NCBI GenBank assembly: GCA_964364045.1
Contig: CAYIKL010000001.1
Span: 24,633-88,632 of the forward strand
Direction: 5' to 3'
DNA from: an uncultured Methanosarcinales archaeon
GTDB taxonomy: Archaea; Nanobdellota; Nanobdellia; Woesearchaeales; JAGLXL01
Length of the DNA stretch: 64,000 nt
In this document: positions 1 through 64,000 of the stretch, piece after piece
Numbering within the stretch: the first letter of the stretch is position 1
Layout of the letters: the number at the start of each line of letters is the position of its first letter
The notes under the pieces: model-generated
The model's input: only the letters and a program-made list of their open reading frames with translations
What the model was told of the DNA's origin: nothing
The model's database searches: none
Made by a program: the position numbers and the translations under genes

Positions 1-968
1 ACATATGGCGCATGCTGGCCCGCTTTTACTACATTCATTATTTTGCACTTCTTCTTCTCTTTCCCGCAAATCTCTTTTATCCTTTTTTTATAATTCTCAA
101 CTTCTTCATCCTTCAAAAAAGCATAGTAATGAACAACACCATTCTTTTTCACATACTTCAATGCCAGCGGCAAGAACTCTTCTCCAGTCTTGGGCAGTGG
201 CATCACAATCCGGTCGAATTTCTTCTTCAACGTAGGCACAATCTTCCACACATCTCCCTCGTACAGTTTCACTTTGTCCCACAGCTTGTTCATCTGCACA
301 TTCCCGGCGCCATACTCATGCGCAAGTGGATTGATTTCAACTCCATACACCACTTTCGCTGGACTGTGTTTGGCAATAACACAACAATAGGGTGCACACC
401 CAGAAAACATCACTAACACTTCCTCACCCTTCCTCACTTGTTGTGCAATCCTCAACCGTTCATGCGCCAAACGCGAGCTAAAGTACATCTTTTCCAAATG
501 AACTTTAAATCGTAATCCATTCTCTTTATACACTGTCGCTTTTTTATTTTCCCCTGCAAGCACTTTCAGCTTTCTCGTCCTGAACACGCCAGAATGAATC
601 GCGCTTTTCTTAACGACCGTTTTAACGTTTTTGTAACACTTCAAATATGCTTCCGCGATCTTCTTTTCCTTTCTCTCCAACTCTTTCTGCACTTCCAAGA
701 TAAGGATATCTCCAATCACATCATGCGCTCGAGGAAACATCTCCAATTCATTTTTCGTTAATATGTTCCTCAGTAGACCATCAATCGTTATCTTTTCTTT
801 TTTACCCACACTAAACGTCACAATATCAAATCCTTTTACTTTTTTCGTAACAGGAATGTAAAGAAAGTCTCCTTTTCTTTCAACACCGCGCAGAAAAACT
901 CTTTTTCGTATCAACTGCTTCCTCACCCGTTCCGCATCTTTCAGCGCTACTTTAACCGCTAAGCCCAC
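1..968 (-). CDS. tRNA methyltransferase, Trm5/Taw2 (Met-10+) family. The 3' end may run off the window start, and a GTG start is inferred.
   Basis: Minus-strand translation is a continuous ~320 aa ORF: ...RAHDVIGDILILEV...VLVMFSGCAPYCCVIAKHS...VYGVEINPLAHEYGAGNVQMNKL...YEGDVWKIVP...IVMPLP. This is the class-I SAM MTase with the Trm5 D1/D2 architecture. It is absent from the ORF track because it reaches the window edge. Confidence 0.6.
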   Translation of the reverse strand, partial: MGLAVKVALKDAERVRKQLIRKRVFLRGVERKGDFLYIPVTKKVKGFDIVTFSVGKKEKITIDGLLRNILTKNELEMFPRAHDVIGDILILEVQKELERKEKKIAEAYLKCYKNVKTVVKKSAIHSGVFRTRKLKVLAGENKKATVYKENGLRFKVHLEKMYFSSRLAHERLRIAQQVRKGEEVLVMFSGCAPYCCVIAKHSPAKVVYGVEINPLAHEYGAGNVQMNKLWDKVKLYEGDVWKIVPTLKKKFDRIVMPLPKTGEEFLPLALKYVKKNGVVHYYAFLKDEEVENYKKRIKEICGKEKKKCKIMNVVKAGQHAPY

Positions 969-1984
969 CTTCCCAACCCCGTCTGCTCCCGCACTTCTTT
1001 CTCCTGGACAAACTTCTCCAGTTTCTGCTCAACTCTTTCAGCAGAAAAATTATTATCAACAAGCATTTCCTTTATCCCCTCAATATCAGGCATACTCCAT
1101 TGTAATACATAATCTTTCACGACCGGCATGTCTTTAATTGTATAAAAAATCTCTTTCCAATCAACATCAGTATGCTTTTTCCATTCAGCCTTCTCAAATA
1201 TTTTGTCAAAATCTTTCTGCCCTTTCACTAATTTCAGCGCCTTCTGTGGCCCGATGCCTGGAATGCCTTTTGGATTGTAATCGGTCCCTATCAACATCGC
1301 AATCACGATCAACTGCTCCCGATCGATGCCCAGCGTATTTAACATCTCACTCAACAAAATAAGCTCCGGCTTCACAATCTCATACGCCAACTTCCCAGCC
1401 TTCTTTCTTTTCCCTTCAACTGATAAATTTCGAACCAATCGCTCGCTTCCTGACAACAAGCTGTCATAATCCTGGCTCACGGCCGCAAACACATCCTTCT
1501 GTGTCATATAGGCTGCCTGTGCTTCCCCTTCACTCGGTGCCTGTACGATCGGTATGCCCAATAACCGAAGCAACTTCTTGCTCTCTTCAATCATTTCCTT
1601 TGTCAAAACCGTTGTCCGTGAGCTGTACTTTCTCATCGCTTCAACATCACCTTCTTTCTCTGCTTTCTCAAAGCGAATCCTGGCCTCTTCCTTTATTCCC
1701 CTCCGCCGCTCAATTTCTTTCCGCTTCAGCACAGGTGGTTTCCCATCAAAAACAAACACCAATTTCATTCCCTTCTCCATAAACGACGTGCAGCGGTAAA
1801 ACAGGCCATTTAAATGAGAAGTTACCTCTCCCTTGCTGTTGACCAACAAGCTTCCATCGCGCTGCCTGATGGTTGTCAAAAACTGGTACAGCATGTTATG
1901 TGCATCGACGGCAATCACTTTTCCATTCAGCTCCTCAAACGTAATGGTCTTTGCATGGACAAAATCCTTGAGTTTAACGCCCAT
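959..1984 (-). CDS. fen: Flap endonuclease FEN-1
   Basis: The N-terminus MGVKLKDFV...ELNGKVIAVDAHNMLYQFL is the classic FEN-1/XPG N-domain, followed by the I-domain and a C-terminal PIP-like tail. The length is 341 aa. Confidence 0.9.
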   Translation of the reverse strand: MGVKLKDFVHAKTITFEELNGKVIAVDAHNMLYQFLTTIRQRDGSLLVNSKGEVTSHLNGLFYRCTSFMEKGMKLVFVFDGKPPVLKRKEIERRRGIKEEARIRFEKAEKEGDVEAMRKYSSRTTVLTKEMIEESKKLLRLLGIPIVQAPSEGEAQAAYMTQKDVFAAVSQDYDSLLSGSERLVRNLSVEGKRKKAGKLAYEIVKPELILLSEMLNTLGIDREQLIVIAMLIGTDYNPKGIPGIGPQKALKLVKGQKDFDKIFEKAEWKKHTDVDWKEIFYTIKDMPVVKDYVLQWSMPDIEGIKEMLVDNNFSAERVEQKLEKFVQEKEVREQTGLGRWA

Positions 1985-3044
1985 AACTCAGCTTAAAGAA
2001 TGTCATTGTTTTAAATGGTTCGGTTTTTATCATCTGCTGTGCCTTTGGGCTAAGGCTTCCTGAATGCAGATAGACAACGGGCACGCGTTTCAGTTGCCCC
2101 TCGACCAAAGCGCTGCTGATGTCTTTGTCGGTGCTCTTTTTTTTGTTCGTCACTTTGCATAAATACTGCAATTCGCCCACGGGCGAGGGTATCTTAACGA
2201 CATAACTCATTTCTGCATTTTTTTTAACAACTTCTTCACTCAAAATCGTTATTTCTTTTTGCTTGAAGAAATTCTGCACAGCCGTGATAAAACCATTCTC
2301 AGTCTCTTGAACCAGTTTCGATTTAGTTTCAGGTTTCTCCCGCTTTAACTCTTCCACTTTCGTCTCAATTTTTGGCTTTAATTCTTTTGTTTCTATCCTT
2401 GATTTTTCAATCTTTGGTTTCGATTCGATTTTCGGCTCTTCAATCGTTTCTGTTTTCTTTAACCGTTCCTGTCTTGTTTCCAGTCTCTCAACTTCTTTTC
2501 TGGGCCTTCCTCTCCGCTTTGACGCTATCTCTTCTTTAACGGCTTCTTTCACTTTTTCAATTGCTTCAGAAACTGTTGGCACCACTTCTTCCTTCTTCTC
2601 CTCAATGCCCAACTCTTTACGAATAATGGGTGTTACCTCTTCATCATTTAACATATACCATTTCCAGAACAATTCCTGCTTGCCTTCAAATGTTACATTT
2701 AAAGGTGCAGCAAAATCATTGATCTGCCGCAACGCAACTCTCATCAGCGGTGTCAGCTGCTCATCCCGCAGCACTTTCTTTTCCTTCAACACTTCATATG
2801 CTCTCAATTCTTTTTCGTTTAAATTATCTGCAAAGTGCTCAAGCTTTGCCTCCTGCCCGGACATGTAATAAAGCGGACTGCCGCCTATTTTTACCTTAGT
2901 TATCTTTATTTTCTTTCGTGCAACAAGCTCAGAGAGATACGCAGAGGCGAGAAGAATGTTTGTTTTAAGCCCTTTTGCAATATCAACAGGAAGCACAGGC
3001 CCAGTTGCCCGCATAATTGCAAGAATTTTCTCATCATCAGCCAT
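1974..3044 (-). CDS. Hypothetical tandem winged-helix protein with a K/E-rich linker, possibly TFE or RNAP-associated
   Basis: Two WH-like modules are visible (ILAIMRATGPVLPVDIAKGL...; ...FEGKQELFWKWYM), followed by a long Lys/Glu-rich low-complexity segment. The start is set at the internal Met MADDEK to avoid overlap with endA. Confidence 0.3.
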   Translation of the reverse strand: MADDEKILAIMRATGPVLPVDIAKGLKTNILLASAYLSELVARKKIKITKVKIGGSPLYYMSGQEAKLEHFADNLNEKELRAYEVLKEKKVLRDEQLTPLMRVALRQINDFAAPLNVTFEGKQELFWKWYMLNDEEVTPIIRKELGIEEKKEEVVPTVSEAIEKVKEAVKEEIASKRRGRPRKEVERLETRQERLKKTETIEEPKIESKPKIEKSRIETKELKPKIETKVEELKREKPETKSKLVQETENGFITAVQNFFKQKEITILSEEVVKKNAEMSYVVKIPSPVGELQYLCKVTNKKKSTDKDISSALVEGQLKRVPVVYLHSGSLSPKAQQMIKTEPFKTMTFFKLSYGR

Positions 3045-3113
3045 GAAGCTGTGTGGTGGTGGTAGGTTTAAATAGATTTCGAGAAAGGAGTTCAATATGT
3101 CTTGAACCAACCG

Positions 3114-3815
3114 TTACGGTCTTTTCCACGCAATCTCATAATAAGTCACATCATTCTCTTCGTCAACAACCCCCATCAGCAGCCGTTTCTTCGTGCTGTG
3201 CGCAACCCTGTTTTTCGCGCTAAAATCATGCCATGTAAGCATTTCACCTTCATGTACCGGATACACAACCCATCGTGCATGATCCTCGCCCGGCTTCACT
3301 CCGCGATCATACACCCTGAAATCAGCGCCAAACTTGAGCGCAGTCTTCACGATATAGCCTCTGTTTCTTAAATCTTTGAAAACAACATATTTAACCCATA
3401 CTTTAGGTTCAATTTTGGAAGCTTTCTTCACAAAAGCGTCAAAATCCACTTTCTTCCCTTTTGCATCCTTGACTAAAAGCTTTCCTGCTTCCATTAAATA
3501 CAAGCCTTCAAGCAGCGAGAGCTGCACTCTGCCATTGTCAAGGAGAGAGCCAAACCTGCTTTGATTGAAGAGCTCCCGTGCTTCACCACTGTTTTCGGTG
3601 AGCACCCGCTCTCTTCCCAAGACAGCTTTGACTTTCTTTTTTACCACCTTTCCAACACAAATGAGGAGATTTAATAAGCTTTTCTCTTGCCTCCCATTTC
3701 TCTTCGAAAACTTTATATACTCCCATTCACCACCATCACCAAGAGGGTCAATAATGGTTGAAGACAAAGAAAAGAAATTCTCACGCGATTTGATTGGTAA
3801 GACTGTTGTCAGCAA
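3114..3815 (-). CDS. endA: tRNA-splicing endonuclease EndA
   Basis: The C-terminal catalytic domain reads ...RGYIVKTALKFGADFRVYDRG...HARWVVYPVHE..., matching the conserved GxKFGxDFxxY block, His and Lys of archaeal EndA. The N-terminal boundary is uncertain because it overlaps the convergent PRC gene. Confidence 0.75.
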   Translation of the reverse strand: MLTTVLPIKSRENFFSLSSTIIDPLGDGGEWEYIKFSKRNGRQEKSLLNLLICVGKVVKKKVKAVLGRERVLTENSGEARELFNQSRFGSLLDNGRVQLSLLEGLYLMEAGKLLVKDAKGKKVDFDAFVKKASKIEPKVWVKYVVFKDLRNRGYIVKTALKFGADFRVYDRGVKPGEDHARWVVYPVHEGEMLTWHDFSAKNRVAHSTKKRLLMGVVDEENDVTYYEIAWKRP

Positions 3816-4020
3816 AACAGGAAAGCGCTTTGGCGAAGTGGGTGATATTATTTTTGAAGTCCGCTCAGGCGAGCTTATTCATTTAGTTCTCAGAAATCCA
3901 ACACAGTATACGGCCAAGCTTGAGCTTGAGAAGGACAAGGATGGCAATATTCTCATTCCATTTTCTGCGGTGATTGCAACCGGAGATTATATGGTTGTGA
4001 GTGAAGAAGATATTATTTAA
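3754..4020 (+). CDS. PRC-barrel domain protein
   Basis: LIGKTVVSKTGKRFGEVGDIIFEVRSGELIHLVL is a typical PRC-barrel motif. The start is taken at the internal ATG at 3754, since the upstream part of the ORF is antisense to endA. Confidence 0.6.
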   Translation: MVEDKEKKFSRDLIGKTVVSKTGKRFGEVGDIIFEVRSGELIHLVLRNPTQYTAKLELEKDKDGNILIPFSAVIATGDYMVVSEEDII

Positions 4021-4033
4021 TCACCTCACATAA

Positions 4034-4044
4034 CTATTTAAACC
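4034..4044 (+). promoter_or_regulatory. BRE/TATA-like element (CTATTTAAACC) about 26 nt upstream of the rfcS ATG; leaderless
   Basis: TATA-like motif and its spacing to the start codon. Confidence 0.4.
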
Positions 4045-4064
4045 CCTTTTCTCCCCGCTTTTCT

Positions 4065-5024
4065 ATGACCGAAAACCACGCCATGTGGACTGAAAAATAC
4101 CGCCCACAAACATTCTCTGACATCAAAGGCCATGAAGAAATAGTCAAGCGCATCCAAGCATTCGTTGAGCAGAAAAATATGCCTCACTTGCTCTTTTCAG
4201 GCCCTGCTGGTGTAGGGAAAACCTCTTTATCGTTAGTCATTGCACGTGCCTTATATGGCGACCAGTATAAGCAAAACTTTCTCGAGTTAAATGCATCGGA
4301 TGAACGCGGAATAGATGTGGTAAGAATCAAAGTAAAAGACTTCGCGCGAACGCGTTCCTTAGGCAACATCCCCTTCAAAATAATCTACCTCGATGAAAGT
4401 GACGCATTAACGCGAGATGCACAGCAAGCATTGAGAAGAACAATGGAACTCTACACGAAAACTGCACGCTTTATCCTCAGCTGCAATTACAGCAGTAAAA
4501 TTATTGATCCTATCCAGAGCCGATGCGCAGTCTTCCATTTCAAGCCATTAAAAAAAGAGGATATTTTTTCAATTATAACCAGTATCTCAACGAAAGAAAA
4601 TCTCACGATAACCGACGAAGCAAAAGAAGCGCTCCACCAAATCTCCGGCGGCGACTGCCGTCGTGTTGAAAACATCTTCCAAAGCTCAGCGGTAATACAC
4701 AAGCACATCACACCTGAAGTTATCTACACCACTGCCTCATTTGCCCATCCAAAAGAAGTGCGCGAATCAATGGAGCTTGCGCTCAAAAATGATTTCATAG
4801 CCGCACGCGATAAGCTATTCCAGACCATGCTCGAGCACGGCCTAAGCGGCTTAGACCTCATCAAACAGATTCAGCATGAAATCTGGAATCTGCACATTCC
4901 CGACCGTCAGAAAGTCGAACTGGTGGAAAAATGTGGTGAGATTGAGTTTCGGATGACCGAAGGAAGTGATGAGTTCATCCAGTTGGAGGCGTTGCTTGCT
5001 GCGATGGTGAAATTAAACGTTTAG
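4065..5024 (+). CDS. rfcS: Replication factor C small subunit
   Basis: The protein has Walker A FSGPAGVGKTS, Walker B IIYLDESDALT, the SRC motif (ILSCNYSSKIIDPIQSRC) and sensor 2. Confidence 0.9.
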   Translation: MTENHAMWTEKYRPQTFSDIKGHEEIVKRIQAFVEQKNMPHLLFSGPAGVGKTSLSLVIARALYGDQYKQNFLELNASDERGIDVVRIKVKDFARTRSLGNIPFKIIYLDESDALTRDAQQALRRTMELYTKTARFILSCNYSSKIIDPIQSRCAVFHFKPLKKEDIFSIITSISTKENLTITDEAKEALHQISGGDCRRVENIFQSSAVIHKHITPEVIYTTASFAHPKEVRESMELALKNDFIAARDKLFQTMLEHGLSGLDLIKQIQHEIWNLHIPDRQKVELVEKCGEIEFRMTEGSDEFIQLEALLAAMVKLNV

Positions 5025-5026
5025 AA

Positions 5027-5944
5027 CTAATCCGTACTCTCCTTTATCTTTATCGTCTGCTGAATGATTGTTCGATACTTGTACGTCAGCGTCAATTCAA
5101 CCTGCTTTGTAAATAACGTATCCTCAGCCAGTGGCGCTTTCAGCTTGCAAATAATTGTTGTCTTTCCTCCAACCAAGCGTGCTTCATTCTCTCTCCCGCC
5201 TGCTCTACATTCCCAGTCCGCAGTGTCAGTTTCAACGCTGTACGCAAGCTGTTCATATCGCGCATCAAAATCAGCATTTCTCAGCGTCACTTTCCCGCCG
5301 CCAACATTCTCAACATCAAGCGTCAGCACGATAATTCCTCTGCCTGCAATATCCTGCAACACGCTCTTTACCGTAACTGGTGCTCCTGACACAAAGAATG
5401 TTTTTGCTTCCTGCAGCTCGCATATGCTCTCATCACGCACATCTTCCTTATAACAAACTTTTGGAATTATAACATGCGTTTTATAGTTATAATCAACAAA
5501 TGCAAAGATGTCCGGCTGGAAAAAGCCAGTTACCCTATGCTTGTATTTTGCATCTTCATTTGGCGTGAAATCAATAACCTCTTCTTCCCCCTCCTTGTTA
5601 AACTCAGAAATCTTCTCGATGGTCTCTTTATTAACAATTTCCCCAGAAGCAATCCCGGTAAAATCACCAAGGTTTATCCCTCTGAGGCTGACGTGCACAT
5701 CGCCCGGCGCCATATCTTCTTCTCCTTTATTTCTCAGCACAACCTCGATGGGAAAATTTTCTGTGTCAAATATGGTAAAAACGCCGCTTTCTTCGATGCC
5801 GAACGGCTCAAAACGAGCAGCAATCCCCTGCGTTCCGCCGTCAAAGACCGATTCGACCTTAACAGTATCATTTTCACCTTTACAACCGACTAAAAACAGA
5901 AAGACAACCAACCCCAACAATAACACTCTTTTCATTTTAGGCAA
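5027..5944 (-). CDS. Secreted/lipobox-like surface protein, paralog 1 of 3
   Basis: The signal peptide ends in LVGC. It shares blocks with the two upstream paralogs (VCYxE, C-E-x...SGAPVTV, IICKL, LTYKY). Confidence 0.6.
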   Translation of the reverse strand: MPKMKRVLLLGLVVFLFLVGCKGENDTVKVESVFDGGTQGIAARFEPFGIEESGVFTIFDTENFPIEVVLRNKGEEDMAPGDVHVSLRGINLGDFTGIASGEIVNKETIEKISEFNKEGEEEVIDFTPNEDAKYKHRVTGFFQPDIFAFVDYNYKTHVIIPKVCYKEDVRDESICELQEAKTFFVSGAPVTVKSVLQDIAGRGIIVLTLDVENVGGGKVTLRNADFDARYEQLAYSVETDTADWECRAGGRENEARLVGGKTTIICKLKAPLAEDTLFTKQVELTLTYKYRTIIQQTIKIKESTD

Positions 5945-5978
5945 TAATTCTATTACTCTTTTTAAACGCTTCGAATTT

Positions 5979-6905
5979 TCAACCCGGCGTCCTTATTATT
6001 TCCACCGGCGTCCGCACTGACTGCATATAATTATAATTCAACTCAATGCGCAACGGCGTCTCATACGCTCTCGTGTTGCCTACATCAAACGTGCAGGTAA
6101 TCCTTCCTCTTCCTTCCTTTCCCATCCGCACTAAGAAATCCTGCGGCGAGCACGATACCATCGTCCCTGACGCCAATTTAATATTATATCTCACCTGGTC
6201 AAACTCATCGTACTTTACCCCGCCCAGACATTGTGTTAAACTGGTTCGCGGCGACACCACCCTCCCAGTTCCAACATTCTGGATGTCTATCTTGAATATC
6301 GCCCTGTTGCGCACCATATCAACATCAACAAATGTTACTGCAACCGGCGCTCCCTGCCCGCCGCCAACCGAAAAATCACGTACTTCACATGCACGCTGCT
6401 CGCGTGATACTTCAAAAAATGCCGGATCAATGCATACTTGAGGGCTGGCAACCGTCTGGTATTCATAACACACCGTCGCAACAACGCTTGGATTATAAAG
6501 ATCCACATCGCCGGGCAATAAAATATTGCTCGACTTGATTTCAACCGTGCCATACCCGCCGTCGATAAGGAACTCGCTTTTGCCCGGCAGTTCTCCGCAA
6601 AGCTGCCGCGCGTTCGCGCCGACACCGCGTATAATATTCTGGTCAAACCCGCCAAACTGGACAAAGCACTTATTTGCATTAATATCATAATTGCCAAGGT
6701 TATACATCTCCAGCACAGCAACTAAATCTGCATTATCATATATTTGCCGTGGCGGGAGATTCTCGACAAAATTCATTTCCACACCCTGCACTCCGGAGCG
6801 GACATATTTTGACACCGCAGAAACCTGATTGATATCTTCCGGTCGTTGCTGTGCGCATGCAAGAACAAAAAGCAGTCCAATAACCAGAAGCCTCTTCATT
6901 TTCAT
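5979..6905 (-). CDS. Secreted/lipobox-like surface protein, paralog 2 of 3
   Basis: The signal peptide ends in LACAQQ. It carries the conserved VCYEYQT, VCIDPA, CEV...GGGQGAPVAVT, ITCTF and LNYNY blocks. Confidence 0.6.
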   Translation of the reverse strand: MKMKRLLVIGLLFVLACAQQRPEDINQVSAVSKYVRSGVQGVEMNFVENLPPRQIYDNADLVAVLEMYNLGNYDINANKCFVQFGGFDQNIIRGVGANARQLCGELPGKSEFLIDGGYGTVEIKSSNILLPGDVDLYNPSVVATVCYEYQTVASPQVCIDPAFFEVSREQRACEVRDFSVGGGQGAPVAVTFVDVDMVRNRAIFKIDIQNVGTGRVVSPRTSLTQCLGGVKYDEFDQVRYNIKLASGTMVSCSPQDFLVRMGKEGRGRITCTFDVGNTRAYETPLRIELNYNYMQSVRTPVEIIRTPG

Positions 6906-6936
6906 AATTAATCTCCCTTGATTTTTAAAGTTTGTG

Positions 6937-7788
6937 TCATCCCAGTCGCCGTATCAGTATTTCTCCTTCCTCAATCGTCCTGTAGGTATAATACAGCGAT
7001 GCAGACAGCACTGTCGTGTATGGCCCTCGGCTGGGTTCGATGAATGTGCATACTAACAACGCATCACCCCTCTCAACCAGCTCAGCATCAAACTCTCGGC
7101 GTTCGCAGCGCAGGCGCCTGTTTGCAATCCTCACACTGTCGACAATCACTGGAGAGATAAGCTCTCCATCACCATTATTCTCAATTTTCAGCGTAAACTG
7201 TGCGCGTATGTTGTCTCCTTCACTGCTCACCAGCTCTTTCACTTCTGTAATTGCAATTGGAGCTCCTTGCCCACTGAAGCTCATCTCTTCTTCAACAACA
7301 CAACTGTCCTGTTCCGCTTCCAACCTCAGCATTGCGGGATTGATGCATACATCTGCGTTCAACACCGTCCGATAATCATACTCTGCCTGCACCCAAAATT
7401 TCTTTGTATATTCATCGCTTCCCAGAGGGATGAAGTTATTTTTCCCATGGAACTCCTCAATGTAGAACTCGCCGCTGGGCATGTTTGCATTTCTTCCCTG
7501 AATGACCTTCAGCACCTCATGCTCTTTGTCCAGTGTGCTGAGCGCTTTGCTGTAGCCCCATACTGCAACTTCCCCTTGTGTTGTGTCATAGGCGCCATTA
7601 TTGCTGATCTGCACCGCGATGGTGTATGTTCCGCCTTCTAAAATCTCTTTTGGTGGATAATTAGGCAGTAATTCCAGTTCCAATCCGTCATAGCCTTGCT
7701 TGTAATCAACTTCAATCGGCCGGTTTCCTCCTTGCGGCGTACACGCTATCAAAATCAGTACAACTCCGATAATGACAGCGTATTTCAT
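6937..7788 (-). CDS. Secreted/lipobox-like surface protein, paralog 3 of 3
   Basis: The signal peptide ends in LIACTPQG. It carries VCINPA, CVV...SGQGAPIAIT, LVCTF and LYYTY, the same Cys pattern as paralogs 1 and 2. Confidence 0.6.
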   Translation of the reverse strand: MKYAVIIGVVLILIACTPQGGNRPIEVDYKQGYDGLELELLPNYPPKEILEGGTYTIAVQISNNGAYDTTQGEVAVWGYSKALSTLDKEHEVLKVIQGRNANMPSGEFYIEEFHGKNNFIPLGSDEYTKKFWVQAEYDYRTVLNADVCINPAMLRLEAEQDSCVVEEEMSFSGQGAPIAITEVKELVSSEGDNIRAQFTLKIENNGDGELISPVIVDSVRIANRRLRCERREFDAELVERGDALLVCTFIEPSRGPYTTVLSASLYYTYRTIEEGEILIRRLG

Positions 7789-9509
7789 GTGACCGTGACT
7801 GAAAATTCTTCCTTTATTTTATAATCATATTTTATATAAGAGAGGTAAAAAGCAGTGAGAGGTACTTTCGGGTTCTTCAGCTCTTCGCTGAGTGTTGTTT
7901 TGCATGAGGCATACTGATATTCTTTCTCTTCCTTTTCTATCCCCAAATCTGGATTAACGAGTACTTCACCATCCTTAACCAACTTGCATGATGGTGTTTC
8001 TACTAGCGTAATGTCTTCAGGATAATCTACTAACAAAATACCTCCTTCTACCTGCTCAATTTTCCCATCCATTCTGTTTACAACATATGCCGATATCCGC
8101 GGGTCATCGCGTATTAACACCTCATCACCTATTTTAAAATCAAGCCAAACAGGATCATTTGAGCCGAGCGCTTCGCTTGCCCATTGGCTTTTCAAGTTTT
8201 CATCTCTTTTTTTGTTTTCTTCTTTTTGTTCACCAACATATACCCGATGTAAGCCCATACTTGTCTCCAACCCTTCAACAACAAAACTTACTGCAACACT
8301 CACTCTTCCTTTTGGCCATTCACCGGACGGCTCGCACGCAAACTCTTTTTGCTCCAGCTCTTTTTTGAAGTCATATACACCAACACTCCCAGCAATCACA
8401 TTTCCCGCACTCTTTACTTCACAATAAGATCTTCCGCGCACTTCCTGCCTCCGAGGATTTTTAAAAATGAGTTTAAAATCCATCGCCTGATTTTGCGCAA
8501 TGCTTGATGGAAATCTATCCGCCTTTTCTATTTTAAGTTCAGTAGGCTCTCTTTCTTTCGGGTCAACGCCTCCCGTAGGTTTTGAATCCTCTTTCAGTCC
8601 CATCACCTTGTTCATGCAATCTTTGTACGAAAGAGGATTGTTCTTGAACTCTTCACATTGCTCTTCAGCCCGATGCCGATCGATGCATTCTTTCAAGTTT
8701 GCTGCTTGCCCGCTCGTGGCACATTCCACTTTCCATTGAATTTCTTTCCACGCACTGGTCTTTTTCTGCAATTGGTTACTGGTATCTGCGCCCAATTCGT
8801 CGACATCTATCAAGTTATATCCTCCTGTTCCAGCTAGGGCAATGAGTGCATTTCCAAATGCAAAAAAAATGATAGCGATGAACGCCGCCACAAGCGAAAA
8901 CGTTTCAAACCACGTGAGCCCCTTGCCTTCCCGTTCCCTTCTCTTTTTGATTGAGCCCGATTCAATTATCCATAGTACTGCGCCTAACAATCCCCACAGA
9001 GGAAGACCACCTAAGATTGTCAAAATGGGGTTGTTTCTGGAGAGATTGAAGACATTCCATATAGCAACAAGATCAAAGAAGAAAATACCCAACGGAATCA
9101 GACTTAGTAACTCGTCGCTGACCGCTTTTCCAATATCACCATGATATTTGTATATGCCTCTAAAACCAATGTACCCAGCAATGATGATTGATGCACTTAC
9201 GATAAACAAGACATTGATATTCCTAATCGCCAAAAACAAAATAACAAGAGCAACATTTGTAACCACCCCTTTCCCTTTGAAAACAAGGAGAGAAACAAAT
9301 AGCAGGAAGAAAACACTATCCCACGGCTGAACACTAAATGGCAGATACTCCAATGGCAAAAAATCTCTCAAGTAAAACCAAGCTATACCCGCGATAAAAA
9401 GCAGTAAGCTGAACTGAAATCCTTCTTTATCGTCTTTTTTCTCTCTCTCTATAATTTTTATAGACCCACGATCTATTTCCACTTCTCTTTCGTCATCATC
9501 TTCCGCCAT
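7785..9509 (-). CDS. Polytopic membrane protein with a large C-terminal extracytoplasmic domain
   Basis: The 574-aa protein has an acidic N-terminus, then at least six hydrophobic helices, then a ~330 aa Cys-containing soluble domain. It overlaps paralog 3 by 4 nt, which suggests an operon. Confidence 0.5.
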   Translation of the reverse strand: MAEDDDEREVEIDRGSIKIIEREKKDDKEGFQFSLLLFIAGIAWFYLRDFLPLEYLPFSVQPWDSVFFLLFVSLLVFKGKGVVTNVALVILFLAIRNINVLFIVSASIIIAGYIGFRGIYKYHGDIGKAVSDELLSLIPLGIFFFDLVAIWNVFNLSRNNPILTILGGLPLWGLLGAVLWIIESGSIKKRREREGKGLTWFETFSLVAAFIAIIFFAFGNALIALAGTGGYNLIDVDELGADTSNQLQKKTSAWKEIQWKVECATSGQAANLKECIDRHRAEEQCEEFKNNPLSYKDCMNKVMGLKEDSKPTGGVDPKEREPTELKIEKADRFPSSIAQNQAMDFKLIFKNPRRQEVRGRSYCEVKSAGNVIAGSVGVYDFKKELEQKEFACEPSGEWPKGRVSVAVSFVVEGLETSMGLHRVYVGEQKEENKKRDENLKSQWASEALGSNDPVWLDFKIGDEVLIRDDPRISAYVVNRMDGKIEQVEGGILLVDYPEDITLVETPSCKLVKDGEVLVNPDLGIEKEEKEYQYASCKTTLSEELKNPKVPLTAFYLSYIKYDYKIKEEFSVTVT

Positions 9510-9624
9510 TATCTCCTCTTTTTAATATCAAACTAAACGTAATCCAGAACTAAACAACCAGCCTATAAAAACATTTCCGAGGAACGTGCTCAAAACCAAT
9601 TGCTTTTAACATATTTCCAACGAC

Positions 9625-10806
9625 TTACCTTTTCACCAGCTTCACGCTTAACTTCCTTACATCAATCGTCCGTTCCGGTTTTATCTTCACTGAATTATCT
9701 CCGCGCTCAACGTCATCGGTAATCTCTTTCTCAACATAAAGCTCTTTGGTGTCAAATCCTGTCACATGCCCGTTTACGATAATCTGCCCCTGTTTTCTGT
9801 CAATCGTATCAACAAAATCCAACCGCACAACAACCTCTCGTGACCTGTTCTGCACTGACTCAAACTCTTCTTCGCTTAATTCAAAGAAATAGAGCGGGAA
9901 ATCAATTTGTTTGAGCTGTGATTTTACTTTGATGTGTGAGATTGCATAATCCCCTTCCTCAATGCCAAAGATGAGCTCATTCTCTCCCAACTTCAGATGG
10001 GACGGCGGAACCTCGAGGCTCAACTTACGCACGCCGCAATCCGGTACTGCGGAATAAATATTGTATTCATTTATCCATATATCTAATGGACCAGTTCGTG
10101 CGGCATCACAATCCGGCTGAAACTCAAAATACACGCGGTCAATATTATTGTATTCAACCGCCGACACTAAAAATACGCTCTTGCTCCGCTGCGCATCTGT
10201 TCTCGTCACATCAGCCGTTACCTGAACATTCTCAAGCGCATACTCATTTGTTCTCCAGAACGCAGCGCCCGGCGAGCTCACACCAAACGTCAACACATTC
10301 TGCGATTTTAACAGTCGCGTGGGAAGCTCAACCGGCTGTACATTTGCCGTCGTGATTTCCTTATTCAACACCTCTTCGCCGTTCAACGACACGACGAGCC
10401 TGCCTTTTGCTCTGATGAGGGCAAAGCTCAACAATACGTTTTCTGTATTTGCCAGATCGCTGAATGAAAATTCCATGCTCTTTTCAACCGCTGAAAAAAC
10501 GGTTCTTTTCACGTACAGTGAATCAGCTTCTTCAATGACCATGCCTGCGGTGCGGGTAAAAATATACGTTGCCGGAATCGTGTGCTCCACCACGCGCTGG
10601 CTGAGATAGTCTATCCTTCCCGGCGTCTCGTTGAGCAGCGTGACATTTTTTGTCCTTGACGTGCTTCTCGAACCTGACTCACGAAAATCCTCGCCTAAAA
10701 TATCCGCACGATCCTCTGGCTGCAGAAAGATAATATAGCCAAGGATAAGAAATGCAATGACTGCGATTAACGCCGCTGCAGCGCCCGCCTGACCTTTTCT
10801 CACCAT
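9625..10806 (-). CDS. Type-II membrane-anchored secreted protein
   Basis: It has a single N-terminal TM (AAAALIAVIAFLILGYIIFL) and a ~360 aa ectodomain. No recognisable enzymatic motif is present. Confidence 0.5.
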   Translation of the reverse strand: MVRKGQAGAAAALIAVIAFLILGYIIFLQPEDRADILGEDFRESGSRSTSRTKNVTLLNETPGRIDYLSQRVVEHTIPATYIFTRTAGMVIEEADSLYVKRTVFSAVEKSMEFSFSDLANTENVLLSFALIRAKGRLVVSLNGEEVLNKEITTANVQPVELPTRLLKSQNVLTFGVSSPGAAFWRTNEYALENVQVTADVTRTDAQRSKSVFLVSAVEYNNIDRVYFEFQPDCDAARTGPLDIWINEYNIYSAVPDCGVRKLSLEVPPSHLKLGENELIFGIEEGDYAISHIKVKSQLKQIDFPLYFFELSEEEFESVQNRSREVVVRLDFVDTIDRKQGQIIVNGHVTGFDTKELYVEKEITDDVERGDNSVKIKPERTIDVRKLSVKLVKR

Positions 10807-10842
10807 TCCTCATCCAAAATCTTTATTAGTATATAAAATTTT

Positions 10843-11895
10843 TTGAATGCGATGAAGCTCCTCCTTACTGATTTTAAAAAAGGGCTGGTGAAGCTGCGCT
10901 TGACAAACCCTGAAGATTACTGGCATTTAAGCCAGATTATTAACGCAGGCGACATCATCAGCGGAAAAACAGTGCGCAAAGTCACGGTTGGCACCGAACG
11001 AACAACGCACGTCCAAAAGCCCGTCTTTCTTAAGATAGCAGTCGAGCGCACAGAGCTTGCAAATGGCGCACTGCGCGTGAGCGGGAAAATCCTAGAGGGC
11101 CCGGAAGATATCTCTCGTGGCAGTTATCATACATTTACGCTCGAACAGGACACCGAAATCTCCGTCGAGAAGGAATGGCTTTCGATCCACAAAGCGCAGC
11201 TGAAAGAGGCCGAACATGACCAAGCCCCCATCATTGTCTGTGTCTTTGATCGTGACGATGCGACGATTGCGCGCACTTCTCAGAAAGGCATGGTCATTCT
11301 TGCGCAGCTGCGCGGCGATCCGGAGCGAAAAGAGAAGCGTGCAAACACACGCACAGACCTGTATACTGAGATTATCGCTCTTCTTCAGCAGTATGATACG
11401 CGGTTTGCTCCGCAACATATCATTCTTGCAAGCCCGGCTTTTTACAAAGAAGATTTATTTGACCGAATCAGTGATAAAAAACTTAGGGAGAAAATAACGC
11501 TTGCAACCTGCTCTTCGTCGGGTGAAAATGCAATTCACGAAGTGCTTCGTCGACCAGAAACTCAGCATGCATTACGGCAGGTTCGCGCAGCTCATGAGAC
11601 TGAGATTGTTGACAAGCTGCTGACAGCGCTCGCCAAACAAAGCGCTGCCACATACGGGTTTGAGCACGTCAAAGCCGCATCTGAAGCAGGCGCAATTTCC
11701 GACATCCTCGTTACTTTTTCTTATATGAAAAAACTTCAGGAAAGCGGCAAGTTTCAGGAGCTCAATCTTATCCTGAAGCACATCGAGAGGCTGAACGGCA
11801 CGATCCACCTCATCAGTGCGGAGCACGATGCAGGAAAGAAGTTGGATGGGCTAGGCGGCATAGCTGCCTTGCTTCGCTATAAGTTGGAATGGTAA
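10843..11895 (+). CDS. pelA: Pelota/Dom34 mRNA surveillance factor
   Basis: The N-terminus MKLLLTDFKKGLVKLRLTNPEDYWHLSQIINAGDIISG is Pelota-like. There is an eRF1-like central and C-terminal domain without a GGQ motif. The length is 350 aa. Confidence 0.8.
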   Translation: MNAMKLLLTDFKKGLVKLRLTNPEDYWHLSQIINAGDIISGKTVRKVTVGTERTTHVQKPVFLKIAVERTELANGALRVSGKILEGPEDISRGSYHTFTLEQDTEISVEKEWLSIHKAQLKEAEHDQAPIIVCVFDRDDATIARTSQKGMVILAQLRGDPERKEKRANTRTDLYTEIIALLQQYDTRFAPQHIILASPAFYKEDLFDRISDKKLREKITLATCSSSGENAIHEVLRRPETQHALRQVRAAHETEIVDKLLTALAKQSAATYGFEHVKAASEAGAISDILVTFSYMKKLQESGKFQELNLILKHIERLNGTIHLISAEHDAGKKLDGLGGIAALLRYKLEW

Positions 11896-12029
11896 CATTT
11901 AATGTCACCGTTTGTAAAAGTAACATCCCATTTCGCACCAAACCTAAAACCGTAACATATTAATAGTAGTAGTGTTTATTCCCAAGCAAGTAATAAATTG
12001 AATTCACAACAAAAAAGGGGGGGTTGTTC

Positions 12030-12842
12030 ATGATAGTCAAAGAAGAATCTTTAAGCAACATCCGTCGATACTTCGATCTCAATCTGTACGAAGGAAAGCT
12101 CTGGTCTGCATTGCTTTCCCGTGGTGTCTCGACTGCGGGCGAACTTTCTGATATTGCAGACGTCCCCCGATCCCGTTCCTATGATGTTCTCGAAAGCCTT
12201 GAGAAGAAAGGATTTGTCATCATGAAACTCGGGAAGCCGATTAAGTATTTGGCAGTCCCTCCATCGGAAGTGGTTGAGCGCGTCAAGAAAAACATGATGG
12301 AGGATGCAAGGGATAAAGTCGCGCGCCTGGCCACGCTCAAGGACTCAGAGCTGCTCAAGGAGCTTGAAACGCTGCACAATCAGGGTATTGAGCTGGTCGA
12401 GCCGTCTGAACTGAGTGGTTCAATCCGCGGACGGCATAATCTCTACAATCATCTTGAATTATCCATCCGCGAGGCCAAAAAGCGTGTTACCATCATGACA
12501 ACTTCCCAAGGCTTGCTGCGGAAAGTTGAAGGGTTAAAAGCAGCGCTCGAAGCCGCAAGGAAGAAGGGCGTTGAAATCAAGATCGCCGCTCCGTTATCAA
12601 AAGAAACAAACCCCGCGCTCGATGAGCTGCGTGGCATTGCGGAAGTACGCCATGCAAACAATATAAGGGCACGCTTTTGCGTTATTGACGGCAAGAACCT
12701 TATCTTTACCGTTCTTGATGACAAGGATGTCCATCCTACTTATGATGTTGGAATCTGGGTAAATACCCCCTTTTTTGCCTCAGCGATGGAGAACATGTTT
12801 AATCTGGCTTGGAAAGATATGAAGCCCGGGCTGAAGAAATAA
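12030..12842 (+). CDS. TrmB-family transcriptional regulator
   Basis: The N-terminal wHTH reads LNLYEGKLWSALLSRGVSTAGELSDIADVPRSRSYDVLESLEKKGFV, and a TrmB C-terminal domain follows. An ATG at 12030 is preferred over the TTG at 12024. Confidence 0.75.
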   Translation: MIVKEESLSNIRRYFDLNLYEGKLWSALLSRGVSTAGELSDIADVPRSRSYDVLESLEKKGFVIMKLGKPIKYLAVPPSEVVERVKKNMMEDARDKVARLATLKDSELLKELETLHNQGIELVEPSELSGSIRGRHNLYNHLELSIREAKKRVTIMTTSQGLLRKVEGLKAALEAARKKGVEIKIAAPLSKETNPALDELRGIAEVRHANNIRARFCVIDGKNLIFTVLDDKDVHPTYDVGIWVNTPFFASAMENMFNLAWKDMKPGLKK

Positions 12843-12852
12843 GCCCAAAAGA

Positions 12853-12869
12853 AAATAAATTTATAAACC
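12853..12869 (+). promoter_or_regulatory. BRE/TATA element AAATTTATAAACC about 26 nt upstream of the pheS ATG; leaderless
   Basis: Shares a motif with the other promoters in the window. Confidence 0.45.
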
Positions 12870-12889
12870 TCTTCTTTTTTATTCCCCTC

Positions 12890-14416
12890 ATGTCCGTTGA
12901 GAAGAGTATAAAGATGCTTCACCCATTTGAACGTAAAGTACTTCCTCTGCTTTCAGATTCCACATTCTCAGATGTTGTCGTCAAATCAAGTCTGAAAGAC
13001 GTTGAAGTCATGCGTGCCCTTGAATGGCTTGAGAATAAGAGGCTCATCACGACAAAAAAGATAGAAAAGAAAGAGATTGTCTTGGGAAAGAATGGAAAGC
13101 TCTATGCTGAAAAAGGGCTGCCTGAACATCGCCTCCTTGATGCAGTTTGTGACCATGCTGTACCTCTTGCTGAGCTTTCACATCGCGCTCACCTTTCAAA
13201 AGAAGAGGTAGATGTTGCACTGGGCATCCTTCGCCGCTCTTATCTCATTCATATCAAAAAGGAGAAAGAAGTGGTTGTTGAAGCAACCACCGCTGGCAGG
13301 AAAGCTGCGAAAGAACATAAAACCCATAAATCTGCTGAGGAAAAATTTCTTGCTCGCTCTTTTCCTATACCTGTCAGCGCAGAAGATGAAGCACTGATAA
13401 AACAACTATTGTCACGCCGCGATATCATTACAATCAAAGAAACAAAAAATCGTGCCATAGCATTAACAACCGAAGGGCGTGCAGTGCTGAAGAAAGGCCT
13501 GGGCAAGGAGCTTCTTGGCTCTGTGACGCAATCGATGCTTCTCAATGCAGCATGGAAAAACAAGGAGTTTCGCGCATACGACGTGACAATCAACGTTCCC
13601 GCGCTTTATCCGGGTAAAAAGCATATGGTGACACAGGCAGTCGATTACATAAAGCAGATATGGCTTGAGCTCGGCTTTAAAGAGATGACAGGGCGAATGG
13701 TCGAAACCGCATTTTGGGATCTCGACGCATTATTTGTGCCTCAGGATCATCCTGCCCGTGATATGCAGGACACTTTTTACATTGCCGATCCTGATAAAGC
13801 AGAATTGCCTGAACGCGCAAAGCTCATCAAATCTGTTCATGAGCACGGGGGCAAAACGGGGAGCAAAGGCTGGGGCTCTTCTTGGAGTGAAGCAGAAGCA
13901 AAAAAACTGCTCCTTCGCACCCACATGACCGTGCTGAGCGCGCAAACATTAGCGCGGCTCAAAAAATCAGAGCTTCCTGCGAAATTCTTTGCCGTGGGAA
14001 AAGTGTTTCGTAATGAAGCACTTGACTGGAAGCATTTGTTTGAATTCTACCAGGTCGATGGCATTGTCGTTGATCCAAACGCAAACCTGAAGCATCTCAA
14101 AGGCTATCTCAAAGAGTTTTACCGCAAGATGGGTTATGAAAAGGTAAGAATTCGTCCTGCACATTTTCCTTATACCGAGCCGAGCTGTGAGGTTGAGGTA
14201 TTTCATCCGACAAAAAAGGAATGGGTTGAGCTTGGTGGAGCAGGAATTTTCCGTCCTGAGGTTGTTATTCCGTTGCTTGGCGCAGACATACCAGTGCTTG
14301 CCTGGGGCCTTGGTCTCGATCGTATCATCACTTCATACTATGGAATAACTGATCTGCGCGATCTCTATAAAAATGATATAAAAATGCTTCGTGAAGCAAA
14401 ACTATGGGTGAGATAA
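12890..14416 (+). CDS. pheS: Phenylalanyl-tRNA synthetase alpha subunit (archaeal type)
   Basis: The class II motifs are present (…FRNEALDWKHLFEFYQVDG…, GAGIFRPEV, AWGLGLDRI). The start is taken at the ATG 26 nt downstream of a TATA box. Confidence 0.9.
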   Translation: MSVEKSIKMLHPFERKVLPLLSDSTFSDVVVKSSLKDVEVMRALEWLENKRLITTKKIEKKEIVLGKNGKLYAEKGLPEHRLLDAVCDHAVPLAELSHRAHLSKEEVDVALGILRRSYLIHIKKEKEVVVEATTAGRKAAKEHKTHKSAEEKFLARSFPIPVSAEDEALIKQLLSRRDIITIKETKNRAIALTTEGRAVLKKGLGKELLGSVTQSMLLNAAWKNKEFRAYDVTINVPALYPGKKHMVTQAVDYIKQIWLELGFKEMTGRMVETAFWDLDALFVPQDHPARDMQDTFYIADPDKAELPERAKLIKSVHEHGGKTGSKGWGSSWSEAEAKKLLLRTHMTVLSAQTLARLKKSELPAKFFAVGKVFRNEALDWKHLFEFYQVDGIVVDPNANLKHLKGYLKEFYRKMGYEKVRIRPAHFPYTEPSCEVEVFHPTKKEWVELGGAGIFRPEVVIPLLGADIPVLAWGLGLDRIITSYYGITDLRDLYKNDIKMLREAKLWVR

Positions 14417-15189
14417 TGCCAAAAAATGAGACAGAAGAAATAAACCAAAAGATAAGTGCAATAAAAGAGAATAGGGGGGTCAATGATAACGTGCTCGACA
14501 CGAAAATTTCTTTGAGTGTCAAGGGAATACTTTCCGTGGTGCTTGCTGTGGTTGTGATAAGCGGTGCATTTCTCGCGGGAAGATATGTGTTTCCTTCCGG
14601 TACATCGTTGGCTGATTTTGCAAGTGCGGCCGCCGTCGTTGGAGTGTCTAAGGACGACTCTGTTTCAACAACTACAGAGCTAGAAGACAGTTCTAAGGAA
14701 GACACGAGTACTGATACACCAGTTGCAGAACCAGAAACAACAGAGGAAACTGCTGACGAAACAACAGAAGAAACAACAGACGAAGCAGCAGAAACTGATA
14801 CAGCAGATGAAGTGGTCATCACCAAAGATTACGCAAATGTTGTCCTTGAGTTCACGCGCACGCCTGCGTTTGAGTGGAAAGGCACGTGGGGAAAAATCAC
14901 GACGATATATTATACCCTCACTAACAACGAGGCAGGAACAATTAAGCCAGCTACTTTCAGGCTAACGGCAGAAGGCTATGACACAGCAGATTTTATCAAG
15001 ACTGCAGATGTTCCTAAAATTGATGGGGTGCTCTCCGCTGGCGAAGTCGCAAAGCATGGCGTTGACATAAAGTTGCAGTACAGTGAGTCAATAACCAATC
15101 CAACAAATCTGCGGCTCACGTTCCAGCTGTTTGATAAGGATGGCAATCTCATCGATGCAGTTACCGAAGAGTTTAATCTGAAAGAGTAA
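14404..15189 (+). CDS. Membrane-anchored protein with an acidic T/E-rich linker, inserted between pheS and pheT
   Basis: An N-terminal TM (SVVLAVVVISGAFLAGRYVF) is followed by a low-complexity TEETADETTEETTDEAAETDTADE stretch and a C-terminal ~130 aa beta-rich domain. Confidence 0.5.
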   Translation: MGEIMPKNETEEINQKISAIKENRGVNDNVLDTKISLSVKGILSVVLAVVVISGAFLAGRYVFPSGTSLADFASAAAVVGVSKDDSVSTTTELEDSSKEDTSTDTPVAEPETTEETADETTEETTDEAAETDTADEVVITKDYANVVLEFTRTPAFEWKGTWGKITTIYYTLTNNEAGTIKPATFRLTAEGYDTADFIKTADVPKIDGVLSAGEVAKHGVDIKLQYSESITNPTNLRLTFQLFDKDGNLIDAVTEEFNLKE

Positions 15190-15193
15190 GTAC

Positions 15194-16846
15194 ATGCCAA
15201 CTGTAACCTTAAACAGAAAGGTAGTCGAGTCCATCATAGGGAAACGATTGTCGGTTGAAGAATTAAAAGACCGCATCTCGATGCTTGGCACTGATTTGGA
15301 GCACATCGATGACAATGAAATTGTCGTTGAGGTCTTCCCCAACCGTCCCGATATGCTGAGCGAGCAGGGCTTTGCACGCGCATTAAGTTCTTTTTTGGGT
15401 GTGAAGACCGGTTTGAGAAAGTATTCTATAAAGAAAGGTGGTTGTCGGATCATTGTAGATAAGTCTGTTACAATGCGTCCACATACAGTCTGTGCAATTG
15501 TAAAAGATCTTGTGTTTACGGACGAGCGCATCCGTGAAGTGATGCAGGTGCAGGAGAAGCTTTCGACAACCCATGGACGTAATAGAAAAAAGTCAGAGTA
15601 CGGGATTTATCCCTTAGAAAAGATTAAGTTTCCCGTCATCTACGTTGCAAAAGACCCAAAAACCGTAACCTTTCAGCCGCTGGGCTTTGATAAGGCGGTT
15701 CTCGCGTCGATGGTGCCTGAACATCACCCAAAGGGCAAAGCCTATCGGCATCTTACAGAAGGCTGGACAAAATATCCTTTCTTCATTGATGCGGATGGCA
15801 ATGTACTTTCGATGCTACCATTTACGAATTCACACGATACCGGCAAAATTGATCTGTCTACCACAGAAGTTTTTATAGAATGCACGGGTATTGATCTGCA
15901 TAACGTCTCGATTGCTCTCAACATTATCACCTCAATGCTTGCTGATATGGGAGGCACGATTTACAGCCTCGAAGTTACATCCCCTGGAAAGAAGCTGATC
16001 ACACCAGATTTCACTCCCTCTAAAATGAAGCTCAATCTTCCCTACATCAACAAGCTTCTTGGACTTAACCTGAAGCATGCTGAAGCGAAAAAGCTTCTCG
16101 AGCGGATGGGATATGGTGTTGACGGGAACACAGTGTTGATTCCCGCCTACCGTGCTGATATCCTGCACCAGTATGATCTCATTGAAGATATTGCCATTGC
16201 ATATGGATATGAAAACATTGTAGAGGAAATTCCGCGCGTTGCCACGATTGCGGAAGAGGCTCCTCTCACCCGGCTTACTGCGCATTTGACAGGGCTGCTG
16301 ACCGGCTTTGGTTTGCAGGAAACATGTAGTTATCATTTGCTCTCACACGACGAGCTGAGTGGGATGATTAATTCAAACACACCTATAATCCATCTGAAAA
16401 ACGCGCTCGTTGACTATGGATGTGTGCGCAATAGTATTATTCCGAGCATGCTGAAAGTGCTTGCACAAAACCAGCACAACGATTATCCCCAGAATATTTT
16501 TGAGATAGGGACAACATTTCATCCGGACAAAAAAGACGCATATGGCATCGCTGAGCACAGCATGTGCGCGATTGCAATCTGTCATGAAAGAGCTGATTTC
16601 ACTTCCATCCGGCAGATTATCGATGCGATCGGAATGACATTTGGCGTGAAATGGAGCATAGAAGAAGCATCAGTACCCAGTCTGATCGAAGGCCGCGCAG
16701 CCAAAGCAGTGGTAAATAAGAACCAGGTGGCCTCATTCGGCGAAATTCACCCACAGGTTCTTGCCAATTTCAACATCTCAATGCCGATAGCAGTAGCTGA
16801 AATCAATCTGCATACACTTTTTGAGTTAGTGAAGAAAGATATATAA
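15194..16846 (+). CDS. pheT: Phenylalanyl-tRNA synthetase beta subunit (archaeal type)
   Basis: The N-terminus MPTVTLNRKVVESIIGKRLSVEEL...EVFPNRPDMLS matches archaeal PheT B3/4 and B5 domains. The length is 550 aa. Confidence 0.9.
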   Translation: MPTVTLNRKVVESIIGKRLSVEELKDRISMLGTDLEHIDDNEIVVEVFPNRPDMLSEQGFARALSSFLGVKTGLRKYSIKKGGCRIIVDKSVTMRPHTVCAIVKDLVFTDERIREVMQVQEKLSTTHGRNRKKSEYGIYPLEKIKFPVIYVAKDPKTVTFQPLGFDKAVLASMVPEHHPKGKAYRHLTEGWTKYPFFIDADGNVLSMLPFTNSHDTGKIDLSTTEVFIECTGIDLHNVSIALNIITSMLADMGGTIYSLEVTSPGKKLITPDFTPSKMKLNLPYINKLLGLNLKHAEAKKLLERMGYGVDGNTVLIPAYRADILHQYDLIEDIAIAYGYENIVEEIPRVATIAEEAPLTRLTAHLTGLLTGFGLQETCSYHLLSHDELSGMINSNTPIIHLKNALVDYGCVRNSIIPSMLKVLAQNQHNDYPQNIFEIGTTFHPDKKDAYGIAEHSMCAIAICHERADFTSIRQIIDAIGMTFGVKWSIEEASVPSLIEGRAAKAVVNKNQVASFGEIHPQVLANFNISMPIAVAEINLHTLFELVKKDI

Positions 16847-16871
16847 AGCGTTTTCTTCCTGTGCATTTTAT

Positions 16872-16959
16872 GGGCCGGTAGCTCAGCCTGGTAGAGCACA
16901 ACGTTCGCATGATTATCCGAGAGACGTTGGGGCCTCGGGTTCAAATCCCGACCGGTCCA
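16872..16959 (+). tRNA. tRNA-Ala(CGC) with a 14-nt intron at the canonical 37/38 site
   Basis: Hand fold: acceptor GGGCCGG/CCGGTCC with G3:U70, D-arm GCTC-AGCCTGGTA-GAGC, anticodon stem CAACG, loop TTCGCAT, then the intron gattatccgagaga, then 3' stem CGTTG. The T-arm is TCGGG-TTCAAAT-CCCGA and the discriminator is A. No CCA is encoded. Confidence 0.8.
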
Positions 16960-16990
16960 TTTTTAGAAAAATTTTGAATAATACCACCAA

Positions 16991-17380
16991 TTATTTCTCG
17001 TCTGCCTTTTCCGCCTTCTCCTCTTCAGCTTTCTCCGTGTTCTGAACTTTCTTTACTTCAGCTTTCTTCACTGGTGCTTTCTTTTTCTCCGTCGGTTTCT
17101 TCCCCTTCCTTACCTTCCTCGGCTTCTCTTTCTTCTCTTTCTTCTTCGTCTCTAAGACTTTCATCCCAAGCTTTTCAAATGCTACTTTCACATCTGCATG
17201 TGACGTGCCGCCTAACTCAACCATCTTGCCCAGCGGCTCAAGGTGCTTTACATTTACTTTTCTGCGCCGCGTTTCTCCATCAACCAGAACAAAGTTCTCA
17301 TCTACAACTTCAACAACAACACAATGCTTTCCTGCATCTCTCCCTGCAGTCTTCACACACAACCGTCCAACATCAAACAT
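16991..17380 (-). CDS. rpl14e: Ribosomal protein L14e with a K/E-rich C-terminal tail
   Basis: MFDVGRLCVKTAGRDAGKHCVVVEVVDENFVLVDGETRRRKVNVKHLEP is a KOW/L14e fold. Confidence 0.85.
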   Translation of the reverse strand: MFDVGRLCVKTAGRDAGKHCVVVEVVDENFVLVDGETRRRKVNVKHLEPLGKMVELGGTSHADVKVAFEKLGMKVLETKKKEKKEKPRKVRKGKKPTEKKKAPVKKAEVKKVQNTEKAEEEKAEKADEK

Positions 17381-17420
17381 TTTTATCCTCCAGTCTCCTC
17401 AGATTACCTGCTGTCGCCAG

Positions 17421-17696
17421 TTAGGCTTGAGACTTCCGCGCTTTTGCAATAAATTCTCTTCGTGAACAGGATGAACATAACATGCCGCCATACGGCCGTT
17501 CAGGTCTCTTCTGCGTTTTGGACAGCTTGCTGATATCTATTACTCTCCCGCGTGCAACCCCGTGCAAAGCCATTCTGCATAACGCGCAGTGTGCCTTTCC
17601 CGGCTTTCTTCTGCTGTAATGCACAATCGTTCTTCCGCCCGGCGTCTTTACTTTGACACGCCGCAATGTCCGCGATTTTTTATATCCCTGAACCAT
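17421..17696 (-). CDS. rpl34e: Ribosomal protein L34e
   Basis: MVQGYKKSRTLRRVKVKTPGGRTIVHYSRRKPGKAHCALC..., with a zinc-ribbon Cys pattern. Confidence 0.85.
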   Translation of the reverse strand: MVQGYKKSRTLRRVKVKTPGGRTIVHYSRRKPGKAHCALCRMALHGVARGRVIDISKLSKTQKRPERPYGGMLCSSCSRREFIAKARKSQA

Positions 17697-17706
17697 GCCT
17701 GCACAT

Positions 17707-18864
17707 TTAAGCGGCTGGTATATAAAGTTTCCTGCTTTCTGCTTCAGTCAGAATCTCAAGCCTGTTTGCCGTCGGCAGCACTTCAACCATTTTCTTCAGC
17801 GAATCTTTCGCATACGCAACTTTTGCCTGTGTCTCTCCAAACGGCTTGCCTGCATTCTCGTATAGATCCATAAATGCCTTTCTCCCACAACGCCCCTCCA
17901 AAAATCCTAACGTTTTTCTGATCTTTGATAGGGGAACAAGAACTCCATCTTCCGGTCTTCCAAGAATCGCATGAACAGCAGCATATATGGCATCATCAGA
18001 CACCTGCGTGCTATTCGTCTGTCTTTTAGGGGTCATAAGCCGGTTAAGTTTTTTAAGCGCTTCTCCTTCGATTTGTCTTACTCGTTCCCGTGAAAGATCT
18101 ATTTTATCTCCTATTTCCTGGAGCGTCATAGGAGAATAACCATTCAAGCCATATCTCATTTGAAGTATGTCAGCATCGCGTTCGCTCAACCATTCCAGCA
18201 TCTTGTTCATGAGTTCTACTTCATTCCCATATTCCAATGCGTCACCCGGACGCTCTGTATATGAACTCTCCAACGCATCCACAAGCTGCCCCTTATCTCC
18301 AACATGTGTTTCAAGTGACACTGTTGTCCCAAGAGTTAATGCCTTATAAAAAAGCTCATACCTTTCTTCAGGAATGTCCAACTTTGCAGCAAGTTCATGC
18401 ATCGTCGGCTCTCTGCCATTTTCAGAAACCATCTCTCTCGCGACTCTTTTCCAGTGCGCGATTTTCGGTACCAAATATGATGGAACACGTACCGTCTTTA
18501 CCTGATCTACCAGTGCACGTTTGATACTTTGGTGTATCCACCATGTTGCATAGGTTGAGAATCTGCACCCTTCCTCCAAATCAAATTTGCCCGTTGCTTT
18601 CATCAATCCAAGATTCCCTTCTTCAATAAGATCAAGAAGTCCCAACCCTCTGCTGACATACTTTTTTGCAATGCTGACCACAAGACGCAGATTTGAGTTA
18701 ATCAGCGCTTCTCGCGCTTCTTCATCCCCTTCATGTACACGTTCCGCAAGATTCCTTTCTTCTTCTCGTGAAAGAAGCTCAAATCTGTTCATTTCTATAA
18801 AATATTGTTCCAGAACATCTCGTTCATCCATATGTGTGCTAGAATATACACGATTAATAAGCAT
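17707..18864 (-). CDS. Bacterial-type sigma-70 family factor homolog (regions 1.2-2-3-4) with a novel ~100 aa C-terminal extension
   Basis: The sequence [74 protein letters not shown] aligns almost residue-for-residue with region 2.1-2.4 of RpoD ([52 protein letters not shown]...DQARTIRIP). [13 protein letters not shown] corresponds to region 3. ILQMRYGL...[28 protein letters not shown] is region 4.2. Confidence 0.85.
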
Positions 18865-18903
18865 TCCGACGTATAAAAGTCACATCAACTCTATTTGACA
18901 CAT

Positions 18904-19662
18904 TTAATGCAGCTTCAAAACCTTCCGCAATCCCATGCTGAACACCAGAGAAAAGATGATATACAATCCCAACCATCCCGGCTTCCATCCAAACAGCGCA
19001 AACTCGCCCAATGGCTTTAACTTCTCATACCTTATCGTTACAGACTTCACCGGCCCCTGAAATGTCTTCGTTTGCTCTGCATACTCCTGTTTTTTTGTCA
19101 TAACAACCTCTTTTGAATATATCTTTCCTTCATGCTCAATGTCAATGAAATATTCCCCTTCCTGAACGCCCTTCAGCACGAACTCAACCCCTGAATTTAC
19201 ATCCTTCACCTTTTCACCGACAACCCCGATCCCAGGAGGAACAACCACCTGTACTTTTCCCTCCACGCCTTCATCAAACAACACATCAACCGTAAACTCC
19301 TCTCCCGGCATGATAGGCATGAACGCCAAATGTGCATTCAGCCATCCAAAAATCAATATGATGGGGATAAACGTTATCAGTGTTGGCTTGAAGCTGTGCT
19401 TCATGTACTGCATGTTGACGCCCATTGCTTTCTTCTGCAGCTCAACAAGCTTCTCAGGACTATCTCGTGACTCTTTCATCTGCTTTTGATAATCTTTCAG
19501 CTCAGTTTTCAGCCGCTTCATCTCCTCCTGATCAGTAACCCACTTATAGATGAGTGTCACAAGCAGAGAAACAAGAAGTGACACGATCACCAGTGCCCAG
19601 AATGACCCGAGTCGTAACAGAGGATTCAGCACCGGATTTGTAAGTGTTTCAACAATTCCCAT
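18904..19662 (-). CDS. DUF106-family membrane protein (archaeal Oxa1/YidC/EMC3-like insertase) with an extra C-terminal domain
   Basis: The three-TM layout with a coiled-coil loop (KRLKTELKDYQKQMKESRDSPEKLVELQKKAMGVNMQYMK) is typical of archaeal DUF106 proteins encoded next to secY. Confidence 0.6.
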   Translation of the reverse strand: MGIVETLTNPVLNPLLRLGSFWALVIVSLLVSLLVTLIYKWVTDQEEMKRLKTELKDYQKQMKESRDSPEKLVELQKKAMGVNMQYMKHSFKPTLITFIPIILIFGWLNAHLAFMPIMPGEEFTVDVLFDEGVEGKVQVVVPPGIGVVGEKVKDVNSGVEFVLKGVQEGEYFIDIEHEGKIYSKEVVMTKKQEYAEQTKTFQGPVKSVTIRYEKLKPLGEFALFGWKPGWLGLYIIFSLVFSMGLRKVLKLH

Positions 19663-19673
19663 TTTTTCCCCAT

Positions 19674-21020
19674 CTATTCTATAAATTTTCTCATCATCGG
19701 ATGCATGTCCATCATATGCTGTTTTGCAATTTCTTCATAAAGATTGTACACGATCATGACTGCCAGCAAGATGCCTGTTCCCCGTGATAATGCTCCCGTT
19801 AAGTCCGCAAGCGCTGCAACCAATCCTACTGCCGCTCCACCCAGCACCGTCAACGGCCAGATGTATCTTCCTAAGATGCTTTCCAAAACACGTGGATCTC
19901 TTCTGAATCCGGGAATCTGTAACCCACTTGCCATGATGTTCTCCGCCTGGCTGCGCGCATCCATGTTTGCCGTTTGCATCCAAAAGACTGAAAAAATAAC
20001 TGACCCAACTATCATGATCAACATATATAACAGTATGCTCGGCAGTGCCGCAATCAAACCAGACAATCCTGTTGTCAAAAGCACGCTCACCACATCCTGT
20101 GGATTGACAAACGCCGGTGTCCCCCATCCTGCCAGCTGGGTCCAGAGTTGAATGTTTGCCAGCAACGCTGCAACAAGAATGACAGGTATGTTTGATGTGT
20201 AAAAGAACTTCAATGGCCACCGTATCCCATGCCCTCTGACGCGGCCAAAACTTAACGGTATTTCAACCTTCATTGACTGCGTATACACCACAATTAAAAA
20301 CACTGCCACTGTGCTGATGATCTTTGCAAGCTGTAATCCCGCAGTTTGAGGATCACCTAAAGTTAAACTCTGCACCAGTGCAGGTATCGCTCCCGCTGCA
20401 ATGTCGGGATTTGTCGGGCTTGGCAATGGATTCAGTGCTGTAACAAATATCTGCTGCGCAACCCCAGCGACGATAAAAAGGCTTAGTCCGGATCCAAATC
20501 CCCACTTCGATATCACTTCGTCCATAAACATTACAAGGATACCCCCTAACATCAGCTGAAAGACGAGGAGCAGCTGCAGCTGGAAAAACAATGGCGTGCC
20601 TACAAACTCCTGCGACGGCGCCAAGCCGCCCATAAAAACATAGATCGCAGCCTCAAAGACGACAAAAAATAGCCCTAACACTTTCTGGAGTGCCTGGAAC
20701 TTTGAACGCCCTTCCGGTGATCGTAAGTTAAATTTCATGATCTGCGCGCCATTCAACAGCTGCAACACGATCGATGCAGTGACTAATGGACCAATCCCAA
20801 GGCTCATGATGCTTCCAAAGCTCGCACCCAAAATAATAGACAAGAACTCAAATTGCTGTAGCTCGTTTGCCCCAAGGCCGAACAATGGGATGAGGCTGAG
20901 CACCAAAAAAAGGATAAGGGTGATAAGCGTCCACTTCAATTTCTCCTTGAATGACAGGCGCCGTTGCTGTGGCCCTCTCACCCCGGGAAGATTCTGAATA
21001 AATTTTTCCCACAACGCCAT
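19674..21020 (-). CDS. secY: Preprotein translocase SecY (archaeal Sec61alpha type)
   Basis: Ten TM segments; the GIGPLVTASIVLQLL plug/TM2 region is of archaeal type. Confidence 0.9.
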   Translation of the reverse strand: MALWEKFIQNLPGVRGPQQRRLSFKEKLKWTLITLILFLVLSLIPLFGLGANELQQFEFLSIILGASFGSIMSLGIGPLVTASIVLQLLNGAQIMKFNLRSPEGRSKFQALQKVLGLFFVVFEAAIYVFMGGLAPSQEFVGTPLFFQLQLLLVFQLMLGGILVMFMDEVISKWGFGSGLSLFIVAGVAQQIFVTALNPLPSPTNPDIAAGAIPALVQSLTLGDPQTAGLQLAKIISTVAVFLIVVYTQSMKVEIPLSFGRVRGHGIRWPLKFFYTSNIPVILVAALLANIQLWTQLAGWGTPAFVNPQDVVSVLLTTGLSGLIAALPSILLYMLIMIVGSVIFSVFWMQTANMDARSQAENIMASGLQIPGFRRDPRVLESILGRYIWPLTVLGGAAVGLVAALADLTGALSRGTGILLAVMIVYNLYEEIAKQHMMDMHPMMRKFIE

Positions 21021-21021
21021 T

Positions 21022-21471
21022 TTATTGCTCTTGATTGATTATAGTTCCTTTCGCACGTTCAATCTTTTCCTTTGCCTTTTCGGAAAATTTCTGCACAGTG
21101 ATATGAAGCTTCTCCCTTACATGCCCGCTTCCGAGAATTTTCTGCCACCCAAGCTTTCCTGCATCGATAATATATACATCCCCTTTTTTTTCTATCTTGC
21201 CTTCGCGAAGCAGTGCACCCATATGCTCCTGGATGAAATCAAGGTTAACAACAGTGCTCCTTACTTTTCTGCCATGAAATGTAAAGCCGGTCCGCCCGAT
21301 AGGATCGTTCCTCTTCATAAAACTTGGCTTCTTATGATCTGACCGCTTTCCTCGCCCTGCATTACCTCTCCCACCTCGGTTGCCTGCTCCACGGTGTTTC
21401 TTCTTGCTTCCCCAGCCATACCATGCACGTCCTCGCATGCGTTTGCTTTTTTTCTGTTTTCGTACAACCAT
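21022..21471 (-). CDS. rpl15: Ribosomal protein L15 (uL15)
   Basis: A Gly/Arg-rich N-terminus (HRGAGNRGGRGNAGRGKR), positioned upstream of secY. Confidence 0.85.
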   Translation of the reverse strand: MVVRKQKKSKRMRGRAWYGWGSKKKHRGAGNRGGRGNAGRGKRSDHKKPSFMKRNDPIGRTGFTFHGRKVRSTVVNLDFIQEHMGALLREGKIEKKGDVYIIDAGKLGWQKILGSGHVREKLHITVQKFSEKAKEKIERAKGTIINQEQ

Positions 21472-21472
21472 A

Positions 21473-21844
21473 TCACATCATCCTTTTGATAAGATCATCC
21501 ATTTTTTCACCGCGATAGCCCAGCGCCCCACCAGAACTGAACGCTTTTTTTACTCCTTTTCTCCCAAATCCTTTTCGCGGGGGACTCATATGTGCAACGC
21601 CTTCTCTCGCCCTGCTCGCAACTGCACCAGCGACCTCATCACTGACCTCTCCCCACGTCACATAATCTTTGACTTTGGTTATCATGCCAAGCGTTGATGC
21701 ACTGTTTTCAAGCATAACACACGCGTTCTTTTTCCTCAGCCTGAGCATGTGCAGTGTATCGAGTATTGCTTTACTCGCTCTGATTGTTCCCCGCACTAAA
21801 ACAACAGCAACTTTAGGCATTGCGTTCTCCCTCACAGAATCCAA
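21473..21844 (-). CDS. rpl30: Ribosomal protein L30 (uL30)
   Basis: KVAVVLVRGTIRASKAILDTLHMLRLRKKNACVM...GMITKVKDYVTWGE. Confidence 0.8.
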   Translation of the reverse strand: MDSVRENAMPKVAVVLVRGTIRASKAILDTLHMLRLRKKNACVMLENSASTLGMITKVKDYVTWGEVSDEVAGAVASRAREGVAHMSPPRKGFGRKGVKKAFSSGGALGYRGEKMDDLIKRMM

Positions 21845-22574
21845 GCTTTTCTTTTACCTCTTCTTGGACTTTCATCTCAACCAGCTTGTTGAGCGCATCA
21901 ACGCATGCGTACGCGACGTTGAGCGTCTTTCGTGCATTGCCGAACACCTTGCTCCATACATCCTGGATTCCCGCAAGCCGCAATATCTTTTGAACTTCTC
22001 TTTGCGCGACCAGCCCTTTTCCTTTTGGTGCCGGGATGAGTCTCAAACGGATAGAGCCGCACTTCCCTTCAACGGCATAGGGCAGCGAGTGCGGTTCTTT
22101 GCAGCCGCATTCCCAGCTTCCGCATCCCCGCCTAATTCTTTTAATGTTCAGTTTCGCTCTTCTGCTTGCCTTGTCGCGCGCCGGCACGGTTTCTTTGCTC
22201 TTTCCATAGCCAACGCCAACATAACCATTCTTGTTTCCAATAACAGCACATGTGGCAAAATTCGGCTTGTTCCCTTCAGCGGTTTTCTTTTGTGTCTGCC
22301 TAAATACCCTCCTCTGCCCGCCGCCAAACTTCCCTTTTGCCTGCCCGATGAGAAGCAGGTCGCTTTCACAGTTAGGAAGAAGCATCTCAATGATTTCAGG
22401 CTCAAGGATGGGGATGTTCCTGTCGAGTATGGAATCAATGTCTGTGATCTTTCCTTCTTTCACACTTCGTCCAAGCGCAGTTCTTGGCTGCCATGCAATT
22501 GTCTTGTCCTCACTCTCTGGCACCGCACCTACTTCTTTCCCGATCTCCGCTTTCACTACTTCTCCTTCTTTCAT
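21813..22574 (-). CDS. rps5: Ribosomal protein S5 (uS5)
   Basis: GKFGGGQRRVFRQT...CAVIGNKNGYVGVGYGKSKE...GSIRLRLIPAPKGKGLVA. Confidence 0.85.
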   Translation of the reverse strand: MKEGEVVKAEIGKEVGAVPESEDKTIAWQPRTALGRSVKEGKITDIDSILDRNIPILEPEIIEMLLPNCESDLLLIGQAKGKFGGGQRRVFRQTQKKTAEGNKPNFATCAVIGNKNGYVGVGYGKSKETVPARDKASRRAKLNIKRIRRGCGSWECGCKEPHSLPYAVEGKCGSIRLRLIPAPKGKGLVAQREVQKILRLAGIQDVWSKVFGNARKTLNVAYACVDALNKLVEMKVQEEVKEKLGFCEGERNA

Positions 22575-23131
22575 GTGCTCCCCTCTATCTTTTTCTTGAC
22601 ATTATCAAACAGCTGGGCAATTGCAACGGGGTTAACCCCCTGTCGTGCGTATCCTGTAAATCGCTCTTTGTTCTGTTGTGCATATGCGGCAATGTGCCCG
22701 CCTTTAATTCTTTCTTCACTGGGCAAAATTGATTCATCGACAGGAACATGAACTCCCGCATCCTTTAGTCCTTTCACGCATGCATATATTCTTCCACCCT
22801 TCACCGGGCTCCGCAATCCTGTATCGAGTACCGCTTCGCGTACATTTTTCTTGAGCGCAAGCCTGCCGAGCAGATAGCCCACAAGGTATGCAGCTGGCAC
22901 ATTTCCTTTATGCGCTTTCCAGCCAAACCGTTCAAGTGCCTTTCCTGTCGCGCCAACAACGATCTTATCACCTTTATCTTCGTATGTTGCAATTTGCGCT
23001 GTGATGTTGCTCAGTGCCGGCCGGACGATAATCCGCGCCATTCGTGTCCGAAGGAGGCGCAGCCGCTTGTAGTAATTTGTTTTCCCTTCCATCTTTCGCC
23101 TGAACGGCACCGTCTTCAGTTTCGTTCTCAT
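22571..23131 (-). CDS. rpl18: Ribosomal protein L18 (uL18)
   Basis: VPFRRKMEGKTNYYKRLRLL...RIIVRPALSNITAQI. Confidence 0.85.
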   Translation of the reverse strand: MRTKLKTVPFRRKMEGKTNYYKRLRLLRTRMARIIVRPALSNITAQIATYEDKGDKIVVGATGKALERFGWKAHKGNVPAAYLVGYLLGRLALKKNVREAVLDTGLRSPVKGGRIYACVKGLKDAGVHVPVDESILPSEERIKGGHIAAYAQQNKERFTGYARQGVNPVAIAQLFDNVKKKIEGST

Positions 23132-23574
23132 TTCATCAGTTTATTTTCTTCGATATACAATTTGATATGTCTCCTGTTACGGAAAAACCCTCCTTTTGAT
23201 TTTAGGTAGAGCATTCGATAAGTCTTTCTTTCTATTTTTTGCTGCTCCCGCAATTTCCCAAGCAGCCTTCGCTGGCTTCTCACCTTGTTGATCCAGCTCT
23301 TTTTGCGCGGCAAACGCGCAGTTTTTGTTCCCTTCCTGCTTCCTTGCCCTTTCCGTTGCCCACGCCTTTTTCGTGCTGCAAGCTTTCGTATTCTTCCATA
23401 TGAAATTCCCTGCATGGGCACTTCGGTGATTGCTCCTTCCCTGATTAAGCCTCGTAAGTCTAATTTTGTGATTGCTTCTTTGATATCTGCAAGCCGTTCC
23501 GTATCAAACTTTACCCTGTAGGGTGAACATTTCATAAGTTCTGCCGCGATCCGTCGTTGGTTTTTGAGGTCCAT
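23128..23574 (-). CDS. rpl19e: Ribosomal protein L19e
   Basis: MDLKNQRRIAAELMKCSPYRVKFDTERLADIKEAITKLDLRGLIREGAI. Confidence 0.85.
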   Translation of the reverse strand: MDLKNQRRIAAELMKCSPYRVKFDTERLADIKEAITKLDLRGLIREGAITEVPMQGISYGRIRKLAARKRRGQRKGQGSRKGTKTARLPRKKSWINKVRSQRRLLGKLREQQKIERKTYRMLYLKSKGGFFRNRRHIKLYIEENKLMK

Positions 23575-23575
23575 T

Positions 23576-24169
23576 TTATGCTCCTTTTAACATTGCCTTT
23601 TCTGCCTCTCGCCGCTGAGCTTCTTTATCTTGAGCTTTATCTCCACTCTTCTCTTCAGTGCTTCTCTCATCGAGCGTCTTTTCAGGCACGCGTTCTACTT
23701 TCTCTTTTCTTTTTTTCTCTAACAAACTTTTCTCTTTCTTTCGTTCTGTCATCTCTTTCTCAACACGTTCCCGAAACCTCTCCGCATCCCTAACATTGAG
23801 GACCATGACTCCTCTTTTCTGTGCCTCTGCAATGATCTGGATCTTTTTCTTCTTTCCAACCGTCGCGCTGATCAGTGCAACATGCTGCGAATCCACCCGT
23901 GCTACATCACGGACATTATGCACGATGAGCGGCAAATACCCTTCTCTCGTCATTCCTCTCACTTCTACCGGGCTCCTGTACCCCGGGCGTACCATTGGTG
24001 CCTTTCCTTTCCTGCTCAGGCGCATCTTTGAATGATGCCCACGCGGTTTTCTCCATACCGCTCCCATTTTTTTGACAAAGCGATGAGCGTCCTGTCTGAC
24101 AAAACGCTTCCGTGTCCTCATCTTCAGTTTCTCCTTCAGTTTCTCGTTCATTGCATTGGCTTCCCGCAT
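23576..24169 (-). CDS. rpl32e: Ribosomal protein L32e with a K/E-rich C-terminal extension
   Basis: RFVRQDAHRFVKKMGAVWRKPRGHHSKMRLSRKGKAPMVRPGYRSP. Confidence 0.8.
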   Translation of the reverse strand: MREANAMNEKLKEKLKMRTRKRFVRQDAHRFVKKMGAVWRKPRGHHSKMRLSRKGKAPMVRPGYRSPVEVRGMTREGYLPLIVHNVRDVARVDSQHVALISATVGKKKKIQIIAEAQKRGVMVLNVRDAERFRERVEKEMTERKKEKSLLEKKRKEKVERVPEKTLDERSTEEKSGDKAQDKEAQRREAEKAMLKGA

Positions 24170-24690
24170 TTATTGGTGATGAATATGCCGTCCTGAAATA
24201 TTCGTCTGTCCCGATGCCGCACACGGGTGAGGAGCTCGATCTGTGAAGCTGTTCTTCCCGCGCTTTCTTTGCTTGCGCTTTCTATGATGAGCTTGTCCCC
24301 TTCTACTTTGACTTTGACATCCTGTGGAATCGTCAGTTTTCTCGGCGCGCTTTCGCCAAGGAAATTTTTGATCACTAATTCACTGCCCGCAACAGCAACA
24401 TTCATGGGAAAATGTGCAGCGCATATCTTGAGTTCATAATGATGTCCGTCGATAACTCCCCGCAGCATATTCTTGATGTGTGCGGCAAATGTGTAGAGCC
24501 TTTTCTTGTCCCGTTTGGTTGCCTCTGCGCATTTCAGCAGTATCTTGCCCTCTTTTATGGAAACTTTAATGCGCGCATCTCTGACGCTGAGCGAGACTTC
24601 CCCCTTCTTTCCTTTAATGATAATGCCTCCCTCTGACTTTGCCTCGACATTTTCCGGAATTTCAATTTCCTCCTGTAGGTCTGTTTTCAT
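24148..24690 (-). CDS. rpl6: Ribosomal protein L6 (uL6)
   Basis: Two-domain L6 pattern, with its position between S8 and L32e. Confidence 0.8.
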   Translation of the reverse strand: MKTDLQEEIEIPENVEAKSEGGIIIKGKKGEVSLSVRDARIKVSIKEGKILLKCAEATKRDKKRLYTFAAHIKNMLRGVIDGHHYELKICAAHFPMNVAVAGSELVIKNFLGESAPRKLTIPQDVKVKVEGDKLIIESASKESAGRTASQIELLTRVRHRDRRIFQDGIFITNKCGKPMQ

Positions 24691-25079
24691 TAGTAGCAGT
24701 ATGCGATCAGTCTTCCTCCTATTCCATGTTTTTTTGCTTCTTCATGCGTCATGATACCTTTGGGTGTTGAGATGATTAGGATGCCAAATCCCTGCGCGGG
24801 CAGGTAGCGCTTCTCCCATTTTTCAAATTCGTTCAGCGTCGTGCTGAAGCGCGGTTTGACTGTTCCGCATTTATTGACGCTGCCGATCAGCTGAAGGTTG
24901 AGCATCCCGCCCCTTCCGTCTGCAACTTCTTCGTACGTGCCAATATATTTATGTTCGTTCATGATTTGTAGCACTCGTTTGATCACTTTTGACTGTGGTT
25001 TTATCGTGCAGCTTCTCTTTCCAACTTTCTCTGCATTCCCTATTTTCGATAGTGCGATTGATAGTGTGTCGTTTTGCAT
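24690..25079 (-). CDS. rps8: Ribosomal protein S8 (uS8)
   Basis: MQNDTLSIALSKIGNAEKVGKRSCTIKPQSKVIKRVLQIMNEHKYIG. Confidence 0.85.
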   Translation of the reverse strand: MQNDTLSIALSKIGNAEKVGKRSCTIKPQSKVIKRVLQIMNEHKYIGTYEEVADGRGGMLNLQLIGSVNKCGTVKPRFSTTLNEFEKWEKRYLPAQGFGILIISTPKGIMTHEEAKKHGIGGRLIAYCY

Positions 25080-25081
25080 GG

Positions 25082-25312
25082 TTAGCTATACTTTTTGAAT
25101 CCGAGCTGCACTGCAATCTCCCTAAAACATTGCCTGCACAATCCCACTCCGTATTTTCGTATATGTCCTCCAACTCTGTTGCAGCGCCTGCAGTGCCTTC
25201 GTGCAAGGCCGCAGCTTCTTTCCTTTGGTTTGTTGAATTTGTTGTATTTCTTCCATTTTACAGGCTTCGCCCGCAACTGTGTCTGTGCTTTTTTCCAGTC
25301 GCTCGTTGTCAT
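25082..25312 (-). CDS. rps14: Ribosomal protein S14 (uS14, zinc type)
   Basis: [25 protein letters not shown], a C4 zinc ribbon. Confidence 0.85.
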
Positions 25313-25358
25313 CTCAAAATCGCCTCGTTTTTGACGATGCTGAAAATGTCATTTTTCA

Positions 25359-25883
25359 TCATTGTGTTTCCTCTATTTTGACACCAAACTGCTCTCTCAT
25401 AAACTCTTGTGCCTCATGTGGGCTGATGCGATGCCGTATCGGTATACATCTCTTTTGCATTTTCCGCCTGCTGATGTGGAAGCCAGGCCGCTCGAGCGTC
25501 ACCGCAACCTCAAGCCCCATAACCTTTATTTCAGGGTCATAATCCACCTGAGGAATATCAACATATTCTGGGATGCCAAATGAAAAGTTGCCCTGCCCAT
25601 CAAACTGTTTTGCGCTCAGCATCTTCTCGCGTGCTTCCAACAGGTTTTTGAGCAGCGCTTCAGCTTTTTTTCCACGTAATGTGACTTTGCATCCTATGGC
25701 AAGCCCAGGTCGCAACGCCCATGTCGGGATCCGTTTATGAGTGATTGTTTTCAATGGCTCGATGCCAGTGATATTCTTGAGCAATTTCAGCCCCTTCTTG
25801 AGTTTATCTTCATCCTTTCCTGCCCCTACATTGAGCGTAATCTTCTCAATTCTTATTTTTCTCATCGGATTTGCTTTATTCAT
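25359..25883 (-). CDS. rpl5: Ribosomal protein L5 (uL5)
   Basis: NPMRKIRIEKITLNVGAGKDEDKL, with its position between S14 and S4e. Confidence 0.85.
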   Translation of the reverse strand: MNKANPMRKIRIEKITLNVGAGKDEDKLKKGLKLLKNITGIEPLKTITHKRIPTWALRPGLAIGCKVTLRGKKAEALLKNLLEAREKMLSAKQFDGQGNFSFGIPEYVDIPQVDYDPEIKVMGLEVAVTLERPGFHISRRKMQKRCIPIRHRISPHEAQEFMREQFGVKIEETQ

Positions 25884-26556
25884 TGAGTTTCAGCAGTGGC
25901 TTCCCTTCCCCCACGACCGTAACATATTTTTTAAGTGTTTCAAGCCTGTTTTTAGCATGCTCAAAGACCACGTTCTGCTTGCTGATGTCCTGCAGCACTC
26001 CATGGCTTCCGCTGTGCTTGCCGCCGGTTAAATACACGTATGCTCCTTTTTTCAGTTTTACAATGCTCATCTTCTTGTCCTTCAGGTGAAGCACAACCGC
26101 ATCACCGACATGAACCTCTTCATCAACATTGAAGTTTCTCCCATCATGAAGTGTAATCTGTGTTTTGCCGCCTTTTGTTTTACGCTTGCCGGTGACTTTG
26201 CATATCTTCATCTCACTTTCTTTTGCATCAATCGAGCTGAGCTGTAGCTTTCCATTACTGCCCAGCATGACCCTGTACTGCTCTTTTGCCTGCGGCAGGC
26301 TTAAGACATCAAACAGACCGATGCTTGAGCGAATCTCTTTCAGCTCTTTGCCATCGACAAGCACTCCTTTCTGCCGGAGCACATGGCGCAGCTCCCGTGC
26401 ACTTTGCACATGATGGAGCATGTCGCGCATCACGACAAGGATAGGCAGTGACAGCTCGAGTTTATGGCCTGAGGGAAATGGTCGTACAACGTACTTTTTC
26501 TCTTTCCGCAGTATGCCCCACTGCCGGGGCGCATTGAGTTTTTTGAGGTGAGTCAT
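25876..26556 (-). CDS. rps4e: Ribosomal protein S4e
   Basis: MTHLKKLNAPRQWGILRKEKKYVVRPFPSGHKLELSLPILVVMRDML. Confidence 0.85.
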   Translation of the reverse strand: MTHLKKLNAPRQWGILRKEKKYVVRPFPSGHKLELSLPILVVMRDMLHHVQSARELRHVLRQKGVLVDGKELKEIRSSIGLFDVLSLPQAKEQYRVMLGSNGKLQLSSIDAKESEMKICKVTGKRKTKGGKTQITLHDGRNFNVDEEVHVGDAVVLHLKDKKMSIVKLKKGAYVYLTGGKHSGSHGVLQDISKQNVVFEHAKNRLETLKKYVTVVGEGKPLLKLNE

Positions 26557-26963
26557 TTTTCCAATCCTTCCTTTCTTTTCTTATCCGTCATATCGAGTTC
26601 GATGAGCATGACGTTTGAGGGATGTATTGGGAGCATCACTTTCGTTCCTTCTTTTTTTACTGCCTCTATGCCGGTAATATAAAGCTTTTCTCCCTTCCTG
26701 TCAACACGCTCAACCTTTCCCTCTCTTTTCCTGAATAGTCCTCGTAATATCTTCACTTTATCACCTGCTCTCACCGGCACGTTTCTCTTCTTGTATTTAC
26801 TGCGAAGCTCCTTCGAAAGGTGCACATTCACTAGCTTTTTCCGTAAATGCAGCGGCAGGTGCACGCGGTACTTACGCTGCTTCCGTGCCTTGATGCTCCC
26901 TTTCCACTTTGTTGAAAATTTTTTCATACGATAATGCTTGCAAGCCGTGCTACAGCCGGCCAC
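26553..26963 (-). CDS. rpl24: Ribosomal protein L24 (uL24)
   Basis: KOW motif VRAGDKVKILRGLFRKREGKVERV. Confidence 0.85.
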   Translation of the reverse strand: MAGCSTACKHYRMKKFSTKWKGSIKARKQRKYRVHLPLHLRKKLVNVHLSKELRSKYKKRNVPVRAGDKVKILRGLFRKREGKVERVDRKGEKLYITGIEAVKKEGTKVMLPIHPSNVMLIELDMTDKKRKEGLEK

Positions 26964-27325
26964 CGGTCTGCTGCCTCCTTTGCAACAGGCCCCTTAATAA
27001 GCGTCCCTTTTGGGTTTCCATCCTCGTCTTTAAGGACAACGATCGCGTTATCTTCGAACTTTACCCGTGTTCCATCAATGCGCCTGAATTCTTTCTTCTG
27101 TCGTACGATGATGCCGAACACAACCTGCTTTCTCATCTCCGGCTTTCCGCGCTTGACGCTTGCAAGCACCATATCTCCGATGCCTGCAGCCTGTATCCTG
27201 CCTTTCGTCGTATTATGTCCCTTGACGCTAAACACTCGAACAGTCTTCGCGCCAGAGTTATCACACGTAGCCAAGACTGCTCCAAACGGTATTCCCCGTG
27301 TAATACGTGACTTTACTGCTTTCAT
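26924..27325 (-). CDS. rpl14: Ribosomal protein L14 (uL14)
   Basis: GIPFGAVLATCDNSGAKTVRVFSVKG. Confidence 0.85.
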   Translation of the reverse strand: MKAVKSRITRGIPFGAVLATCDNSGAKTVRVFSVKGHNTTKGRIQAAGIGDMVLASVKRGKPEMRKQVVFGIIVRQKKEFRRIDGTRVKFEDNAIVVLKDEDGNPKGTLIKGPVAKEAADRWPAVARLASIIV

Positions 27326-27633
27326 TTCCCTACCTTTTCTACAATGACAAAATGTTTTGTCTTGCTCAATGGCCTTGTTTTCATGACTTTAACTGTATCC
27401 CCTATCTGCGCTCCGATGCAGTCTGGATTGTGCACACGAAGGCGCGAACGCCGCTGCTCATATCGCTCATACTTCGGCACATAATGCTGCCGGCTCCATT
27501 CGATGGTGGCGCTCCTGCTTGCGTCTTTTCGTATGACTTTCCCTGTATAATTCTCACTCTTTATCCGCAGCGCTCCATGAAACGGACATTTTTTGTCTGT
27601 GCAGCCTGCTGTCTTTTTTCGTTTCTCAGCCAT
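27322..27633 (-). CDS. rps17: Ribosomal protein S17 (uS17)
   Basis: KKCPFHGALRIKSENYTGKVIRK...GDTVKVMKTRPLSKTKHFVIVEKV. Confidence 0.85.
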   Translation of the reverse strand: MAEKRKKTAGCTDKKCPFHGALRIKSENYTGKVIRKDASRSATIEWSRQHYVPKYERYEQRRSRLRVHNPDCIGAQIGDTVKVMKTRPLSKTKHFVIVEKVGK

Positions 27634-27937
27634 TCTTAACCTCGATCATTTCTTCAGGAAAGCCAAACTCCATGAGTACCCGCTTTGCGCGCGGCTTGTG
27701 ATCTCCCTGTAGTTCGATTCGGTTGTCCTTTGATGTTCCTCCGCATGCGAATTTCGCCTTGAGTTTCCATGCCAGTTCATCGAGATCAACGCCCTTGCTG
27801 AATCCTCTGAAGACCGTATACTTCTTTCCAAATTTTCTTTTTTCCATCGTTACCTCGATCTTTTGGCTTTCTTTTGCGATTGTTTCGCAGACGCACAGGT
27901 CTTTCGGCAATCCGCAGTTTGAGCAAATCTCTGACAT
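27626..27937 (-). CDS. sui1: Translation initiation factor SUI1 (aIF1)
   Basis: KRKFGKKYTVFRGF...KLKAKFACGGTSKDNRIELQGDHKPRAKRVLMEFGF. Confidence 0.8.
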   Translation of the reverse strand: MSEICSNCGLPKDLCVCETIAKESQKIEVTMEKRKFGKKYTVFRGFSKGVDLDELAWKLKAKFACGGTSKDNRIELQGDHKPRAKRVLMEFGFPEEMIEVKNG

Positions 27938-28161
27938 TATCCTGTCGCGACCCCCTGTAGAGCGCTTATCCGCGCAATGTTCCTTCGCACTGCACGCACT
28001 TTTCCTGGATTCTTCGGCGTTGCGCCGATTGCTATCTGCGCTCGTTCTTTCATAAGCTCTCTCTTGAGTTCAGTGAGCTTTTCCTGAAGCTCGTTCTTAT
28101 TCAGTGCCTTCAGTTCCTTCGCTTTCATTTTTTTCCTCAGCTGTTTCCGTTTTTGTCTCAA
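27937..28161 (-). CDS. rpl29: Ribosomal protein L29 (uL29)
   Basis: ELKALNKNELQEKLTELKRELMKERAQIAIGATPKNPGKVRAVRRNIARI. Confidence 0.8.
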   Translation of the reverse strand: MRQKRKQLRKKMKAKELKALNKNELQEKLTELKRELMKERAQIAIGATPKNPGKVRAVRRNIARISALQGVATG

Positions 28162-28858
28162 TGATATCGGTTTTACTCTCCTTTACCTCTGCTTTCACCT
28201 TTCGCGCCCTTTTTCGTTTCTCCTTTTTGACTTCCTCAACCTTGGGCGCCTCTGTAACCACTTTTTCTTTGAGCTTGATGTCATCCGGCAGCTTTATCCC
28301 CGGCGGCATGATGCTGATGCGTATCCCGATTGTTCCTGGCTTGAGCTGCGCAGATCGTGTTGACTTTCGTACTGCCTCTTGCGCTGCATCACCACATTTC
28401 TTCACATATCCCCGATAAAAGCGCCATGAGCGTGCACGCGCTCCGGGAACTTTTCCCGAGATAATGACTTCTACTCCGCGTGCTCCAGCCTCCATGACTT
28501 TCTCCATCATCTTATGGCCTATCCCCTTGAATCGCGTTGTTCCGAAGCGCTCCAGTGAGGCAACAATCTTTTCTGCAACGATACTTGGATCGAGAAACAC
28601 ATTCTCGACTTCACTGATTTCGATCTGCGGATTTTCAAGGTTGAACTGTTTCTTCAGCTGCTTTGTAAGTTCTTTGATATTGGCGCCCCTTCTTCCGACA
28701 ACTAATCCCGGCCTGCTTGCATATATTATTATTTTTTCTCCCAACGGCGTCTTCCTCATTACCGTGTGGCTGTGCCCAACATTGCCGAGCGACTTATCTA
28801 CAAATTCCTGAATCTGGTACTCTTTGATCTTCTGTGTGATAAACTCTCTTTCCATCAT
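28097..28858 (-). CDS. rps3: Ribosomal protein S3 (uS3) with an acidic/K-rich C-terminal tail
   Basis: KH domain: KIIIYASRPGLVVGRRGANIKELTKQLKKQF...RFKGIGHKMMEKVMEAGARGVEVIISGK. The start is at MMEREF, 17 nt after the L22 stop. Confidence 0.85.
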   Translation of the reverse strand: MMEREFITQKIKEYQIQEFVDKSLGNVGHSHTVMRKTPLGEKIIIYASRPGLVVGRRGANIKELTKQLKKQFNLENPQIEISEVENVFLDPSIVAEKIVASLERFGTTRFKGIGHKMMEKVMEAGARGVEVIISGKVPGARARSWRFYRGYVKKCGDAAQEAVRKSTRSAQLKPGTIGIRISIMPPGIKLPDDIKLKEKVVTEAPKVEEVKKEKRKRARKVKAEVKESKTDIIETKTETAEEKNESEGTEGTE

Positions 28859-28874
28859 AAAAATCTCACCCAGA

Positions 28875-29354
28875 TCATTTTCTCTCCCCGCTTTTTGCGC
28901 TGTCTTTCTTAACTTTCTTTTCGGCTTCAACTTTTTCCTGTAACACTACTTCAATGTGCGTCCTTTTCGTGCTCTGCCCGCGCTTCCTTCCGCCGTGCAT
29001 CGGCGTTGATGCTTTTTGTGCCGCAATATGTGTCACATACAACCGCGCTGTGTTCATTCCTTTGAATTGTGCGTTGAACTCTGCCGATTCGAGCACCTGA
29101 AGTATCCCTCTGCTTGTTTTCTTTGGATATCTTCCTGATGCCATGCCGCTTTTGTGCCCGACATCCATCGTGTATCGTTTGTACGGCACTGCACGCTTGA
29201 GAGTGATAACATCCAACAGCATGCTTTTTGCCACTTGTACATTCCTTCCTTTGATAAACCGGCATACCTCAACACTGTTTTTCGTGCTGATAGGCAAGTC
29301 CCTTCCGACTGCCTTTGCTCCTTCCATTGGTGTGGTGTATCTGTATTTTGCCAT
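28875..29354 (-). CDS. rpl22: Ribosomal protein L22 (uL22)
   Basis: AKAVGRDLPISTKNSVEVCRFIKGRNVQVAKSMLLDVI. Confidence 0.85.
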   Translation of the reverse strand: MAKYRYTTPMEGAKAVGRDLPISTKNSVEVCRFIKGRNVQVAKSMLLDVITLKRAVPYKRYTMDVGHKSGMASGRYPKKTSRGILQVLESAEFNAQFKGMNTARLYVTHIAAQKASTPMHGGRKRGQSTKRTHIEVVLQEKVEAEKKVKKDSAKSGERK

Positions 29355-29356
29355 GG

Positions 29357-29740
29357 TTACTTCACGGATATTGCGGCGCTGCTTCTCGTAGCTCCGACTC
29401 CAGGCGCACTGTGCTTTACGCTTTTTCGTGTCAGCGCAAACTCGCCCAGCCGGTGCCCCAACATCTCATAGTTGATCTGCACCTGAGTGAATTCCTTGCC
29501 ATTAAACACCTGAATCATTTTCCCCAGCATTTTCGGTATGATGACCATATCTCTGCAATGTGTCCTGATGCGTGGTGCATCACGCTCAACGGTTGCTATC
29601 AGCGCTTTTTCCATCGCTGTAAATCCACGCGTGAGTTTTCTCCTGTCTCGTGCAGGAACAAGCTGCGCAAACTCTTTCAGGTCCATATTCTTAAGCTCTT
29701 CCGGAGTTTTCCCTCGCCAGAGCTGTTCTTTCTTAGCCAT
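29357..29740 (-). CDS. rps19: Ribosomal protein S19 (uS19)
   Basis: RGFTAMEKALIATVERDAPRIRTHCRDMVIIPKMLGKMIQVFNGKEF. Confidence 0.85.
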   Translation of the reverse strand: MAKKEQLWRGKTPEELKNMDLKEFAQLVPARDRRKLTRGFTAMEKALIATVERDAPRIRTHCRDMVIIPKMLGKMIQVFNGKEFTQVQINYEMLGHRLGEFALTRKSVKHSAPGVGATRSSAAISVK

Positions 29741-30152
29741 ATCGCGCTCCCATTTTTGTGCATATCTCGCCGATGGTCACATATTTTAAATTCGGCAGCT
29801 TCTGGACATCAGCGGACTTTATTGTCTCCCTCTTTCCTTTTACCTGTTCAGGCGATGCGATATAACATCTCACCTTTTTCAGTGCGGCTTTCCCTCTGCT
29901 GTTTTTGGGCAGCATGCGCCGCACGACCCTATCGACAAAAAAGTCAGGGCGTCTCTCGAAGAACACTCCTTTTGTCGGCTTGCCGCGCCGTTCCGACATC
30001 GACCGCTGTTTCTCGAATATCGATTGTTTGTTTCCGGTAATCACTATTTTCTCGCAGTTGACAAGTGAGATTTCTTCCCCTAAAAGCGCAGCCTTCGCTA
30101 CATACGACGCAACCCTTCCTAAAATCATGTCTTCTCCGTTAATGACTCTCAT
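29733..30152 (-). CDS. rpl13: Ribosomal protein L13 (uL13)
   Basis: VINGEDMILGRVASYVAKAALLGEEISLVNCEKIVITGNK...VVRRMLPKNSRGKAALKKVRCY. Confidence 0.8.
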   Translation of the reverse strand: MRVINGEDMILGRVASYVAKAALLGEEISLVNCEKIVITGNKQSIFEKQRSMSERRGKPTKGVFFERRPDFFVDRVVRRMLPKNSRGKAALKKVRCYIASPEQVKGKRETIKSADVQKLPNLKYVTIGEICTKMGARYG

Positions 30153-30511
30153 CCTAGTATCCTCACATTTGTTCCTTTTGGATTTTGCTTCAATAAATCA
30201 TGGATGGCAAATACCTGCCCGCCTGCACTTTCGATTTTGTCAATTGCCTGCTGTGAAAATGTAAACGCTGCAACATTCAGCTTGTGGTTTAAGTCGCCCA
30301 TTCCAAGGACTTTTCCCGGCACAACAACAGTTTCCCCCTCTTTTGCGTATTTGTCGAGCTTGTAGATGTTAACGATCCGCCGCTGGCGCGTTGGTCGCTC
30401 TAAGTCATTCGCTATTCTTTTCCAGAGTGCTGAATTCTCTTTCAGTGCAGCCTGCTTCAGCGTACTGATCAGCTGCTGCGTATGTTGGTTGCTTGGTCCT
30501 GTTCGTTTCAT
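30149..30511 (-). CDS. rpl18e: Ribosomal protein L18e
   Basis: RRIVNIYKLDKYAKEGETVVVPGKVLGMGDLNHKLNVAAFTFSQQAIDKIESAGG. Confidence 0.8.
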   Translation of the reverse strand: MKRTGPSNQHTQQLISTLKQAALKENSALWKRIANDLERPTRQRRIVNIYKLDKYAKEGETVVVPGKVLGMGDLNHKLNVAAFTFSQQAIDKIESAGGQVFAIHDLLKQNPKGTNVRILG

Positions 30512-30533
30512 TGTCTGTTAACTTTTATGATAA

Positions 30534-30619
30534 TGCGGGGGACGTGATTCGAACACGCGTACCCACTAAGGGACTAGGCCCTCAACCTAGCGCATTTGAC
30601 CAGGCTCTGCCACCCCCGC
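30534..30619 (-). tRNA. tRNA-Leu(GAG), long variable arm
   Basis: Reverse complement: GCGGGGG-TG-GCA-GAGCCTGGTCAAA-TGC-G-CTAGG-TTGAGGG-CCTAG-(long variable arm)-GCGTG-TTCGAAT-CACGT-CCCCCGC-A. The anticodon is GAG. The gene sits inside the r-protein/RNAP operon between rpoD and rpl18e. Confidence 0.8.
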
Positions 30620-30620
30620 A

Positions 30621-31412
30621 TCATTTTATTTGCTCCTCGAGGGCGTCAACCTTTTGAATAATGATCTCTGCTGCCTGCTCTAATATTTCCTTACAGCTCA
30701 GCTGTCCCCAGCTTTCGACGGTGAGCACGTAATCTTCAGTATCACTGACAGTAGCGCCTGCTTCCTCAAGTGCTTCACAGCATGCATCACATCGTGGACT
30801 AACTGCCAGTTTTTCTTTTTCTACTTTCACTTTTCCCGCAGTGATGCTCACGAGATCGCCGCATGCGCTTTGGATACGCGCTCGCTGCTCCTCACTTACC
30901 TTGTCTTCTGCCTTGACAGAAACATCCTTCCGGTAAAAAACAAGCCCGGTCGCCCACTTTGCATGCGTCTTTCCCTTGCCCAACACTGCAGTCGCCTCAA
31001 ATTCAATCTTCTGCTTTGTCGCAAGTTTCACAATAGGCATGTCTTCATAGACAAATGTGCACTTTGGATCCTGGCTTTTTGCTTCGGATGCAGTAACAAT
31101 GCCCTTCTTTGCCGCTTTCAGTGTGATTTTGAGTTCGCATTTTGCACAGCCAACACCCTTGCACGTGCAGTCTTCCTTTAATACATAACTCTTGGCATCA
31201 GTCTTAATGGGAAGAAGGCCAAGACGGTGTGCAACAATTTCATCATACAGGGCTGAGCTATTGTCTCTCAGTTCCACATCCTCGATAGCAAGCGTTGGTA
31301 CTTCCTCAGCTGAAAATCTGCGGACAAGATTCATAAATGCATCATCTGCCCCGCTCACCATCACCTGCAATTTATTCGTTTTTTTATCCCACTCAATAAG
31401 ATTAAGTTTCAT
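30621..31412 (-). CDS. rpoD: DNA-directed RNA polymerase subunit D (Rpo3)
   Basis: [32 protein letters not shown]...HRLGLLPIK, plus a C-terminal Fe-S/Cys cluster ([20 protein letters not shown]). Confidence 0.85.
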
Positions 31413-31855
31413 ACTCTTCTTCCTCTACGGCCGCCTTTGACACGGCAGCCATCATGCGCAACGGGTGTAACATCCTCAATTTTGCCGATTAAGATCCCTG
31501 CACGCGAAAGCGCGCGGATAGCCGCCTGTGCACCAGGTCCTGTGTTTGCCGGACCCTGATGGCCTCCTGGAGCTCTGACACGGACATGTAGCCCATTGAC
31601 CCCCTTATCTCGGATGATCTCAGCAATCTTTTTTGCTGCAAGCATCGCTGCTGTCGGCGAGCTTTCCAACCTGTCTGATTTGACCACTTGTCCTCCTGAC
31701 GAGCGTGCAAGCGTCTCTGTTCCGGTGATATCGGTGACATGAATGATCGTGTTGTTATAGCTGGAATAAATATGTGCTAAGCCCCAGCGGATGTTCCGTG
31801 GAGCATTATACTCCCTTCGAGGGCGATCCTCATGACTTTCCTTTTTTCGTTCCAT
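31409..31855 (-). CDS. rps11: Ribosomal protein S11 (uS11)
   Basis: [32 protein letters not shown]. Confidence 0.85.
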
Positions 31856-32409
31856 TATTTGATCTCCGCAGGCTCAGCCGTTTTTTCTTTTTTTTCAGCG
31901 TGTGCCCGCTCAGGATGCTCTTGGTTGAATAGAGGCGATCGCGGTGAAAAGTTGATGAGCTCTTCCTCGGCTTTTGTAACAATATAGCTTGGTGCTGACA
32001 CAATCTTGCCCCCGACTGCAAGATGGTTGTGGGTGATCAGCTGCCGTGCTTGTTTCATAGTCCGTGCCAGCCCTCTCCTGAAGACGAAGCTTTGCAGCCT
32101 GCGCTCCATAATTGTTTTTGTTGTTAAGCCAAGCACAGCGTCAAGTTTTGCTCCCGTTGAAAGCAAGCCGATCCTCTGCAGCCTCTGTAGCAGTTGTGTG
32201 CGTTCCTTATCCGCCTGTGCAGTGCGGAGAGCGATAAGCCTCTTTGCCTGGTTCTTAAAACTTCTCAGCAAGGAATCCATTCTCCATATCTCCTGCTTGT
32301 TTTTGAGCGCATATTCTTTTTTCAGCTCCCGCTCTATCTCGATGTTTGCCGCTCTCCAAGGATGCATCGGCGTTTCAAATTTTTTCTTTAATCTGCGTGG
32401 GTCACCCAT
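31855..32409 (-). CDS. rps4: Ribosomal protein S4 (uS4)
   Basis: [17 protein letters not shown]...[34 protein letters not shown]. Confidence 0.85.
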
Positions 32410-32415
32410 AGATCA

Positions 32416-32934
32416 TCACTTTTTCTTTCCCTTTTCATCCTTTCCTTTTTCATCTTTTTTCTCATCTGAAGCAGCTTCAACTTTCTTGCGGTGTACGCCC
32501 AGCGTGACTTTACCCTTGTTCTTTCTGAAATTGCTTCTTGTTCTTTGTCCTCTCACCGGCAGCCCTTTTCCATGCCTGTCCCCTCGGTATGTCTTTATTT
32601 TACGCAGTCGCTTGATATCATTATCATTTGCATAATCTAAATCAGCGCCAATCAGATGCTTGTCTTCGTTTGTTTCAATGTCCCGCCGCCTGTTCACCAT
32701 CCATAAAGGCGCGCCGTTCTCCAGTGGTGCGCGGATAATTTTATCAAGCAGCTTTATTTTTTCTTCATCAAGCAAGCCGATCTGCGCGTTTTTCTCAACA
32801 TGCGCAAGCGAAACTACCATATTTGAAAATGAAACGCTCACTCCTTTGACTTTTAAGAGTGCTTGATGTACTTGCTTCAACCCATCAAGGTCAGTGTTTG
32901 CGATGCGTACGAGATGTTTTATTTGTCCTTCCAT
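32416..32934 (-). CDS. rps13: Ribosomal protein S13 (uS13) with a KE-rich tail
   Basis: HLVRIANTDLDGLKQVHQALLKVKGVSVSFSN...RGDRHGKGLPVRGQRTRSN. Confidence 0.85.
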   Translation of the reverse strand: MEGQIKHLVRIANTDLDGLKQVHQALLKVKGVSVSFSNMVVSLAHVEKNAQIGLLDEEKIKLLDKIIRAPLENGAPLWMVNRRRDIETNEDKHLIGADLDYANDNDIKRLRKIKTYRGDRHGKGLPVRGQRTRSNFRKNKGKVTLGVHRKKVEAASDEKKDEKGKDEKGKKK

Positions 32935-33394
32935 GTGAATAAGCTGAGAAATATTCCTCAGCCCTGTGCGCCGTTTGACTCGGGCTTAATACTGTGTTTG
33001 TTTCAGGAGGAGGTTTATAAATGTTTGTGTATCCTATTATTATCGTGTTTCCTCGTAATCTTGGTTGAACGTTCCACTTGTTCGCGCTAAAGAGATACTC
33101 TTTTGCATACAATAAGCACCAGTGAGTTCGCCACCCTAAAACATTGAAGCAAATAATGCAATAAGCCCTATCCTGAGCATAAAAATCAAAAAAGAATAGG
33201 TTTTGTCTTTTGGGTGCGAATTCAAAATTATTTCACTGATTAACTCCTTCACGAATTCCCCTGAGTGTTCTTATTTTATAAATTTTAAAGAGAGTACTAA
33301 AGTATTTTTATTATAAAGATACCATTTCCCCAGAAAACCATCCCTAAAAAAGAAAAAGGGCATCCAAAATGGCAATTATTTTCAATTCCATCGC

Positions 33395-33727
33395 TCAACA
33401 TAACGCTTCAAGCGCTGTTTTTACCTTGTCTCTCCTCAGCTTGCCAAGTGCATTGTTCTCAATGTGACGGATTTCTATCGTTCCCTTTTCTAACAACGCA
33501 GCGACATCAGTAATGGAATATAGCTGATCGGAAGCATTAAGGCCGAAACGGTGTCCGAGAACGTTCCTCTCTTCTTCGGTAAGACTGGCTGCAGCGAATA
33601 CCTCATTCACCGCCCGATGAAGTTTCGGTGCATTCCCATCAATAGGAGGCAAATCGTGCATTCCCGTGATTTTACCAAGGAACGCTCCAGCATACCACGG
33701 ATCATACGTGGTCCAATATTCAGCCAT
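33395..33727 (-). CDS. Small protein with a sigma-70 region-4-like HTH
   Basis: LTEEERNVLGHRFGLNASDQLYSITDVAALLEKGTIEIRHIENNALGKLRR fits the region 4.2 consensus (L..rER.VL.LRFGL.....tLeEvG..l.vTrERIRQIE.kALrKLR). The N-terminal ~50 aa are unrelated. Confidence 0.5.
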   Translation of the reverse strand: MAEYWTTYDPWYAGAFLGKITGMHDLPPIDGNAPKLHRAVNEVFAAASLTEEERNVLGHRFGLNASDQLYSITDVAALLEKGTIEIRHIENNALGKLRRDKVKTALEALC

Positions 33728-33753
33728 TCAACAACTGTTTTAAGAACTTCTTT

Positions 33754-35211
33754 TTAAGTTTTTCCAACACCAGACTTCTCTCCATACCTCGCCTTCCTCT
33801 TCGCACAATTCACCGGATTCTTGCATTTCGCACAAACATTCTCCGCACACTTCACGCCCAAACTCTGATAATAAGCAATATTTGAGCAATTGGGAGGTAA
33901 AATCGCTTTCTTCATCTTCGCATACCGCAACTGTCCCACAATATAGTTTTCCCGCAACTGCTCTGGATTCCTCTTGTTCCATTCAGCAACATACTTCTCC
34001 ACCTGCTCGTACGACCAGCCCACGCTTCGCAAAAAATTAATTAACACAAACAACCCTCGTTTCTTTCCATCCTCCATTCCTTTGGAAATCTTCTTGATGC
34101 AGTCGGGGAAATATTCTTCAGCAATTGCAGTCGCAGGTACTTCTATCTCTTTCGACAGTTTCTCTTCCTTCTGAGGAATGGTGTAATCAAATGCCTGGAG
34201 GAACAGATGACGCGCTTCATCGGGCTGTGCAGCTCGCGAAAGAAACATGTGATCAAACTTTATCTTCTCTGGCTTTGCATTTTCTTTGTTAAAATCAATT
34301 ACTCTTTCAGGATCGATGGGAACCGAGACCAAGCCAGACTTCTCATGCAGCGAATAGGGCGCACGATAGAGATGCCGTGAGGAGATGAGCAATGTATCTA
34401 TATCAATTATTTTTTTTGCATCAAATCTTTTTATAAACTGTGTTTTTCCGCAATTGCTGCACTTTTTGTATTCTTTTTTAATCATGATCTTTTTGCACTT
34501 GTCACAGCTCTTGTATGCGATCAGTTCATCAGTGACAAAACGGTTGTCGCACGACGGGCAGATGAATTCTATTTTTGCTCCTTCTTTCTCTTTGTCACAA
34601 TACAAACATCTCCTTTCGACAAGGTCCTGAATCGATAAGCCAAAAGCAGCAGCGACCTGCTCCGGTGTTTGTGCAGGAACAAAATCAAAGAATTTCTCCT
34701 CTAGCAAATGAATTAAATACAGCGCAATGCGCCTCGGTCCTTCAGGGAACAATGCCTGTACACTTTTTCCGTGCACCTTTTGAGGAAACGCTTCAAACGG
34801 CACGCCGATGTGGAAGCCCTTGTTGCCGCTGAACTTGATACTGACAGCATCTATCCCAAAACTTTTGATTAATTTGATGGCAACATCTGCAAATATTTTT
34901 GAGTATTCCCAGTTTTTGCAGTCGATGTCAATGACTAGGTCCCATCCGCTGCGCAGTTCAGCCAATTCACGTGGTTTCATGGTCGGCGATAGCTGCAGCG
35001 CATTGCGCCACCGCTCTTCCGAGCAGTGGAAAGAGGTTGCTCCCTGTTGTGCATTCTCAAGAACATCGTTTTCGTACTGAAGAATATCTGGTCGCGAGCC
35101 AAATGCCTCGCCATAGCGCGCCGCAACCTCGCGATCTCGTGAGTGTGCAACAAGTGCTTCCTGCACTTCTTTTCTCTTGTAATGCCGTAAGATTGTTCCG
35201 ATGGTGAGCAT
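33754..35211 (-). CDS. priS: DNA primase: PriS catalytic domain fused to a C-terminal helical Cys-cluster (PriL-CTD/PriX-like) domain
   Basis: PriS motifs are present (...WDLVIDIDCKNWEY... and FSGNKGFHIGVPFEAF), with a zinc knuckle CLYCDK...CPSCD. The C-terminal 150 aa are helical and end in C-x11-C-x4-C-x2-C. The length is 485 aa, longer than a stand-alone PriS. Confidence 0.75.
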   Translation of the reverse strand: MLTIGTILRHYKRKEVQEALVAHSRDREVAARYGEAFGSRPDILQYENDVLENAQQGATSFHCSEERWRNALQLSPTMKPRELAELRSGWDLVIDIDCKNWEYSKIFADVAIKLIKSFGIDAVSIKFSGNKGFHIGVPFEAFPQKVHGKSVQALFPEGPRRIALYLIHLLEEKFFDFVPAQTPEQVAAAFGLSIQDLVERRCLYCDKEKEGAKIEFICPSCDNRFVTDELIAYKSCDKCKKIMIKKEYKKCSNCGKTQFIKRFDAKKIIDIDTLLISSRHLYRAPYSLHEKSGLVSVPIDPERVIDFNKENAKPEKIKFDHMFLSRAAQPDEARHLFLQAFDYTIPQKEEKLSKEIEVPATAIAEEYFPDCIKKISKGMEDGKKRGLFVLINFLRSVGWSYEQVEKYVAEWNKRNPEQLRENYIVGQLRYAKMKKAILPPNCSNIAYYQSLGVKCAENVCAKCKNPVNCAKRKARYGEKSGVGKT

Positions 35212-35261
35212 GAATCGCCAAGAATAGCAAGGTTTAAATGAGTTTATGTTTTCGATTGCTT

Positions 35262-35618
35262 ATGATGAATGAAAGTGACACAATCACCGGGCTTATACAG
35301 CAGATCATCGATTATAATCTCTTGGTTATCGTTGAAGGAAAGAAAGATAAAAGTGCTTTAGAGCAGTTAGGTGTTCAACGCATCATGCAGCTTGAAGCCC
35401 ATCACGCATTAGCCGAAAAGATACATGACAAAGAAGTTGTGCTGCTCGTTGATTTGGATAAGGAAGGAAAGAAGATATACGGCAAGCTGAAAGACATGCT
35501 GAGCAGACGAGGTGTACGAGTGAATGACAAACTACGCCATTATTTGTTTAAAAATACCAAGCTGAGGCAGGTGGAAGGATTGGGAGGATTGGGGCATTAT
35601 TTGGGTAACGCAGACTAA
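35262..35618 (+). CDS. Small Toprim-domain protein
   Basis: LLVIVEGKKDKSALEQLGV...VVLLVDLDKEGKKIYGKL is the Toprim E...DxD signature. The gene is divergent from the primase gene. Confidence 0.55.
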   Translation: MMNESDTITGLIQQIIDYNLLVIVEGKKDKSALEQLGVQRIMQLEAHHALAEKIHDKEVVLLVDLDKEGKKIYGKLKDMLSRRGVRVNDKLRHYLFKNTKLRQVEGLGGLGHYLGNAD

Positions 35619-35655
35619 AATGAAGCATTTAGAAATATTTAAATAGTCAGAGTGA

Positions 35656-36315
35656 ATGAAAACACCTCATGAAATTATTTTATCTCTCTCTCTCTCTCTC
35701 CTGTTATTTCTAGCCAGTTGTGCACCTGAACCGTCTCCAGAAACAGAACTTTATGCGAGCGCGGAAGGAATATCAATCGAAGAGGCACAGGACCTTATTG
35801 GTGAAGCTATTCGCGCAGGTAATTGGCGTGTTACGAGTTGTGCTGACTCCGATGGAGGAAAATCGTACGGCACGTTTGGATCTTTGACTGTAACATATCG
35901 ACATCAACGGCTGAGTAGGACGGGAGTATTGGCAGATGAATGTAAGTCCAGAACCCGTTTGAAAGAATATTTCTGTGATGGAGGTCAGCCAGAATCAACA
36001 ATGTACGCCTGCACAACAAGTTGCGCTTCTGGTGCGTGTGTTAACCCTAGAATCAATGCGACGAATGTTACTAATCAAACGATGCAGAGTAATGTGACGA
36101 ACTTTACGAATGTTAGTATGCAGACAAATAGTTCAAACCTGAGTTATAATAGAACAAATAACCCGATAAACGTTTCTAATGCCACTTTCACTAACGGAAC
36201 CAACACTGCCGCTCCAAATGGGACAAACATCACAAACACAACTCTGCCGTTCAATATGACGAACACGACTAATCCGACAAGCTCCACCAATTCTACAGGT
36301 AATTCCACAATTTGA
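35656..36315 (+). CDS. Secreted Cys-containing protein with an extreme N-glycosylation-sequon-rich C-terminal tail
   Basis: A signal peptide (LSLSLSLLLFLASCAP) is followed by a ~110 aa Cys-containing domain, then NATNVTNQT..NVTNFTNVS..NSSNLSYNRTN..NVSNATFTNGTNT..NGTNITNTT..NMTNTTNPTSSTNSTGNST. Confidence 0.6.
   Translation: MKTPHEIILSLSLSLLLFLASCAPEPSPETELYASAEGISIEEAQDLIGEAIRAGNWRVTSCADSDGGKSYGTFGSLTVTYRHQRLSRTGVLADECKSRTRLKEYFCDGGQPESTMYACTTSCASGACVNPRINATNVTNQTMQSNVTNFTNVSMQTNSSNLSYNRTNNPINVSNATFTNGTNTAAPNGTNITNTTLPFNMTNTTNPTSSTNSTGNSTI
35690..35707 (+). repeat. (TC)9 dinucleotide microsatellite inside the signal-peptide coding region of the sequon-rich glycoprotein gene
   Basis: tctctctctctctctctc encodes LSLSLS. 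Confidence 0.8.
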
Positions 36316-36385
36316 ACAGTGCAGTACTCCTATGCAAGCTAGACTAGAGAAACCTTTTTATATCCCGAACTTCTCAAAATTCACC

Positions 36386-37240
36386 ATGCTCAAAAATCAA
36401 CTCAAAACCGTAGCCTTGCTTGGACTCTTAAGCGGCCTCTTGTTAGGCGTTGGCTATCTCATCGGCGGCTATCAGGGGCTTACCATCGGTTTAATCATCG
36501 CATTAGCTTTCAACTTCATCAGCTACTGGTTTTCAGACAAAATTGTGCTTGCATTATATCGCGCAAAGCCCGCAGGAAAAGAGTACGACTATCTCCATAC
36601 CATGGTAAAAGAGCTTGCAACGAAAGCAAACATTCCAAAACCAAAAGTATACATCATCAACACGCCACAGGCAAACGCATTTGCAACCGGGAGAAATCCA
36701 AAAAAAGCAGTCGTTGCATGCACAACAGGCATACTTCAACTGTTAACAAAAGACGAACTCAAAGCAGTGCTCGCACATGAGTTAAGCCATGTAAAAAACC
36801 GCGATATCCTCGTAAGCTCAATTGCCGCAGGCATAGCTGCAGTCATATCCTATGTTGCCTTTATGGCGCGCTGGGCTGCAATATTCGGCGGGTTTGGAGG
36901 ACGAGACAGGGAGGGAAGTAACATCTTTGAACTATTAGTGCTCGGAATTATCACTCCATTGATGGCCACGCTCATTCAGCTTGCAATTTCACGAAGCCGT
37001 GAATATTTGGCTGATGCAAGCGGCGCAAAATTAACCGGACAACCACTCCATCTGGCAAGTGCGCTCGAAAAAATTGCAGGTAGCATCCAGCATTATCCGT
37101 TTGCAGCGCATGCCAGCACAACCTCAACGGCGCATTTATTTATCTCCAATCCATTTCGTAATGCTGGACTGATGCACTTCTTCTCAACCCATCCGCCGAC
37201 TGAAGAAAGGGTAAAACGGCTCAAAGAGATGAAGTTATGA
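36386..37240 (+). CDS. htpX: Zn-dependent protease HtpX (M48)
   Basis: HELSHVKNRD is an HExxH motif within a four-TM M48 topology. Confidence 0.85.
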   Translation: MLKNQLKTVALLGLLSGLLLGVGYLIGGYQGLTIGLIIALAFNFISYWFSDKIVLALYRAKPAGKEYDYLHTMVKELATKANIPKPKVYIINTPQANAFATGRNPKKAVVACTTGILQLLTKDELKAVLAHELSHVKNRDILVSSIAAGIAAVISYVAFMARWAAIFGGFGGRDREGSNIFELLVLGIITPLMATLIQLAISRSREYLADASGAKLTGQPLHLASALEKIAGSIQHYPFAAHASTTSTAHLFISNPFRNAGLMHFFSTHPPTEERVKRLKEMKL

Positions 37241-37833
37241 ATCTCTCCAACGAAATCACCAAGCACCGCAAACCAACCCACCCTATCCATCCTCTCCTCT
37301 TATCTCGCTGGTCACCTCGTGCCATGACGGATGAAGAGATCTCAGACGAAGAATTAATGTCTTTGTTTGAAGCAGCTCGCTGGGCGCCAAGCTCATACAA
37401 CGGCCAGCCTTGGCGTTTTATTTATGCAAAAAGAAACACTCCTCATTGGAAGAATTTGTTCGAGCTCATGGGAGAATTCAACCAAACCTGGACGAAGCAT
37501 GCAGCCGTTCTTGTGGTGGTGATATCAAAAAAGACATTTGATTTCAATGGCAAGCCAGCGCGTACGCACAGCCTTGACACAGGCTCAGCGTTGGAAAATC
37601 TTGCTCTCGAAGCAACAAGCAGAGGATTAGTTACACATGGTATGGAGGGGTTTGATTATGATAAGGCGAAACGGGAATTAGGAATTCCAGATGACTACAC
37701 TGTAGAAGCAATGATCGCCATTGGAAAGCGTGGGAAAAAAGAAATTCTGCCAAAAGAAATGCAGGAGCGCGAACAGCCTTCTGATCGAAGACCTTTAAAA
37801 GAATTTGTGATGGAAGGAAAGTTCAGAAACTAG
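37237..37833 (+). CDS. Nitroreductase-family protein
   Basis: RWSPRAMTDEEISDEELMSLFEAARWAPSSYNGQPWRFIY. Confidence 0.75.
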   Translation: MNLSNEITKHRKPTHPIHPLLLSRWSPRAMTDEEISDEELMSLFEAARWAPSSYNGQPWRFIYAKRNTPHWKNLFELMGEFNQTWTKHAAVLVVVISKKTFDFNGKPARTHSLDTGSALENLALEATSRGLVTHGMEGFDYDKAKRELGIPDDYTVEAMIAIGKRGKKEILPKEMQEREQPSDRRPLKEFVMEGKFRN

Positions 37834-37839
37834 ATTTTT

Positions 37840-38667
37840 TTGTCACCGATACCTTTAAATAACCAGAAAACGTTCTATTGTTTAATGAACATAGAGGTGA
37901 GTGATGTGCATGAAAAGTGGTCGTTAACATTTAAAGTTTTTCTTCTTGTTGTCGTTCCCGGTCTGATAATCCAATACTATATTCGTCTGAATAACTGGAA
38001 CATTCTTGACATGAACATCATCATTGCGAGTCTGCTGACGGGTGCTGTGTTCCTTATAGGATTTATGCTCGCAGGCATCCTGCAGGACTTTAAGGAAAGC
38101 GAACAGTTGCTGAACAATGTCGCAAATGGGATTTTATCTGTCCAGGATCATAACCGAACGGAGCCAAACAAGGTAAAAAGAAAAGCAGTGCTTATGCATT
38201 TGATTAAGCTGACGACATCAACTCGTGATTGGTTGGAAGAGCAAATTAAAGTCGACAAAATATATCTTATGCTCAATGAGTTAAGTCTTTATTCTGCAAA
38301 GTTTGATAATCAAAATTGTACGTCCTGGCTTGAGGAAAACCAAAAGACATTAAGGCAGACGATTATGCGCATTGATGTCATAAAGAACACCATGTTTATT
38401 AAGGCTGGGTATACAATTATGGAAATCATCTCCATCGCAGTAATTGTGTTAATATTGTTTTCAAAGACCGATACGTTCATCCTTGGAGCAGCGACGTATG
38501 CCGCATCAAGCTTCACATTGGTCTACATGATCCTCTTGATCAAAGATATGGATGACCCATTCGAGTTCACGAAAGAAGGACAGAAGGCGGGAGCAGCAGA
38601 AGTCTCGATGATTCCTATAGACACAACACTAAGACTCCTCGACGATGAAATGAAAGCATTAAAGTAG
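37840..38667 (+). CDS. Hypothetical membrane protein
   Basis: Four predicted TM helices and no recognisable motif. Confidence 0.4.
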   Translation: MSPIPLNNQKTFYCLMNIEVSDVHEKWSLTFKVFLLVVVPGLIIQYYIRLNNWNILDMNIIIASLLTGAVFLIGFMLAGILQDFKESEQLLNNVANGILSVQDHNRTEPNKVKRKAVLMHLIKLTTSTRDWLEEQIKVDKIYLMLNELSLYSAKFDNQNCTSWLEENQKTLRQTIMRIDVIKNTMFIKAGYTIMEIISIAVIVLILFSKTDTFILGAATYAASSFTLVYMILLIKDMDDPFEFTKEGQKAGAAEVSMIPIDTTLRLLDDEMKALK

Positions 38668-40854
38668 CTATTCCTTCTTATAAGGAAAACTGGCAACGTT
38701 CCTTATCCTTTCCGCCAGCACATTCCCAATGCCTTCAACTTCCTTCAGCTCATCAACAGTCGCATTCACCATCTTCTCAACCGACCCAAAGTGCTTGAGC
38801 AGCTGCTGTGCCATCTTCAATCCAACACTCGGCAGCGCAGAAACCAAGTATTCCTGCTGTTCTGCAACGCTCAACGGTTTTTTTGCATGCATGCTGAAAT
38901 CGCGCGCCGTATCTTGCTCCCTGCGTGCAATAATCGCCAGCAGCGCAGCACTTTCCGCAGCATTTTTCGTCTGAATAATAGGAATGCCAAAACTCACCGT
39001 AATCGTCGCCAGCATGCCGCGGATGGCATTTGGGTGGATCTTTCTCACCGAATAGATATCCTGCTCGCCCTGCACGATGACGAGCGGCTTTGAAAAATTC
39101 TTCTTCAGCCCTTTCAACTGTTCAACAAAACGCCCGTCGATGATCGAATTCACAAAATCCTCAACTGTTTTGAATTCAACCGCACAGTTTGGTGAGCATA
39201 AATAATCTGCCGACTGCAGTTTCTCCAGTCGCAAAGAAATTCCTTGCTCAATGAGTTGTTTCATCACGTCCGATCCTTTTTCACGATAATCCGTCACGAT
39301 CTGCACTTTTTGCTCGTTTATAGATGAAGTCAATGGTTGCTCCATCTTCTGTAATGTGAACTCTTTCTTTATTTTTTCAAGCGTGCTGTACATCCTTTTC
39401 TCCTTGTGGTGTGCAACCCAGCGATATGCCACATCACGCGTCTCCTTCGCCATGAGGATAATTACACGCCCGATTTCCTGCCTGCCGGTCCTTCCCCGCC
39501 GTTGGATATGCCGAATTGCTGATGGTATCGGTTCGTAAAAAATAACCAAATCAACTGCAGGAATGTCAAGCCCTTCTTCCCCAACAGATGTGCACACAAG
39601 CACATTAAATTCTTCATTCCTGAACGAGTCAAGCATTTCTTTCTGCTGCTTTTGCGTCAAGCCGGTTTCGCCTTTCTTCATCTGTCCGACAAACAATTTT
39701 GCGCTGGTATTTGGGATGTTCTGCAATGAATTGATAATGTCTGATGCAGAATCACGGTACTGTGTAAAAACAATAAGTCTCTTCTTTCCCTCCGTAAGCT
39801 CTTCTTCAACAACATCCATCAGCTTGACCAATTTCGGATGCTTAATTTCATCTTCATACAGCTTTGCCGTCATGACAAACGCAGATTTAAAATCCAAGTC
39901 CGCAGCAAGGTTCTTCACTGCCTTGCTTTTTGCGTTGCGCGCTTCAACTTCTATCTTCTGAAAATATTTATACAACGGTGGGATGCCTTGCGTCTCCAAT
40001 AACTCCAATGCATGTTGTACCTTTATCGCCTCTGCAAGCAGTGATATTGAACGCAACAGCATCATATCCTTATTGCCTGCTACCTGAGCATGTAGCTGTC
40101 CCTGGAGCTCAAGCAATTCTCTTTTTCTCAGCTGCAGATTGTTGAGATAGCCGAATTCTTTTATTTTTTTTAGTTTTGAAAGATAACACTCAGAAAGAAA
40201 TCGCTGAATCCGCCGAAACGACTCCGGCAGTTCAACCTCTATCCACTCCGTTTTTATCTCTTTAATATATTCTTTGACATCTGGGTCATCGAGCGTTCTG
40301 ACTTCAACCGCTTCGATAAACGTATTTTTGCATATCTCTTTTATCTTTTCCACATCCGAGCCAGGTGATGCAGTCAATCCAAGAATGCGCGGAAACTTTG
40401 CTTTCTTCATATACTGCTTTGCGATGAATGTGTACGCATAATTTCCCGTTGCATGATGAACCTCGTCAAGAATGACCAGACTCACATTCTCTATGCCCAA
40501 CCTATCGCCAAGAATATCGTTTTCAAACCCTTGCGGCGTGCCGATGATGATCTGCGTCTTGTCCCACAGCTCTGCGCGCTTGCTTGGTGCGACAGCGCCC
40601 GTAAACAGTGTAAACTTTTCTTCAGAAATATCTAGATGTTTCCTGAATGTAGCAAGATGCTGCTCTGCCAGCGGTTTTGTCGGTGCAAGAAAGAGGATTT
40701 TTGACAGCGGATACTGCTTCAAGCGCTGTGCAGCAAGCATGAACGCGATTGCAGTCTTTCCTAATCCGGTAGGAAGCACAACGAGTGTATTCTTTCGTGA
40801 TGCAGTTGCAAGGATTGTTTCTTGGTATAAACGTGGAGTGAAGTCACGGAGCAT
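38668..40854 (-). CDS. hef: Hef-type helicase-nuclease (DEAH helicase, ERCC4 nuclease and HhH2)
   Basis: Motif I LPTGLGKT, DEVH, helicase C and QRRGRTGR are present, followed by an ERCC4 block (...VEFKTVEDFVNSIIDGRFVEQL...) and a C-terminal HhH2 (LPSVGLKMAQQLLKHFGSVEK...VEGIG). Confidence 0.8.
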   Translation of the reverse strand: MLRDFTPRLYQETILATASRKNTLVVLPTGLGKTAIAFMLAAQRLKQYPLSKILFLAPTKPLAEQHLATFRKHLDISEEKFTLFTGAVAPSKRAELWDKTQIIIGTPQGFENDILGDRLGIENVSLVILDEVHHATGNYAYTFIAKQYMKKAKFPRILGLTASPGSDVEKIKEICKNTFIEAVEVRTLDDPDVKEYIKEIKTEWIEVELPESFRRIQRFLSECYLSKLKKIKEFGYLNNLQLRKRELLELQGQLHAQVAGNKDMMLLRSISLLAEAIKVQHALELLETQGIPPLYKYFQKIEVEARNAKSKAVKNLAADLDFKSAFVMTAKLYEDEIKHPKLVKLMDVVEEELTEGKKRLIVFTQYRDSASDIINSLQNIPNTSAKLFVGQMKKGETGLTQKQQKEMLDSFRNEEFNVLVCTSVGEEGLDIPAVDLVIFYEPIPSAIRHIQRRGRTGRQEIGRVIILMAKETRDVAYRWVAHHKEKRMYSTLEKIKKEFTLQKMEQPLTSSINEQKVQIVTDYREKGSDVMKQLIEQGISLRLEKLQSADYLCSPNCAVEFKTVEDFVNSIIDGRFVEQLKGLKKNFSKPLVIVQGEQDIYSVRKIHPNAIRGMLATITVSFGIPIIQTKNAAESAALLAIIARREQDTARDFSMHAKKPLSVAEQQEYLVSALPSVGLKMAQQLLKHFGSVEKMVNATVDELKEVEGIGNVLAERIRNVASFPYKKE

Positions 40855-40889
40855 TCCTCATCCAGGGATATGGGTGTATAAAAGGGTAT

Positions 40890-41048
40890 CTATCTGCTCT
40901 TTTCCTCTTCAAGAAGATGTTTTATATCTTTAATATCTTCCCTCATATTCTCAATATCTTCCCGCAGCTTTGTTATCTCATCGAGAATAGTGTCGCGAAA
41001 GCCTTCATACTCTGCAATCAATGAGCCAAACTCTTCATTTGAAACCAT
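40890..41048 (-). CDS. Possible small coiled-coil protein (52 aa) upstream of hef
   Basis: Hand translation gives MVSNEEFGSLIAEYEGFRDTILDEITKLREDIENMREDIKDIKHLLEEEKSR. It is below the ORF-track size cut-off. Confidence 0.25.
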   Translation of the reverse strand: MVSNEEFGSLIAEYEGFRDTILDEITKLREDIENMREDIKDIKHLLEEEKSR

Positions 41049-41081
41049 TTATCAGCAAAAATCCCGGTGATTTATATAAAT

Positions 41082-41432
41082 TTACTTAATCCATCCTTCA
41101 GTTTTAAAGAATCCCATATACCCCTTCTGATGTGCCCAGAGTGCAACGAAAAAGCCCACCAAGAAGAACAGCATAATAATCTTCTTGTTCGCTGATATCG
41201 CGCCAAGCATAAATCCAAGTAAAAACCCTATCAGCATTAATATAAACGGAAAGATAGGCTGGTAACGGTGCCGTTCGTAAATCACTCTGCCTCCTAGAAA
41301 TCCCGCAAGAAGAATCACAATGTAATGCATGGCGGGGCTTTGGATGACAATAGCAAAAAAGAATCCGAGCAGGAGGATAAGCACAGCAAGAATTTCTGCC
41401 CAATGTTCCATTATTAACATATCTGTCTTCAT
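41082..41432 (-). CDS. Small membrane protein
   Basis: Three hydrophobic helices, with a 4-nt overlap with the upstream M50 protease gene. Confidence 0.4.
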   Translation of the reverse strand: MKTDMLIMEHWAEILAVLILLLGFFFAIVIQSPAMHYIVILLAGFLGGRVIYERHRYQPIFPFILMLIGFLLGFMLGAISANKKIIMLFFLVGFFVALWAHQKGYMGFFKTEGWIK

Positions 41433-42181
41433 TGTGGTTGGTGTTCGATGGTGAAATAATAAACTGCAAGGATGAGTGCGGTAATCACTAGTCCGACAAT
41501 CAGTGCCATGAAGACGCTCAACACCTTTGGCAGCAGGAGCAGCACGCTTGCAACGATGACTCCTGCTAATATCAGCACATACAGTAATCTGCCTCCAAAG
41601 AATGTGTTGATTCCGTCAAGGTGAGGGATGGGGAGCATGGTGCATATGCCAAAAATGATATTGATCAAAAAAAGCTTCTGGAAAAAATAGCTTGACGGAA
41701 ACGCGTCAACGAAGAGTTTTGCCACAAACGCAAGTGCGATGTTTGCTAATGGCCCCCATATGGCAACAATCCCCATGTCCCAATAGCTCCAGCCATAACG
41801 GAAAATACCTAAACGATGGCGTGCAAGGAGCGCAACAACAATTCCGCCTGGCAGCACGAGCTGTATCCTGCCGTTTGATGCGAACGCAAGCATTAAGCTT
41901 GCGATTAGCCCTCCCCACCATATCTTAAATTCCGCCTTAAAACCATCACGCAATGCCATGATTCGGTGTGCCGATTCATGCACAAAAAATGAGATTGCCG
42001 ATGCAAAAATTGCCAAAAGCAGGTTTTTTGCGCCGATAAGCGCGTCAAATACGGTATTCCCCCAGTCACGGAACGAGAAAATAAAGCCGACGATGAGCAC
42101 TGCCGCTGCAAGATCTCGTACCTCTTTTTTGCTGAACGCAAAATACCTGTCCAGCCGGTCACGCAGCTCAAAAAGGACCAT
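41429..42181 (-). CDS. Site-2 protease family (M50) intramembrane metalloprotease
   Basis: FFVHESAHRIMAL is an HExxH within a TM helix, and the protein is polytopic. Confidence 0.7.
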   Translation of the reverse strand: MVLFELRDRLDRYFAFSKKEVRDLAAAVLIVGFIFSFRDWGNTVFDALIGAKNLLLAIFASAISFFVHESAHRIMALRDGFKAEFKIWWGGLIASLMLAFASNGRIQLVLPGGIVVALLARHRLGIFRYGWSYWDMGIVAIWGPLANIALAFVAKLFVDAFPSSYFFQKLFLINIIFGICTMLPIPHLDGINTFFGGRLLYVLILAGVIVASVLLLLPKVLSVFMALIVGLVITALILAVYYFTIEHQPQ

Positions 42182-42220
42182 AGCGAGAATGATTGTTTTA
42201 GGGTTTAAAAAGGTTGAGGG

Positions 42221-42889
42221 CTAAACATCCTTCATCGCCTTCTCAATCGCTTCCTTATGCCCAGCCCCTACCACCGCAACAATCGTTACACCCTTCTCAG
42301 CAATCTTTTTCAGCTGCTGTATCATAAAACTGTTCCTTTCAGTAATAAGCACTTTATACACATTGGGATAGCGCTTCTTCAACTGCAACGTCATCTTTTT
42401 TATCAACTGCTCCGGCGGGACTTTTGTTAAATCAAATTTATCGAGCCCATATCGCCGTAATTCTGCTTTTTGGAAGACCATTCCTTTGATGATATCACCT
42501 GCAAACCTGAACCTTTCCTTCCAGCTCAGCGTCTGTGAAAAACGGCGCAGTGTTATTTCAATGTCCTGATCGATCAGCGCAAGCTTGATGTTGTGCTTCT
42601 TAGCCAATTTAACTGCTTCTAACATATCTGAACCCGGAGCTGTACCGACAAGCTTGCCTAGCTTCTTCTGGATATACGATCCAAGCAGCGCAAACAGAAA
42701 GCCTTTCAAGCCCACACGAAACACATCACGAAACGAAACGCTTGGTTTTTGTCTGCTCACCAACGCATGCAAACGTTTTATATCAAGCTCAACCGCAACA
42801 TAATCAGGCTGATGCTTCTCAATTGCGCGCTTTATTTCCTCAATGCTCTGCCGAGAGATATGGGAAGTTCCAATAACGATGATGGCCAT
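42221..42889 (-). CDS. TraB/PrgY/GumN-family protein
   Basis: MAIIVIGTSHISRQSIEEIKRAIEKHQPDYVAVELD...AVVGAGHK matches the TraB-family signature. Confidence 0.7.
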   Translation of the reverse strand: MAIIVIGTSHISRQSIEEIKRAIEKHQPDYVAVELDIKRLHALVSRQKPSVSFRDVFRVGLKGFLFALLGSYIQKKLGKLVGTAPGSDMLEAVKLAKKHNIKLALIDQDIEITLRRFSQTLSWKERFRFAGDIIKGMVFQKAELRRYGLDKFDLTKVPPEQLIKKMTLQLKKRYPNVYKVLITERNSFMIQQLKKIAEKGVTIVAVVGAGHKEAIEKAMKDV

Positions 42890-42980
42890 GCAACTTCAAT
42901 ATGAAGTTTGTTTAAAAAGCTTTGGAGTGCAGAAAATTTTATATACTGCTGAACAAGTTTGAGCTGCGAGGTGCTTTATA

Positions 42981-43259
42981 ATGCTGAAGATGAAAAAGAT
43001 GACCGAAACGTACGATATGAGAGTATACACCGATGGTGGCGATTATTTTGGAGATATTGAGGATGGGATTCTGGCAACAAACAAAGCGTTTGGCTGGAAG
43101 ATCAAGGCGACAAAAAACTCATTTTTAAGCAAAGTGTTGGGCAGCGCAAAAGGCGTCATTGTGCCCCATCAGCTGGTGAAGTCGGTAGGTGATATCTTTA
43201 TTATATCAAAAACCGCTGTTCCAAACTATCCTTCTGAAGAGGAAGGGAAAGAAGAGTAA
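42981..43259 (+). CDS. PRC-barrel-like small protein
   Basis: VYTDGGDYFGDIEDGILATNKAFGWKIKAT...GVIVPHQLVKSVGDIFII. Confidence 0.45.
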   Translation: MLKMKKMTETYDMRVYTDGGDYFGDIEDGILATNKAFGWKIKATKNSFLSKVLGSAKGVIVPHQLVKSVGDIFIISKTAVPNYPSEEEGKEE

Positions 43260-43312
43260 CCTTCTTTCTTTTCTCCACAATCTTTATAAGCGCTCATTTT
43301 CAAAATCCATGT

Positions 43313-43858
43313 ATGGATAAAAAAGAGCTCAGAGCGCATATGCTGAGGAAGCGCACATCATTGTCTTTTTGGGAAATCAAACAAAAAAGTCAACGTATTT
43401 GTGCTGTTCTCACACAGCTTCCAGAGTTTAAACGCGCAAAAAGTATTGCTTTCTACATCTCGACGAAATCCGAAGTCCATACACATGATCTTATTAAGAC
43501 TCTTTTAGAAAAAAAAGAAAAGAAAGTTTCTGTCCCAGTTTATAGCGCAAACGTCCTCTCCGAAATAAGCAGCTGGAGCGAGCTTTCAGAAGGGGCATTT
43601 GGCATTCTCGAGCCAAAAAACCTTTCTGTTGTCAACGACGCTGATCTTATCATAGTTCCAGGCGTTGCATTTGACCGTCAATGTAACCGGTTGGGTCATG
43701 GCAAGGGATTTTACGATAAACTCTTGAAAAATTACAAAGGAAAATCAATTGCGCTTGCCTATGAGCAGCAGATCGTGGATAAAATCCCAACAGAAGATCA
43801 TGATGTCAAAGTCAACAAAATAATCACTGAAAAATGGATCATTTATGGCAATCATTGA
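43313..43858 (+). CDS. 5-formyltetrahydrofolate cyclo-ligase
   Basis: ELRAHMLRKR...IIVPGVAFDRQCNRLGHGKGFYDKLL is the MTHFS signature. Confidence 0.8.
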   Translation: MDKKELRAHMLRKRTSLSFWEIKQKSQRICAVLTQLPEFKRAKSIAFYISTKSEVHTHDLIKTLLEKKEKKVSVPVYSANVLSEISSWSELSEGAFGILEPKNLSVVNDADLIIVPGVAFDRQCNRLGHGKGFYDKLLKNYKGKSIALAYEQQIVDKIPTEDHDVKVNKIITEKWIIYGNH

Positions 43859-44606
43859 TGGGAAAGCTATTGCGCAGCGCATGATAGAAAAGATGAAACC
43901 GGAAACGCAAGCACAAACACTAACTCTTGCAGTCCTCGCTGGCGATGCAGCTTCAAAAGCCTATACCAACGGCATACGTGCTGCATGCTATGAGCTTGGT
44001 GTTTCCTTAAAAATATACAAACTCAGTGAAGATATAAAAACGTTAAACGATGACCAAAATATCCAGGGCATACTCATTCAGATGCCATTGCCCGGGCACA
44101 TTGATAAATCAATAGTTACGAGCATCGCTCCTGAAAAAGATGTCGGCGGATTACGTTCGAGTCCATTTGTAGCACCCACCGCTCGAGCGATTATCGCTCT
44201 GCTTAAAGAACAAACAAAAATTACCGGAAAGCATGCAGTAATAGTTGGAAGAAGCAGTATCGTGGGCAAGCCGACTGCACACCTGCTTTTAGACGAGCAT
44301 GCGGCGGTGACTGTATGCCATTCGAAGACGAGGAATCTGTCGCACTACACGAAACAGGCAGATATTTTAGTTGTCGCTGCCGGCAAGCCAAGACTCATTA
44401 CAGCGGACATGGTTAAAGACGGTGCAGTTGTCATCGACGTTGGTATCAATTATATCGATGGTAAAATGTGCGGTGACGTCGATTTTGAGAATGTAAAGAA
44501 CAAAGCGTCAGCCATAACACCTGTTCCCGGCGGCGTTGGGCCGATGACCATTGCAATGCTCATGGATAATGTTTTGATAGCCGCAAAGAGAGCAGAAATG
44601 TCATGA
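43845..44606 (+). CDS. folD: Methylenetetrahydrofolate dehydrogenase/cyclohydrolase FolD
   Basis: IDGKAIAQ..., GILIQMPLP, VIVGRSSIVGKP, TPVPGGVGPMTIAML. Confidence 0.85.
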   Translation: MAIIDGKAIAQRMIEKMKPETQAQTLTLAVLAGDAASKAYTNGIRAACYELGVSLKIYKLSEDIKTLNDDQNIQGILIQMPLPGHIDKSIVTSIAPEKDVGGLRSSPFVAPTARAIIALLKEQTKITGKHAVIVGRSSIVGKPTAHLLLDEHAAVTVCHSKTRNLSHYTKQADILVVAAGKPRLITADMVKDGAVVIDVGINYIDGKMCGDVDFENVKNKASAITPVPGGVGPMTIAMLMDNVLIAAKRAEMS

Positions 44607-44616
44607 ATCAGCGCGC

Positions 44617-45357
44617 CTAATCATTCTCTACTCTCGGCGCTAAAATAAAACTCAATGCAACCTTGTCAATCTGCTTGTAATCCAGCCGCAGCGGATAATC
44701 ATTGCTGAACTTGATGGTGACGCGATCAGATATTTTTCCCCCTTCAATCATCTTCTTCAAGTATTCAATGCTGTATTTCGCTTTGACACTGTCATTTTTT
44801 GAATCAATTTTCGTGTTATCGCTCTGCTTAATCTCGATGCTTGCTTTGCTCAAATCTCCTTCAGCCGCTATTGTCAGCTTTGATTTGTCTGCAAGAAATG
44901 TGACCGATTCAGCAACAACATCAACATCCCCAATAGCTTCAGTTAATATTGAAGAATTTGTATCCACGGAGAGGGGAAACTGCAGTTCAGGAACGCGCTG
45001 CTCTTTCTCATCAAGTTCAATGATGGGAAGCGCAAATGTCCTGACGGTGTCTGACCTAAACTGAACTTTTAATTTTCCTTCTTCCAGCTCTAATGTAACT
45101 GTATCATTTGATTTTGCTCTTCTCAATATCTGCTTGAGCTGCGCTAGATTAATAGCAAGCTCCTCATCTTTCTTCACATCATATTCTGTAAAGCATGTTG
45201 AAAGAAGCTTGAATATCACCATAGCCACATTTGCAGGGTCCATCGCAACCAGCTCAAGCGCATCTTTTTTAACGATGAATTTTGCCTCATTTACCAAATC
45301 AGAAATGACGCTGACACTGTCTTTTAAGTATCGTGGCTCTGCTAATGTTAAACGCAT
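44617..45357 (-). CDS. pcn: DNA polymerase sliding clamp PCNA
   Basis: MRLTLAEPRYLKDSVSVISDLVNEAKFIVKKDALELVAMDPANVAMV... has the two-domain PCNA fold. The start is at the internal MRL. Confidence 0.85.
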   Translation of the reverse strand: MRLTLAEPRYLKDSVSVISDLVNEAKFIVKKDALELVAMDPANVAMVIFKLLSTCFTEYDVKKDEELAINLAQLKQILRRAKSNDTVTLELEEGKLKVQFRSDTVRTFALPIIELDEKEQRVPELQFPLSVDTNSSILTEAIGDVDVVAESVTFLADKSKLTIAAEGDLSKASIEIKQSDNTKIDSKNDSVKAKYSIEYLKKMIEGGKISDRVTIKFSNDYPLRLDYKQIDKVALSFILAPRVEND

Positions 45358-45463
45358 GGTACACCCCAAGCCCTGCGGAGAAAGGGGGTATTTATAGCTT
45401 TTGTTGTGGTGTGGTTATAGTAATTAGAAAATACAGTTTTTTGTTGTTAAGTGGTGGTGGAAC

Positions 45464-46801
45464 TTAATCCACCTTCACTTTCTGTCCATTAAATAACAAA
45501 TGCACCTTCTCCTGCTCATATCCAAGCTGATGCGCAAGCTCAGCAAACAGCGCCAGCCTTCCCGGCTCAGCATGTGTTGGAATGATGTGCTTGGGCTGAA
45601 CCATCAAGATAAAATCCCGCAGATCTTCCCGTGCCGAATGTCCTGACACATGAATGTCGGTAAAAATCCGAACTCCTTTATCCTGCAGCCGTGTCTCGAG
45701 CACTTTCCTGTTTGCAATCGTTGGTGGTGTTGGGATGGTTAATGCAGAAAAAATGACAAAATCTCCGTTTGTCAGCGGAAAATGGTAATCATCATTGGCA
45801 ATGCGCGACAATGTTGCTTTTGGCTCGCCTTGATGACCGGTCATGACTAACAAATATTTGTCTTTCTGCTTCGCGCATGTGGTCAGCATCTTTCGCGCAC
45901 GCTGACCATAATAGACCATGCCGATCTGCTTTGTAAAGTTTACCAGATTGATGCTTTCCGCAGCAGTCACATATTTGTTGAGCGACCGTCCGAGAAATAC
46001 AATTTTCCGGTTCAACTTTTTTCCAAAATCAATGATGCTTTTCAGCCGCGCAATATGCGAAGAAAATGTCGTCACAACAATTGCTTTTCCTTCCGTCTTT
46101 GTCTCGAGCATCACTTCCTTCAGCAGTTGCCGCGCAACCGCCTCAGACGGCATCTTTCCAGGCCTATCAACATATAAACATTCCATAATAAGCAGCACAA
46201 CCTTCTCACGCAGCTGCTTAAGCCGTTTATAGTTGGGCTTGTTGCCCAACACAGGAGTGTTGTCCAACTTGAAATCATTTGCATACAAAATCGTTCCATA
46301 TTGTGTGTGTAGTGCAACAATCGCTGTTTGTGGCGTGCTATGTGTCACATGAATAAATTCAACAGTGATCTTATCATTAAGCTGAAACGTTGAGTTTGGG
46401 TTGATGCGGATTAATTTGTTCTTTAGCTTTCCGTGCCCATGCTTGTCCTTGCTGAGCGCTTTAATGACTTCAATGGTGTAGGGCGTGGCAATGATGGGTG
46501 CATCGAACTTGTTTGCAAGAAACGGGATTGCGCCTACATGATCAAGATGCGCATGGCTCGGGATAATTGCACGCACCTGATGCTTCCATTCTTCGATATG
46601 CGCAAGGTCAGGAACAGCTGAAACTTCAGTGAGCTGCTTTCCCGTGATATCGTGAATATCCTCTTCCTCCTCGGTGTATTTGACATAGTTCTCCATATGG
46701 AGCCCCATGTCAAGAATGATCACATCCTCATCAATTTTAACTGCAGTACAGTTCCTTCCCACTTCGTTGAAACCGCCAACTGCACAGACTTCAATAGGCA
46801 T
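45464..46801 (-). CDS. Beta-CASP metallo-beta-lactamase ribonuclease (aRNase J/aCPSF2-like)
   Basis: HAHLDHVGAIP with downstream beta-CASP motifs. The protein is 445 aa and has no KH domains. Confidence 0.75.
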   Translation of the reverse strand: MPIEVCAVGGFNEVGRNCTAVKIDEDVIILDMGLHMENYVKYTEEEEDIHDITGKQLTEVSAVPDLAHIEEWKHQVRAIIPSHAHLDHVGAIPFLANKFDAPIIATPYTIEVIKALSKDKHGHGKLKNKLIRINPNSTFQLNDKITVEFIHVTHSTPQTAIVALHTQYGTILYANDFKLDNTPVLGNKPNYKRLKQLREKVVLLIMECLYVDRPGKMPSEAVARQLLKEVMLETKTEGKAIVVTTFSSHIARLKSIIDFGKKLNRKIVFLGRSLNKYVTAAESINLVNFTKQIGMVYYGQRARKMLTTCAKQKDKYLLVMTGHQGEPKATLSRIANDDYHFPLTNGDFVIFSALTIPTPPTIANRKVLETRLQDKGVRIFTDIHVSGHSAREDLRDFILMVQPKHIIPTHAEPGRLALFAELAHQLGYEQEKVHLLFNGQKVKVD

Positions 46802-46877
46802 ATGTTTGAGAATGTTCTTTTATTTAAAAATGTGATGGGCGAAAGCTTTTTATACCATTGATCAGTCTTGATGCGGC

Positions 46878-47165
46878 ATGAGTTGGACAGCAGCTGAGGT
46901 GGCGGCGTATAAGCCAAGGAAAGACGCATTTTTGGAAAGCCTCTATGAAATTGCAGGAGCGGCATCTACAGATCCAGAAAGCAGGGCAAACTACCTCAGG
47001 AAATCCGGTGTAACTCTCACGAAAGCCGAACGTATACTCGTGAGGCGCGAGGCTACAAAAGCCGGAAACAACGCAGAGTTGGCTCTTCTCGAGGATTTAG
47101 CTATTGCTGCTCATGAAGCACAACCACTTCGCAAAGTGAGTCCAACTCCACCCAAAAACATTTAA
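46878..47165 (+). CDS. Hypothetical protein
   Basis: ORF with no recognisable motif. Confidence 0.3.
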   Translation: MSWTAAEVAAYKPRKDAFLESLYEIAGAASTDPESRANYLRKSGVTLTKAERILVRREATKAGNNAELALLEDLAIAAHEAQPLRKVSPTPPKNI

Positions 47166-47167
47166 AC
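47156..47167 (+). promoter_or_regulatory. BRE/TATA element ACATTTAAACCC about 26 nt upstream of the fbp ATG
   Basis: Motif and spacing. Confidence 0.4.
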
Positions 47168-47189
47168 CCCCTTTTTTCTGCCGTGAATA

Positions 47190-48272
47190 ATGACAAAAAT
47201 AACCTTATCTGCGATAAAAGCTGATATCGGCAGCATTGGCGGCCATACAAAGCCAAGCGATGAGCTGTTCAACACCCTAAAAAATTTCATTCTCGAAAAA
47301 GGAAAAAATATGCTTGTTGATTTTTATGTTGGCTATACAGGCGATGATATTCATCTTCTCTTGTCCCATAGAAAAGGAATAAACAATGAAGAGATACACA
47401 AACTTGCATGGGACGCCTTCAAGGCCGGAACTGAGATAGCAAAAAAACAAGGTCTCTACGGTGCAGGGCAAGACTTGCTGAAAGATTCTTTCGCCGGCAA
47501 CGTCCGCGGCTTGGGCCCAGGCGTTGCTGAAATGGAGTTCGAAGAGAGGCCGAGTGAAGCATTTGCGCTCGTTACAGCGGACAAAACCGAACCAGGCGCG
47601 TTTAACTTCCCATTCTATCGGCTTTTTTGCGAGCCTTCTGCAAATACCGGTCTGCTCCTCAATAAGTCATTAGCATCAGTTGTTATCACGGTGATGGATG
47701 TCATGACAGGGAAAAAAGCTGAGCTCACAACACCGCACGATATATTCCTGATTGCTGCGGTGCTGATGTATCCAGGCAGGTATGTGGTTGACTCGGTGAA
47801 AAATAAGGAACACGAGCCAATACTCGTCGCAACAACAGATCGGCTGCATAATATTGCAGGGACATATGTTGGAAAGGATGATCCTGCTGCGATCATCCGG
47901 TTGCAAAAAAATTTTCCAGCTACAGAGGAAGCATGTTCAGTGTTCAAAACCGCACATTATGTCGCAGGCAATACGCGTGGGAGTCACCATCTGCCGCTGA
48001 TGCCGGTAAAGAAATGCACTGCAGCCAGTGCAAATTTCTGTATACCCATCGTCAGCTGCATGTTGTTCAGCATGCACGATGGAAAATTAACTGCATACAC
48101 CGATGCGTTTGATACCCCCGATTGGGATTATTACAGAAACAAAGCAGTACAAAAAGCTGAGTATATGCGCGAGCAAGGTTTTGTTCATCCTGCAACGCTT
48201 GTTCCTGAGGAACTCGAATACAGTCCTGCCTATAAAGCAATGATGAGTGAAGTCGAGAAAAGATTTAAATAA
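47190..48272 (+). CDS. fbp: Bifunctional fructose-1,6-bisphosphate aldolase/phosphatase (class V FBPase)
   Basis: MTKITLSAIKADIGSIGGHTKPSDELF matches the conserved N-terminus of archaeal FBPA/P. The length is 360 aa. Confidence 0.85.
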   Translation: MTKITLSAIKADIGSIGGHTKPSDELFNTLKNFILEKGKNMLVDFYVGYTGDDIHLLLSHRKGINNEEIHKLAWDAFKAGTEIAKKQGLYGAGQDLLKDSFAGNVRGLGPGVAEMEFEERPSEAFALVTADKTEPGAFNFPFYRLFCEPSANTGLLLNKSLASVVITVMDVMTGKKAELTTPHDIFLIAAVLMYPGRYVVDSVKNKEHEPILVATTDRLHNIAGTYVGKDDPAAIIRLQKNFPATEEACSVFKTAHYVAGNTRGSHHLPLMPVKKCTAASANFCIPIVSCMLFSMHDGKLTAYTDAFDTPDWDYYRNKAVQKAEYMREQGFVHPATLVPEELEYSPAYKAMMSEVEKRFK

Positions 48273-48283
48273 TTCTAAAAACA

Positions 48284-48397
48284 TGTGGGCGGCAGGGCTT
48301 TCGTTTTCAATTCGAACCTGCGTAGGCACTAAGCCAGTGGATCTTGAGTCCACCCCGTATAGTCCGCATAAGCGTTTGACCACTCCGGCACGCCCAC
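48284..48397 (-). tRNA. Candidate tRNA-Leu(CAA) with two non-canonical introns, in the D-loop and the T-arm
   Basis: The reverse complement folds as acceptor GTGGGCG/CGCCCAC, D-stem CCG..CGG, anticodon arm GTGGA-CTCAAGA-TCCAC (anticodon CAA), variable arm GGC-TTAGT-GCC and T-arm GCAGG-TTCGAAT...CCTGC. About 16 extra nt lie in the D-loop and about 13 nt (TGAAAACGAAAGC) lie between the T-loop and the T-stem 3' strand. Confidence 0.5.
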
Positions 48398-48435
48398 ATA
48401 ATCTCAAAACAGAAGTAATGGATATATAAATGTCA

Positions 48436-48891
48436 CTACATCTCTCCCAGCTTCCCTTCAATGTCGTTCAGTTCACTCTCTAACTTCTCTAAGTCATTGA
48501 GGGCGCGCGGCTTTACCTCTTTAATTTTCGAAACCTTCTCTTCTTTTTGCTGATGTATCCTCACGTGCTTCAAAAAGCCTGCAGTATCACTAAACTCCTT
48601 CCTGCACAGTTCACAAAAAGGCTTGTGCTTCGGCAGGCTCACATGCGGCCGGGCGTTTGGAAAAGATTTTTTTAACTTTCCAACAAGCGATCGCAAATCC
48701 TTCACTTCCGCATCAAGCTGGAGCATCGCCTGGAACTTTTGCTCTCTTATTTCCTTAAGCTTTTCATATCGTTGAAGAAAGCGCACTGCCTCCCTGGCGC
48801 TCTCAAGCAAATTACGCCTGACTTCAGTCGGATCGCGGACGCCAACATAGAAGACCTCTTCAGATCGTTTGCGCTTTTTCTTCTGTTTCAT
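48436..48891 (-). CDS. C2H2 zinc-finger coiled-coil protein
   Basis: CELCRKEFSDTAGFLKHVRIH is a C2H2 finger, and the protein has a K/E-rich N-terminus. Confidence 0.45.
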   Translation of the reverse strand: MKQKKKRKRSEEVFYVGVRDPTEVRRNLLESAREAVRFLQRYEKLKEIREQKFQAMLQLDAEVKDLRSLVGKLKKSFPNARPHVSLPKHKPFCELCRKEFSDTAGFLKHVRIHQQKEEKVSKIKEVKPRALNDLEKLESELNDIEGKLGEM

Positions 48892-49115
48892 AATGCGTTG
48901 GGATCAGAAAGTGTTTTATCAATAAACTCTATTTTCCGCTCAGCCTCATCAATAGTCTCTTGCCATAGCTCTAATTCAGCAGCTTCCTCTCCCCTGAGCT
49001 GGTTGATTTTCTCAAGTGTATGCTTTGCGTTTTCAATTTTCGCACGAATCATGTTCATCAGGTCAAGCGCCTCTTTGAAATCCTCTACTTTTACGAATAC
49101 CGGCATCTCATTCAT
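48888..49115 (-). CDS. Small coiled-coil protein (paralog of 49121..49507)
   Basis: Shares the motif VFVKVEDFKEALDLMNMIRAKIE with TFVKMETFQAVLADVVSVRSRLD in the neighbouring gene. Confidence 0.4.
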   Translation of the reverse strand: MNEMPVFVKVEDFKEALDLMNMIRAKIENAKHTLEKINQLRGEEAAELELWQETIDEAERKIEFIDKTLSDPNAL

Positions 49116-49120
49116 TCATA

Positions 49121-49507
49121 TCACCCTCTTTTGAACAGAACATTATCAATATAGTTCAGCTTCTCATGAATCACTTTAATGTCAGACTGCCACGATTTCA
49201 GCAGATTATTCTGCTCTTCATGAACCTCTTCCAATCGCATAACCACTCTTCCAGATTTATCGAGCCGTGAGCGCACACTGACAACGTCGGCCAGCACAGC
49301 TTGAAACGTCTCCATTTTCACGAAGGTTGACATTTGATTGGACTCAGAAAATTCAGGCTCTGAAGATGGAAGCTCCAAATCATCGATGAAATGCTCCGGC
49401 TCCTCAAGTTTATCTTCTATCTCCGGCAGGCTTGGAAACGTCGGCATTTCGTGTGGTGCTGGCGGAACCACCAGTGGCCTTTTTTTTCTTGTAAACAGTC
49501 CTGACAT
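49121..49507 (-). CDS. Coiled-coil protein (paralog of 48888..49115)
   Basis: Acidic N-terminus followed by a shared helical core. Confidence 0.4.
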   Translation of the reverse strand: MSGLFTRKKRPLVVPPAPHEMPTFPSLPEIEDKLEEPEHFIDDLELPSSEPEFSESNQMSTFVKMETFQAVLADVVSVRSRLDKSGRVVMRLEEVHEEQNNLLKSWQSDIKVIHEKLNYIDNVLFKRG

Positions 49508-49610
49508 ATAACCCCTCTTGAGTTAACACGCAAGAGTATTATTAAACGTTTTGTGAGTATTTGTAAGTGGTATTAGTAATAAGGGAACATTTTTATGTTT
49601 TTTACCTATT

Positions 49611-51725
49611 ATGCTGCAAATGAAGCTTGCTCTTCTTTCCCTCATCCTTATTCTTGTTCCGATGGCTGATGGCCTTGTCATCAACGAACTAATGTATAAC
49701 CCTGCGCAATGTGGTGATTCAGATTGCGAGTGGATTGAATTATATAACAGCAACAACCAAACAATCAACTTGACGGGCTGGACACTCGACGGCAGCTCTT
49801 TAAACGGTATTGAGATTGGCGCACACTCGTACATCATCTTAGCAACCGAGCTGATTGACGGCGATGACGCTGATAACGAAAGCTTTGAAGCGCACTGGGG
49901 GAACAACGACGGCGTTTTTAACGAGTCCGATGGAAATTTCAGCGCCTACCACATTTCCTTCTCTCTCAAAAATTCCAACGACGTTATTCTTCTGACTAAT
50001 GGCTCGCATGGTGATATACTTGAATACAGCTCGAGCTGGGGTGCCAATGGCAACAATTACACGCTTGAAAGAATAAATGCAACAGCAGATAACGATAAAG
50101 ACAACTGGGGCACTAGTCTCATCATAGGCGGCACGCCGGGACGACAAAACAGCTTGCATGGAACGAGCAATACGTACAACATTCACATCAGCGAATTTCT
50201 TCCAAATCCTCATGGCGATGATAACGCACCCATGCCTCAGGGTGAATGGCTCGAGCTCTCCAACGCTGGTGAAGCCACCGACCTGAAATGGGCTTTTTTC
50301 AAAGACAAAGAAGGGCACACTCTGTACATCACCGACACAACCGGCGGCACAACCCTCTCCCTAAATGGGTTCCTGACCGTTTATGTCAACGGACTTTCTG
50401 GTTTTCTCAACAATGGAGTAGAAGAGATTTTTTTTTATTCAAAAGAAGGAAAACTTATTGACAGCGTGAGTTATGCTATAGCCGACGAAGGCAGCTCCTG
50501 GGCAAAAGTTGATGGAAACTGGCAGCAGACAATGCCGACGCCAGGAAAAGAAAACGCAGATTTCAGTGGTGTAAAGAATTCAAAATTTACGATTGACGCT
50601 GTTCAGGATTTAGGCTCAAACAAGGCCGCAGAGTTTGGACAGACCATACGTGTCAATGTTATTGGCTATAAGGGCGATGATACCAAAAGCGTCCTGCGGA
50701 TGTTTGTCTCCGACGGAAATGACAAGATCAGTAAAGAGTCAAAGATCACCATTTCAACCAAGTATACACCATTTGAGCTTGCGGTTCCCATCCAGCTTGT
50801 CCCAAATTGTAATGGGAATTTTGAAGATAAAGAATACATGATTCACATCGGCTGGGCAAGCGAAGACACATTTTTCGACACGCATCCTGTAAAAGTCAGC
50901 GGAATGACTCAGAGTTTATGTGAGAAAGTAGGTAGTGCAAAATCCACCTCGAAAGGCACTTTGAGTTATGATTTGCTGCTCGCCGGCGAGACCGTTCACT
51001 CGGGAGAGCAATTCACGGTCACTGCTGATGTTCGTGGCGATGAAACCAAACACGACATTGCTGTCTGGGCGTATGTCTACCGCGGCTCAAAGACCTATTC
51101 GGGCGAGCAGGAAGCAAACAAGGTAAAATTCCTGCTCCAGCCGCATGAATCAAAAAAAGTTTACCTTCCAATAAGTTTAGGCAACGAAATCGATGACGGT
51201 ACATACAAGCTCAAGCTGAAGCTGAACAAGGATAACCAAAAGACCGACAAGGAGATTACCCGAGACATCACCATCATCAAAGGCCATGGAGAGATTCTGC
51301 GATTTGAGTATGAAACAGATCAAATTACGGTGGAGGCAAAGAATGCACACGCAGTTGACCTAGTCTCCTTTTTTGGCGAGCAGCGGAAGACTATCAACAA
51401 CACAGCGCTGTTCAATGTCTCGCTCATCGAGGGAAAAAACATATTCTTTGCGAAACTTGTTGATGAACAAGAAGACATCACTGATGTCGCACAGCTTAAT
51501 TTGCTGAAAGAAGGCAGCACCATCCGCGAAGTAGCCAATGTAGAACTCAGCGATGAAGGGGAAGAGCTGCTGCGGCAGAAGCTGCGTTCTTTGCGTGATG
51601 TCCAGCAGAAGCGCGGAAGGGTGGTGTATGAGTCCAGCTCAATGAAAGTCCGTGAGTTTCTGCCATGGATGTTTATTGGTGCGCTGCTGCTTCTTATTGT
51701 TGCGCTGGTTTTGAAGAGGGTATAG
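49611..51725 (+). CDS. Surface protein with two lamin-tail (LTD) domains and a C-terminal TM anchor
   Basis: Signal peptide; LTD signature VINELMYNP...DCEWIELYN...INLTGWTL, repeated as IHISEFLPNPHGDD...GEWLELSN. The C-terminal anchor is FLPWMFIGALLLLIVALVLKRV. Confidence 0.65.
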   Translation: MLQMKLALLSLILILVPMADGLVINELMYNPAQCGDSDCEWIELYNSNNQTINLTGWTLDGSSLNGIEIGAHSYIILATELIDGDDADNESFEAHWGNNDGVFNESDGNFSAYHISFSLKNSNDVILLTNGSHGDILEYSSSWGANGNNYTLERINATADNDKDNWGTSLIIGGTPGRQNSLHGTSNTYNIHISEFLPNPHGDDNAPMPQGEWLELSNAGEATDLKWAFFKDKEGHTLYITDTTGGTTLSLNGFLTVYVNGLSGFLNNGVEEIFFYSKEGKLIDSVSYAIADEGSSWAKVDGNWQQTMPTPGKENADFSGVKNSKFTIDAVQDLGSNKAAEFGQTIRVNVIGYKGDDTKSVLRMFVSDGNDKISKESKITISTKYTPFELAVPIQLVPNCNGNFEDKEYMIHIGWASEDTFFDTHPVKVSGMTQSLCEKVGSAKSTSKGTLSYDLLLAGETVHSGEQFTVTADVRGDETKHDIAVWAYVYRGSKTYSGEQEANKVKFLLQPHESKKVYLPISLGNEIDDGTYKLKLKLNKDNQKTDKEITRDITIIKGHGEILRFEYETDQITVEAKNAHAVDLVSFFGEQRKTINNTALFNVSLIEGKNIFFAKLVDEQEDITDVAQLNLLKEGSTIREVANVELSDEGEELLRQKLRSLRDVQQKRGRVVYESSSMKVREFLPWMFIGALLLLIVALVLKRV

Positions 51726-51751
51726 GTGTGTATAACAACATTTAAAAACCC

Positions 51752-52408
51752 ATGAAACCGCCCAAGCTCATGGAAGGCACGATGGTCAACGAAAAGCAGC
51801 TGCTTGCCGACGGCTGGCTGAAATGCGGCGTTATGATCGAGCTGGCAGGCAAGCCGAAAGAGCACATAGAGAAGACAATACAAGAATATGTCGAACATAT
51901 ACGGGCAGAAAACCATCTGCATCTGGTCAGTGAAGAGGTTGCGGAAACCAAAAAAAAAGAGATCGGCGCTGAGGATGAAGACATGATGAAAGACCTCTGG
52001 ACTACATTTGCCGAGCTTGAGTTCTGGGTGAAAGAGCCTATCCAGCTCACCCATTTCTGCCTGAATTATATGCCTTCATCGGTAGAAATTATCGAGCCCG
52101 AAGAGCTGCGTTTGAGAAGCCGCGATATCACCAAATTTTTCAATGACTTGCAGGGCAGATTGCACCAAATCGATATGGTCGCAAAACAAAGCAAGAGCGA
52201 GATCCTGTTCCTGCGGAAAGCAGTCAATACATTGTTGAAAAACTACGTGATGCTGTTATTGAGAAAACAGGAATTGACAGCTGAACAGTTGAGCAAGTTC
52301 ACCGGCGTTGACCGGGCACGAATTGAAGATTTTTTGGACACATTAATCGATAAAGGCGAGATCGAGATGAACGACGAGTTGTATCGGGTGAACAAAAATG
52401 AGGTCTGA
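51752..52408 (+). CDS. Hypothetical protein, possible kleisin-like partner of ScpB
   Basis: It overlaps scpB by 11 nt. It has a C-terminal helical/WH-like segment but lacks the canonical ScpA N-motif. Confidence 0.3.
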   Translation: MKPPKLMEGTMVNEKQLLADGWLKCGVMIELAGKPKEHIEKTIQEYVEHIRAENHLHLVSEEVAETKKKEIGAEDEDMMKDLWTTFAELEFWVKEPIQLTHFCLNYMPSSVEIIEPEELRLRSRDITKFFNDLQGRLHQIDMVAKQSKSEILFLRKAVNTLLKNYVMLLLRKQELTAEQLSKFTGVDRARIEDFLDTLIDKGEIEMNDELYRVNKNEV

Positions 52409-53057
52409 AGAGCATCGGAAAGTGGAAGCAGTGTTGTTTGCGGTGGGGAGGGATATCGCGGTTGAAGAAGTTGCACATCACTGCTCATTGGAGCATCAGC
52501 GCGTTCAGGATGTTTTACAAGAGCTGAAGAAAGAATATCAGCACAATGAAAGCTCCCTGGTGCTGCATGAGAAAGGCAAGTTCTGGAAATTCTCCGTCAA
52601 AGATGCCTATCTGCCGCTGGTGACCAGTCTCGTCGAACGCACTGATTTGGACAAAAGCGTGATGGAAACGCTTGCAGTCATCGCCTGGAAATATCCTATC
52701 GTGCAATCCGACCTGATAAAGATACGGCACAACAAGGCGTATGACCATCTGAAGATGCTGCAGGATCGTGAGTTTATTACAAAAGAAAAGTTCGGGCGCA
52801 CCTACAAAATCAGAATGACACCAAAGTTCTTTGATTACTTTGACCTGCCGACACAGGACGCAAAAGCTGCTTTTAGAAAAGTGTTCTCGCCAGAGGTTCA
52901 GGAGCAGGTAGAGCGCGCTGAGCAGGAGATCGAGTTGAAGGAGAAGGAGATTGAGAAGAAAGACCAAGAGAAGCAAGAACCAAAAGTGGAGAAGAGCGAA
53001 GAGCAGCTTGCAAAAGAAACAGCCGATATGATTGATGACGAAGATATGCCGCTCTAG
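52398..53057 (+). CDS. scpB: Segregation and condensation protein B-like (tandem WH)
   Basis: VEAVLFAVGRDIAVEEVA...GRTYKIRMTPKFFDYFDL resembles the ScpB signature IEAILF...GRPxLYxTTxxFLxxFGL. It has an acidic C-terminal tail. Confidence 0.6.
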   Translation: MRSEEHRKVEAVLFAVGRDIAVEEVAHHCSLEHQRVQDVLQELKKEYQHNESSLVLHEKGKFWKFSVKDAYLPLVTSLVERTDLDKSVMETLAVIAWKYPIVQSDLIKIRHNKAYDHLKMLQDREFITKEKFGRTYKIRMTPKFFDYFDLPTQDAKAAFRKVFSPEVQEQVERAEQEIELKEKEIEKKDQEKQEPKVEKSEEQLAKETADMIDDEDMPL

Positions 53058-53160
53058 GGCTCTTTCACCACAACGCTTATATACCCTCAAAGATTCAACT
53101 TTCTCGTCGATAAAGTCCTCTTTTTGAGGCTCAAAAATAAGCCTGAAAATAAGTCCGACT

Positions 53161-55596
53161 ATGGAACAAAACCCGAGGATAATCCCTCGCATCATTGAGC
53201 AGGAAATGAAGCAGGCATATGTAGACTATGCCATGTCTGTCATTGTCGGCAGAGCATTACCAGATGCGAGAGATGGCCTCAAGCCTGTCCATCGAAGAAT
53301 TCTCTTTGCCATGAATGAGATGGGCATGACCCATGACAAGCCCTTCAAAAAGTGCGCTCGTATTGTGGGAGAAGTGTTGGGTAAATTTCACCCCCACGGC
53401 GACACCGCGGTATATGAAACACTAGTAAGAATGGCACAGGATTTTAGTATGCGCCATGTGCTGATTCAAGGACAGGGCAATTTTGGCAGCGTTGATGGCG
53501 ATGCAGCCGCAGCGATGCGATATACAGAGGCAAGATTGCACGAGTTTGCAGAGTACATGCTTGCCGACATTGACAAAGAAACCGTTGATTTCAAGCCCAA
53601 TTTCGATGAGAGCTTGAATGAGCCTGTAGTACTGCCCAGCAAAATACCAAACTTACTCATCAATGGAAGTACGGGCATTGCTGTCGGCATGGCCACCAAT
53701 ATTCCCCCACACAATCTTCGTGAAGTCTGTGACGCAGTAACTCTAGTTATCAACAATCCCGAAGTTGATGCAAATGAGCTCATCGAAGTTGTGCCTGGCC
53801 CGGACTTTCCCACCGGTGCGACGATTGTGGGCAAAAAAGGGATTGAATATGCCTATAAGACAGGAAAAGGAAAAGTAACCATACGCTCCGTTGCTGAAGT
53901 GCAGGAGGGCAGAATTATAGTCACCGAGATTCCATATATGGTGAACAAGTCACAGATGATTGAGGAGATCGCAGACAGCGTGCGCGCAAAGCGTATTGAG
54001 GGGATAAGGAACATCCGCGATGAAAGTGACAGGGACGGCATAAGAATTGTGTTTGAGCTGAAAAGCGGCGCAGACGGACAAGTCGTGCTCAATCAATTGT
54101 ATCAATATTCTCGATTAAAGACAACCTTTGGCATTATCTTTCTTGCATTGGTCGATAATCAGCCAAAACTATTGACATTAAAAGATGCGCTGCAGGAATT
54201 TGTCAATCACCGGCGTGAAGTGGTGCGCAGAAGAACCCAGTTTGATTTAACAACAGCGCAGGAGCGTGCCCATGTGCTTGAAGGGATGATTGTCGCGCTC
54301 AACAATGTCGATGATGTTGTCGCTGGCATCAGGCGCAGCAGGACAGTAGATGATGCACGCCAGTTCTTGCTTGCAACCTATCAATTGACTGAGCTGCAGG
54401 CAAAAGCAATCCTCGAGATGCGCTTGCAGAAGTTAGCCAGCTTAGAGCAGCAGCAGATTCGTGACGAGCACAAAGGGCTTCTTGAGACCATTTCTGAGCT
54501 GCAGAGTATTCTTGCATCTGAGCAGAAAATTTTAGAGGTCATCAAAAAAGAGATACAGGAAATAAAAGAAAAGTTTGGCGATGAGAGGAAGACAAAGATT
54601 GTTGAGGGCGAGGAGGATGATGTTGAGATAGAAGAGCTGATCGAGGAAAAAGATATGGTTGTCACGGTAACCCACTCGGGCTATATCAAACGCATTCCTC
54701 TGGACACCTATCGGCAGCAGCGTCGGGGTGGGCGAGGTGTTACCGCAGCCGGCACGAAAGAAGAAGACTGGGTTGAAGATTTGTTTATTGCAAGCACGCA
54801 TAACTATATCCTGTTCTTCACCAATGAAGGGCAGTTGCACTGGCTCAAGGTGTATGAAGTTCCTGAAGGCGGCAGGACAGCAAAAGGCCGCCCACTCGTC
54901 AATATGCTTTCCCTGTTGCCCGGAGAGAAGGTGAGCGCGTTTGTTCCAGTGCGCGATTTTGAGACGGGAAAATACATCTTCATGGCGACAAAAAACGGAA
55001 CCGTGAAAAAAACGCCGCTTGAATACTTCAGCAGGCCGCGGCGGGGTGGCATCAGAGCTATAACACTAGCCATTGGCGACGAGCTGATTGGCGTGAAGCG
55101 CACCAATGGCAGCAAGCAGATTATGCTGGCAACACGCTATGGCCGGGCAGTGCGGTTTGATGAGAACGATGTGCGCGCGATGGGCAGGACAGCTGGTGGT
55201 GTGAGAGGCATCCGGTTGCGGAAAGATGATGCCGTTGTCGGAATGGAAGTTGCCGATGAAAGTAAAGCATTGCTCACCGTAACCAATAAAGGTTATGGCA
55301 AGCGCACTGCAGTAAATGAATATCGGCTGATCTCGCGCGGTGGAAAAGGAGTGACCAACATTAATCTGACTGAGAAGAATGGTCTGGTTGTTGGCGTGAA
55401 AGCGGTGAAAGACGAGGATGAAGTGATGTTCATTTCTAAGAATGGCATTGCGATACGGACACCGATAAGCGGCATTTCTGTTATCGGTCGTGCAACCCAA
55501 GGTGTTCGTGTGATGCGCTTGGAAGAAGGCGATGAGCTCGTTGCGGTTGAGACGATTGTTTCAGAGGAGTTAAGCACTGTGAATGGCAACGCATAA
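53161..55596 (+). CDS. gyrA: DNA gyrase subunit A
   Basis: AMSVIVGRALPDARDGLKPVHRRILFAMNE...HPHGDTAVYETLVRMAQDFSMR includes the active-site Tyr region, and C-terminal beta-pinwheel repeats follow. No gyrB is adjacent. Confidence 0.9.
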   Translation: MEQNPRIIPRIIEQEMKQAYVDYAMSVIVGRALPDARDGLKPVHRRILFAMNEMGMTHDKPFKKCARIVGEVLGKFHPHGDTAVYETLVRMAQDFSMRHVLIQGQGNFGSVDGDAAAAMRYTEARLHEFAEYMLADIDKETVDFKPNFDESLNEPVVLPSKIPNLLINGSTGIAVGMATNIPPHNLREVCDAVTLVINNPEVDANELIEVVPGPDFPTGATIVGKKGIEYAYKTGKGKVTIRSVAEVQEGRIIVTEIPYMVNKSQMIEEIADSVRAKRIEGIRNIRDESDRDGIRIVFELKSGADGQVVLNQLYQYSRLKTTFGIIFLALVDNQPKLLTLKDALQEFVNHRREVVRRRTQFDLTTAQERAHVLEGMIVALNNVDDVVAGIRRSRTVDDARQFLLATYQLTELQAKAILEMRLQKLASLEQQQIRDEHKGLLETISELQSILASEQKILEVIKKEIQEIKEKFGDERKTKIVEGEEDDVEIEELIEEKDMVVTVTHSGYIKRIPLDTYRQQRRGGRGVTAAGTKEEDWVEDLFIASTHNYILFFTNEGQLHWLKVYEVPEGGRTAKGRPLVNMLSLLPGEKVSAFVPVRDFETGKYIFMATKNGTVKKTPLEYFSRPRRGGIRAITLAIGDELIGVKRTNGSKQIMLATRYGRAVRFDENDVRAMGRTAGGVRGIRLRKDDAVVGMEVADESKALLTVTNKGYGKRTAVNEYRLISRGGKGVTNINLTEKNGLVVGVKAVKDEDEVMFISKNGIAIRTPISGISVIGRATQGVRVMRLEEGDELVAVETIVSEELSTVNGNA

Positions 55597-56656
55597 AGGG
55601 TTTGTTGTAAGCGAGCATGGTCTGGAAGACATTTCTCTGCGTGAAATTAATGAACTGATTGGTGTGAAAGGAAAAAAAGTGGAAGGCGGCGTTGTGTTTG
55701 ACGCTTCTCATGATGATTTAGCGTTGTTGTGCTACAAAGCGCAGAGCATAAAAAGAGTCTTGTTGTTATTGACTGACTTTATGTTTACTGATTTTTTTAA
55801 AGACAGCACAATCGATAAAAATCAACTCTTAAAACTCATCAAAGATAAAAAAATAGGCATTGAAGGAGCACGGATTGGCCAGCATTCATTTAACCGGATA
55901 GATGCTGCACAGCATATTGCAAAATTGCTCGGAAAAAAGATTGACTACGACGCTCCCGATGTGATGTTTTTTGTGTATATTGTCCACAATCACTGTTACA
56001 TTGGCATTGACCTTGCCGGGTTTGACTTAAGCAAGCGTGAATATAAAGTATTCAGCCATGCGGCCAGTTTGAAAGGCACGGTTGCGTATACCGCATTGCA
56101 ATTAGCAGGATATGATGCAAAGAAAAAGATGTTGAGCTGTTTCAGCAAAAGCGGCGTGTTTGAGATTGAGGCTGCACTATCCTCCTCAGGTAAAGCGGTT
56201 AATTTTTATCGGAAAGAGAAGTTCGCATTTCTGAAGCTTGAAGAGTTTAATAACAAATCACTTGAGAAATTAGATAAAAAAATCAAAGAAAAGCTCGACA
56301 TCACCGGTGTAAATAACGACTTGCGGCATGTAACCTCAGGACAGAAAAACGCCAAGATCGCTGGCGTAGAAAAGCTGATTCATTTCTCTCGCATGGATGT
56401 TGACTGGCTCGATGTGAAATACAAGGAGGGCGAGATCGATCTTCTTGTCGCCCAGCCCGTGGCGAGCGAAATTGCAAAGATGAAAGAGTTCTTCCATCAG
56501 GCGCAATACATCCTCAAAGGGAAAGTGCTTGTGGTTTCGTTTGGCAATGGATTCAAGGAGCTGGCCGAGAAGCACGGGTTTAAGTCAATAGAAGAGCGCG
56601 TGCTGAAGCGCGGCGAGAGTACTGCAAGGATTGAAGTGTTTGTGAAGAAAGCATAA
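55583..56656 (+). CDS. THUMP-domain RNA methyltransferase-like protein (Trm14/RlmL-like) with degenerate SAM and catalytic motifs
   Basis: The THUMP-linker-MTase arrangement reads ...FSHAASLKGTVAYTALQLAGYDAKKKMLSCFSKSGVFEIEAAL. Motif I DPxCGSGT is replaced by SCFSKSGV, and motif IV NPPY is replaced by AQPV. Confidence 0.5.
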   Translation: MATHKGFVVSEHGLEDISLREINELIGVKGKKVEGGVVFDASHDDLALLCYKAQSIKRVLLLLTDFMFTDFFKDSTIDKNQLLKLIKDKKIGIEGARIGQHSFNRIDAAQHIAKLLGKKIDYDAPDVMFFVYIVHNHCYIGIDLAGFDLSKREYKVFSHAASLKGTVAYTALQLAGYDAKKKMLSCFSKSGVFEIEAALSSSGKAVNFYRKEKFAFLKLEEFNNKSLEKLDKKIKEKLDITGVNNDLRHVTSGQKNAKIAGVEKLIHFSRMDVDWLDVKYKEGEIDLLVAQPVASEIAKMKEFFHQAQYILKGKVLVVSFGNGFKELAEKHGFKSIEERVLKRGESTARIEVFVKKA

Positions 56657-56689
56657 CATTTTTATATTGAGCATTAAAAACAACCTGTT

Positions 56690-57235
56690 ATGGTCCACTC
56701 GATGTATGACCTGAGGAATGCACCAAAAATAGCCATCTTCGGTTCTGATGGGGATCACTGCACCTCAAGTGCTGAGAATGTCGCATATGCAACTGGGCTG
56801 CTTCTTGCACAGCAGGGCGCCATAGTTTACACGGGCGGTGGTAATGGTGTCATGGCCGCCGCTTGTCAAGGTGTTCGTGATGGTGAAGGTATAACAATAA
56901 GTATCACGCCATGGGATGGCAAAGAATCAGAACGAAGAGGTAATCCTCATTCAACGATTGTGATACCAACGGGCATGGGCTATGCACGCTGCCAGATATT
57001 AGTCAATTCTGTTGAGGGAGCAATTGCCATTGGTGGTGTGGGAACACTACAGGAAGTTGCTTCGATGTATCTGGATCAAAAGCCAGTTGTTTCAATTGTA
57101 CCCAGTGGTGGTATAGCTGCGGAAGTCGCAGGGAAAGTGCTTGACGGTCGAAACCTTGATCAAATTCTTAGTGCAGAAACTCCAGAAGAGGCGGTGAGGC
57201 TTGTCCTTGAGAAAGTACGCGCAAAAAGGTCGTAG
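56690..57235 (+). CDS. LOG/TIGR00725-family Rossmann-fold protein
   Basis: IAIFGSDGD...VYTGGGNGVMAAACQGVRDGEG...VIPTGMGYARCQILVNSVEGAIAIGGVGTLQE is the LOG-family pattern. Confidence 0.6.
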   Translation: MVHSMYDLRNAPKIAIFGSDGDHCTSSAENVAYATGLLLAQQGAIVYTGGGNGVMAAACQGVRDGEGITISITPWDGKESERRGNPHSTIVIPTGMGYARCQILVNSVEGAIAIGGVGTLQEVASMYLDQKPVVSIVPSGGIAAEVAGKVLDGRNLDQILSAETPEEAVRLVLEKVRAKRS

Positions 57236-57261
57236 TAAAACAATTATAGAGCATTCCACCA

Positions 57262-57278
57262 ACAAAACCTTTATAAAC
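57262..57278 (+). promoter_or_regulatory. BRE/TATA element AAAACCTTTATAAACTC about 25 nt upstream of the RNase P RNA 5' end
   Basis: The spacing matches archaeal -26 TATA placement. Confidence 0.5.
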
Positions 57279-57297
57279 TCCCTTCTCAAAACAGACA

Positions 57298-57623
57298 GAG
57301 GATGGTGCGGGACTACGGCGTAAGCCGAGGAAAGTCCGCCCACTCGATGCACGCGATGCCTTCAACGGCAGAACGTGCGGGAAAGAGCCACTTTCGGAAG
57401 AAAGCTTGGGAAACCGAGGTCAATGGATCAGAAACGACACGGCCTGGTCAGAGGATGACGCGCGCGAAGTTTCCGGCGACGGAAATGAGCTAACCCGCTG
57501 ACGTTTTTCCAGGAAACGATGAAACGGCGAACACTGGCTTGTGCAAGCCAATATGGCGCTCAGTAGAATGTCCCGAAACGCTGTTCGAAAGAAGCGTAAC
57601 AGAAGGCGGCTTACACCATCCTC
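57298..57623 (+). ncRNA. rnpB: RNase P RNA (archaeal type A-like)
   Basis: A P4 5' strand CGAGGAAAGTCCGCC, the CR-IV/V-like ACAGAAGGCGGCTTAC and GTGCGGGAAAGAGCCAC are present. The terminal P1 pairing is GAGGATGGTG...CACCATCCTC. A TATA box (TTTATAAA, 57270-57277) lies about 25 nt upstream. Confidence 0.8.
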
Positions 57624-57631
57624 ATTTTAAC

Positions 57632-57808
57632 ATGGCACGAGACGATAGGATACGGATGCCTTCGGGCATGGGCGGTTTGACGCGGTATTTTGAAGATTAT
57701 AAGAGCAAAATACAAATTTCTCCAGGCCATGTCATTGTGTTAACCATCATTATCACAATCATCATTATTCTTCTCCATATCTTTGGTGATTCTTTTCTAG
57801 GAGTGTAA
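57632..57808 (+). CDS. secG: Preprotein translocase subunit Sec61beta (SecG)
   Basis: MARDDRIRMPSGMGGLTRYFEDYKSKIQISPGHVIVLTIIITIIIILL matches archaeal Sec-beta. The longer ORF-track start overlaps rnpB and is rejected. Confidence 0.75.
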   Translation: MARDDRIRMPSGMGGLTRYFEDYKSKIQISPGHVIVLTIIITIIIILLHIFGDSFLGV

Positions 57809-57809
57809 G

Positions 57810-58136
57810 ATGTTTCCAGGAATGAATCCACGCGCAATGAAGCAGGCCATGAAGAAGCTCGGCATGCAGCAAGTTGACATAGAAGCTTCTGAAGTGATTA
57901 TAAAGACCGCAGACAAAGAAATCATCTTCTCAAACCCACAGGTGAGCAAGATCAACATGATGGGCCAGGAAACATGGCAGATAACCGGTGAAGCGCATGA
58001 ACGAACAAAAGAGATGTTCACTGCAGATGATGTAAAGACCGTTATGGAACAGGCGAATGTTACCGAAGAAAGGGCAAAAGAGGCATTGGAAGAAACAAAT
58101 GGGGATTTAGCGGAAGCAATTTTAAAGTTGAAATGA
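57810..58136 (+). CDS. nac: Nascent polypeptide-associated complex protein (NAC alpha, UBA)
   Basis: NPRAMKQAMKKLGMQQVDIEASEVIIKT..., with a C-terminal UBA (EERAKEALEETNGDLAEAI). Confidence 0.8.
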   Translation: MFPGMNPRAMKQAMKKLGMQQVDIEASEVIIKTADKEIIFSNPQVSKINMMGQETWQITGEAHERTKEMFTADDVKTVMEQANVTEERAKEALEETNGDLAEAILKLK

Positions 58137-58507
58137 GAATACTTCTTGTTGATGATAGTAGAGCTGATCGTTTTCGTATAAGGAAACTATTGGAGAAATT
58201 GGATGATTCCGACGTTGAAGAAGCCTGCGATGGAACAGAAGCAGTAACAAAAGCTTCTGGTCTGCCTCATCTTGTTCTTATGGATACATATATGCCCGGT
58301 ATGAAAGGCTACGAAGCCTGCGCGCAAATACGAAGCAAACCATACGGCAAATTCATGGCCATCATAGGAATGTCTTCAATGCCTCGTGCAAAAGAATGGA
58401 AAGCTGCCGGAGCAGATGATTTTATCGATAAGACTAATCTTCTTGAGGGAGATGGTGCAGAATTTGAGGGAAGAATTATGGCGGCAGTAGGTAAATACAA
58501 AAAGTAG
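58133..58507 (+). CDS. Stand-alone response-regulator receiver (CheY-like)
   Basis: MRILLVDDS...LVLMDTYMPGMKGYE, with the conserved D and K of REC domains. Confidence 0.75.
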   Translation: MRILLVDDSRADRFRIRKLLEKLDDSDVEEACDGTEAVTKASGLPHLVLMDTYMPGMKGYEACAQIRSKPYGKFMAIIGMSSMPRAKEWKAAGADDFIDKTNLLEGDGAEFEGRIMAAVGKYKK

Positions 58508-58544
58508 AGCAAGTTATTTATACTCCCCTTCATTCACCACTCCC

Positions 58545-59051
58545 ATGGAAAGATTTCAGGAAGCGCGGCAGAAAGCGCTTGCAAATCTCAAGGCAGCCGA
58601 CCACATCCTGAACGTCACGTATCCATTGCTCAAAGACACGCGATTGCTTCTTGGCGTTTTAGATAGCATTTTTCTCTCCGTAACAAATTCGATGTCAGCG
58701 ATCTTACGGTATGAGCTATTTTTCAAGGAAATCCCGCCATTCCACGACAACTTCGAGAGCAAACTCACCGTGTTCCAGCAATGCGCTCAAAAATACAGTA
58801 TCAACACAGAGTACATCAAGCTGATGCGTGAGATAAAAGATATCATCGTCCTTCACCGGAAAAGCAAGATCGAGTTCAGAAAACAAGACCGATTCATCAT
58901 CTGCAGTGATGATTACGCCGTCACCACCGTCACCGCAAACCAGCTGAAAGATTACATAAAAAAAGCAAAAGAGCTTTTCATGCTTATGGATAACATTGTC
59001 GAACATGAACGAATACTTAGAGGAAGCGAAGGAAGAATTGAAGCGCGTTGA
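58545..59051 (+). CDS. Hypothetical helical protein, paralog A
   Basis: The N-terminal motif ALANLKAADHILNVTYPLLKDTRLL is shared with paralog B (LKRVDHIIYVSLKYTRTVDII). Confidence 0.4.
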   Translation: MERFQEARQKALANLKAADHILNVTYPLLKDTRLLLGVLDSIFLSVTNSMSAILRYELFFKEIPPFHDNFESKLTVFQQCAQKYSINTEYIKLMREIKDIIVLHRKSKIEFRKQDRFIICSDDYAVTTVTANQLKDYIKKAKELFMLMDNIVEHERILRGSEGRIEAR

Positions 59052-59475
59052 CCACATCATTTATGTGAGCCTGAAATACACGCGAACGGTTGACATAATC
59101 AGGAACGCATTGCACAGAATAATTAGTGCATTTGATTACACCATTGAAGGGATTTTATGGCACGATAAAGAAACAAAGAGAATAGCTCACGTTCCAAAGA
59201 CGCCCAGAGATAAGATCGACACGCTGGCAAAGCTGTACAAGGAAGACAAGCTTCTTAATCATTTCATTAAGTTTTATGTTTTTCTCCGCGAGCTGATCAA
59301 AGCGCCATACGCCAGGCGCGAGGAATATCGCCGCCATGTTACCATGATATCACAATTAAAGAACCAGACTGCAGAGATTGATATTGATGTGTTAGAGGAT
59401 AATTTTGACGAGATAGCCAAAAGCTTTCTCGAATATGCCGAAGTGCTTACTGGAGAGAGGAAGCCTGATGAGTAA
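58996..59475 (+). CDS. Hypothetical helical protein, paralog B
   Basis: Tandem, overlapping paralog of the preceding gene. Confidence 0.4.
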   Translation: MSNMNEYLEEAKEELKRVDHIIYVSLKYTRTVDIIRNALHRIISAFDYTIEGILWHDKETKRIAHVPKTPRDKIDTLAKLYKEDKLLNHFIKFYVFLRELIKAPYARREEYRRHVTMISQLKNQTAEIDIDVLEDNFDEIAKSFLEYAEVLTGERKPDE

Positions 59476-59923
59476 GATCCCTCCGGAAAAATGGTTAGAT
59501 AACGTGTTAAGGCGTGCAGAACGCTCAGTAAAACAATCACCGTTCCATCACAAAGTAGTATTCTGGCTGAGCATTATTGTCGTCGTCAAAGCAAATCTTG
59601 CTCTCTCTGCAGTGCTCGTTCCTTTTTTAGCCGCACTCAACCATCCATTTTTCGATTTTACCATCCTGCTTACTGCACTTCTGGTGGGTTTTTCGTATAA
59701 CTATCTGTTATCAAACGTCGCTCATCTGGAAAAAGGGCACTATTTTCTTGCTTTAGTGATCGTCCCGCTCATTGCCATCGCCAATGTCTTTCTGATAGGC
59801 AGTGTTGTTGAACAGTTCTTCCGCCCGCGTGCAGATTTGTGGCTTATCGCTGCATTATATGGGATAGTGTTTGTCTTGCCCTACGGAATTTCCTCAAGAA
59901 GATTTATAAAGAATTGGGCGTAA
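59435..59923 (+). CDS. Hypothetical membrane protein
   Basis: Four TM helices. Confidence 0.4.
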   Translation: MPKCLLERGSLMSKIPPEKWLDNVLRRAERSVKQSPFHHKVVFWLSIIVVVKANLALSAVLVPFLAALNHPFFDFTILLTALLVGFSYNYLLSNVAHLEKGHYFLALVIVPLIAIANVFLIGSVVEQFFRPRADLWLIAALYGIVFVLPYGISSRRFIKNWA

Positions 59924-59935
59924 TTCTGTGCTTAT

Positions 59936-60010
59936 GGCGGCCATAGTATATGGGTATTATCTCTGGCTGTGGCCCGGAGGAACTGGGTTCGAGTCCCAGT
60001 GGCCGCCCCA
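59936..60010 (+). tRNA. tRNA-His(GTG) with genome-encoded G-1 and 3' CCA
   Basis: G-1 precedes acceptor GCGGCCA/TGGCCGC. The anticodon arm is TCTGG-CTGTGGC-CCGGA (anticodon GTG) and the T-arm is CTGGG-TTCGAGT-CCCAG. The discriminator C pairs with G-1 and is followed by CCA. Confidence 0.75.
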
Positions 60011-60078
60011 TTCATTATTATTTATATAAACTATATAATTTCGTAACATTTAAAAAGAGACTCCTTTTTTCTTCTGGT

Positions 60079-60450
60079 ATGACTCATGCACTGGTTGTTG
60101 ATGATAATCGCAAGAGCGCAAGGCTCGTAGGTGAAATACTTAGTTATCATGGTCTTGAAGTGAGAACGGCACACTCCGTGCCGGAAGCGCTCGCGCAGGC
60201 GCAACATGAGCCTCCGAATCTTGTTGTAACTGATCTTCATATAGGGAGCGGCTGTGGCTACGAGTTAACTTCTGCTATAACAACACAATATCCGGGCGTT
60301 CCGGTCGTGATGATGAGTGGATGTGCTGCCCCGGACTGGCCGTCGCGGGCACGACAGAGCGGCGCATCTGAAACTTTGCAGAAGCCTTTTGAGATGAATG
60401 AACTCTTATCAGCTGTAGAAAGAGCTATGGCCGAAAAAAAATACTCATGA
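60079..60450 (+). CDS. Stand-alone response-regulator receiver
   Basis: ALVVDDNRKSARLVGEILSYHGLEVRTAHS...LVVTDLHIGSGCGYE. The start is moved downstream of the tRNA. Confidence 0.7.
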   Translation: MTHALVVDDNRKSARLVGEILSYHGLEVRTAHSVPEALAQAQHEPPNLVVTDLHIGSGCGYELTSAITTQYPGVPVVMMSGCAAPDWPSRARQSGASETLQKPFEMNELLSAVERAMAEKKYS

Positions 60451-60806
60451 CTATATTCTACGACTTAAAAGGAAGTTACCGAGTACATAACCAATCAACG
60501 CCAATAGAAGGCATGGTGGGTATAGCGGATGGTTCACTTACCGGCATTATTGAAGATGGAAATCTTCCTGGAGATATCTTCCTCATTGGTGAACTTCAGG
60601 AAAGAGAAAGTGGATCCCAAATTGCATGCGCACTTCCTTTAAATGGGGAGGCATATGGCGCTATCGCACAAAGAACTGGTGCAGAACCGGGATTTGAAGG
60701 GAAATACGAAGGGCTTTTTTTCCGTGTGGATGCTGCATCGGAGAAGACTCGCGAGTTCAAAGTTGCAGGAAAAATCCAATTCTCTCTCAAAGCAACCGAT
60801 AACTAG
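60447..60806 (+). CDS. Hypothetical protein
   Basis: ORF translationally coupled to the REC gene. Confidence 0.35.
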   Translation: MTIFYDLKGSYRVHNQSTPIEGMVGIADGSLTGIIEDGNLPGDIFLIGELQERESGSQIACALPLNGEAYGAIAQRTGAEPGFEGKYEGLFFRVDAASEKTREFKVAGKIQFSLKATDN

Positions 60807-60822
60807 AAACCTTTATAAAAAC
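60806..60822 (+). promoter_or_regulatory. BRE/TATA element GAAACCTTTATAAAAAC upstream of the pLGIC gene
   Basis: Same 13-mer core (AACCTTTATAAA) as at 57264 and 61812. Confidence 0.45.
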
Positions 60823-60853
60823 CCTTCAACACAAACAAGCCTGAGCAAAAGAG

Positions 60854-61765
60854 ATGATAAAGACGCGCAGGTTGTTTTTGGCAGTGTGCATGTTCTTTTT
60901 AATTGGAGTTGGAGCTGTCTCTGCTGAGAGCGAAACAGTTGGCGTGGGGTTGTACCTGATCAATATAGGCAATTACGATATTTCAAAAGGCACATATACA
61001 GCAGATTTCTACATTTATTTTAATTGCACGCAAAACTGTTCAGCATCCACTAATTTTGAATTTATAAACGGCCGGGCGGATTCCATTGATCCAAATGACA
61101 TCCTTGCCAATGAGCACTATTATCGTGTCTATGCAAGTCTCCTGAGCCCCGTTGATTTGAGAAAATTTCCATTTGACATCCAAAAATTTAACATTCTGAT
61201 TGAGGATAAACGGCGTACGACTGACGAACTCGTGTATGTTCCTCTGATTGATAAAAGCAGTGTTGACGAAGGGATTACAGCAACGGGATGGAAAGTTGTT
61301 AATTGGAGTGTAACAGCGAAAGACCATTATTATGCCGTCTACGATGAAACCTATTCCCAATACGTCTTTACGATGACGATGTCCCGCACAATCCTCAGTT
61401 CAGTCCTTAAAACCTTCCTTCCAGTGGTCTTTATTATTCTTATCGTCCTGTTTAGCTATATTCTCGGCCTTGATCAGCTGCCGAATCAGCTGACGCTGAT
61501 TGGTTCAGGCTTAGTTGCAGCTGTCATGTTCCACGTGTCCATTTCAAATGATTTGCCGCCACTGGGTTATCTGACATTTGCAGATAAATTCATGATACTT
61601 ACATATTTCGTCCTTCTCTCGACGATGATTATCAGCATCATTCTGCTCGTCCTTCTTGAGCATAAGAAGCGAAAGCTCGCATCCCGCATCCATAAGATAA
61701 CTGAACTGGCAGTATGGATTATTGTGCCTGCCATTTATTATATTCTATTCAATTTCTTTTTGTAG
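60854..61765 (+). CDS. Pentameric ligand-gated ion channel (pLGIC/Cys-loop receptor) homolog
   Basis: A signal peptide and a ~190 aa beta-rich ectodomain carry the loop signature LRKFPFDIQKFNILIED (the FPFD motif of pLGICs). Four TM segments follow, with an M2-like pore helix (LIGSGLVAAVMFHVSISNDLPP). The length is 303 aa, as in GLIC/ELIC. Confidence 0.65.
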   Translation: MIKTRRLFLAVCMFFLIGVGAVSAESETVGVGLYLINIGNYDISKGTYTADFYIYFNCTQNCSASTNFEFINGRADSIDPNDILANEHYYRVYASLLSPVDLRKFPFDIQKFNILIEDKRRTTDELVYVPLIDKSSVDEGITATGWKVVNWSVTAKDHYYAVYDETYSQYVFTMTMSRTILSSVLKTFLPVVFIILIVLFSYILGLDQLPNQLTLIGSGLVAAVMFHVSISNDLPPLGYLTFADKFMILTYFVLLSTMIISIILLVLLEHKKRKLASRIHKITELAVWIIVPAIYYILFNFFL

Positions 61766-61807
61766 GTTACCCCAGACGAACGGCGTCAATTGATTATATC
61801 TCCAATA

Positions 61808-61826
61808 ATAAGAAACCTTTATAAAC
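61808..61826 (+). promoter_or_regulatory. BRE/TATA element AAGAAACCTTTATAAACAA about 100 nt upstream of rpl3, leaving a leader for the L3 operon
   Basis: Same core motif; a longer 5' UTR is typical of r-protein operons. Confidence 0.4.
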
Positions 61827-61926
61827 AACCCCCTTACCAACACGGATAAGCCTGAAAAGGAGCCTCAATGGATCCATCAATAGGCTTTTACGACAGTAAA
61901 AGCGTATTTCTTTCAGGGGAATAAAA

Positions 61927-62877
61927 ATGCCAAGCCCATGTGCACCACGACGCGGAAGTTTGCAATTCTGGCCGCGCGTCCGAGCAAAACGTGAAGTTGC
62001 CCGCGTGAGACGATGGGCACCGCTCAAAGACACAAAGCCATTGGGCTTTCTGGGATATAAAGCAGGCATGTGTCATGTGATTGCTATTGATAATCGCCCA
62101 AAATCATTGAGCAAAGGCGAAGAGATCGCACTTCCTGTTACAATAGTTGAATGCCCCGCGATGAAAGTCGCTGGCGTTAATTTTTACCGGCACCATGCTG
62201 GTTATGCTCATCTGGTTTCTACCGTTTTATCCGACCTCAAAGACCTTTCATCCCTTCTTCAACCCTCAAAAAAGCCTGCAAGAAAAATAGAAGATGTCAA
62301 AGAGTTTGACGACCTCAGGCTTCTTGTCCATACACAGCCAAAGCAGACCGGAATTGGCACGAAAAAGCCAAAGTTCGTCGAGATGGCGATTGGCGGAACA
62401 AAAGACGAGAAGCTCAAGTATGCGGCCGAAAAATTAGGAAAAGAAATTGCTATTGAGGAAGTGTTTAAGGAAGGAAACCAAGTTGATGTGCACGCAGTCA
62501 CCAAAGGCAAAGGCTTCCAGGGGCCAGTAAAACGACATGGTGTCATGCTCCGCCACCATAAGTCGGAAAAAGCGCGAAGAGCAAACGTTCGTGGTTCATG
62601 GACGGGGCCAAGCATGTGGGCTGCCCCTCACAGCGGTCGTATGGGCTACAGCCAGCGTGTCGACCGCAACAAGCTGATTCTTAAAATCGGAAAAGAATTG
62701 TCCGAGATAAATCCTGCAGGCGGATTAATCAAGTATGGGGTAATCCGAACAAAATTCTTGCTGGTCAAAGGCTCATTGCCGGGAGCACGAAAAAGAGTCG
62801 TGACATTGACACAGTCAACGCGCGCGGACAAGAATGTACCGAAAGAAGCGCCCAACATAAAATCAATTATCATATGA
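61927..62877 (+). CDS. rpl3: Ribosomal protein L3 (uL3)
   Basis: PRRGSLQFWPRVRAKR...GYKAGMCHV...WTGPSMWAAPHSGRMG. Confidence 0.85.
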   Translation: MPSPCAPRRGSLQFWPRVRAKREVARVRRWAPLKDTKPLGFLGYKAGMCHVIAIDNRPKSLSKGEEIALPVTIVECPAMKVAGVNFYRHHAGYAHLVSTVLSDLKDLSSLLQPSKKPARKIEDVKEFDDLRLLVHTQPKQTGIGTKKPKFVEMAIGGTKDEKLKYAAEKLGKEIAIEEVFKEGNQVDVHAVTKGKGFQGPVKRHGVMLRHHKSEKARRANVRGSWTGPSMWAAPHSGRMGYSQRVDRNKLILKIGKELSEINPAGGLIKYGVIRTKFLLVKGSLPGARKRVVTLTQSTRADKNVPKEAPNIKSIII

Positions 62878-63680
62878 AACTGAAAAAATTGAGTGCGGAT
62901 GGAGAACAGAAAGGGCAGGTAGAGCTTCCCTCTCAGTTTGCTGAACCCATACGCACCGACTTGATCCTGCGTGCGGTCATTGCACTGCGCAGCAGGCATC
63001 GGCACCGCTATGGTGCACATCCAACCGCAGGAAAGCGTGCAAGCGCAAAGTTAAGCAGAAGGCGAAGAGACTACAAAGGCGCGTATGGACATGGCATTAG
63101 CCGTGTGCCGAGAAAAATATTAAGTCATCGTGGTTCGCGATTTAACTGGGTCGGCGCATTTGCTCCCGGCATGGTCAAAGGCCGCCGCTCACATCCTCCC
63201 AAGTCAAGTAAGTTATGGGGCGAGAAGATAAACAAAAAAGAAAATAGAAAAGCCATACGAAGCGCAATATCCGCAACCGTTGCAAAAGATGTGGTGAAGC
63301 AGCGCGGTCATCTCATTCCTGAGCATTACCCGTTTGTCGTTGACCATTCCATTGAACAGGCGTCAAAGGCCAAAGATGTTGTGGCCATCTTGAATAAGTT
63401 TGGATTTGGGAAAGAATTAGAGCGCGGTGCAGTGAAGAAAATCCGCGCCGGCAGAGGAAAGAGCCGTGGCAGGCCCTACAAGAAGAAAAAGAGCCTGCTG
63501 ATTGTCGTTGGAAATGACTGCCAGCTGGTCAGAGCTGCGCCAAACATCCCGGGTGTGGATGTCGTCAAAGTTAATGAGCTCAATGCAGAGACGCTCGCTC
63601 CTGGAGCGATGCCAGGCAGAGTAACGTTATGGAGCGAAAGCGCGCTTGACCGCTTAACAAAGGAAAAACTATTTACTTGA
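62874..63680 (+). CDS. rpl4: Ribosomal protein L4 (uL4)
   Basis: HRHRYGAHPTAGKRASAKLSRRRRDYKGAYGHGISRVPR. Confidence 0.85.
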   Translation: MKLKKLSADGEQKGQVELPSQFAEPIRTDLILRAVIALRSRHRHRYGAHPTAGKRASAKLSRRRRDYKGAYGHGISRVPRKILSHRGSRFNWVGAFAPGMVKGRRSHPPKSSKLWGEKINKKENRKAIRSAISATVAKDVVKQRGHLIPEHYPFVVDHSIEQASKAKDVVAILNKFGFGKELERGAVKKIRAGRGKSRGRPYKKKKSLLIVVGNDCQLVRAAPNIPGVDVVKVNELNAETLAPGAMPGRVTLWSESALDRLTKEKLFT

Positions 63681-63943
63681 ACATGGAACCCTACGAAATT
63701 ATCAAACACCCGCTGTCGACGGAAAAGAGCATAAGGATGCTTGAGGCAGAAAACAAGCTCGTCTTTTCTGTTCATCTAAAAGCAAAGAAGAAAGACGTGA
63801 AAGAAGCATTGGAAAAAATGTTTAACGTCAAGATTTTGAACGTCAATACGTTTATCACTCCAGGTGGCGAGAAACGTGCATACGTGAAGCTTGCTCCCGA
63901 ATTTCCGGCAATTGATATTGCAACTGATTTAGGGTTGATGTGA
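63677..63943 (+). CDS. rpl23: Ribosomal protein L23 (uL23)
   Basis: IIKHPLSTEKSIRMLEAENKLVFSV...NVNTFITPGGEKRAYVKL. Confidence 0.85.
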   Translation: MNMEPYEIIKHPLSTEKSIRMLEAENKLVFSVHLKAKKKDVKEALEKMFNVKILNVNTFITPGGEKRAYVKLAPEFPAIDIATDLGLM

Positions 63944-63957
63944 TACAATGGGTAAAT

Positions 63958-64000
63958 CACTTATTCAGCAAAAACGGGGAAAAGGATCATCGACCTACAT
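63958..64000 (+). CDS. rpl2: Ribosomal protein L2 (uL2), 5' fragment continuing beyond the window
   Basis: MGKSLIQQKRGKGSSTY, positioned after L23. Confidence 0.6.

Follow-up and report, generated by a model that had tools for sequence, protein, structure and literature searches.

We found that five co-directional genes, here g1 to g5, on the minus strand of a 64,000-nucleotide Woesearchaeales window (the whole stretch of DNA that was analysed) may encode the subunits of a single ancient envelope complex specific to the Woesearchaeota/Nanoarchaeota lineage of the DPANN archaea. We put the probability of this reading, in which the complex is a structural or lectin scaffold, at roughly 45%. The complex would lie at the outer face of the cytoplasmic membrane, where g2, with about seven helices and a disulfide-rich ectodomain, would be its integral-membrane platform and g3, g4 and g5 would be three non-interchangeable lipid-anchored subunits, each consisting of two disulfide-stabilised Ig/CARDB-like β-sandwiches. 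g1 would be inserted by way of a prepilin-type signal, probably cleaved after Gly5, and, with the hydrophobic helix and flexible linker keeping it tethered, would display three jelly rolls of carbohydrate-binding type. Such a heteromeric scaffold would organise or anchor a surface layer or bind glycans, as a structural or lectin module and not as a variable adhesin. We infer the physical association of the five proteins from the ATGA coupling of g2 and g3, the conserved g1-g2-g3 synteny and the conservation of the orthologs; lipidation of g3-g5, cleavage of the g1 signal and the disulfide bonds are predictions from sequence, and the glycan binding and biological role ascribed to the cluster are putative.

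Table 1. Features of the five-gene cluster, with positions counted in the window
Feature	Position	Strand	Description
g1	9625..10806	-	393 aa; first gene of the cluster; prepilin-like signal, membrane-anchored, three jelly-roll ectodomains (predicted)
g1 class III signal	10720..10806	-	aa 1-29; charged N-terminus MVRK, predicted G5/Q6 site, ~23-residue hydrophobic helix
g1 jelly-roll D1	10198..10653	-	aa 52-203; follows the disordered linker; from secondary structure and pLDDT
g1 jelly-roll D2	9907..10197	-	aa 204-300; invariant C233 and C257
g1 β-sandwich D3	9628..9906	-	aa 301-393; from secondary structure of the model and pLDDT
g2	7785..9509	-	574 aa; polytopic membrane protein; from ORF and hydropathy profile
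g2 membrane domain	8820..9413	-	aa 33-230; family consensus motifs FFLDxG and PWWxxLGL
g2 extracytoplasmic domain	7788..8819	-	aa 231-574; four-Cys segment, then β-rich domains
g3	6937..7788	-	283 aa; lipobox protein
g3 lipobox	7752..7741	-	LIAC; canonical
g4	5979..6905	-	308 aa; lipobox protein, tandem β-sandwich pair (predicted)
g4 lipobox	6866..6855	-	VLAC; non-canonical Leu at -2
g5	5027..5944	-	302-305 aa; lipobox protein
g5 lipobox	5893..5882	-	LVGC; canonical
Divergent g1/Pelota intergenic region	10807..10851	.	45 bp; read from sequence

The genes are transcribed in the order g1 to g5 (Table 1), the reverse of that given in a preliminary description of this DNA, so that g1 comes first and the paralogs g3-g5 last. 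The stop codon of g2 and the start codon of g3 overlap by 4 nt (ATGA, 7785-7788). This is the sole overlap in the cluster; the 4-nt overlaps described earlier reduce to this one, and the other junctions are gaps of 115 nt (g1-g2), 31 nt (g3-g4) and 34 nt (g4-g5). The start of g5 is more probably the ATG at 5935 (MKRVLL...) than the TTG at 5944. A TTTTATATA box at 10830-10838 in the region between g1 and Pelota, centred ~28 nt upstream of the g1 ATG, marks a candidate promoter. Homologs support all five as real genes (at least 100 for g4 among the matches listed, 203 for g1 and 67 cluster representatives for g2). The earlier view of a five-gene cell-envelope cluster is supported.

Scans of g1-g5 against Pfam and NCBIfam returned only scattered sub-threshold matches (TraK_C, CARDB, BcsB, DUF3646), which we regard as noise or as signals of a generic fold. 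The individual sequences in the alignments of the three families (g1, g2 and g3-5), all scanned against Pfam, likewise gave only scattered sub-threshold matches, profile-sequence searches of the PDB with the three families gave no match and literature searches found no description of any of them. They are three unannotated families restricted to the Woesearchaeota/Nanoarchaeota lineage, and the earlier impression that none of the five proteins has a recognisable domain was correct. Since no enzyme family or known domain was matched and lipobox signals are present, neither finding named beforehand as speaking against the preliminary description (paralogs belonging to a well-characterised enzyme family, or lacking signal peptides) was made. 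The conserved cysteines of the g1, g2 and paralog families are confined to the predicted extracytoplasmic parts. A DsbA gene is present in one related genome (L077).

The paralogs g3, g4 and g5 share 24-25% pairwise identity and each opens with positively charged residues, followed by a hydrophobic segment and a lipobox-like L-x-x-C, as expected of the three secreted lipobox proteins of ~300 residues described earlier. A positive n-region, an h-region and the [LVI][ASTVI][GAS]C motif within ~15-35 residues, which together define a lipobox-lipoprotein signal, were found in g3 and g5 and, with a non-canonical Leu at -2, in g4, and 75 of 84 family members match the lipobox in a regular-expression scan, the others being near-variants. 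Across the 84 members the lipobox cysteine (C17) is conserved to at least 90%, and it is present in ~74 of the 79 paralog ORFs of related loci, the remaining five being near-variants or ORFs that were trimmed wrongly. In the mature regions three cysteines are invariant in the three-way alignment, and we take a fourth (C228 in g3, C252 in g4 and C246 in g5) to be equivalent although it is misaligned there. A conserved cysteine framework is thus shared as first described, with the exception of the "VCY.Y" cysteine (C146), which belongs to the g4 lineage only and has no counterpart at that position in g3 or g5. Structure prediction, proposed earlier for one paralog, yielded AlphaFold models of g4 and also of g1, both with a pLDDT of ~91. 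The g4 model has two tandem Ig/CARDB-like β-sandwiches, and the fold predicted for g3-g5 differs from that of solute-binding proteins. The CARDB family (PF07705) was not assigned, the Pfam gathering threshold not being reached, and the mature parts of g3-g5 are a new family of two predicted β-sandwiches with no Pfam match.

The hydropathy profile of g2 agrees with the earlier account of at least six transmembrane helices and a large ectodomain: a cytoplasmic, acidic and variable N-terminus is followed by about seven hydrophobic helices and then by a 345-aa ectodomain with eight cysteines. An exhaustive phmmer search gave 67 representative homologs at 24-31% identity; a word-based search, swamped by membrane and low-complexity words, had given three matches. 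In the family alignment W172 is invariant and D146 nearly so, seven ectodomain cysteines are conserved, and no Pfam family was matched by more than two of the 43 members scanned. The last ectodomain (aa 445-574) aligns in hhalign with both paralog domains (D2, probability 65%, E 6e-5; D1, 46%, E 2e-4), and the whole-profile comparison of the g2 and paralog families has a probability of 10.6%. This weak to moderate signal suggests that the last ectodomain of g2 may be the same module as the β-sandwiches of the paralogs. The conserved polar residues D146 and W172 in the membrane domain could indicate an enzyme or a transporter. Assignment of g2 to AglB/STT3 was rejected: it has about seven membrane helices against 13, no member of the 43 scanned has an STT3 Pfam match, and its PWW motif sits within a membrane helix, whereas AglB/STT3 is recognised by DxD together with WWDYG in a C-terminal domain. 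Prepilin peptidase, archaeosortase and rhomboid were rejected as well, with no matching catalytic motifs in the alignment and no Pfam match.

The preliminary description had g1 as a type-II anchored protein, but its N-terminus, MVRKG|QAGAAAALIAVIAFLILGYIIF, points to a class III (prepilin-like) signal with a predicted prepilin-peptidase site at G5|Q6. PMC4371748 describes such a site, lying ahead of the hydrophobic domain, as a charged residue at -2, G, A or S at -1 and then ~20 hydrophobic residues, and g1 has this arrangement. The [KR]-G-Q motif precedes the hydrophobic helix in 91 of 117 g1 homologs, and Q6, A7, A10, A11, L13 and I17 are each at least 90% conserved. The remaining homologs, judged by eye, mostly have [KR]-A-Q or x-G-Q. 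In the model, the helix (aa 7-27) is separated from the 340-aa globular part by a 14-residue linker (aa 38-51) with pLDDT below 50. An hhalign comparison shows D1 and D2 to be repeats of common origin (probability 96.7%, E 3.4e-10), and the modelled jelly rolls resemble domains of PNGase F, BcsB and carbohydrate-binding modules.

The arrangement was sought in related genomes, as had been proposed, and the order Pelota, g1, g2, g3 was found in at least 72 Woesearchaeota/Nanoarchaeota genome loci. g2 comes after g1 in 55 of 59 loci, and a g3-type paralog after g2 in 55 of 56. Of 56 related loci, 36 retain the 4-nt ATGA overlap between g2 and g3, and five others have an 8-nt overlap instead. The three paralogs stand side by side in 8 of 44 loci. 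g4 and g5 lie apart from g1-g3 in 36 of 44, so they may act independently, and they adjoin RFC whether they stand beside g3 or elsewhere in the genome; in L001 and L042 the non-adjacent g4 and g5 are still paired beside RFC. Two loci (L003 and L004) have the same layout and flanks as the cluster described here, at ~50% identity. In one genome g1 and g4 are ~48 genes apart on one contig (locus tags COV20_04255 and COV20_04495), and L070, L071 and L074 carry a polytopic protein at the place of g2. The neighbourhoods of distant homologs (L001, L076 and L077) contain unrelated housekeeping genes and gave no functional hint.

In a comparison with L004, same-position identities of the paralogs are 37% (g3), 49% (g4) and 59% (g5), against 25-28% off the diagonal; the best match of each paralog is the same-position paralog in other genomes, which indicates that the triplication is ancient and fixed. 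At 55%, g1 and, at the values just given, g4 and g5 are as conserved as or more conserved than their housekeeping neighbour Pelota (49%), and in one genome pair the dN of g1 (0.106) is below that of Pelota (0.181). Ortholog dN/dS values for g1, g4 and g5 are ~0.03-0.1, and are rough because dS is saturated; orthologs were used since the paralogs, at their low identity, are far beyond saturation. Position-matched paralogs, conservation at the level of Pelota and low dN/dS together argue for an ancient complex under purifying selection and against the diversifying surface paralogs, or adhesins, envisaged at first.

These data also bear on the idea that the cluster is a host-attachment or adhesion module, in which the surface proteins bind the host of an episymbiotic archaeon and the lectin-like domains of g1 recognise host glycans. 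A surface location is predicted for all five proteins, the carbohydrate-binding type of the g1 jelly rolls is compatible with such a role, and passages in PMC11291902 and PMC11329633 describe all DPANN archaea cultivated to date as ectosymbionts that need direct host contact. However, passages in PMC8421398 have Woesearchaeota spanning many habitats, between which hosts would be expected to differ, and a host-specific adhesin would then be expected to vary. Instead, the genes are single-copy and at least as conserved as Pelota, their synteny is fixed among housekeeping genes, and the paralogs are ancient and orthologous by position, not diversifying. A core structural complex fits this housekeeping-level conservation and fixed single-copy synteny better, and we consider host attachment unlikely.

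The class III signal of g1, with its EppA-type KGQ site, raises the alternative of a type-IV-filament-related system, in which a PilB/PilC-type machine builds cleaved g1 into a pilus, tip or bindosome-like structure and g2-g5 are accessory. A system of this kind (system 1, Epd type) has been reported in DPANN (bioRxiv 10.64898/2026.04.22.720090), and passages in PMC3047682 describe sugar-binding proteins of Sulfolobus with class III signals that form a bindosome. An assembly ATPase, platform protein and peptidase are, however, absent in or beside the cluster at every locus examined: prepilin peptidase and PilB/PilC were found neither in the cluster nor in the 10-kb flanks of L003, L076 and L077, and these and AliA were not seen among the 20 window ORFs scanned, the genome being incomplete. 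The linked peptidase or assembly machine by which a type IV pilin-like protein is recognised thus does not accompany g1 within the regions scanned. Filament-forming pilins are not known to have a disordered segment like the low-pLDDT linker predicted in g1, and lipoproteins are, to our knowledge, not among the components of pili. We regard a filament as distinctly improbable.

A glycan-processing or transport machine, with g2 as a membrane enzyme or permease, g1 as a PNGase F/BcsB-like glycan handler and g3-g5 as accessory lipoproteins, would be in keeping with the invariant Trp and nearly invariant Asp in the g2 membrane domain. However, each fold match of g1 aligns one domain at a time, over ~110-140 residues at 7-18% identity. 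BcsB (PF03170), for which we required a Pfam match across its architecture (two carbohydrate-binding domains and flavodoxin-like domains with a C-terminal anchor), was matched weakly in just 2 of 117 members. PNGase F, for which we required both jelly-roll domains of the enzyme, its conserved catalytic acids and a sequence match at family level, was absent from the Pfam scans of the same 117 members. In the L003, L076 and L077 neighbourhoods the cluster has no linked ATPase, glycosyltransferase or synthase, and g3-g5 lack the predicted fold of solute-binding proteins. This machine seems very unlikely to us. Least probable of all is that the genes are mere neighbours of unrelated function: the flanking Pelota and RFC are syntenic too, so the region is generally stable, and g4 and g5 are often elsewhere, but g2/g3 translational coupling is conserved, g1-g2-g3 cohere in ~55/56 loci while the genes downstream of g3 vary, and all five proteins are predicted to be extracytoplasmic, with g2-g5 possibly sharing a domain type.

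Woesearchaeota are abundant and uncultured, and we know of nothing reported on their cell-envelope proteins. A bolder version of the scaffold reading, which we hold to be rather unlikely, is that the cluster is an undescribed core envelope machine that defines the Woesearchaeota/Nanoarchaeota, a heteromeric lipoprotein/membrane-platform assembly with a prepilin-processed lectin. It would mediate a cell-surface function on which these archaea, with their reduced genomes, depend, and would be no more dispensable than the translation and replication genes beside it. Its function could be envelope or S-layer anchoring with glycan-mediated contact with, or uptake from, partner cells. The three families, conserved at housekeeping level and predicted to be at the surface, are targets for metaproteomics, cryo-ET labelling, antibody cell-sorting and structural work, and the cluster is a DPANN test case for two maturation routes of archaea, prepilin-type processing and lipidation at a lipobox. 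A complex that anchors the envelope or touches partner cells would bear on the lifestyle of reduced-genome archaea; if it does neither, the cluster is an ordinary lineage-specific surface-protein group, of which archaea have many (PMC9258230).

Among known systems, the g1 signal most resembles that of the Epd pilins of M. maripaludis, which have a KGQ/RAQ site with Gln at +1 and are processed by EppA (PMC4371748). As in EpdA-E, its motif precedes the hydrophobic domain and takes the form KGQ, RGQ or RAQ, in which position -2 is charged, -1 is G or A and +1 is Gln (PMC4371748), and, like the Sulfolobus bindosome proteins, it bears a large globular domain that is not pilin-like. It differs from the proteins processed by EppA/PibD in lacking the +5 Glu and a linked assembly ATPase or platform, in its predicted disordered linker and three jelly rolls, and in a modelled fold other than that of solute-binding proteins. 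PMC12462473 predicts that lipobox proteins are common in DPANN. g3-g5 share with the AliA/AliB-dependent lipoproteins of Haloferax volcanii a Sec-type signal with [LVI]-x-[GAS]-C at its end, the Cys being conserved across the family; in contrast, their mature parts are a new, predicted two-β-sandwich family, and their lipidation is a prediction.

Passages in PMC4425475 describe FlaF as a monotopic membrane protein whose β-sandwich ectodomain binds the S-layer protein. The tie from archaellum to S-layer made by ArlF/ArlG (FlaF/FlaG) is a functional parallel to g1 in a putative role of envelope anchor, although no sequence or specific fold relation to g1 was detected and no archaellum genes lie nearby. 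With three domains, g1 is presumably about twice as long as ArlF/ArlG. The paralogs match CARDB/macroglobulin Ig-like domains (PF1109 CARDB, 3idu; bacterial α-2-macroglobulin lipoprotein, 4u48) below the Pfam threshold, and differ from them in their own motifs (GQGAP and the Cys framework), a fixed two-domain architecture and the lack of a thioester or other functional module. g1 similarly stands apart from BcsB, PNGase F and carbohydrate-binding modules, having neither a family-level sequence match nor a synthase partner. The WxL/Csc operons of Firmicutes use other anchors, in another domain of life, and are not homologous to the cluster (WxLIP is among the Foldseek matches, with a TM-score of only ~0.2). 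By analogy, however, the cluster may be likened to these small operons, whose products are several surface proteins with different anchors that come together on the envelope.

The window DNA is archaeal, and its gene content includes FEN1, the RFC small subunit, Pelota, PheRS alpha and beta, tRNA-splicing endonuclease and SecY, together with a primase, a Hef-like helicase-nuclease and ribosomal proteins. Among the matches listed, the genes studied here have homologs solely in metagenome-assembled genomes (MAGs) labelled Woesearchaeota, Nanoarchaeota, Nanoarchaeia or Nanobdellota and in binned MAGs with the generic title ‘uncultured Methanosarcinales’. The five-gene envelope cluster of the preliminary description is borne out as five co-directional ORFs, numbered g1 to g5 in transcription order. 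The 4-nt overlaps ascribed to it hold for g2/g3, the sole overlapping pair (ATGA), but not for the other junctions, where gaps of 115 nt (g1-g2), 31 nt (g3-g4) and 34 nt (g4-g5) are found. The starts of g1 and Pelota diverge across 45 bp (10807-10851); a spacer this short, holding one TTTTATATA element (10830-10838), suggests a promoter that serves both directions and transcripts with hardly any leader.

Features of the window, with protein identity to two related loci where compared
Feature	Coordinates	Strand	Description	Identity to L004 (%)	Identity to L062 (%)
Pelota			ATG 10852	49	40
g1	10806..9625	-	ORF, 393 aa, first transcribed	55	38
g2	9509..7785	-	ORF, 574 aa	27	25
g3	7788..6937	-	ORF, 283 aa	37	25
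g4	6905..5979	-	ORF, 308 aa	49	44
g5	5944..5027	-	ORF, 305 aa; ATG 5935 is the likelier start	59	45
RFC small subunit	4065..5024		319 aa, without intein	49	66
Possible anchored protein	14404..15189	+	261 aa
Sigma-70 ORF	17707..18864	-	385 aa
AT-skewed region	22000..30000
Further lipobox protein	35656..36315	+
M48 peptidase	36332..37240
Lamin-tail protein	49611..51725	+	704 aa
DNA gyrase A subunit	53161..55596	+	bacterial-type (E 9e-166)
Channel-like protein	60854..61765	+	303 aa

Gene order was surveyed by scanning one genome per species, which gave 72 loci encoding g1, and by running three family profiles on the six-frame ORFs of these loci. Of the 59 loci that extend far enough, 55 have g2 directly downstream of g1; a paralog (g3-g5 family) comes next after g2 in 55 of 56, and Pelota is divergently upstream of g1 in 46 of 54. 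The full arrangement, with all three paralogs adjacent and then RFC as in the window, occurs in 8 of 44 loci. In L070, L071 and L074, which the g2 profile misses, the g2 position is taken by a polytopic protein of 492-1032 aa. Of 56 loci, 36 retain the ATGA overlap between g2 and g3, and 5 more have an overlap of 8 nt. Downstream of g3 stand unrelated housekeeping genes that differ by lineage; g4 and g5, where apart from g3, remain paired beside RFC (L001, L042), and in one genome g1 and g4 share a contig about 48 genes apart, as judged by locus tags (COV20_04255, COV20_04495). The RFC gene beside the cluster in L003 (11842-14727) and L004 (15986-18871) encodes 961 aa including an intein (Intein_splicing).

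The first description found no domain recognisable by eye, and none of g1-g5 has an above-threshold match in Pfam or NCBIfam, profile-sequence searches of the PDB gave no match for any of the three families, and a Pfam scan of all aligned members of the three families found no consistent family, with nothing shared by more than 2 of 43 g2-family members and scattered matches to CARDB (6 of 84 paralog-family members) and BcsB (2 of 117 g1-family members).

The three paralogs are 24-25% identical to one another. At each N-terminus, K/R residues and a hydrophobic stretch lead up to an L-x-x-C-like lipobox (LIAC in g3, VLAC in g4, LVGC in g5). Conservation of its Cys reaches at least 90% across the 84-member family alignment, and essentially all of 79 paralog ORFs from related loci have it or a near-variant, in agreement with the description of the paralogs as lipobox-like secreted proteins. 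A three-way alignment finds three invariant Cys in the mature region, and a fourth is, by our reading, positionally equivalent; the ‘VCY.Y’ Cys of the proposed four-Cys framework, however, is among the extra Cys conserved in g4 orthologs and is not common to all three. In the predicted g4 structure (pLDDT 91.8, pTM 0.86) two beta-sandwiches stand in tandem; the linker between them (aa 160-187) is modelled with less confidence and contains two of the conserved Cys. According to published predictions, lipobox proteins are common in DPANN (PMC12462473). The use of lipobox signals in this genome extends beyond the cluster, since the gene immediately upstream of that for an M48 peptidase encodes a further lipobox protein (MKTPHEIILSLSLSLLLFLASC...).

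In L004 and L015 the best match of each paralog is its positional counterpart, with same-position identities in L004 of 37, 49 and 59% against 25-28% off the diagonal; in L062 and L067, which are more distant, the pattern weakens for fast-evolving g3 and, in L067, for g5. Pelota and g1 have dN values of 0.181 and 0.106 against L078, a close relative with both genes, and g4 has 0.115 against L079; omega is about 0.03-0.1, an approximate value only as dS is saturated (1.6-3.0). Same-position matching therefore indicates that the triplication is old and that each copy has its own conserved role. By these comparisons purifying selection acts on g1, g4 and g5 as strongly as on the translation factor Pelota, and g2 and g3 evolve faster. 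The paralogs had been described as diversifying, which their orthology, the Pelota-level identity of g4 and g5 in L004 and the low omega contradict.

The g1 protein had been taken for a type-II anchored protein. It starts with MVRKG and continues as QAGAAAALIAVIAFLILGYIIF, and [KR]-G-Q stands immediately ahead of the hydrophobic helix in 91 of 117 homologs, the remainder having, by eye, mostly [KR]-A-Q or x-G-Q; Q6 and the alanines after it show at least 90% conservation. A class III signal has its processing site ahead of the hydrophobic domain, archaeal substrates require a charged residue at -2 and G, A or S at -1, and in the EppA-dependent Epd pilins of Methanococcus maripaludis the site reads exactly KGQ or RAQ, the +1 Gln being obligatory (PMC4371748). 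Since G-Q would not need to be conserved in a plain anchor, the most fitting label for g1 is a prepilin-like (class III) protein with a predicted cleavage site. Its predicted structure (pLDDT 91.2) has a helix (aa 7-27), a disordered linker (aa 38-51) and three beta-sandwich or jelly-roll domains, the first two related by internal duplication (hhalign probability 96.7%, E 3.4e-10).

The polytopic nature and large extracytoplasmic domain claimed for g2 stand: about seven hydrophobic helices within aa 33-230 precede a 345-aa region with eight Cys, seven of them conserved in the family. Its last ectodomain (aa 445-574) gives weak to moderate profile matches to the paralog domains (65%, E 6e-5; 46%, E 2e-4), and whole-profile comparison with the paralog family reaches 10.6% only; a beta-sandwich module common to g2-g5 is plausible.

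Elsewhere in the window, the sigma-70 ORF has the complete bacterial architecture (regions 1.2, 2, 3 and 4; E 1e-9 to 6e-19) and adjoins YidC/EMC3-like and SecY genes; such genes were previously reported in Woesearchaeota (PMC8204110). A bacterial-type gyrase A subunit is likewise encoded in this DPANN contig. The channel-like protein, with an N-terminal signal, beta-rich ectodomain and four C-terminal membrane helices, has the topology of a pentameric ligand-gated ion channel and so may be a prokaryotic Cys-loop-receptor-like channel; its Neur_chan_LBD match is weak and below threshold (E 5.5e-4). The lamin-tail protein (E 9e-21) carries a signal at its N-terminus and a membrane helix at its C-terminus and is a candidate for a large protein of the surface or S-layer type. 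The 261-aa protein, without a Pfam match, combines a single membrane helix (about aa 33-55) with a Thr/Glu-rich acidic linker and a beta-rich C-terminal domain and may be another small anchored surface protein; a 165-aa antisense ORF overlaps its gene. Strongly negative AT skew (about -0.3) extends over about 8 kb with many short minus-strand ORFs, probably a putative ribosomal-protein or RNA-polymerase operon.

Because extracytoplasmic Cys are conserved, the gene set is fixed, stoichiometric-looking and translationally coupled, and a beta-sandwich module is possibly shared, we propose, with a probability of about 0.45, that the g1-g5 products form a single heteromeric membrane-proximal complex. 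All five would lie on the outer side of the cytoplasmic membrane: g2, held by seven helices, would act as a platform; g3-g5, held by a predicted N-terminal lipid on the lipobox Cys, would be three non-interchangeable subunits; and g1, held by its prepilin-type helix, would be a taller, flexibly tethered subunit showing three lectin-type domains. In line with the conserved extracytoplasmic Cys, a related genome (L077) has a DsbA gene, which sits next to an EMC3-like gene. Literature searches found no description of the three families or of the gene set. Class III signals are widespread in archaea, and the fold types of g1 and the paralogs are common ones. We rate both signal types and the folds as already known, and the three families and gene set, as a proposed lineage-specific archaeal surface-protein complex, as new. 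Enrichment of archaeal lineage-specific hypothetical proteins in membrane helices and signal peptides is a general observation (PMC9258230).

That g1-g5 constitute a distinct core envelope machine of this lineage is rather doubtful. The host-adhesion module suggested earlier is unlikely: surface location and lectin-like folds are compatible with it, but housekeeping-level conservation and fixed single-copy synteny fit it poorly. Epd-type (system 1) type-IV-filament loci occur in DPANN according to a 2026 preprint (bioRxiv 10.64898/2026.04.22.720090), and the class III signal would suit g1 as a subunit of a filament or bindosome-like assembly; with no ATPase, platform or peptidase linked in any locus examined, and a disordered linker behind the helix that is atypical of filament pilins, we consider this quite unlikely. 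A glycan-processing or transport machine, for which single-domain fold matches and conserved Asp and Trp in the g2 membrane domain speak, is less likely still. Unrelated neighbours are highly improbable given the coupling and the persistence of g1-g2-g3 while downstream genes change.

The role of the proposed heteromeric complex would most likely be structural, in organising or anchoring the surface layer or in glycan binding, which we hold with less confidence than the complex itself. Its functional analogs would be ArlF/ArlG, which tie the archaellum to the S-layer (PMC4425475), and the envelope-integrated bindosome (PMC3047682).

Follow-up and report, generated by a model that had tools for sequence, protein, structure and literature searches.

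The window (the whole 64-kb stretch of DNA that we analysed) carries a sigma-70-family open reading frame lodged among genes for SecY, an EMC3/DUF106 membrane insertase homologue and ribosomal proteins (Table 1). Sigma factors on the one hand, and TBP and TFB on the other, are textbook markers of bacterial versus archaeal and eukaryotic transcription initiation. An earlier note on this DNA had placed L34e 10 nt downstream of the sigma gene and DUF106 and SecY upstream, all on one strand, and we recovered the same arrangement, with every gene on the minus strand. The L14e-like protein that follows L34e was identified by a KOW match that scores 21.4 bits against a gathering score of 22.3, and its position is backed by tblastn, which finds a syntenic match following L34e in 50 of 80 related loci. 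The archaeal identity of the window, also claimed in that note, is borne out by FEN-1, RFC, PCNA, an Rpo3-type subunit, a PriS-PriL fusion primase and an archaeal RNase P RNA. Hef, a class V FBPase, aRNase J, an eRF1-domain protein and TrmB are encoded here as well. Among the open reading frames scanned in the 64-kb window we found no bacterial rpoB or rpoC, the sole RNA polymerase (RNAP) subunit being the archaeal Rpo3-type one. The SecY protein is 59–82% identical to SecY of 80 genomes whose titles give Woesearchaeota, Nanoarchaeota or Nanoarchaeia.

Table 1 Features of the sigma locus. Positions refer to the window and residue numbers to the reading frame of 385 aa.
Feature	Position	Strand	Details
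L14e-like KOW protein	16991-17380	(-)	after L34e; KOW motif, E 2.1e-4
Ribosomal protein L34e	17421-17696	(-)	downstream neighbour, 10 nt from sigma; PF01199, E 4e-23
Direct repeat TTAAATGTG (9 nt), right copy	17702-17710		at sigma stop codon
Sigma-70-family ORF as read	17707-18864	(-)	385 aa
Probable true sigma CDS	17707-18831	(-)	start M12 (ATG at 18831), 374 aa
Orphan C-terminal domain	17710-18027	(-)	aa 280-385 (~105 aa); archaeal orthologues only
L34e promoter inside sigma reading frame	17719-17740	(-)	purine-rich BRE-like stretch + TATA box
L34e TATA box TTTATATA	17719-17726	(-)	starts -30 from L34e ATG
Sigma70_r4, region 4, incl. -35 recognition helix	18046-18198	(-)	aa 223-273; PF04545, E 6e-19
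Sigma70_r3, region 3	18250-18453	(-)	aa 138-205; PF04539, E 1.6e-10
Sigma70_r2, region 2	18502-18705	(-)	aa 54-121; PF04542, E 2.5e-18
Sigma70_r1_2, region 1.2	18718-18819	(-)	aa 16-49; PF00140, E 1.5e-9
Conserved non-coding element 5' of sigma	18852-18906	(-)	~60 nt; TAAATGTGTCA...TGTG.CTTTT.T...GAATGCTTATTAAT
TATA-like TTATTAAT in sigma upstream element	18853-18860	(-)	starts -29 from M12 ATG
Direct repeat TTAAATGTG (9 nt), left copy	18899-18907	(-)	at EMC3 stop codon
EMC3/DUF106 membrane insertase homologue	18904-19662	(-)	upstream neighbour; PF01956, E 2.5e-16
SecY	19674-21020	(-)	PF00344, E 1.6e-67

The sigma protein probably starts at M12 (ATG at 18831) because its orthologues begin at MDER in the alignment and, in another sigma-bearing locus (L004), the upstream ATG is out of frame or stopped. 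Searches with Pfam models, which the earlier note had proposed as a check, returned four domains in the canonical order r1_2, r2, r3 and r4, each at 1.7–2.8 times its gathering score. Region 2 holds the 2.2 motif (clamp-helix docking) and the 2.3/2.4 motifs (-10 melting and recognition), and the 3.2 linker or 'finger', at residues ~181–200, is counted here within region 3. Region 1.1 is absent 5' of region 1.2; with the M12 start, the protein begins about four residues before region 1.2. In a phmmer search of the PDB, residues 15–281 align end to end with Firmicutes SigA (E 4.5e-64). Structure prediction, likewise suggested in the note, gave an AF2 model that resembles the sigma chains of holoenzyme structures with a Foldseek probability of 1.0. 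AlphaFold pLDDT exceeds 90 across most of regions 1.2, 2 and 4 and falls below 50 at residues 181–200. The description of the product as a full-length sigma-70 factor thus stands, with all four Pfam regions above gathering and SigA and RpoS structures aligned along their full length.

Assigning the protein to a named sigma class proved less straightforward. The NCBIfam models for RpoD, RpoS and SigA score it at 250–267 bits, and every equivalog cut-off is missed. For group 1 (RpoD/SigA) the scores are 267 bits against a cut-off of 555 and 256 against 572, and region 1.1 is lacking; for RpoS and group 2 they are 262 against 378.7 (TIGR02394) and 253 against 394 (PRK05657). Regions 1.2 and 3 are present and the neighbours are EMC3 and L34e, which sets the gene apart from ECF (group 4) factors, whose regions are limited to 2 and 4 and which often have an anti-sigma gene beside them. 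Nor does it belong with the anti-phage sigma MzaA of MZA systems: NF041931, a model of ~726-aa architecture, scores 260 bits against a cut-off of 800 and matches through its C-terminal sigma part only. No defence-system genes were seen adjoining the gene at this locus, nor was an anti-sigma gene. Judged by its domains, the architecture is group-2-like (regions 1.2–4.2 only), yet it falls outside the named RpoS equivalogs.

Residues on which sigma function depends are present in each of the key elements (the 2.2 docking helix, the 2.3 aromatics and the 4.2 helix). D78, E82, N84 and M88 are the counterparts of the E. coli sigma-70 core-docking residues D403, E407, N409 and M413. F102, Y105, W108, W109 and Q112 match F427, Y430, W433, W434 and Q437, which serve melting and -10 recognition, and R259, E260, R263 and Q264 match the -35 residues R584, E585, R588 and Q589. 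On this mapping, no residue that serves core docking, -10 melting or -35 recognition has been lost. The extended -10 residues H455 and E458 of E. coli are replaced by Y130 and P133, as in the bacterial sister group. Across 85 columns that are invariant in 41 bacterial relatives, the three archaeal proteins keep 80, 76 and 76, and their changes are mostly conservative. None falls in region 2.2, in the F102–R116 block (2.3/2.4) or in the 4.2 recognition helix; two conservative ones (C100 and R101) lie just upstream of that block. The 2.2 and 2.3/2.4 motif columns are invariant across all 44 sequences (3 archaeal and 41 bacterial), as is S258–E266 (SRERVRQIE) in region 4.2 (44/44). The 'finger' and the core-docking surfaces have retained their bacterial form, which would fit action on a bacterial RNAP equally.

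Sigma factors are otherwise bacterial, and the GC3 of this gene (37.6%) lies ~2 SD below the window mean; both points would fit a bacterial fragment mis-joined or mis-binned into an archaeal contig. Against such an artefact, the exact sigma protein and both junctions (EMC3 upstream; L34e, L14e and PheT downstream) recur in three independent assemblies, built from replicate 0.1-µm groundwater filters (Hainich H51 R1–R3). Diverged orthologues from other samples (388–390 aa, 54% identity) show the same order, SecY-EMC3-sigma-L34e, and the sigma reading frame and the L34e promoter share the same DNA. The GC of the gene (43.5%) and its codon usage both resemble those of the window at large, compared with a GC3 of 96% for the nearest bacterial homologue, in a contig of 74% GC. 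The note had argued that the contig is no chimera. Replicate assemblies, syntenic orthologues, promoter–ORF interleaving and host-like codon usage rule a chimera out, and we give the artefact next to no chance.

We examined the distribution of the gene in the 80 related loci, fetched by SecY. By tblastn, none of the 80 carries a sigma copy (each SecY ±10 kb, ~1.3 Mb in all). Their commonest layout is SecY-EMC3-L34e-L14e with PheT convergent, and EMC3 is followed by L34e and L14e in 50 of them. The SecY-EMC3 and EMC3-L34e gaps form a hot spot: they either measure ~40–150 nt or are occupied by unrelated genes, among them His-rich membrane proteins, a nucleoside phosphorylase, an ERG2-like protein, GNAT, HATPase and orphans. 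The earlier suggestion that adk and cmk usually fill this slot does not apply to the clade, in whose 80 sampled members the slot either lacks genes or contains unrelated ones that vary from locus to locus.

A neighbour-joining phylogeny, a further check that had been proposed, places the three archaeal sigmas together (bootstrap 172/200) as sister to 273-aa bacterial sigmas that are 58–61% identical over regions 1.2–4.2 and whose genes adjoin polA-DUF4149 in clearly bacterial contigs. Slightly more distant bacterial relatives, with which these group, carry Planctomycetota names. IMG/VR yielded no viral or mobile-element relatives, and we reject a viral or mobile origin. Because all 80 relatives lack the gene, the archaeal copies are monophyletic and their sister group is bacterial, we conclude that there was one bacterium-to-archaeon transfer into the ancestor of a narrow groundwater lineage of Woesearchaeota (DPANN). 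The acquired gene was a short group 1/2-type bacterial sigma-70 with regions 1.2–4.2 and no region 1.1. Its point of entry was a slot of variable content in the ribosomal supercluster, with EMC3/DUF106 on one side and the L34e promoter on the other; after the transfer the gene ameliorated to host-like composition. The 9-nt direct repeat TTAAATGTG flanks the inserted segment, and L004 and L006 retain TAAATG.G at each of the two borders; the repeat may be an insertion scar.

Synonymous sites are saturated among the three archaeal lineages (pS 0.57–0.80). Between the window and L004, dN is 0.32 for sigma, 0.27 for L14e, 0.15 for L34e, 0.13 for EMC3 and 0.04 for SecY. The Nei-Gojobori dN/dS of sigma is ~0.2 or lower overall and in every region, the new C-terminal domain included, and drops to 0.11 in region 2. 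Region 2 is also the slowest part of the protein (77–78% identity between archaeal lineages) and region 3 the fastest (34–35%). A decaying or neutral passenger without current function would agree with a sigma gene that outpaces SecY, EMC3 and L34e, and with 5–9 changes at bacterially invariant columns versus 0–2 per bacterial sequence. It is hard to square with reading frames left intact in three lineages despite saturated dS, with the low dN/dS of every region, new domain too, and with a conserved upstream element, and we regard it as highly improbable. Purifying selection has preserved an intact sigma gene in no fewer than three, and probably in four, lineages with saturated synonymous sites.

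The orphan C-terminal domain is small and mostly helical, in the order H-b-H-H-b-H-H. An extension of ~100 aa with no bacterial counterpart had been noted before, and the domain is indeed absent from all bacterial relatives in our alignment. When 1.84 billion representative proteins were searched with a profile, only two matched: the orthologue P0003, and P0123, a gene-call fragment (138 aa) that belongs to a fourth orthologue. We found no Pfam match at E<=10, no instance in JGI metagenome contigs and, by six-frame HMM search, no further copy among all 92 fetched loci. The top Foldseek matches are weak, mostly to winged-helix regulators, and none is significant; structure comparison gave no functional clue from the fold. 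As a possible source we considered an older archaeal gene of the same slot, a 637-aa orphan in L011, and rejected it (hhalign probability 3.5%, a singleton). The distribution of the domain indicates that it was gained after the sigma gene arrived in archaea.

The end of the sigma gene doubles as regulatory DNA. In 18 of the 81 window ORFs, TTTATA or TTTAAA begins 27–31 nt before the ATG, the signature of leaderless archaeal promoters. For L34e, a canonical TATA box, aaacTTTATAtacc at -30, the usual position in this genome, lies within the sigma frame, where the DNA codes RKLYI (...ESRKLYI), and the 22-nt spacing from TATA to ATG equals that of L34e promoters in sigma-less relatives. Because the stretch AGCAGGAAACTTTATATACC is unchanged in three lineages even at synonymous sites (pS elsewhere is ~0.65), while the CCN and GCN codons right after it vary, the invariant sigma tail RKLYIPAA reflects a DNA-level constraint of the L34e promoter and is not a protein motif. 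Recognizing this conserved C-terminal peptide as a promoter imprint averts a wrong experimental lead. With the promoter embedded in the sigma ORF, L34e and L14e need no co-transcription with sigma. The probable co-transcription proposed in the earlier note is therefore not required, L34e having its own TATA at -30 and sigma its own conserved upstream element.

That upstream element is nearly invariant in three lineages, with long unchanged blocks despite saturated dS. It is unique to sigma-bearing loci, being absent from the 80 relatives and from the bacterial loci, and it matches no Rfam family. The distance of TTATTAAT to the M12 ATG is genome-typical. A long-range stem is possible in the window; by inspection it is not maintained in L004, and we discarded it. 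We also looked for sites that the sigma protein itself might recognize. Between 8 and 28 kb, 24 sigma-70-like -35/-10 sites were found against 24.6 ± 4.6 expected, an absence of enrichment, and the best, near-consensus site lies inside EMC3 and is not conserved in orthologues. Nor, read by eye, does the upstream element agree with -35/-10 spacing. Autoregulation through a canonical promoter is thus unsupported and, since promoter-like sites are not enriched nearby and the best one is not conserved, no regulon can be proposed.

It is close to certain that the locus holds a horizontally acquired, fixed and functional sigma factor with a new domain. How the protein acts is a more tentative matter. 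The reading that we favour, at a probability of roughly 0.35 for the mechanism as a whole, is a co-opted sigma-like accessory regulator that would bind DNA and RNAP inside the archaeon. The conserved upstream element, carrying TTATTAAT at -29, would serve as a dedicated archaeal promoter, weak and regulated, for its expression. The protein would have kept its sigma biochemistry: region 4.2 would read a -35-like duplex, regions 2.3/2.4 would capture a -10-like (TATA-like) non-template strand, and region 2.2 would dock on the clamp coiled-coil of RNAP. The clamp coiled-coil is universally conserved and is the site used by TFE and Spt5. Region 1.1 masks DNA binding in free primary sigmas; here there would be no region 1.1 to auto-inhibit it, and the protein may control a small regulon as an accessory factor or help initiation there. 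We know of no clear archaeal equivalent of the flap-tip helix that region 4 binds. The C-terminal domain, placed directly after region 4, may replace that bacterial contact as an adaptor to RNAP, TFB or TBP. That region 2.2 on the archaeal clamp, together with the C-terminal domain in place of the flap tip, makes the protein a promoter-specificity or open-complex factor strikes us as a long shot; if true, it would be a natural hybrid of bacterial and archaeal/eukaryotic initiation on a Pol II-like enzyme.

Two other accounts compete with co-option as an RNAP-binding regulator, and we hold each to be unlikely. The protein may be directed at a partner: an attached archaeon would pass it, for instance through a cytoplasmic bridge, into a bacterium, where it would bind core RNAP and redirect or jam transcription, the C-terminal domain serving delivery or host targeting. 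Region 2.2, the hydrophobic core of region 4 and a recognisable 3.2 finger are conserved at bacterial levels after long archaeal residence, and these are surfaces of no consequence outside a bacterial holoenzyme. The sampled material was a 0.1-µm groundwater fraction, and such fractions are rich in ultra-small symbionts. Phage sigmas (SPO1 gp28, T4 gp55) and plant plastid SIG proteins redirect bacterial-type RNAP, and they offer a model in that the gene likewise sits in a genome without a cognate core in the same compartment or entity; their target RNAP is known and reachable, whereas none is known for this sigma. To our knowledge, protein transfer between DPANN archaea and bacteria is without a documented case, which counts against the idea. 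So do the lack of a signal peptide or known secretion motif on reading the sequence by eye, the lack of viral or mobile-element relatives in IMG/VR, and the position of the gene in a core ribosomal cluster with an archaeal-type promoter rather than in an effector island. Possible bacterial hosts for some DPANN have nevertheless been raised (Castelle 2021, PMC8204110).

The protein may instead act on DNA only, its domains 2 and 4 serving as HTH and single-stranded-DNA modules with no RNAP contact, for example as a repressor competing with TBP and TFB at TATA-like sites. The absence of region 1.1 would suit such a role, as would the likeness of the -10 consensus to the local TATA box TTTATA/TTTAAA and the winged-helix leaning of the weak, non-significant Foldseek matches to the C-terminal domain. 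Had RNAP contact been lost, however, one would expect decay of the region 2.2 docking helix and of the 3.2 finger, and neither has decayed.

Seen beside known sigmas, the protein is familiar in its parts. The short bacterial RpoD/SigA-like sigmas of 273–280 aa, whose named relatives (P0005-P0028) are from Planctomycetota, function with bacterial core RNAP. They share with it RIPSY...P at the extended -10 position and K115; unlike it, they end right after region 4.2, adjoin polA-DUF4149 and lie in high-GC contigs. SigA of B. subtilis and S. aureus (7ckq_F, 8x6f_E) and RpoS of E. coli (5ipl_F) align with residues 15–281 end to end (E 1e-55 to 1e-64) and have in common with it the core-docking, -10 and -35 determinants and the fold (Foldseek probability 1.0). 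The archaeal protein differs from them in its sub-cut-off NCBIfam scores, in having no region 1.1 or non-conserved insert, in its extra C-terminal domain and in a host with archaeal RNAP.

The phenomenon itself is not unreported, contrary to what the earlier note left room for: sigma-70 genes were described as 'particularly prevalent in Woesearchaeota', as family fam00359 (Castelle et al. 2021, Front Microbiol, PMC8204110). That study excluded mis-binning, found anti-sigma factors absent and left the function of the DPANN sigmas open; our literature searches turned up no other mention of sigma in DPANN. Like fam00359 (PMC8204110), the gene described here is a bacterial-type sigma-70 in a Woesearchaeota contig among archaeal markers, without an anti-sigma partner. 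Host phylum and annotation are the same, and in both cases the sigma would act alongside TBP, TFB and TFE. The fam00359 paper does not describe a locus or an architecture and does not analyse evolution. Our analysis adds the SecY-EMC3-L34e cluster as the setting, an architecture of sigma plus orphan C-terminal domain, a dated single insertion in a ribosomal cluster confined to one narrow lineage, purifying selection, and the overlap with the L34e promoter.

Together, these results describe an intact sigma factor held long under selection in an archaeon, with its RNAP-docking and promoter-reading residues kept and a domain gained since its arrival. The locus offers a defined test case, with boundaries, a probable start, a promoter context, three orthologues and a bacterial sister group. 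If the protein has been co-opted, sigma modules would be re-usable with a Pol II-like polymerase; if it is directed at a partner, some DPANN archaea may manipulate their bacterial partners.

In Woesearchaeota, the slot between SecY/EMC3 and L34e in the ribosomal supercluster, which in the window holds the sigma-70-family gene (sigma), is a hot spot of variable genes. Across 80 related loci fetched via SecY (L010-L089), we found His-rich membrane proteins, PNP_UDP_1, an ERG2/Sigma1R-like protein, GNAT, HATPase and orphans in this position, and neither adk nor cmk among the sampled gap ORFs. The orphan that fills the slot in L011 bears a faint likeness at its C-terminus to the C-terminal domain of sigma (Y..LLG.PxDGxxVP; hhalign probability 3.5%), and it is a singleton within a collection of 5.8e9 proteins. 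In the window, the inserted segment is flanked on both sides by a 9-nt direct repeat, TTAAATGTG, of which TAAATG.G is retained in L004 and L006, the loci carrying diverged archaeal sigma orthologues. This repeat could be a scar of the insertion, or it could reflect microhomology.

Features in the window and related loci
Feature	Locus	Position	Strand	Remark
Direct repeat, 9 nt	window	18899-18907; 17702-17710	-	exactly at EMC3 stop and sigma stop
Sigma-70-like site, near-consensus	window	19116-19145	-	within EMC3, ~285 nt upstream of sigma
L34e BRE/TATA promoter	window	17719-17740	-	within final codons of sigma ORF
TTTATA/TTTAAA at -27 to -31, examples	window	upstream of 12890, 43313, 47190, 58545		
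Orphan, 637 aa	L011	7743-9656		same slot as sigma; second-closest relative
ERG2/Sigma1R-like protein	L021	14392-15000		SecY/EMC3-L34e slot
tRNA, 90 nt	window	16871-16960	+	between PheT and L14e; Rfam scores tRNA
ORF, 355 aa	window	21684-22751	+	antisense to ribosomal-protein genes uS5 and uL30
PriS-PriL fusion, 485 aa	window	33754-35211	-	single protein; DNA primase small- and large-subunit domains
Lamin-tail-domain protein, 704 aa	window	49611-51725	+	
GyrA	window	53161-55596	+	
Response-regulator receiver, stand-alone	window	58133-58507	+	

Elsewhere in the window, the 90-nt tRNA, whose anticodon could not be assigned by ARAGORN, probably carries an intron. The 355-aa ORF is almost certainly spurious; greedy ORF picking took it in place of the real genes uS5 and uL30. 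Further genes encode bacterial-type or otherwise unexpected domains (GyrA, the receiver and the lamin-tail-domain protein).

The conserved-looking C-terminal motif of 10 residues in sigma is mimicry by the invariant nucleotides of the L34e promoter. The near-consensus sigma-70-like site within EMC3, TTGACA-18-TATATT, lacks conservation in L004 and L006 and is therefore a chance match. TTTATA or TTTAAA begins 27-31 nt 5' of the ATG in 18 of the 81 window ORFs, and because of this spacing the sequence indicates that the window's mRNAs are mostly leaderless. The spacing provides a promoter model usable for this genome.

Follow-up and report, generated by a model that had tools for sequence, protein, structure and literature searches.

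The window, by which we mean the whole stretch of 64,000 nucleotides that was analysed, is archaeal: it contains an archaeal RNase P RNA, a cluster of the order S13-S4-S11-RpoD...SecY-EMC3-L34e-L14e, and a fused PriS-PriL primase (33754..35211, minus strand; Pfam DNA_primase_S and DNA_primase_lrg). Immediately downstream of the primase lies a small ORF (33395..33727, minus strand, stop codon within the range), which in the list of open reading frames is intact from its first ATG to a TGA and encodes a protein of 110 aa that we called P0001. The ATG lies on the same strand as the primase, 26 nt downstream of its stop codon, and the GC content of the ORF is similar to that of the neighbouring genes. 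The gap between P0001 and S13 (32416..32934, minus strand) measures 460 nt with a GC content of 0.34-0.35, confirming the AT-rich region of about 460 bp described by the first-pass annotation.

On the other side of the primase, a small stand-alone Toprim protein is encoded divergently (35238-35618, plus strand), and this Toprim/primase pairing recurs in the loci L008 (also recovered as L027), L011 (also L031), L026 and L030. Elsewhere in the window, Rfam recognises a tRNA of 88-90 nt (16871-16960, plus strand; 55 bits), for which ARAGORN left the anticodon undetermined; this is probably an intron-containing archaeal tRNA.

Transcription signals around the 110-aa ORF

A TATA-like box, TTAAAAA, can be read in the sequence at 33751..33757 (minus strand), where it overlaps the primase stop codon and is centred 27 nt upstream of the P0001 ATG. 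The locus of P0002, the sole full-length relative of P0001 (see below), has the same TTAAAAAGAA box at the same distance (L004 9971-9978, about -27 from the ATG), with TTTAAAAAGAA found in that locus at the distance from the ATG that the P0001 box has. Since the position of the box fits the established archaeal promoter geometry, it suggests a candidate promoter belonging to P0001 itself, from which a leaderless mRNA would be produced. At the other end of the gene, the T-tract TTTTTCTTTTTT (33346..33357, minus strand), located 38-49 nt past the stop codon, reads as a candidate archaeal oligo-T terminator, which would separate P0001 from the S13 operon. The promoter box of this operon, TTTATAAA (33014..33021, minus strand), was identified by aligning the window with its closest relative, L026, in which it is conserved; it lies ~85 nt upstream of S13, and of the 460 nt between the two genes the other ~370 are not conserved with L026. 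P0001 is probably its own transcription unit, placed downstream of the primase and apart from the S13 promoter. It had been proposed to stand at the head of the ribosomal protein supercluster, but its own TATA-like box, the T-tract, the separate conserved S13 promoter and the variable nature of the slot (see below) led us to reject that P0001 leads, or is co-transcribed with, this cluster.

The conserved part of the spacer (32935-33025, minus strand, aligned with ~2500-2600 of L026) consists of the S13 promoter box (AAACATTTATAAA) and a leader of ~57 nt, which has a possible AGCCC...GGGCT hairpin just ahead of GAGG and may be an r-protein autoregulatory leader. The non-conserved part includes an ORF for a hydrophobic peptide of 38 aa with a GTG start (MKELISEIILNSHPKDKTYSFLIFMLRIGLIALFASMF; 33136-33252, minus strand), preceded by TATA-like boxes, which matches nothing in Pfam and is lacking from L026. 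Rfam and tRNA scans of the 460-nt spacer returned nothing. Searches for operator-like inverted repeats near the promoters of P0001 and P0002 gave nothing convincing, and no target site or conserved neighbour was found for the two proteins.

Distribution of the family and variability of the primase-S13 slot

Three Hainich groundwater contigs, from assemblies of the 0.1 µm fraction, carry a protein identical to P0001. The four copies of the ORF do not differ from one another, each of the 14 SNPs being located in the primase, so that strain polymorphism is uninformative on selection. Between the window and L001, 13 of the 14 differences counted over 2.9 kb are concentrated within 90 nt of the primase coding sequence (34312-34402), and 12 of these 13 are at third codon positions (calculated from the coordinates), a pattern resembling that of a recombination tract between strains on which purifying selection acts.

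Searched exhaustively with HMMER, a set of 1.84 billion representatives yielded exactly one full-length relative, P0002, a protein of 121 aa with 46% identity to P0001 over its full length, which comes from a JGI metagenome contig (Ga0496705_000049, JGI 3300045983) that is another archaeal contig. Zero further members were found by a profile search of 5.8 billion clusters, a word-indexed homolog search with P0001 matched only P0001 itself, and nothing was obtained by scanning GTDB genomes and IMG/VR with the family pattern, nor by tblastn against phage records. In PADLOC, the protein resembles MzaA in region 4 only. No phage, viral or defence-system relatives of P0001 were thus found, and since the GTDB and IMG/VR scans, the phage tblastn and PADLOC gave nothing further, an origin from a mobile element or a defence system is not supported. 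P0001 is a real gene, as the 46%-identical, full-length P0002 has the same start and the invariant N-terminal residues. The retention of the same architecture at this level of identity also argues for a function of the family; two members allow no more, and provide neither a covariation nor a distribution signal. The family is a very rare accessory gene.

In order to compare the genomic context, the primase was used as a synteny anchor, yielding 21 GTDB and 35 metagenome loci, that is, 56 relatives of the Woesearchaeota/Pacearchaeota type. The primase orthologs place the window among Woesearchaeota/Pacearchaeota-type MAGs (GTDB Nanoarchaeota), with an identity of 48% or less to the primase of any GTDB species representative. 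A relative of P0001 near the primase is present in none of the 56 anchored loci. The closest relative, L026 (79% primase identity), has the same Toprim-primase-...-S13 order; in the slot that corresponds to 32935-33753 of the window it carries a gene for a 110-aa SET-domain protein (2155-2487, minus strand), on the strand opposite to the orientation of the P0001 slot. In L014, S13-S4 follow directly after the primase and nothing occupies the slot, and in several other relatives it is the L3 cluster that follows the primase. Given these three arrangements, the primase-S13 slot is variable and P0001 is a lineage-specific addition to it.

P0002 is found in another setting, adjoining an XPD-like DEAD_2 helicase divergently and located upstream of a small winged-helix protein, on a contig that shares no other genes with the collected loci. 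The position of P0001 right after the gene for the fused PriS-PriL primase, with the divergent Toprim gene upstream, and that of P0002 next to a helicase bring to mind an accessory of DNA replication or repair, in the form of a small DNA-binding subunit working with the primase or the helicase. The two neighbours are, however, different proteins in different orientations, and not one of the 56 primase orthologs has such a gene downstream. Moreover, we know of no replisome role for region 4 domains, and a function of this kind is in our view very unlikely.

The sigma region 4 domain and the N-terminal extension

Sigma70_r4 (PF04545) is the sole Pfam model matched by P0001 at E <= 10, with GerE, Sigma70_r2 and Sigma70_r3 not being matched; it covers aa 47-98 and scores 25.0 bits, a marginal pass over the gathering cut-off of 24.1. 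P0002 obtains 30.7 bits with the same model, which is above the Pfam cut-off. In NCBIfam the top match is RpoD_Cterm (E 6.5e-8, aa 35-107), one of 18 sigma models that match P0001, with no other family among the matches; all of these models are far under their own cut-offs and aligned only at their C-terminal ends. The sigma factor family of PHROGs is also matched (E 7e-7), and the two-member profile finds region 4 of E. coli RpoD in the PDB (residues 539-602, E 6e-9), including the first helix of region 4.1. General sigma models score the region 4 of P0001 at 25.0-32.5 bits, and the nearest region 4 by sequence is that of P0006, an unrelated 286-aa sigma (44% identity). The match to sigma region 4 noted by the first-pass annotation is therefore real, but its extent, given as the C-terminal 55 aa, was too short, as the similarity spans ~75 aa; likewise, an N-terminus unrelated to sigma is present, but it comprises only the first ~32 aa and not half of the protein. 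These matches identify aa ~33-110 as an entire sigma4 domain such as that of primary sigmas, comprising both region 4.1 and region 4.2 (aa 33-110; 33398..33631, minus strand).

The helical sigma4 fold with its HTH is found in P0001, the fold-determining residues of sigma4 are intact, and the hydrophobic core of sigma70 region 4 is kept in both P0001 and P0002. The AlphaFold2 (AF2) model, for which the two-sequence alignment was the input and of which two of the five versions were poor, has a helix at aa 83-97 (TIEIRHIENNALGKL; 33437..33481, minus strand) that is the predicted recognition helix; it aligns with R584-L598 of E. coli sigma70 in the HMMER alignment, and the pattern I-E-[IV]-R-[HQ]-I-E is common to the two members. 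We mapped further residues to the E. coli sigma70 numbering from this alignment and that of P0001 with P0002. Among the positions that contact the DNA backbone or bases, R562, R588 (R87 in P0001) and K597 are kept in both proteins, as is Q589, which is H in P0001 and Q in P0002. R554 is replaced by E in P0001 and V in P0002, R584 is T in P0001 and R in P0002, and E585 and R586 are I and E, respectively, in both. Of the -35 contact residues R584, E585, R586, R588 and Q589, only R588 is kept in P0001. Such a set of kept and replaced residues is consistent with an HTH that binds DNA at sites other than the bacterial -35 hexamer. P0001 has an acidic pI of 5.75, and its region 4 taken alone is neutral (7.1, against 9.8 for region 4 of E. 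coli), which weakens the case for DNA binding, an objection that is tempered by the region 4 of the full sigma-70 homolog resident in the window being likewise acidic (pI 5.1).

The first 32 residues (33632..33727, minus strand) form an extension with a conserved motif and a predicted helix. Both proteins start with M-[AT]-E-Y-W, and the columns of the motif EYWxxYDPxxxGAFL...H...PID are invariant in their alignment. In the AF2 models described above, a helix is predicted at aa 10-23 of P0001, with a block-mean pLDDT of 88-90 for aa 11-30. As no match to aa 1-32 was found in Pfam, NCBIfam, PHROGs or PADLOC, this extension is new and specific to the P0001 family.

The extreme rarity of the family, its absence from the closest relative, the Pfam score barely over the cut-off and the location in a variable intergenic slot could also be explained by a decaying or neutral relic, i.e. 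a functionless ORF that remains as a fragment of a bacterial sigma gene gained by horizontal transfer. Yet the ORFs of the two lineages, whose products are 46% identical, are both intact and share their architecture and start, the non-sigma N-terminal motif is invariant, the fold-determining residues are intact, and the same promoter-like box occurs at the same distance in both loci. In addition, neither locus has remnants of regions 2 or 3 upstream, where the primase and the XPD-like helicase are found instead; together with the conserved start, this led us to reject a pseudogene fragment of a larger sigma. We regard a relic as unlikely.

The resident sigma-70 homolog and the proposed role of P0001

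The full sigma homolog reported at the far end of the ribosomal protein cluster is indeed there (17707..18864, minus strand), between an EMC3/YidC-like gene and L34e/L14e and about 15 kb from P0001, and has regions 1.2, 2, 3 and 4 according to Pfam, followed by a C-terminal extension of ~100 aa. The SecY-EMC3-sigma synteny is kept on another archaeal contig (L061 2680-3846), with 54% identity and the same C-terminal extension, most or all of which is shared only by P0014 and P0015, and about half by P0046. The core formed by r1.2-r4 is ~60% identical to bacterial sigmas of 273 aa, several matches in this tier being annotated as Planctomycetota, and the sole context examined among these 273-aa sigmas (P0022) is bacterial. 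This points to a bacterial origin of the full sigma, after which it became fixed in archaea within the r-protein/SecY cluster.

BLASTP found no significant similarity between P0001 and the resident sigma, and the region 4 profile of the lineage of the latter gives P0001 17 bits, versus 115 bits for the resident sigma itself. On these two grounds we rejected a recent duplication of region 4 of the resident sigma as the source of P0001, and judged by sequence the region 4 of P0001 is not derived from that lineage. A profile of regions 1.2-2 matches only the full sigma in the 64-kb window, with no region-2-only ORF found.

The presence of P0001 and a full sigma in one genome, ~15 kb apart, had suggested a possible sigma/partner pair. 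In such a pair, P0001 would be a partner or decoy that competes or co-binds with the resident sigma for a DNA element or a docking surface, as a co-regulator or an anti-sigma-like brake. Several points are compatible with this proposal. Region 4 is a known regulator hub, structures with WhiB, Rsd and AsiA are among the fold matches, and the N-terminal GAFL helix could in principle fill the hydrophobic groove of region 4. For the sigma homologs of DPANN archaea, no anti-sigma factor has been described (PMC8204110). However, P0001 and the sigma gene are not adjacent and share no operon, there is no sequence affinity of P0001 to the resident sigma's region 4 (17 bits), and no known anti-sigma domain in Pfam or NCBIfam is resembled by P0001. 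Co-occurrence across relatives speaks against the proposal as well, since P0001 is absent from the 56 primase-anchored loci, with the SET-domain gene in its slot in the closest one, and no sigma gene is present on the 18.5-kb contig of P0002. Furthermore, a family of two members contrasts with sigma homologs that are reported to be prevalent in Woesearchaeota (PMC8204110), which means that most sigma-bearing relatives do without P0001. The pairing is unsupported rather than disproved, no special tie to the resident sigma having emerged, and we consider it unlikely.

A more specific version is that P0001 is a self-contained sigma4 whose YDPxxxGAFL amphipathic helix mimics the flap-tip helix of RNAP and caps the groove, the protein acting on the resident sigma or on its docking site on the archaeal machinery. 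What speaks for it is the co-residence in one genome and a loose likeness of GAFL to the RAIF motif of the flap tip, and we find it very unlikely. If true, P0001 would be the first regulator of the unexplained DPANN sigma-70 homologs.

Among known systems, region 4 of RpoD/SigA (group 1/2 sigma-70) is the homologous domain, which gives the best sequence, profile and structure matches; P0001 keeps its four-helix sigma4 fold, the signature RFG-L/I-D/N...Y-S/T-L/I and the HTH. It differs from RpoD/SigA in the R584/E585/R586 triad (T-I-E in P0001 and R-I-E in P0002), in the new 32-aa N-terminus and in its host, an archaeon without bacterial RNAP. The absence of regions 2 and 3 means that P0001 is not a sigma factor, and since region 1.2 is missing too, neither core RNAP binding nor the melting of a -10 element is possible for it in the way of a sigma. 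In the split sigmas SigO-RsoA (YvrI/YvrHa) of B. subtilis and gp55/gp33 of T4, the sigma functions are divided among small separate polypeptides, and the role of region 4 falls to one of them; here, in contrast, the 64-kb window has no region-2-only partner ORF and the resident sigma has its own region 4.

Region-4-type HTH modules are known outside sigma factors in YlxM, Tfx and LuxR/GerE. With no GerE or UPF0122 match at E <= 10, P0001 is clearly nearer to the region 4 of primary sigmas than to YlxM/UPF0122 or LuxR/GerE. The best functional analogy is the archaeal Tfx family, whose members EnfR (TON_1525) and MTH0916 have a sigma70-r4-like HTH and, as regular transcription factors, bind promoter DNA as dimers (PMC10570040). 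Tfx proteins have a basic N-terminal HTH and an acidic TFX_C alpha+beta domain, whereas in P0001 the HTH is C-terminal and part of a full sigma4 that includes 4.1. Membership of P0001 in Tfx was rejected on account of the C-terminal HTH, the lack of TFX_C, the pI of 5.75 and the absence of the Tfx (TIGR00721) and TFX_C models from its Pfam and NCBIfam matches at E <= 10. The sigma-70 homologs of Woesearchaeota (fam00359, Castelle et al. 2021; PMC8204110) are a bacterial-type module in the same DPANN lineage, with full r1.2-r4 in their case and r4 only in P0001.

Outside the window, we came across proteins composed of sigma region 4 modules, either repeated or inserted: in P0003 the region occurs seven times in tandem; P0005 is a repeat protein of 1620 aa from a Bacilli MAG, in a cluster that also holds a 447-aa annotated sigma factor with a consecutive NCBI accession; in P0007 two r4 copies flank a PGM_PMM_I domain; and P0008 combines RQC, two r4 copies and HTH_40. 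Proteins other than sigma factors evidently make use of region 4 as well.

The reading that we prefer, with a probability of roughly 0.5, is that P0001 is an accessory regulator with a sigma-region-4-type HTH, the N-terminal helix of which serves for dimerisation or capping. According to this proposal, sigma-70 region 4 in full, with the HTH and both 4.1 and 4.2, preceded by the family-specific extension of 32 residues, would have been gained by the lineage as a stand-alone module, located in the variable stretch that separates the S13 operon from the replicative primase. Expression would start from its own TATA box, giving a leaderless mRNA that is probably terminated ahead of the S13 promoter. 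The recognition helix of region 4.2 would bind DNA sequence-specifically, with a specificity unlike that for the bacterial -35 element, and by occupying sites close to archaeal promoters P0001 would act on a small number of genes as a repressor or activator, as Tfx/EnfR do, with the N-terminal helix acting as the dimerisation or capping element. Against the regulator reading stand the replaced -35 contacts (R584T, E585I and R586E) and the E or V at R554.

As a complete sigma4 of the primary-sigma type that stands alone in a DPANN archaeon and bears a novel N-terminal motif, P0001 adds a further form to the region-4-type HTH modules known outside sigma factors. Being found in two lineages only and absent from close relatives, P0001 cannot be a general part of the DPANN sigma system. 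The sigma-70 homologs of Woesearchaeota are a known puzzle, since neither a bacterial RNA polymerase nor an anti-sigma factor is present (PMC8204110), to which P0001 adds that region 4 also circulates in DPANN as an independent HTH module. The practical importance of P0001 is limited unless binding to the sigma homolog holds, and would be greater if the sigma or the archaeal RNAP were bound; at only 110 aa, the protein offers an inexpensive and easy way to assay interactions with DNA, with the sigma homolog and with RNAP.

Follow-up and report, generated by a model that had tools for sequence, protein, structure and literature searches.

A candidate tRNA-Leu(CAA) gene with two mini-introns, in the D-loop and the T-loop, in a DPANN-type groundwater archaeon

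The question raised by this locus is whether a short segment that annotation pipelines cover with an open reading frame is instead a leucine tRNA gene interrupted at two unusual places, as an earlier note had proposed when it read positions 48284-48397 of the stretch of DNA analysed here (64 kb in all, hereafter the window) as a tRNA-Leu(CAA) with two non-canonical introns. In this study, we find that reading supported because the exons match a covariance model of tRNA-Leu(CAA), a central helix lies in register at both junctions, and an orthologue on another contig (L181) carries homologous introns. We put at roughly 0.9 the probability that a DPANN-type groundwater archaeon has in this segment a functional tRNA-Leu(CAA) gene with its own transcription, made of three exons and two mini-introns whose splicing we infer from the sequence. 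The coordinates proposed earlier are exactly those of the gene, from tRNA position 1 to the discriminator A73, and its parts are as follows.

48397-48284, minus strand: precursor tRNA-Leu(CAA), 114 nt, with three exons and two introns
48376-48397, minus strand: exon 1, 22 nt, comprising the acceptor 5' strand, U8 and G9, the D-stem 5' strand and the D-loop to A21 (covariance-model alignment and cloverleaf fold)
48359-48375, minus strand: predicted intron 1, 17 nt, ACGCUUAUGCGGACUAU, D-loop site 21/22, HBh' (MFE fold, register and the L181 homologue)
48311-48358, minus strand: exon 2, 48 nt, comprising A22, the D-stem 3' strand, the anticodon arm with CAA, the long variable arm, the T-stem 5' strand and the T-loop to A59 (covariance-model alignment)
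48298-48310, minus strand: predicted intron 2, 13 nt, UUGAAAACGAAAG, T-loop site 59/60, hBH (MFE fold, register and the homologues in L181 and L133/L134)
48284-48297, minus strand: exon 3, 14 nt, comprising C60, the T-stem 3' strand, the acceptor 3' strand and the discriminator A73 (sequence and covariance-model alignment)

Read from 48397 to 48284 on the minus strand, with slashes at the intron limits, the gene is GTGGGCG TG CCGG AGTGGTCAA/ACGCTTATGCGGACTAT/ACGG G GTGGA CTCAAGA TCCAC TGGCTTAGTGCCTAC GCAGG TTCGAA/TTGAAAACGAAAG/C CCTGC CGCCCAC A. The CCA is not encoded at its 3' end. The same sequence is present in two further independent assemblies of replicate samples (L001 and L179), three in all.

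As had been anticipated, standard finders miss this gene. ARAGORN called three other tRNAs in the 64-kb window and none at 48284-48397; with intron options and lowered thresholds it returned only nonsense calls on the unspliced region (a Leu with a 124-nt 'intron' and an antisense Ser), and the Rfam tRNA model gave no match at the locus, whether run over the region at E<=10 or over all 64 kb at E<=5. Spurious open reading frames overlap the tRNA on both strands, as the earlier note had remarked, at 48087-48461 on the minus strand and at 48247-48429 on the plus strand, and in L001 a public gene caller laid a 48-aa ORF over it, so that a tRNA gene is recovered here from a place where annotation pipelines put a spurious ORF. 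An intron-less tRNA-Leu(GAG) elsewhere in the window (30533-30620, minus strand) is called by ARAGORN and by our own covariance model, and the Rfam tRNA model misses it both at its gathering threshold and at E<=5; tRNAs with a long variable arm are thus under-called here even when they have no introns.

The covariance model (R1) was built from tRNA-Leu(CAA) genes of the metagenome. A pattern scan returned 87 such genes, 85 of them intron-less, from which 40 distinct, independent intron-less sequences were aligned, with the window's own sequence excluded. The pattern tolerated D-loops longer by as many as 28 nt, but none of the 87 matches had an insert there. Run with filters off against the window, R1 matched 48291-48391 on the minus strand (58.7 bits, E 2e-13) and placed 18 nt at one D-loop model position and 14 nt at one T-loop position, that is, inserts of 17 and 13 nt. 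The insert sizes first suggested were about 16 and about 13 nt; the second holds, and the first becomes 17 nt, at 21/22. The sole stronger R1 match in the window is the tRNA-Leu(GAG), matched at 30534-30619 (73.9 bits), and the search revealed no second tRNA-Leu(CAA) within the 64 kb.

With both inserts removed, the remaining 84-mer is called tRNA-Leu(CAA) by ARAGORN and folds into a class II cloverleaf, in agreement with the leucine cloverleaf with a long variable arm that had been drawn for it. All 23 of the 23 cloverleaf pairs are intact, and the spliced molecule has a 7-bp acceptor stem, a 3-bp D-stem, G18G19, a 5-bp anticodon stem, a 7-nt anticodon loop with CAA, a variable arm with its own stem, a T-loop of the form UUCGAAY and A73. 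The predicted mature tRNA would carry the D-loop AGUGGUCAA, the anticodon loop CUCAAGA, a variable arm of 15 nt and the T-loop UUCGAAC, with exon junctions predicted at GGUCAA^ACGGGG and GGUUCGAA^CCCUGC. The second insert had been placed between the T-loop and the T-stem; we find it inside the T-loop, at 59/60. The nearest intron-less tRNA-Leu(CAA), L137/L162, is 91% identical to the spliced product, and the differences in the acceptor stem and the T-stem are compensatory.

The bulge-helix-bulge (BHB) structures looked for at the two junctions are present in relaxed form, each with a 4-bp central helix in register. Left unconstrained, the MFE fold of the precursor (114 nt) has -47.5 kcal/mol and a z of -3.5, a stability that none of 200 shuffles reached, and is the cloverleaf with two extra hairpins that contain both helix-bulge-helix motifs. 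By register we mean that the four base pairs of the central helix join exon nt -6 to -3 with intron nt -6 to -3, which puts each of the two cuts 2 nt past the 3' end of a helix strand, a rule that fits the canonical 37/38 introns of the orthologues L175 and L172 (CUCA with UGAG) and of the tRNA-Ala(CGC) in the window (UUCG with CGAG). In intron 1 the D-loop GGUC pairs with GACU at the intron 3' end, with four of four pairs in register; the 5' site is a 3-nt bulge (AA/A, the slash marking the cut) closed by an inner helix of CGC with GCG and a UUAU loop, and the 3' site (AU/A, opposite GAGU) falls in a 4x3 internal loop that separates the central helix from the D-stem and in which the MFE fold weakly pairs two nt (U16-A38 and G15-U39). 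In intron 2 the T-stem forms the outer helix, the central helix of UUCG with CGAA again has four of four pairs in register, and the 3' site is a clean 3-nt bulge (AG/C) closed by the T-stem; the 5' site lies within a 9-nt loop and has no inner helix. Shuffled introns gave a 4/4 helix in register in only 6% and 7% of trials. Intron 1 is accordingly of the HBh' form at 21/22 and intron 2 of the hBH form (bulge-helix-loop) at 59/60, a known archaeal tRNA intron site (PMC4090602; PMC3239211), and in the MFE fold neither shows the strict hBHBh' arrangement, in which a flanking helix closes each of two 3-nt bulges. Self-splicing group I or group II introns were considered and rejected; the inserts have only 13 and 17 nt against a ribozyme core of well over 100 nt, and no Rfam intron model matches in 48150-48550.

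The tRNA-Ala(CGC) just mentioned (16872-16959, plus strand; G3:U70) is reported by ARAGORN as 'tRNA-???'. Its 14-nt intron at 37/38, UGAUUAUCCGAGAG, has almost no inner helix beside its central helix, and even a canonical intron of this genome is therefore minimal and relaxed. Adjoining this tRNA and archaeal-type ribosomal protein genes, at 17707-18864 on the minus strand, is a gene for a complete bacterial-type sigma-70 factor, with Pfam regions 1.2, 2, 3 and 4 all above cut-off, within this archaeal window.

Further evidence comes from the neighbourhood of the gene. A small zinc-finger gene (48436-48891, minus strand) lies directly upstream of the tRNA, and the contigs that carry its homologues were compared. 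The same zinc-finger gene is followed directly by a tRNA-Leu(CAA) in L169, L172/L173, L175 and L181; in L170, L171, L176-L178 and L180 there is no tRNA or the contig ends too early. The upstream cluster as a whole (48436-49507, minus strand) has three genes for zinc-finger proteins of 128, 75 and 151 aa with no Pfam assignment, the 128-aa and 75-aa products being weakly similar to each other; it is found upstream of tRNA-Leu(CAA) in the window, L169, L172/L173 and L175, and recurs on other DPANN-like contigs among the loci L169-L178 and L133. On the other side lies an FBPase gene, whose product is nearest to MAGs labelled Micrarchaeota or Hadarchaeota. Among GTDB representative genomes, the best FBPase relatives (75-78% identity) have no tRNA beside the FBPase gene. 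The FBPase also led to L181 (83% identity), which has the same gene order as the window, with FBPase and tRNA convergent and the zinc-finger gene upstream of, and in the same direction as, the tRNA. It was only by way of this closer FBPase relative that the homologous D-loop intron came to light.

The tRNA-Leu(CAA) of L181 (JGI Ga0637471_0038737, 1097-1325, minus strand) spans 229 nt and apparently has four introns, at 21/22 (15 nt), at 37/38 (54 nt), in the variable loop after UGGCUUAG (45 nt, central helix GCUU with AAGC) and at 59/60 (31 nt). Removal of the four inserts leaves an 84-nt tRNA that ARAGORN calls Leu(CAA). Three introns is the stated maximum for an archaeal tRNA gene (PMC3239211), and a literature search on this point turned up no tRNA gene with as many.

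The 21/22 and 59/60 sites of the window are both occupied by introns in L181. Because of the extra introns of L181, MAFFT misaligned the two genes past the first intron, and the 3' part was compared by explicit splicing instead of the MAFFT alignment. The spliced tRNAs differ at 3 of 84 nt, including a compensatory change of G27-C43 to A27-U43, and exon 1 differs only by U16 to C; the variable arm and the T arm of the window are identical to those of L175 and L181. The D-loop intron of L181 reads A-CC-UUAU-GG-GACC-AA against A-CGC-UUAU-GCG-GACU-AU in the window, so that two single-base gaps remove both partners of the middle inner-helix pair, a G-C pair replaces a G.U as GACU becomes GACC, and all helices are kept. 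The 59/60 intron of L181 ends in CGAA plus 2 nt, as does that of L133. The splice motifs are thus conserved with structure-preserving changes, a comparison that draws on one or two sequences per intron.

L133 (1683-1833) and an identical stretch in L134 (Ga0209427_10154515 and Ga0209536_100136579) hold a further tRNA-Leu(CAA) with two introns, one at 15/16 (32 nt, central helix CCGG with CCGG) and one at 59/60 (35 nt). The latter has the same site and central helix as in the window and shares AGCUUCGCUG with the 59/60 intron of L181. Since L181 (31 nt) and L133/L134 (35 nt) have introns at this site, the 13-nt intron of the window looks like an older 59/60 intron that has become shorter. One conserved locus then provides a natural series for the gain, loss and shortening of archaeal tRNA introns.

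Window: introns at 21/22 and 59/60
L181: introns at 21/22, at 37/38, in the variable loop and at 59/60
L133: introns at 15/16 and 59/60
L175 and L172: the canonical 37/38 intron only

Other disturbances were seen at this locus. L169 (880-1003), the closest relative by its zinc-finger protein (67% identity), has a 37/38 intron homologous to that of L181, and a duplicated CCGGAGTGG/GCGGAGTGG segment interrupts its D-arm, in which no BHB intron in register could be resolved; the contig ends in the variable arm. In L172 (2520-2960) and L173, which has the same sequence, a second copy of the promoter and of the initial 24 nt of the tRNA stands some 150 nt upstream of the gene, and in L172 and L175 (640-990) the final 12-14 nt of the tRNA are repeated 90-100 nt downstream. 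These repeats look like traces left by an element that integrated at the tRNA.

The gene also has its own expression signals.

48423-48430, minus strand: archaeal TATA box TTTATATA, 33 nt upstream of tRNA position 1 (sequence)
48277-48281, minus strand: run of five Ts, 2 nt after the discriminator, a likely transcription stop (sequence)

The spacing of the TATA box matches that of TATATAAA at 16840, which lies 32 nt upstream of the tRNA-Ala of the window, and the orthologues in L181, L175, L172 and L169 also carry TTTATATA at this place. Similar T-runs follow the 3' ends of the tRNA-Ala and of the L175 and L172 orthologues.

These signals bear on the possibility that the locus is a pseudogene, a former tRNA-Leu(CAA) with two short insertions that are never removed, its UUG codons being read by another leucine tRNA. 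UUG can also be read by tRNA-Leu(UAA) through wobble, and the gene therefore need not be essential; the failure of standard finders, the relaxed form of both motifs and an EndA in view that has none of the known broad-specificity loops would all fit a decayed gene. However, promoter and terminator have been kept, the cloverleaf pairs are intact throughout, and the gene fills the conserved tRNA-Leu(CAA) slot of its neighbourhood. The exons are 96% identical to those of L181, compared with about 80% in the spacer between promoter and gene (counted by eye), and one of the few exon changes is the compensatory pair; the inserts of L181 differ only in ways that keep the helices, including the loss of both partners of one inner pair. 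Strong constraint on the exons, together with introns that vary only with their helices preserved, argues against decay, and we regard a pseudogene as very unlikely.

A second possibility is that the gene is split and functional with its introns bounded differently, for example intron 2 at 60/61, as the earlier note implied, which would give the T-loop UUCGAAU, or intron 1 at 22/23 to 24/25. U60 is the commonest residue at this T-loop position in the family, and for intron 1 the 21/22 site and three neighbouring placements all yield an identical product, so that the sequence by itself cannot fix the cut. Yet only 21/22 and 59/60 give a 4-bp helix in the register of the canonical introns, and at 60/61 the central helix would have one of four pairs (UCGA against GAAA, by hand). 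Moreover, the intron-less T arm of L175, GCAGG-UUCGAAC-CCUGC, is the same as the predicted spliced product of the window; this identity, which extends to the variable arm, supports the C60 junction, the T-loop UUCGAAC also occurs uninterrupted, with the same T-stem, in L158, and the T-loop introns of L181 and L133 share the ending found at 59/60. Other boundaries are therefore very improbable in our judgement. That there is no gene here, the resemblance being due to chance or to an assembly artefact, has nothing in its favour beyond the silence of the standard finders and is scarcely credible against an E value of 2e-13, identical sequence in three assemblies and orthologues in the same neighbourhood.

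For a functional tRNA-Leu(CAA) with introns at 21/22 and 59/60, the following course of events may be envisaged. A precursor of about 114 nt plus a leader would be transcribed and would fold into the cloverleaf with two extra hairpins, one in the D-loop, where GGUC would pair with GACU of the intron 3' end, and one in the T-arm, where UUCG of the T-loop would pair with CGAA of the intron 3' end. EndA, the presumed enzyme for both introns, would cut two nt 3' of each central-helix strand, releasing introns of 17 and 13 nt and leaving exons of 22, 48 and 14 nt for an RtcB-type ligase to join. RNase P and a 3' nuclease would trim the ends, and CCA would be added after transcription. The window contains an RNase P RNA at 57298-57623. 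In vitro cleavage of a 59/60 hBH intron by EndA has been reported for ARMAN-2 (PMC3239211).

The enzyme itself raises a second question. The earlier note had pointed to an endA gene in the window and linked it to broad specificity.

3114-3815, minus strand: endA ORF, tRNA-splicing endonuclease of a single alpha-type unit (Pfam N-terminal and catalytic domains both matched)

The gene is confirmed by its Pfam domains, its real start probably being internal and giving a protein of about 176 aa, against 176-200 aa in homologues; the broad specificity is not borne out, since the product is of the single-unit alpha type and by sequence has none of the features associated with it (CSL/L1, ASL/L2, the N. 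equitans-type loop/L3 or a multi-unit form). Among proteins of solved structure, the alpha subunit of N. equitans and the EndA of M. jannaschii come closest to it. With the latter, an alpha4 protein, the product is collinear and shares a catalytic Tyr-to-His spacing of 9 residues; in N. equitans EndA this span is longer by 6 residues, which form its specific loop (PMC3488258), and in the A. pernix alpha subunit 8 additional residues are found in the N-terminal region, the site of the Crenarchaea-specific loop. The 120 nearest homologues (P0149-P0268) are 70-99% identical to the window EndA, and many are labelled Woesearchaeota or Nanoarchaeota, so that FBPase and EndA together give an ambiguous placement within DPANN. 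All are single-unit proteins, mostly of 176-235 aa, with no N. equitans-type insertion, and all 120 have the 9-residue spacing, the motif YDRGxKPGEDH and a C-terminal Trp (W-x-R-P). By these sequence features they make up a large, uniform DPANN EndA clade. A tblastn search revealed no EndA paralogue in the 64-kb window, only a chance match inside a ribosomal protein gene.

The locus thus pairs relaxed non-canonical introns with a loop-less single-unit EndA. Relaxed motifs have been held to need a loop-bearing EndA of the (alpha-beta)2 or epsilon2 type, the loops being linked to broad specificity (PMC5829648; PMC3488258), and alpha4-type EndAs have been noted in DPANN lineages with many disrupted tRNA genes (PMC5829648). 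It is possible, though we hold the idea only tentatively and think it rather doubtful, that a single-unit, loop-less, M. jannaschii-like EndA removes relaxed introns from D-, variable and T-loops in this DPANN clade. Were this so, up to four introns would be removed from the one tRNA gene of the sister lineage L181, more than the three of PMC3239211; broad specificity would have arisen by a further route, for which the YDRGxKPGEDH loop and the C-terminal Trp would be candidates; and the accepted view that ties EndA loops to disrupted tRNA genes would have to be revised.

The known systems that come closest share some of these features and differ in others. The earlier note was right that multiple non-canonical introns are known from Crenarchaeota and DPANN (PMC3239211; PMC4090602; PMC4033280). 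In ARMAN-2 (Ca. Micrarchaeum acidiphilum), pre-tRNA-Cys(GCA) has an intron at 59/60 and pre-tRNA-Pro(GGG) has introns at 53/54 and 59/60 (Fujishima et al., 2011; PMC3239211). Like the present organism, it belongs to DPANN, has a 59/60 T-loop intron with a relaxed hBH motif and has one gene with more than one intron. In contrast, its EndA is of the three-unit epsilon2 type with a specific loop (K161), which the single-unit alpha type of the window does not have; other tRNA species are involved, and the second intron of the window lies in the D-loop.

In Thermoproteales and other Crenarchaeota, up to three BHB-type introns per gene occur at non-canonical sites that include 20/21, 22/23 and 59/60 (Sugahara et al., 2007, 2008; reviewed in PMC4090602 and PMC4033280). 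Relaxed motifs are common there, genes are missed by standard tRNA finders and introns show a rapid turnover between relatives, all of which recall the present locus. The Crenarchaeota differ in their (alpha-beta)2 EndA with the Crenarchaea-specific loop and in phylum and habitat, and the window introns, at 13 and 17 nt, are unusually short in comparison.

A D-arm intron of the relaxed HBh' form is known from pre-tRNA-Glu(UUC) of M. kandleri (Kaneta et al., 2018; PMC5829648), which resembles intron 1 of the window in both place and form and whose EndA likewise has no specific loop. That enzyme is, however, an (alpha-beta)2 heterotetramer that cleaves the intron inefficiently in vitro, whereas the enzyme of the window is by sequence a single alpha-type unit. 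With the canonical hBHBh' intron at 37/38 (Marck & Grosjean, 2003, as cited in PMC4090602), the window introns share the 4-bp central helix and the cut register, and the same enzyme family would be expected to act on both; they differ in lying in the D-loop and the T-loop and in having one bulge each that is not closed by a flanking helix.

Archaeal tRNA genes with several introns have thus already been described, also in DPANN, and the gene in the window adds one more. Undetected disrupted tRNA genes have been predicted in DPANN, and tRNAs missing from DPANN genomes have been attributed to them (PMC5829648); hidden split genes such as the one proposed here would help to explain these apparent gaps.
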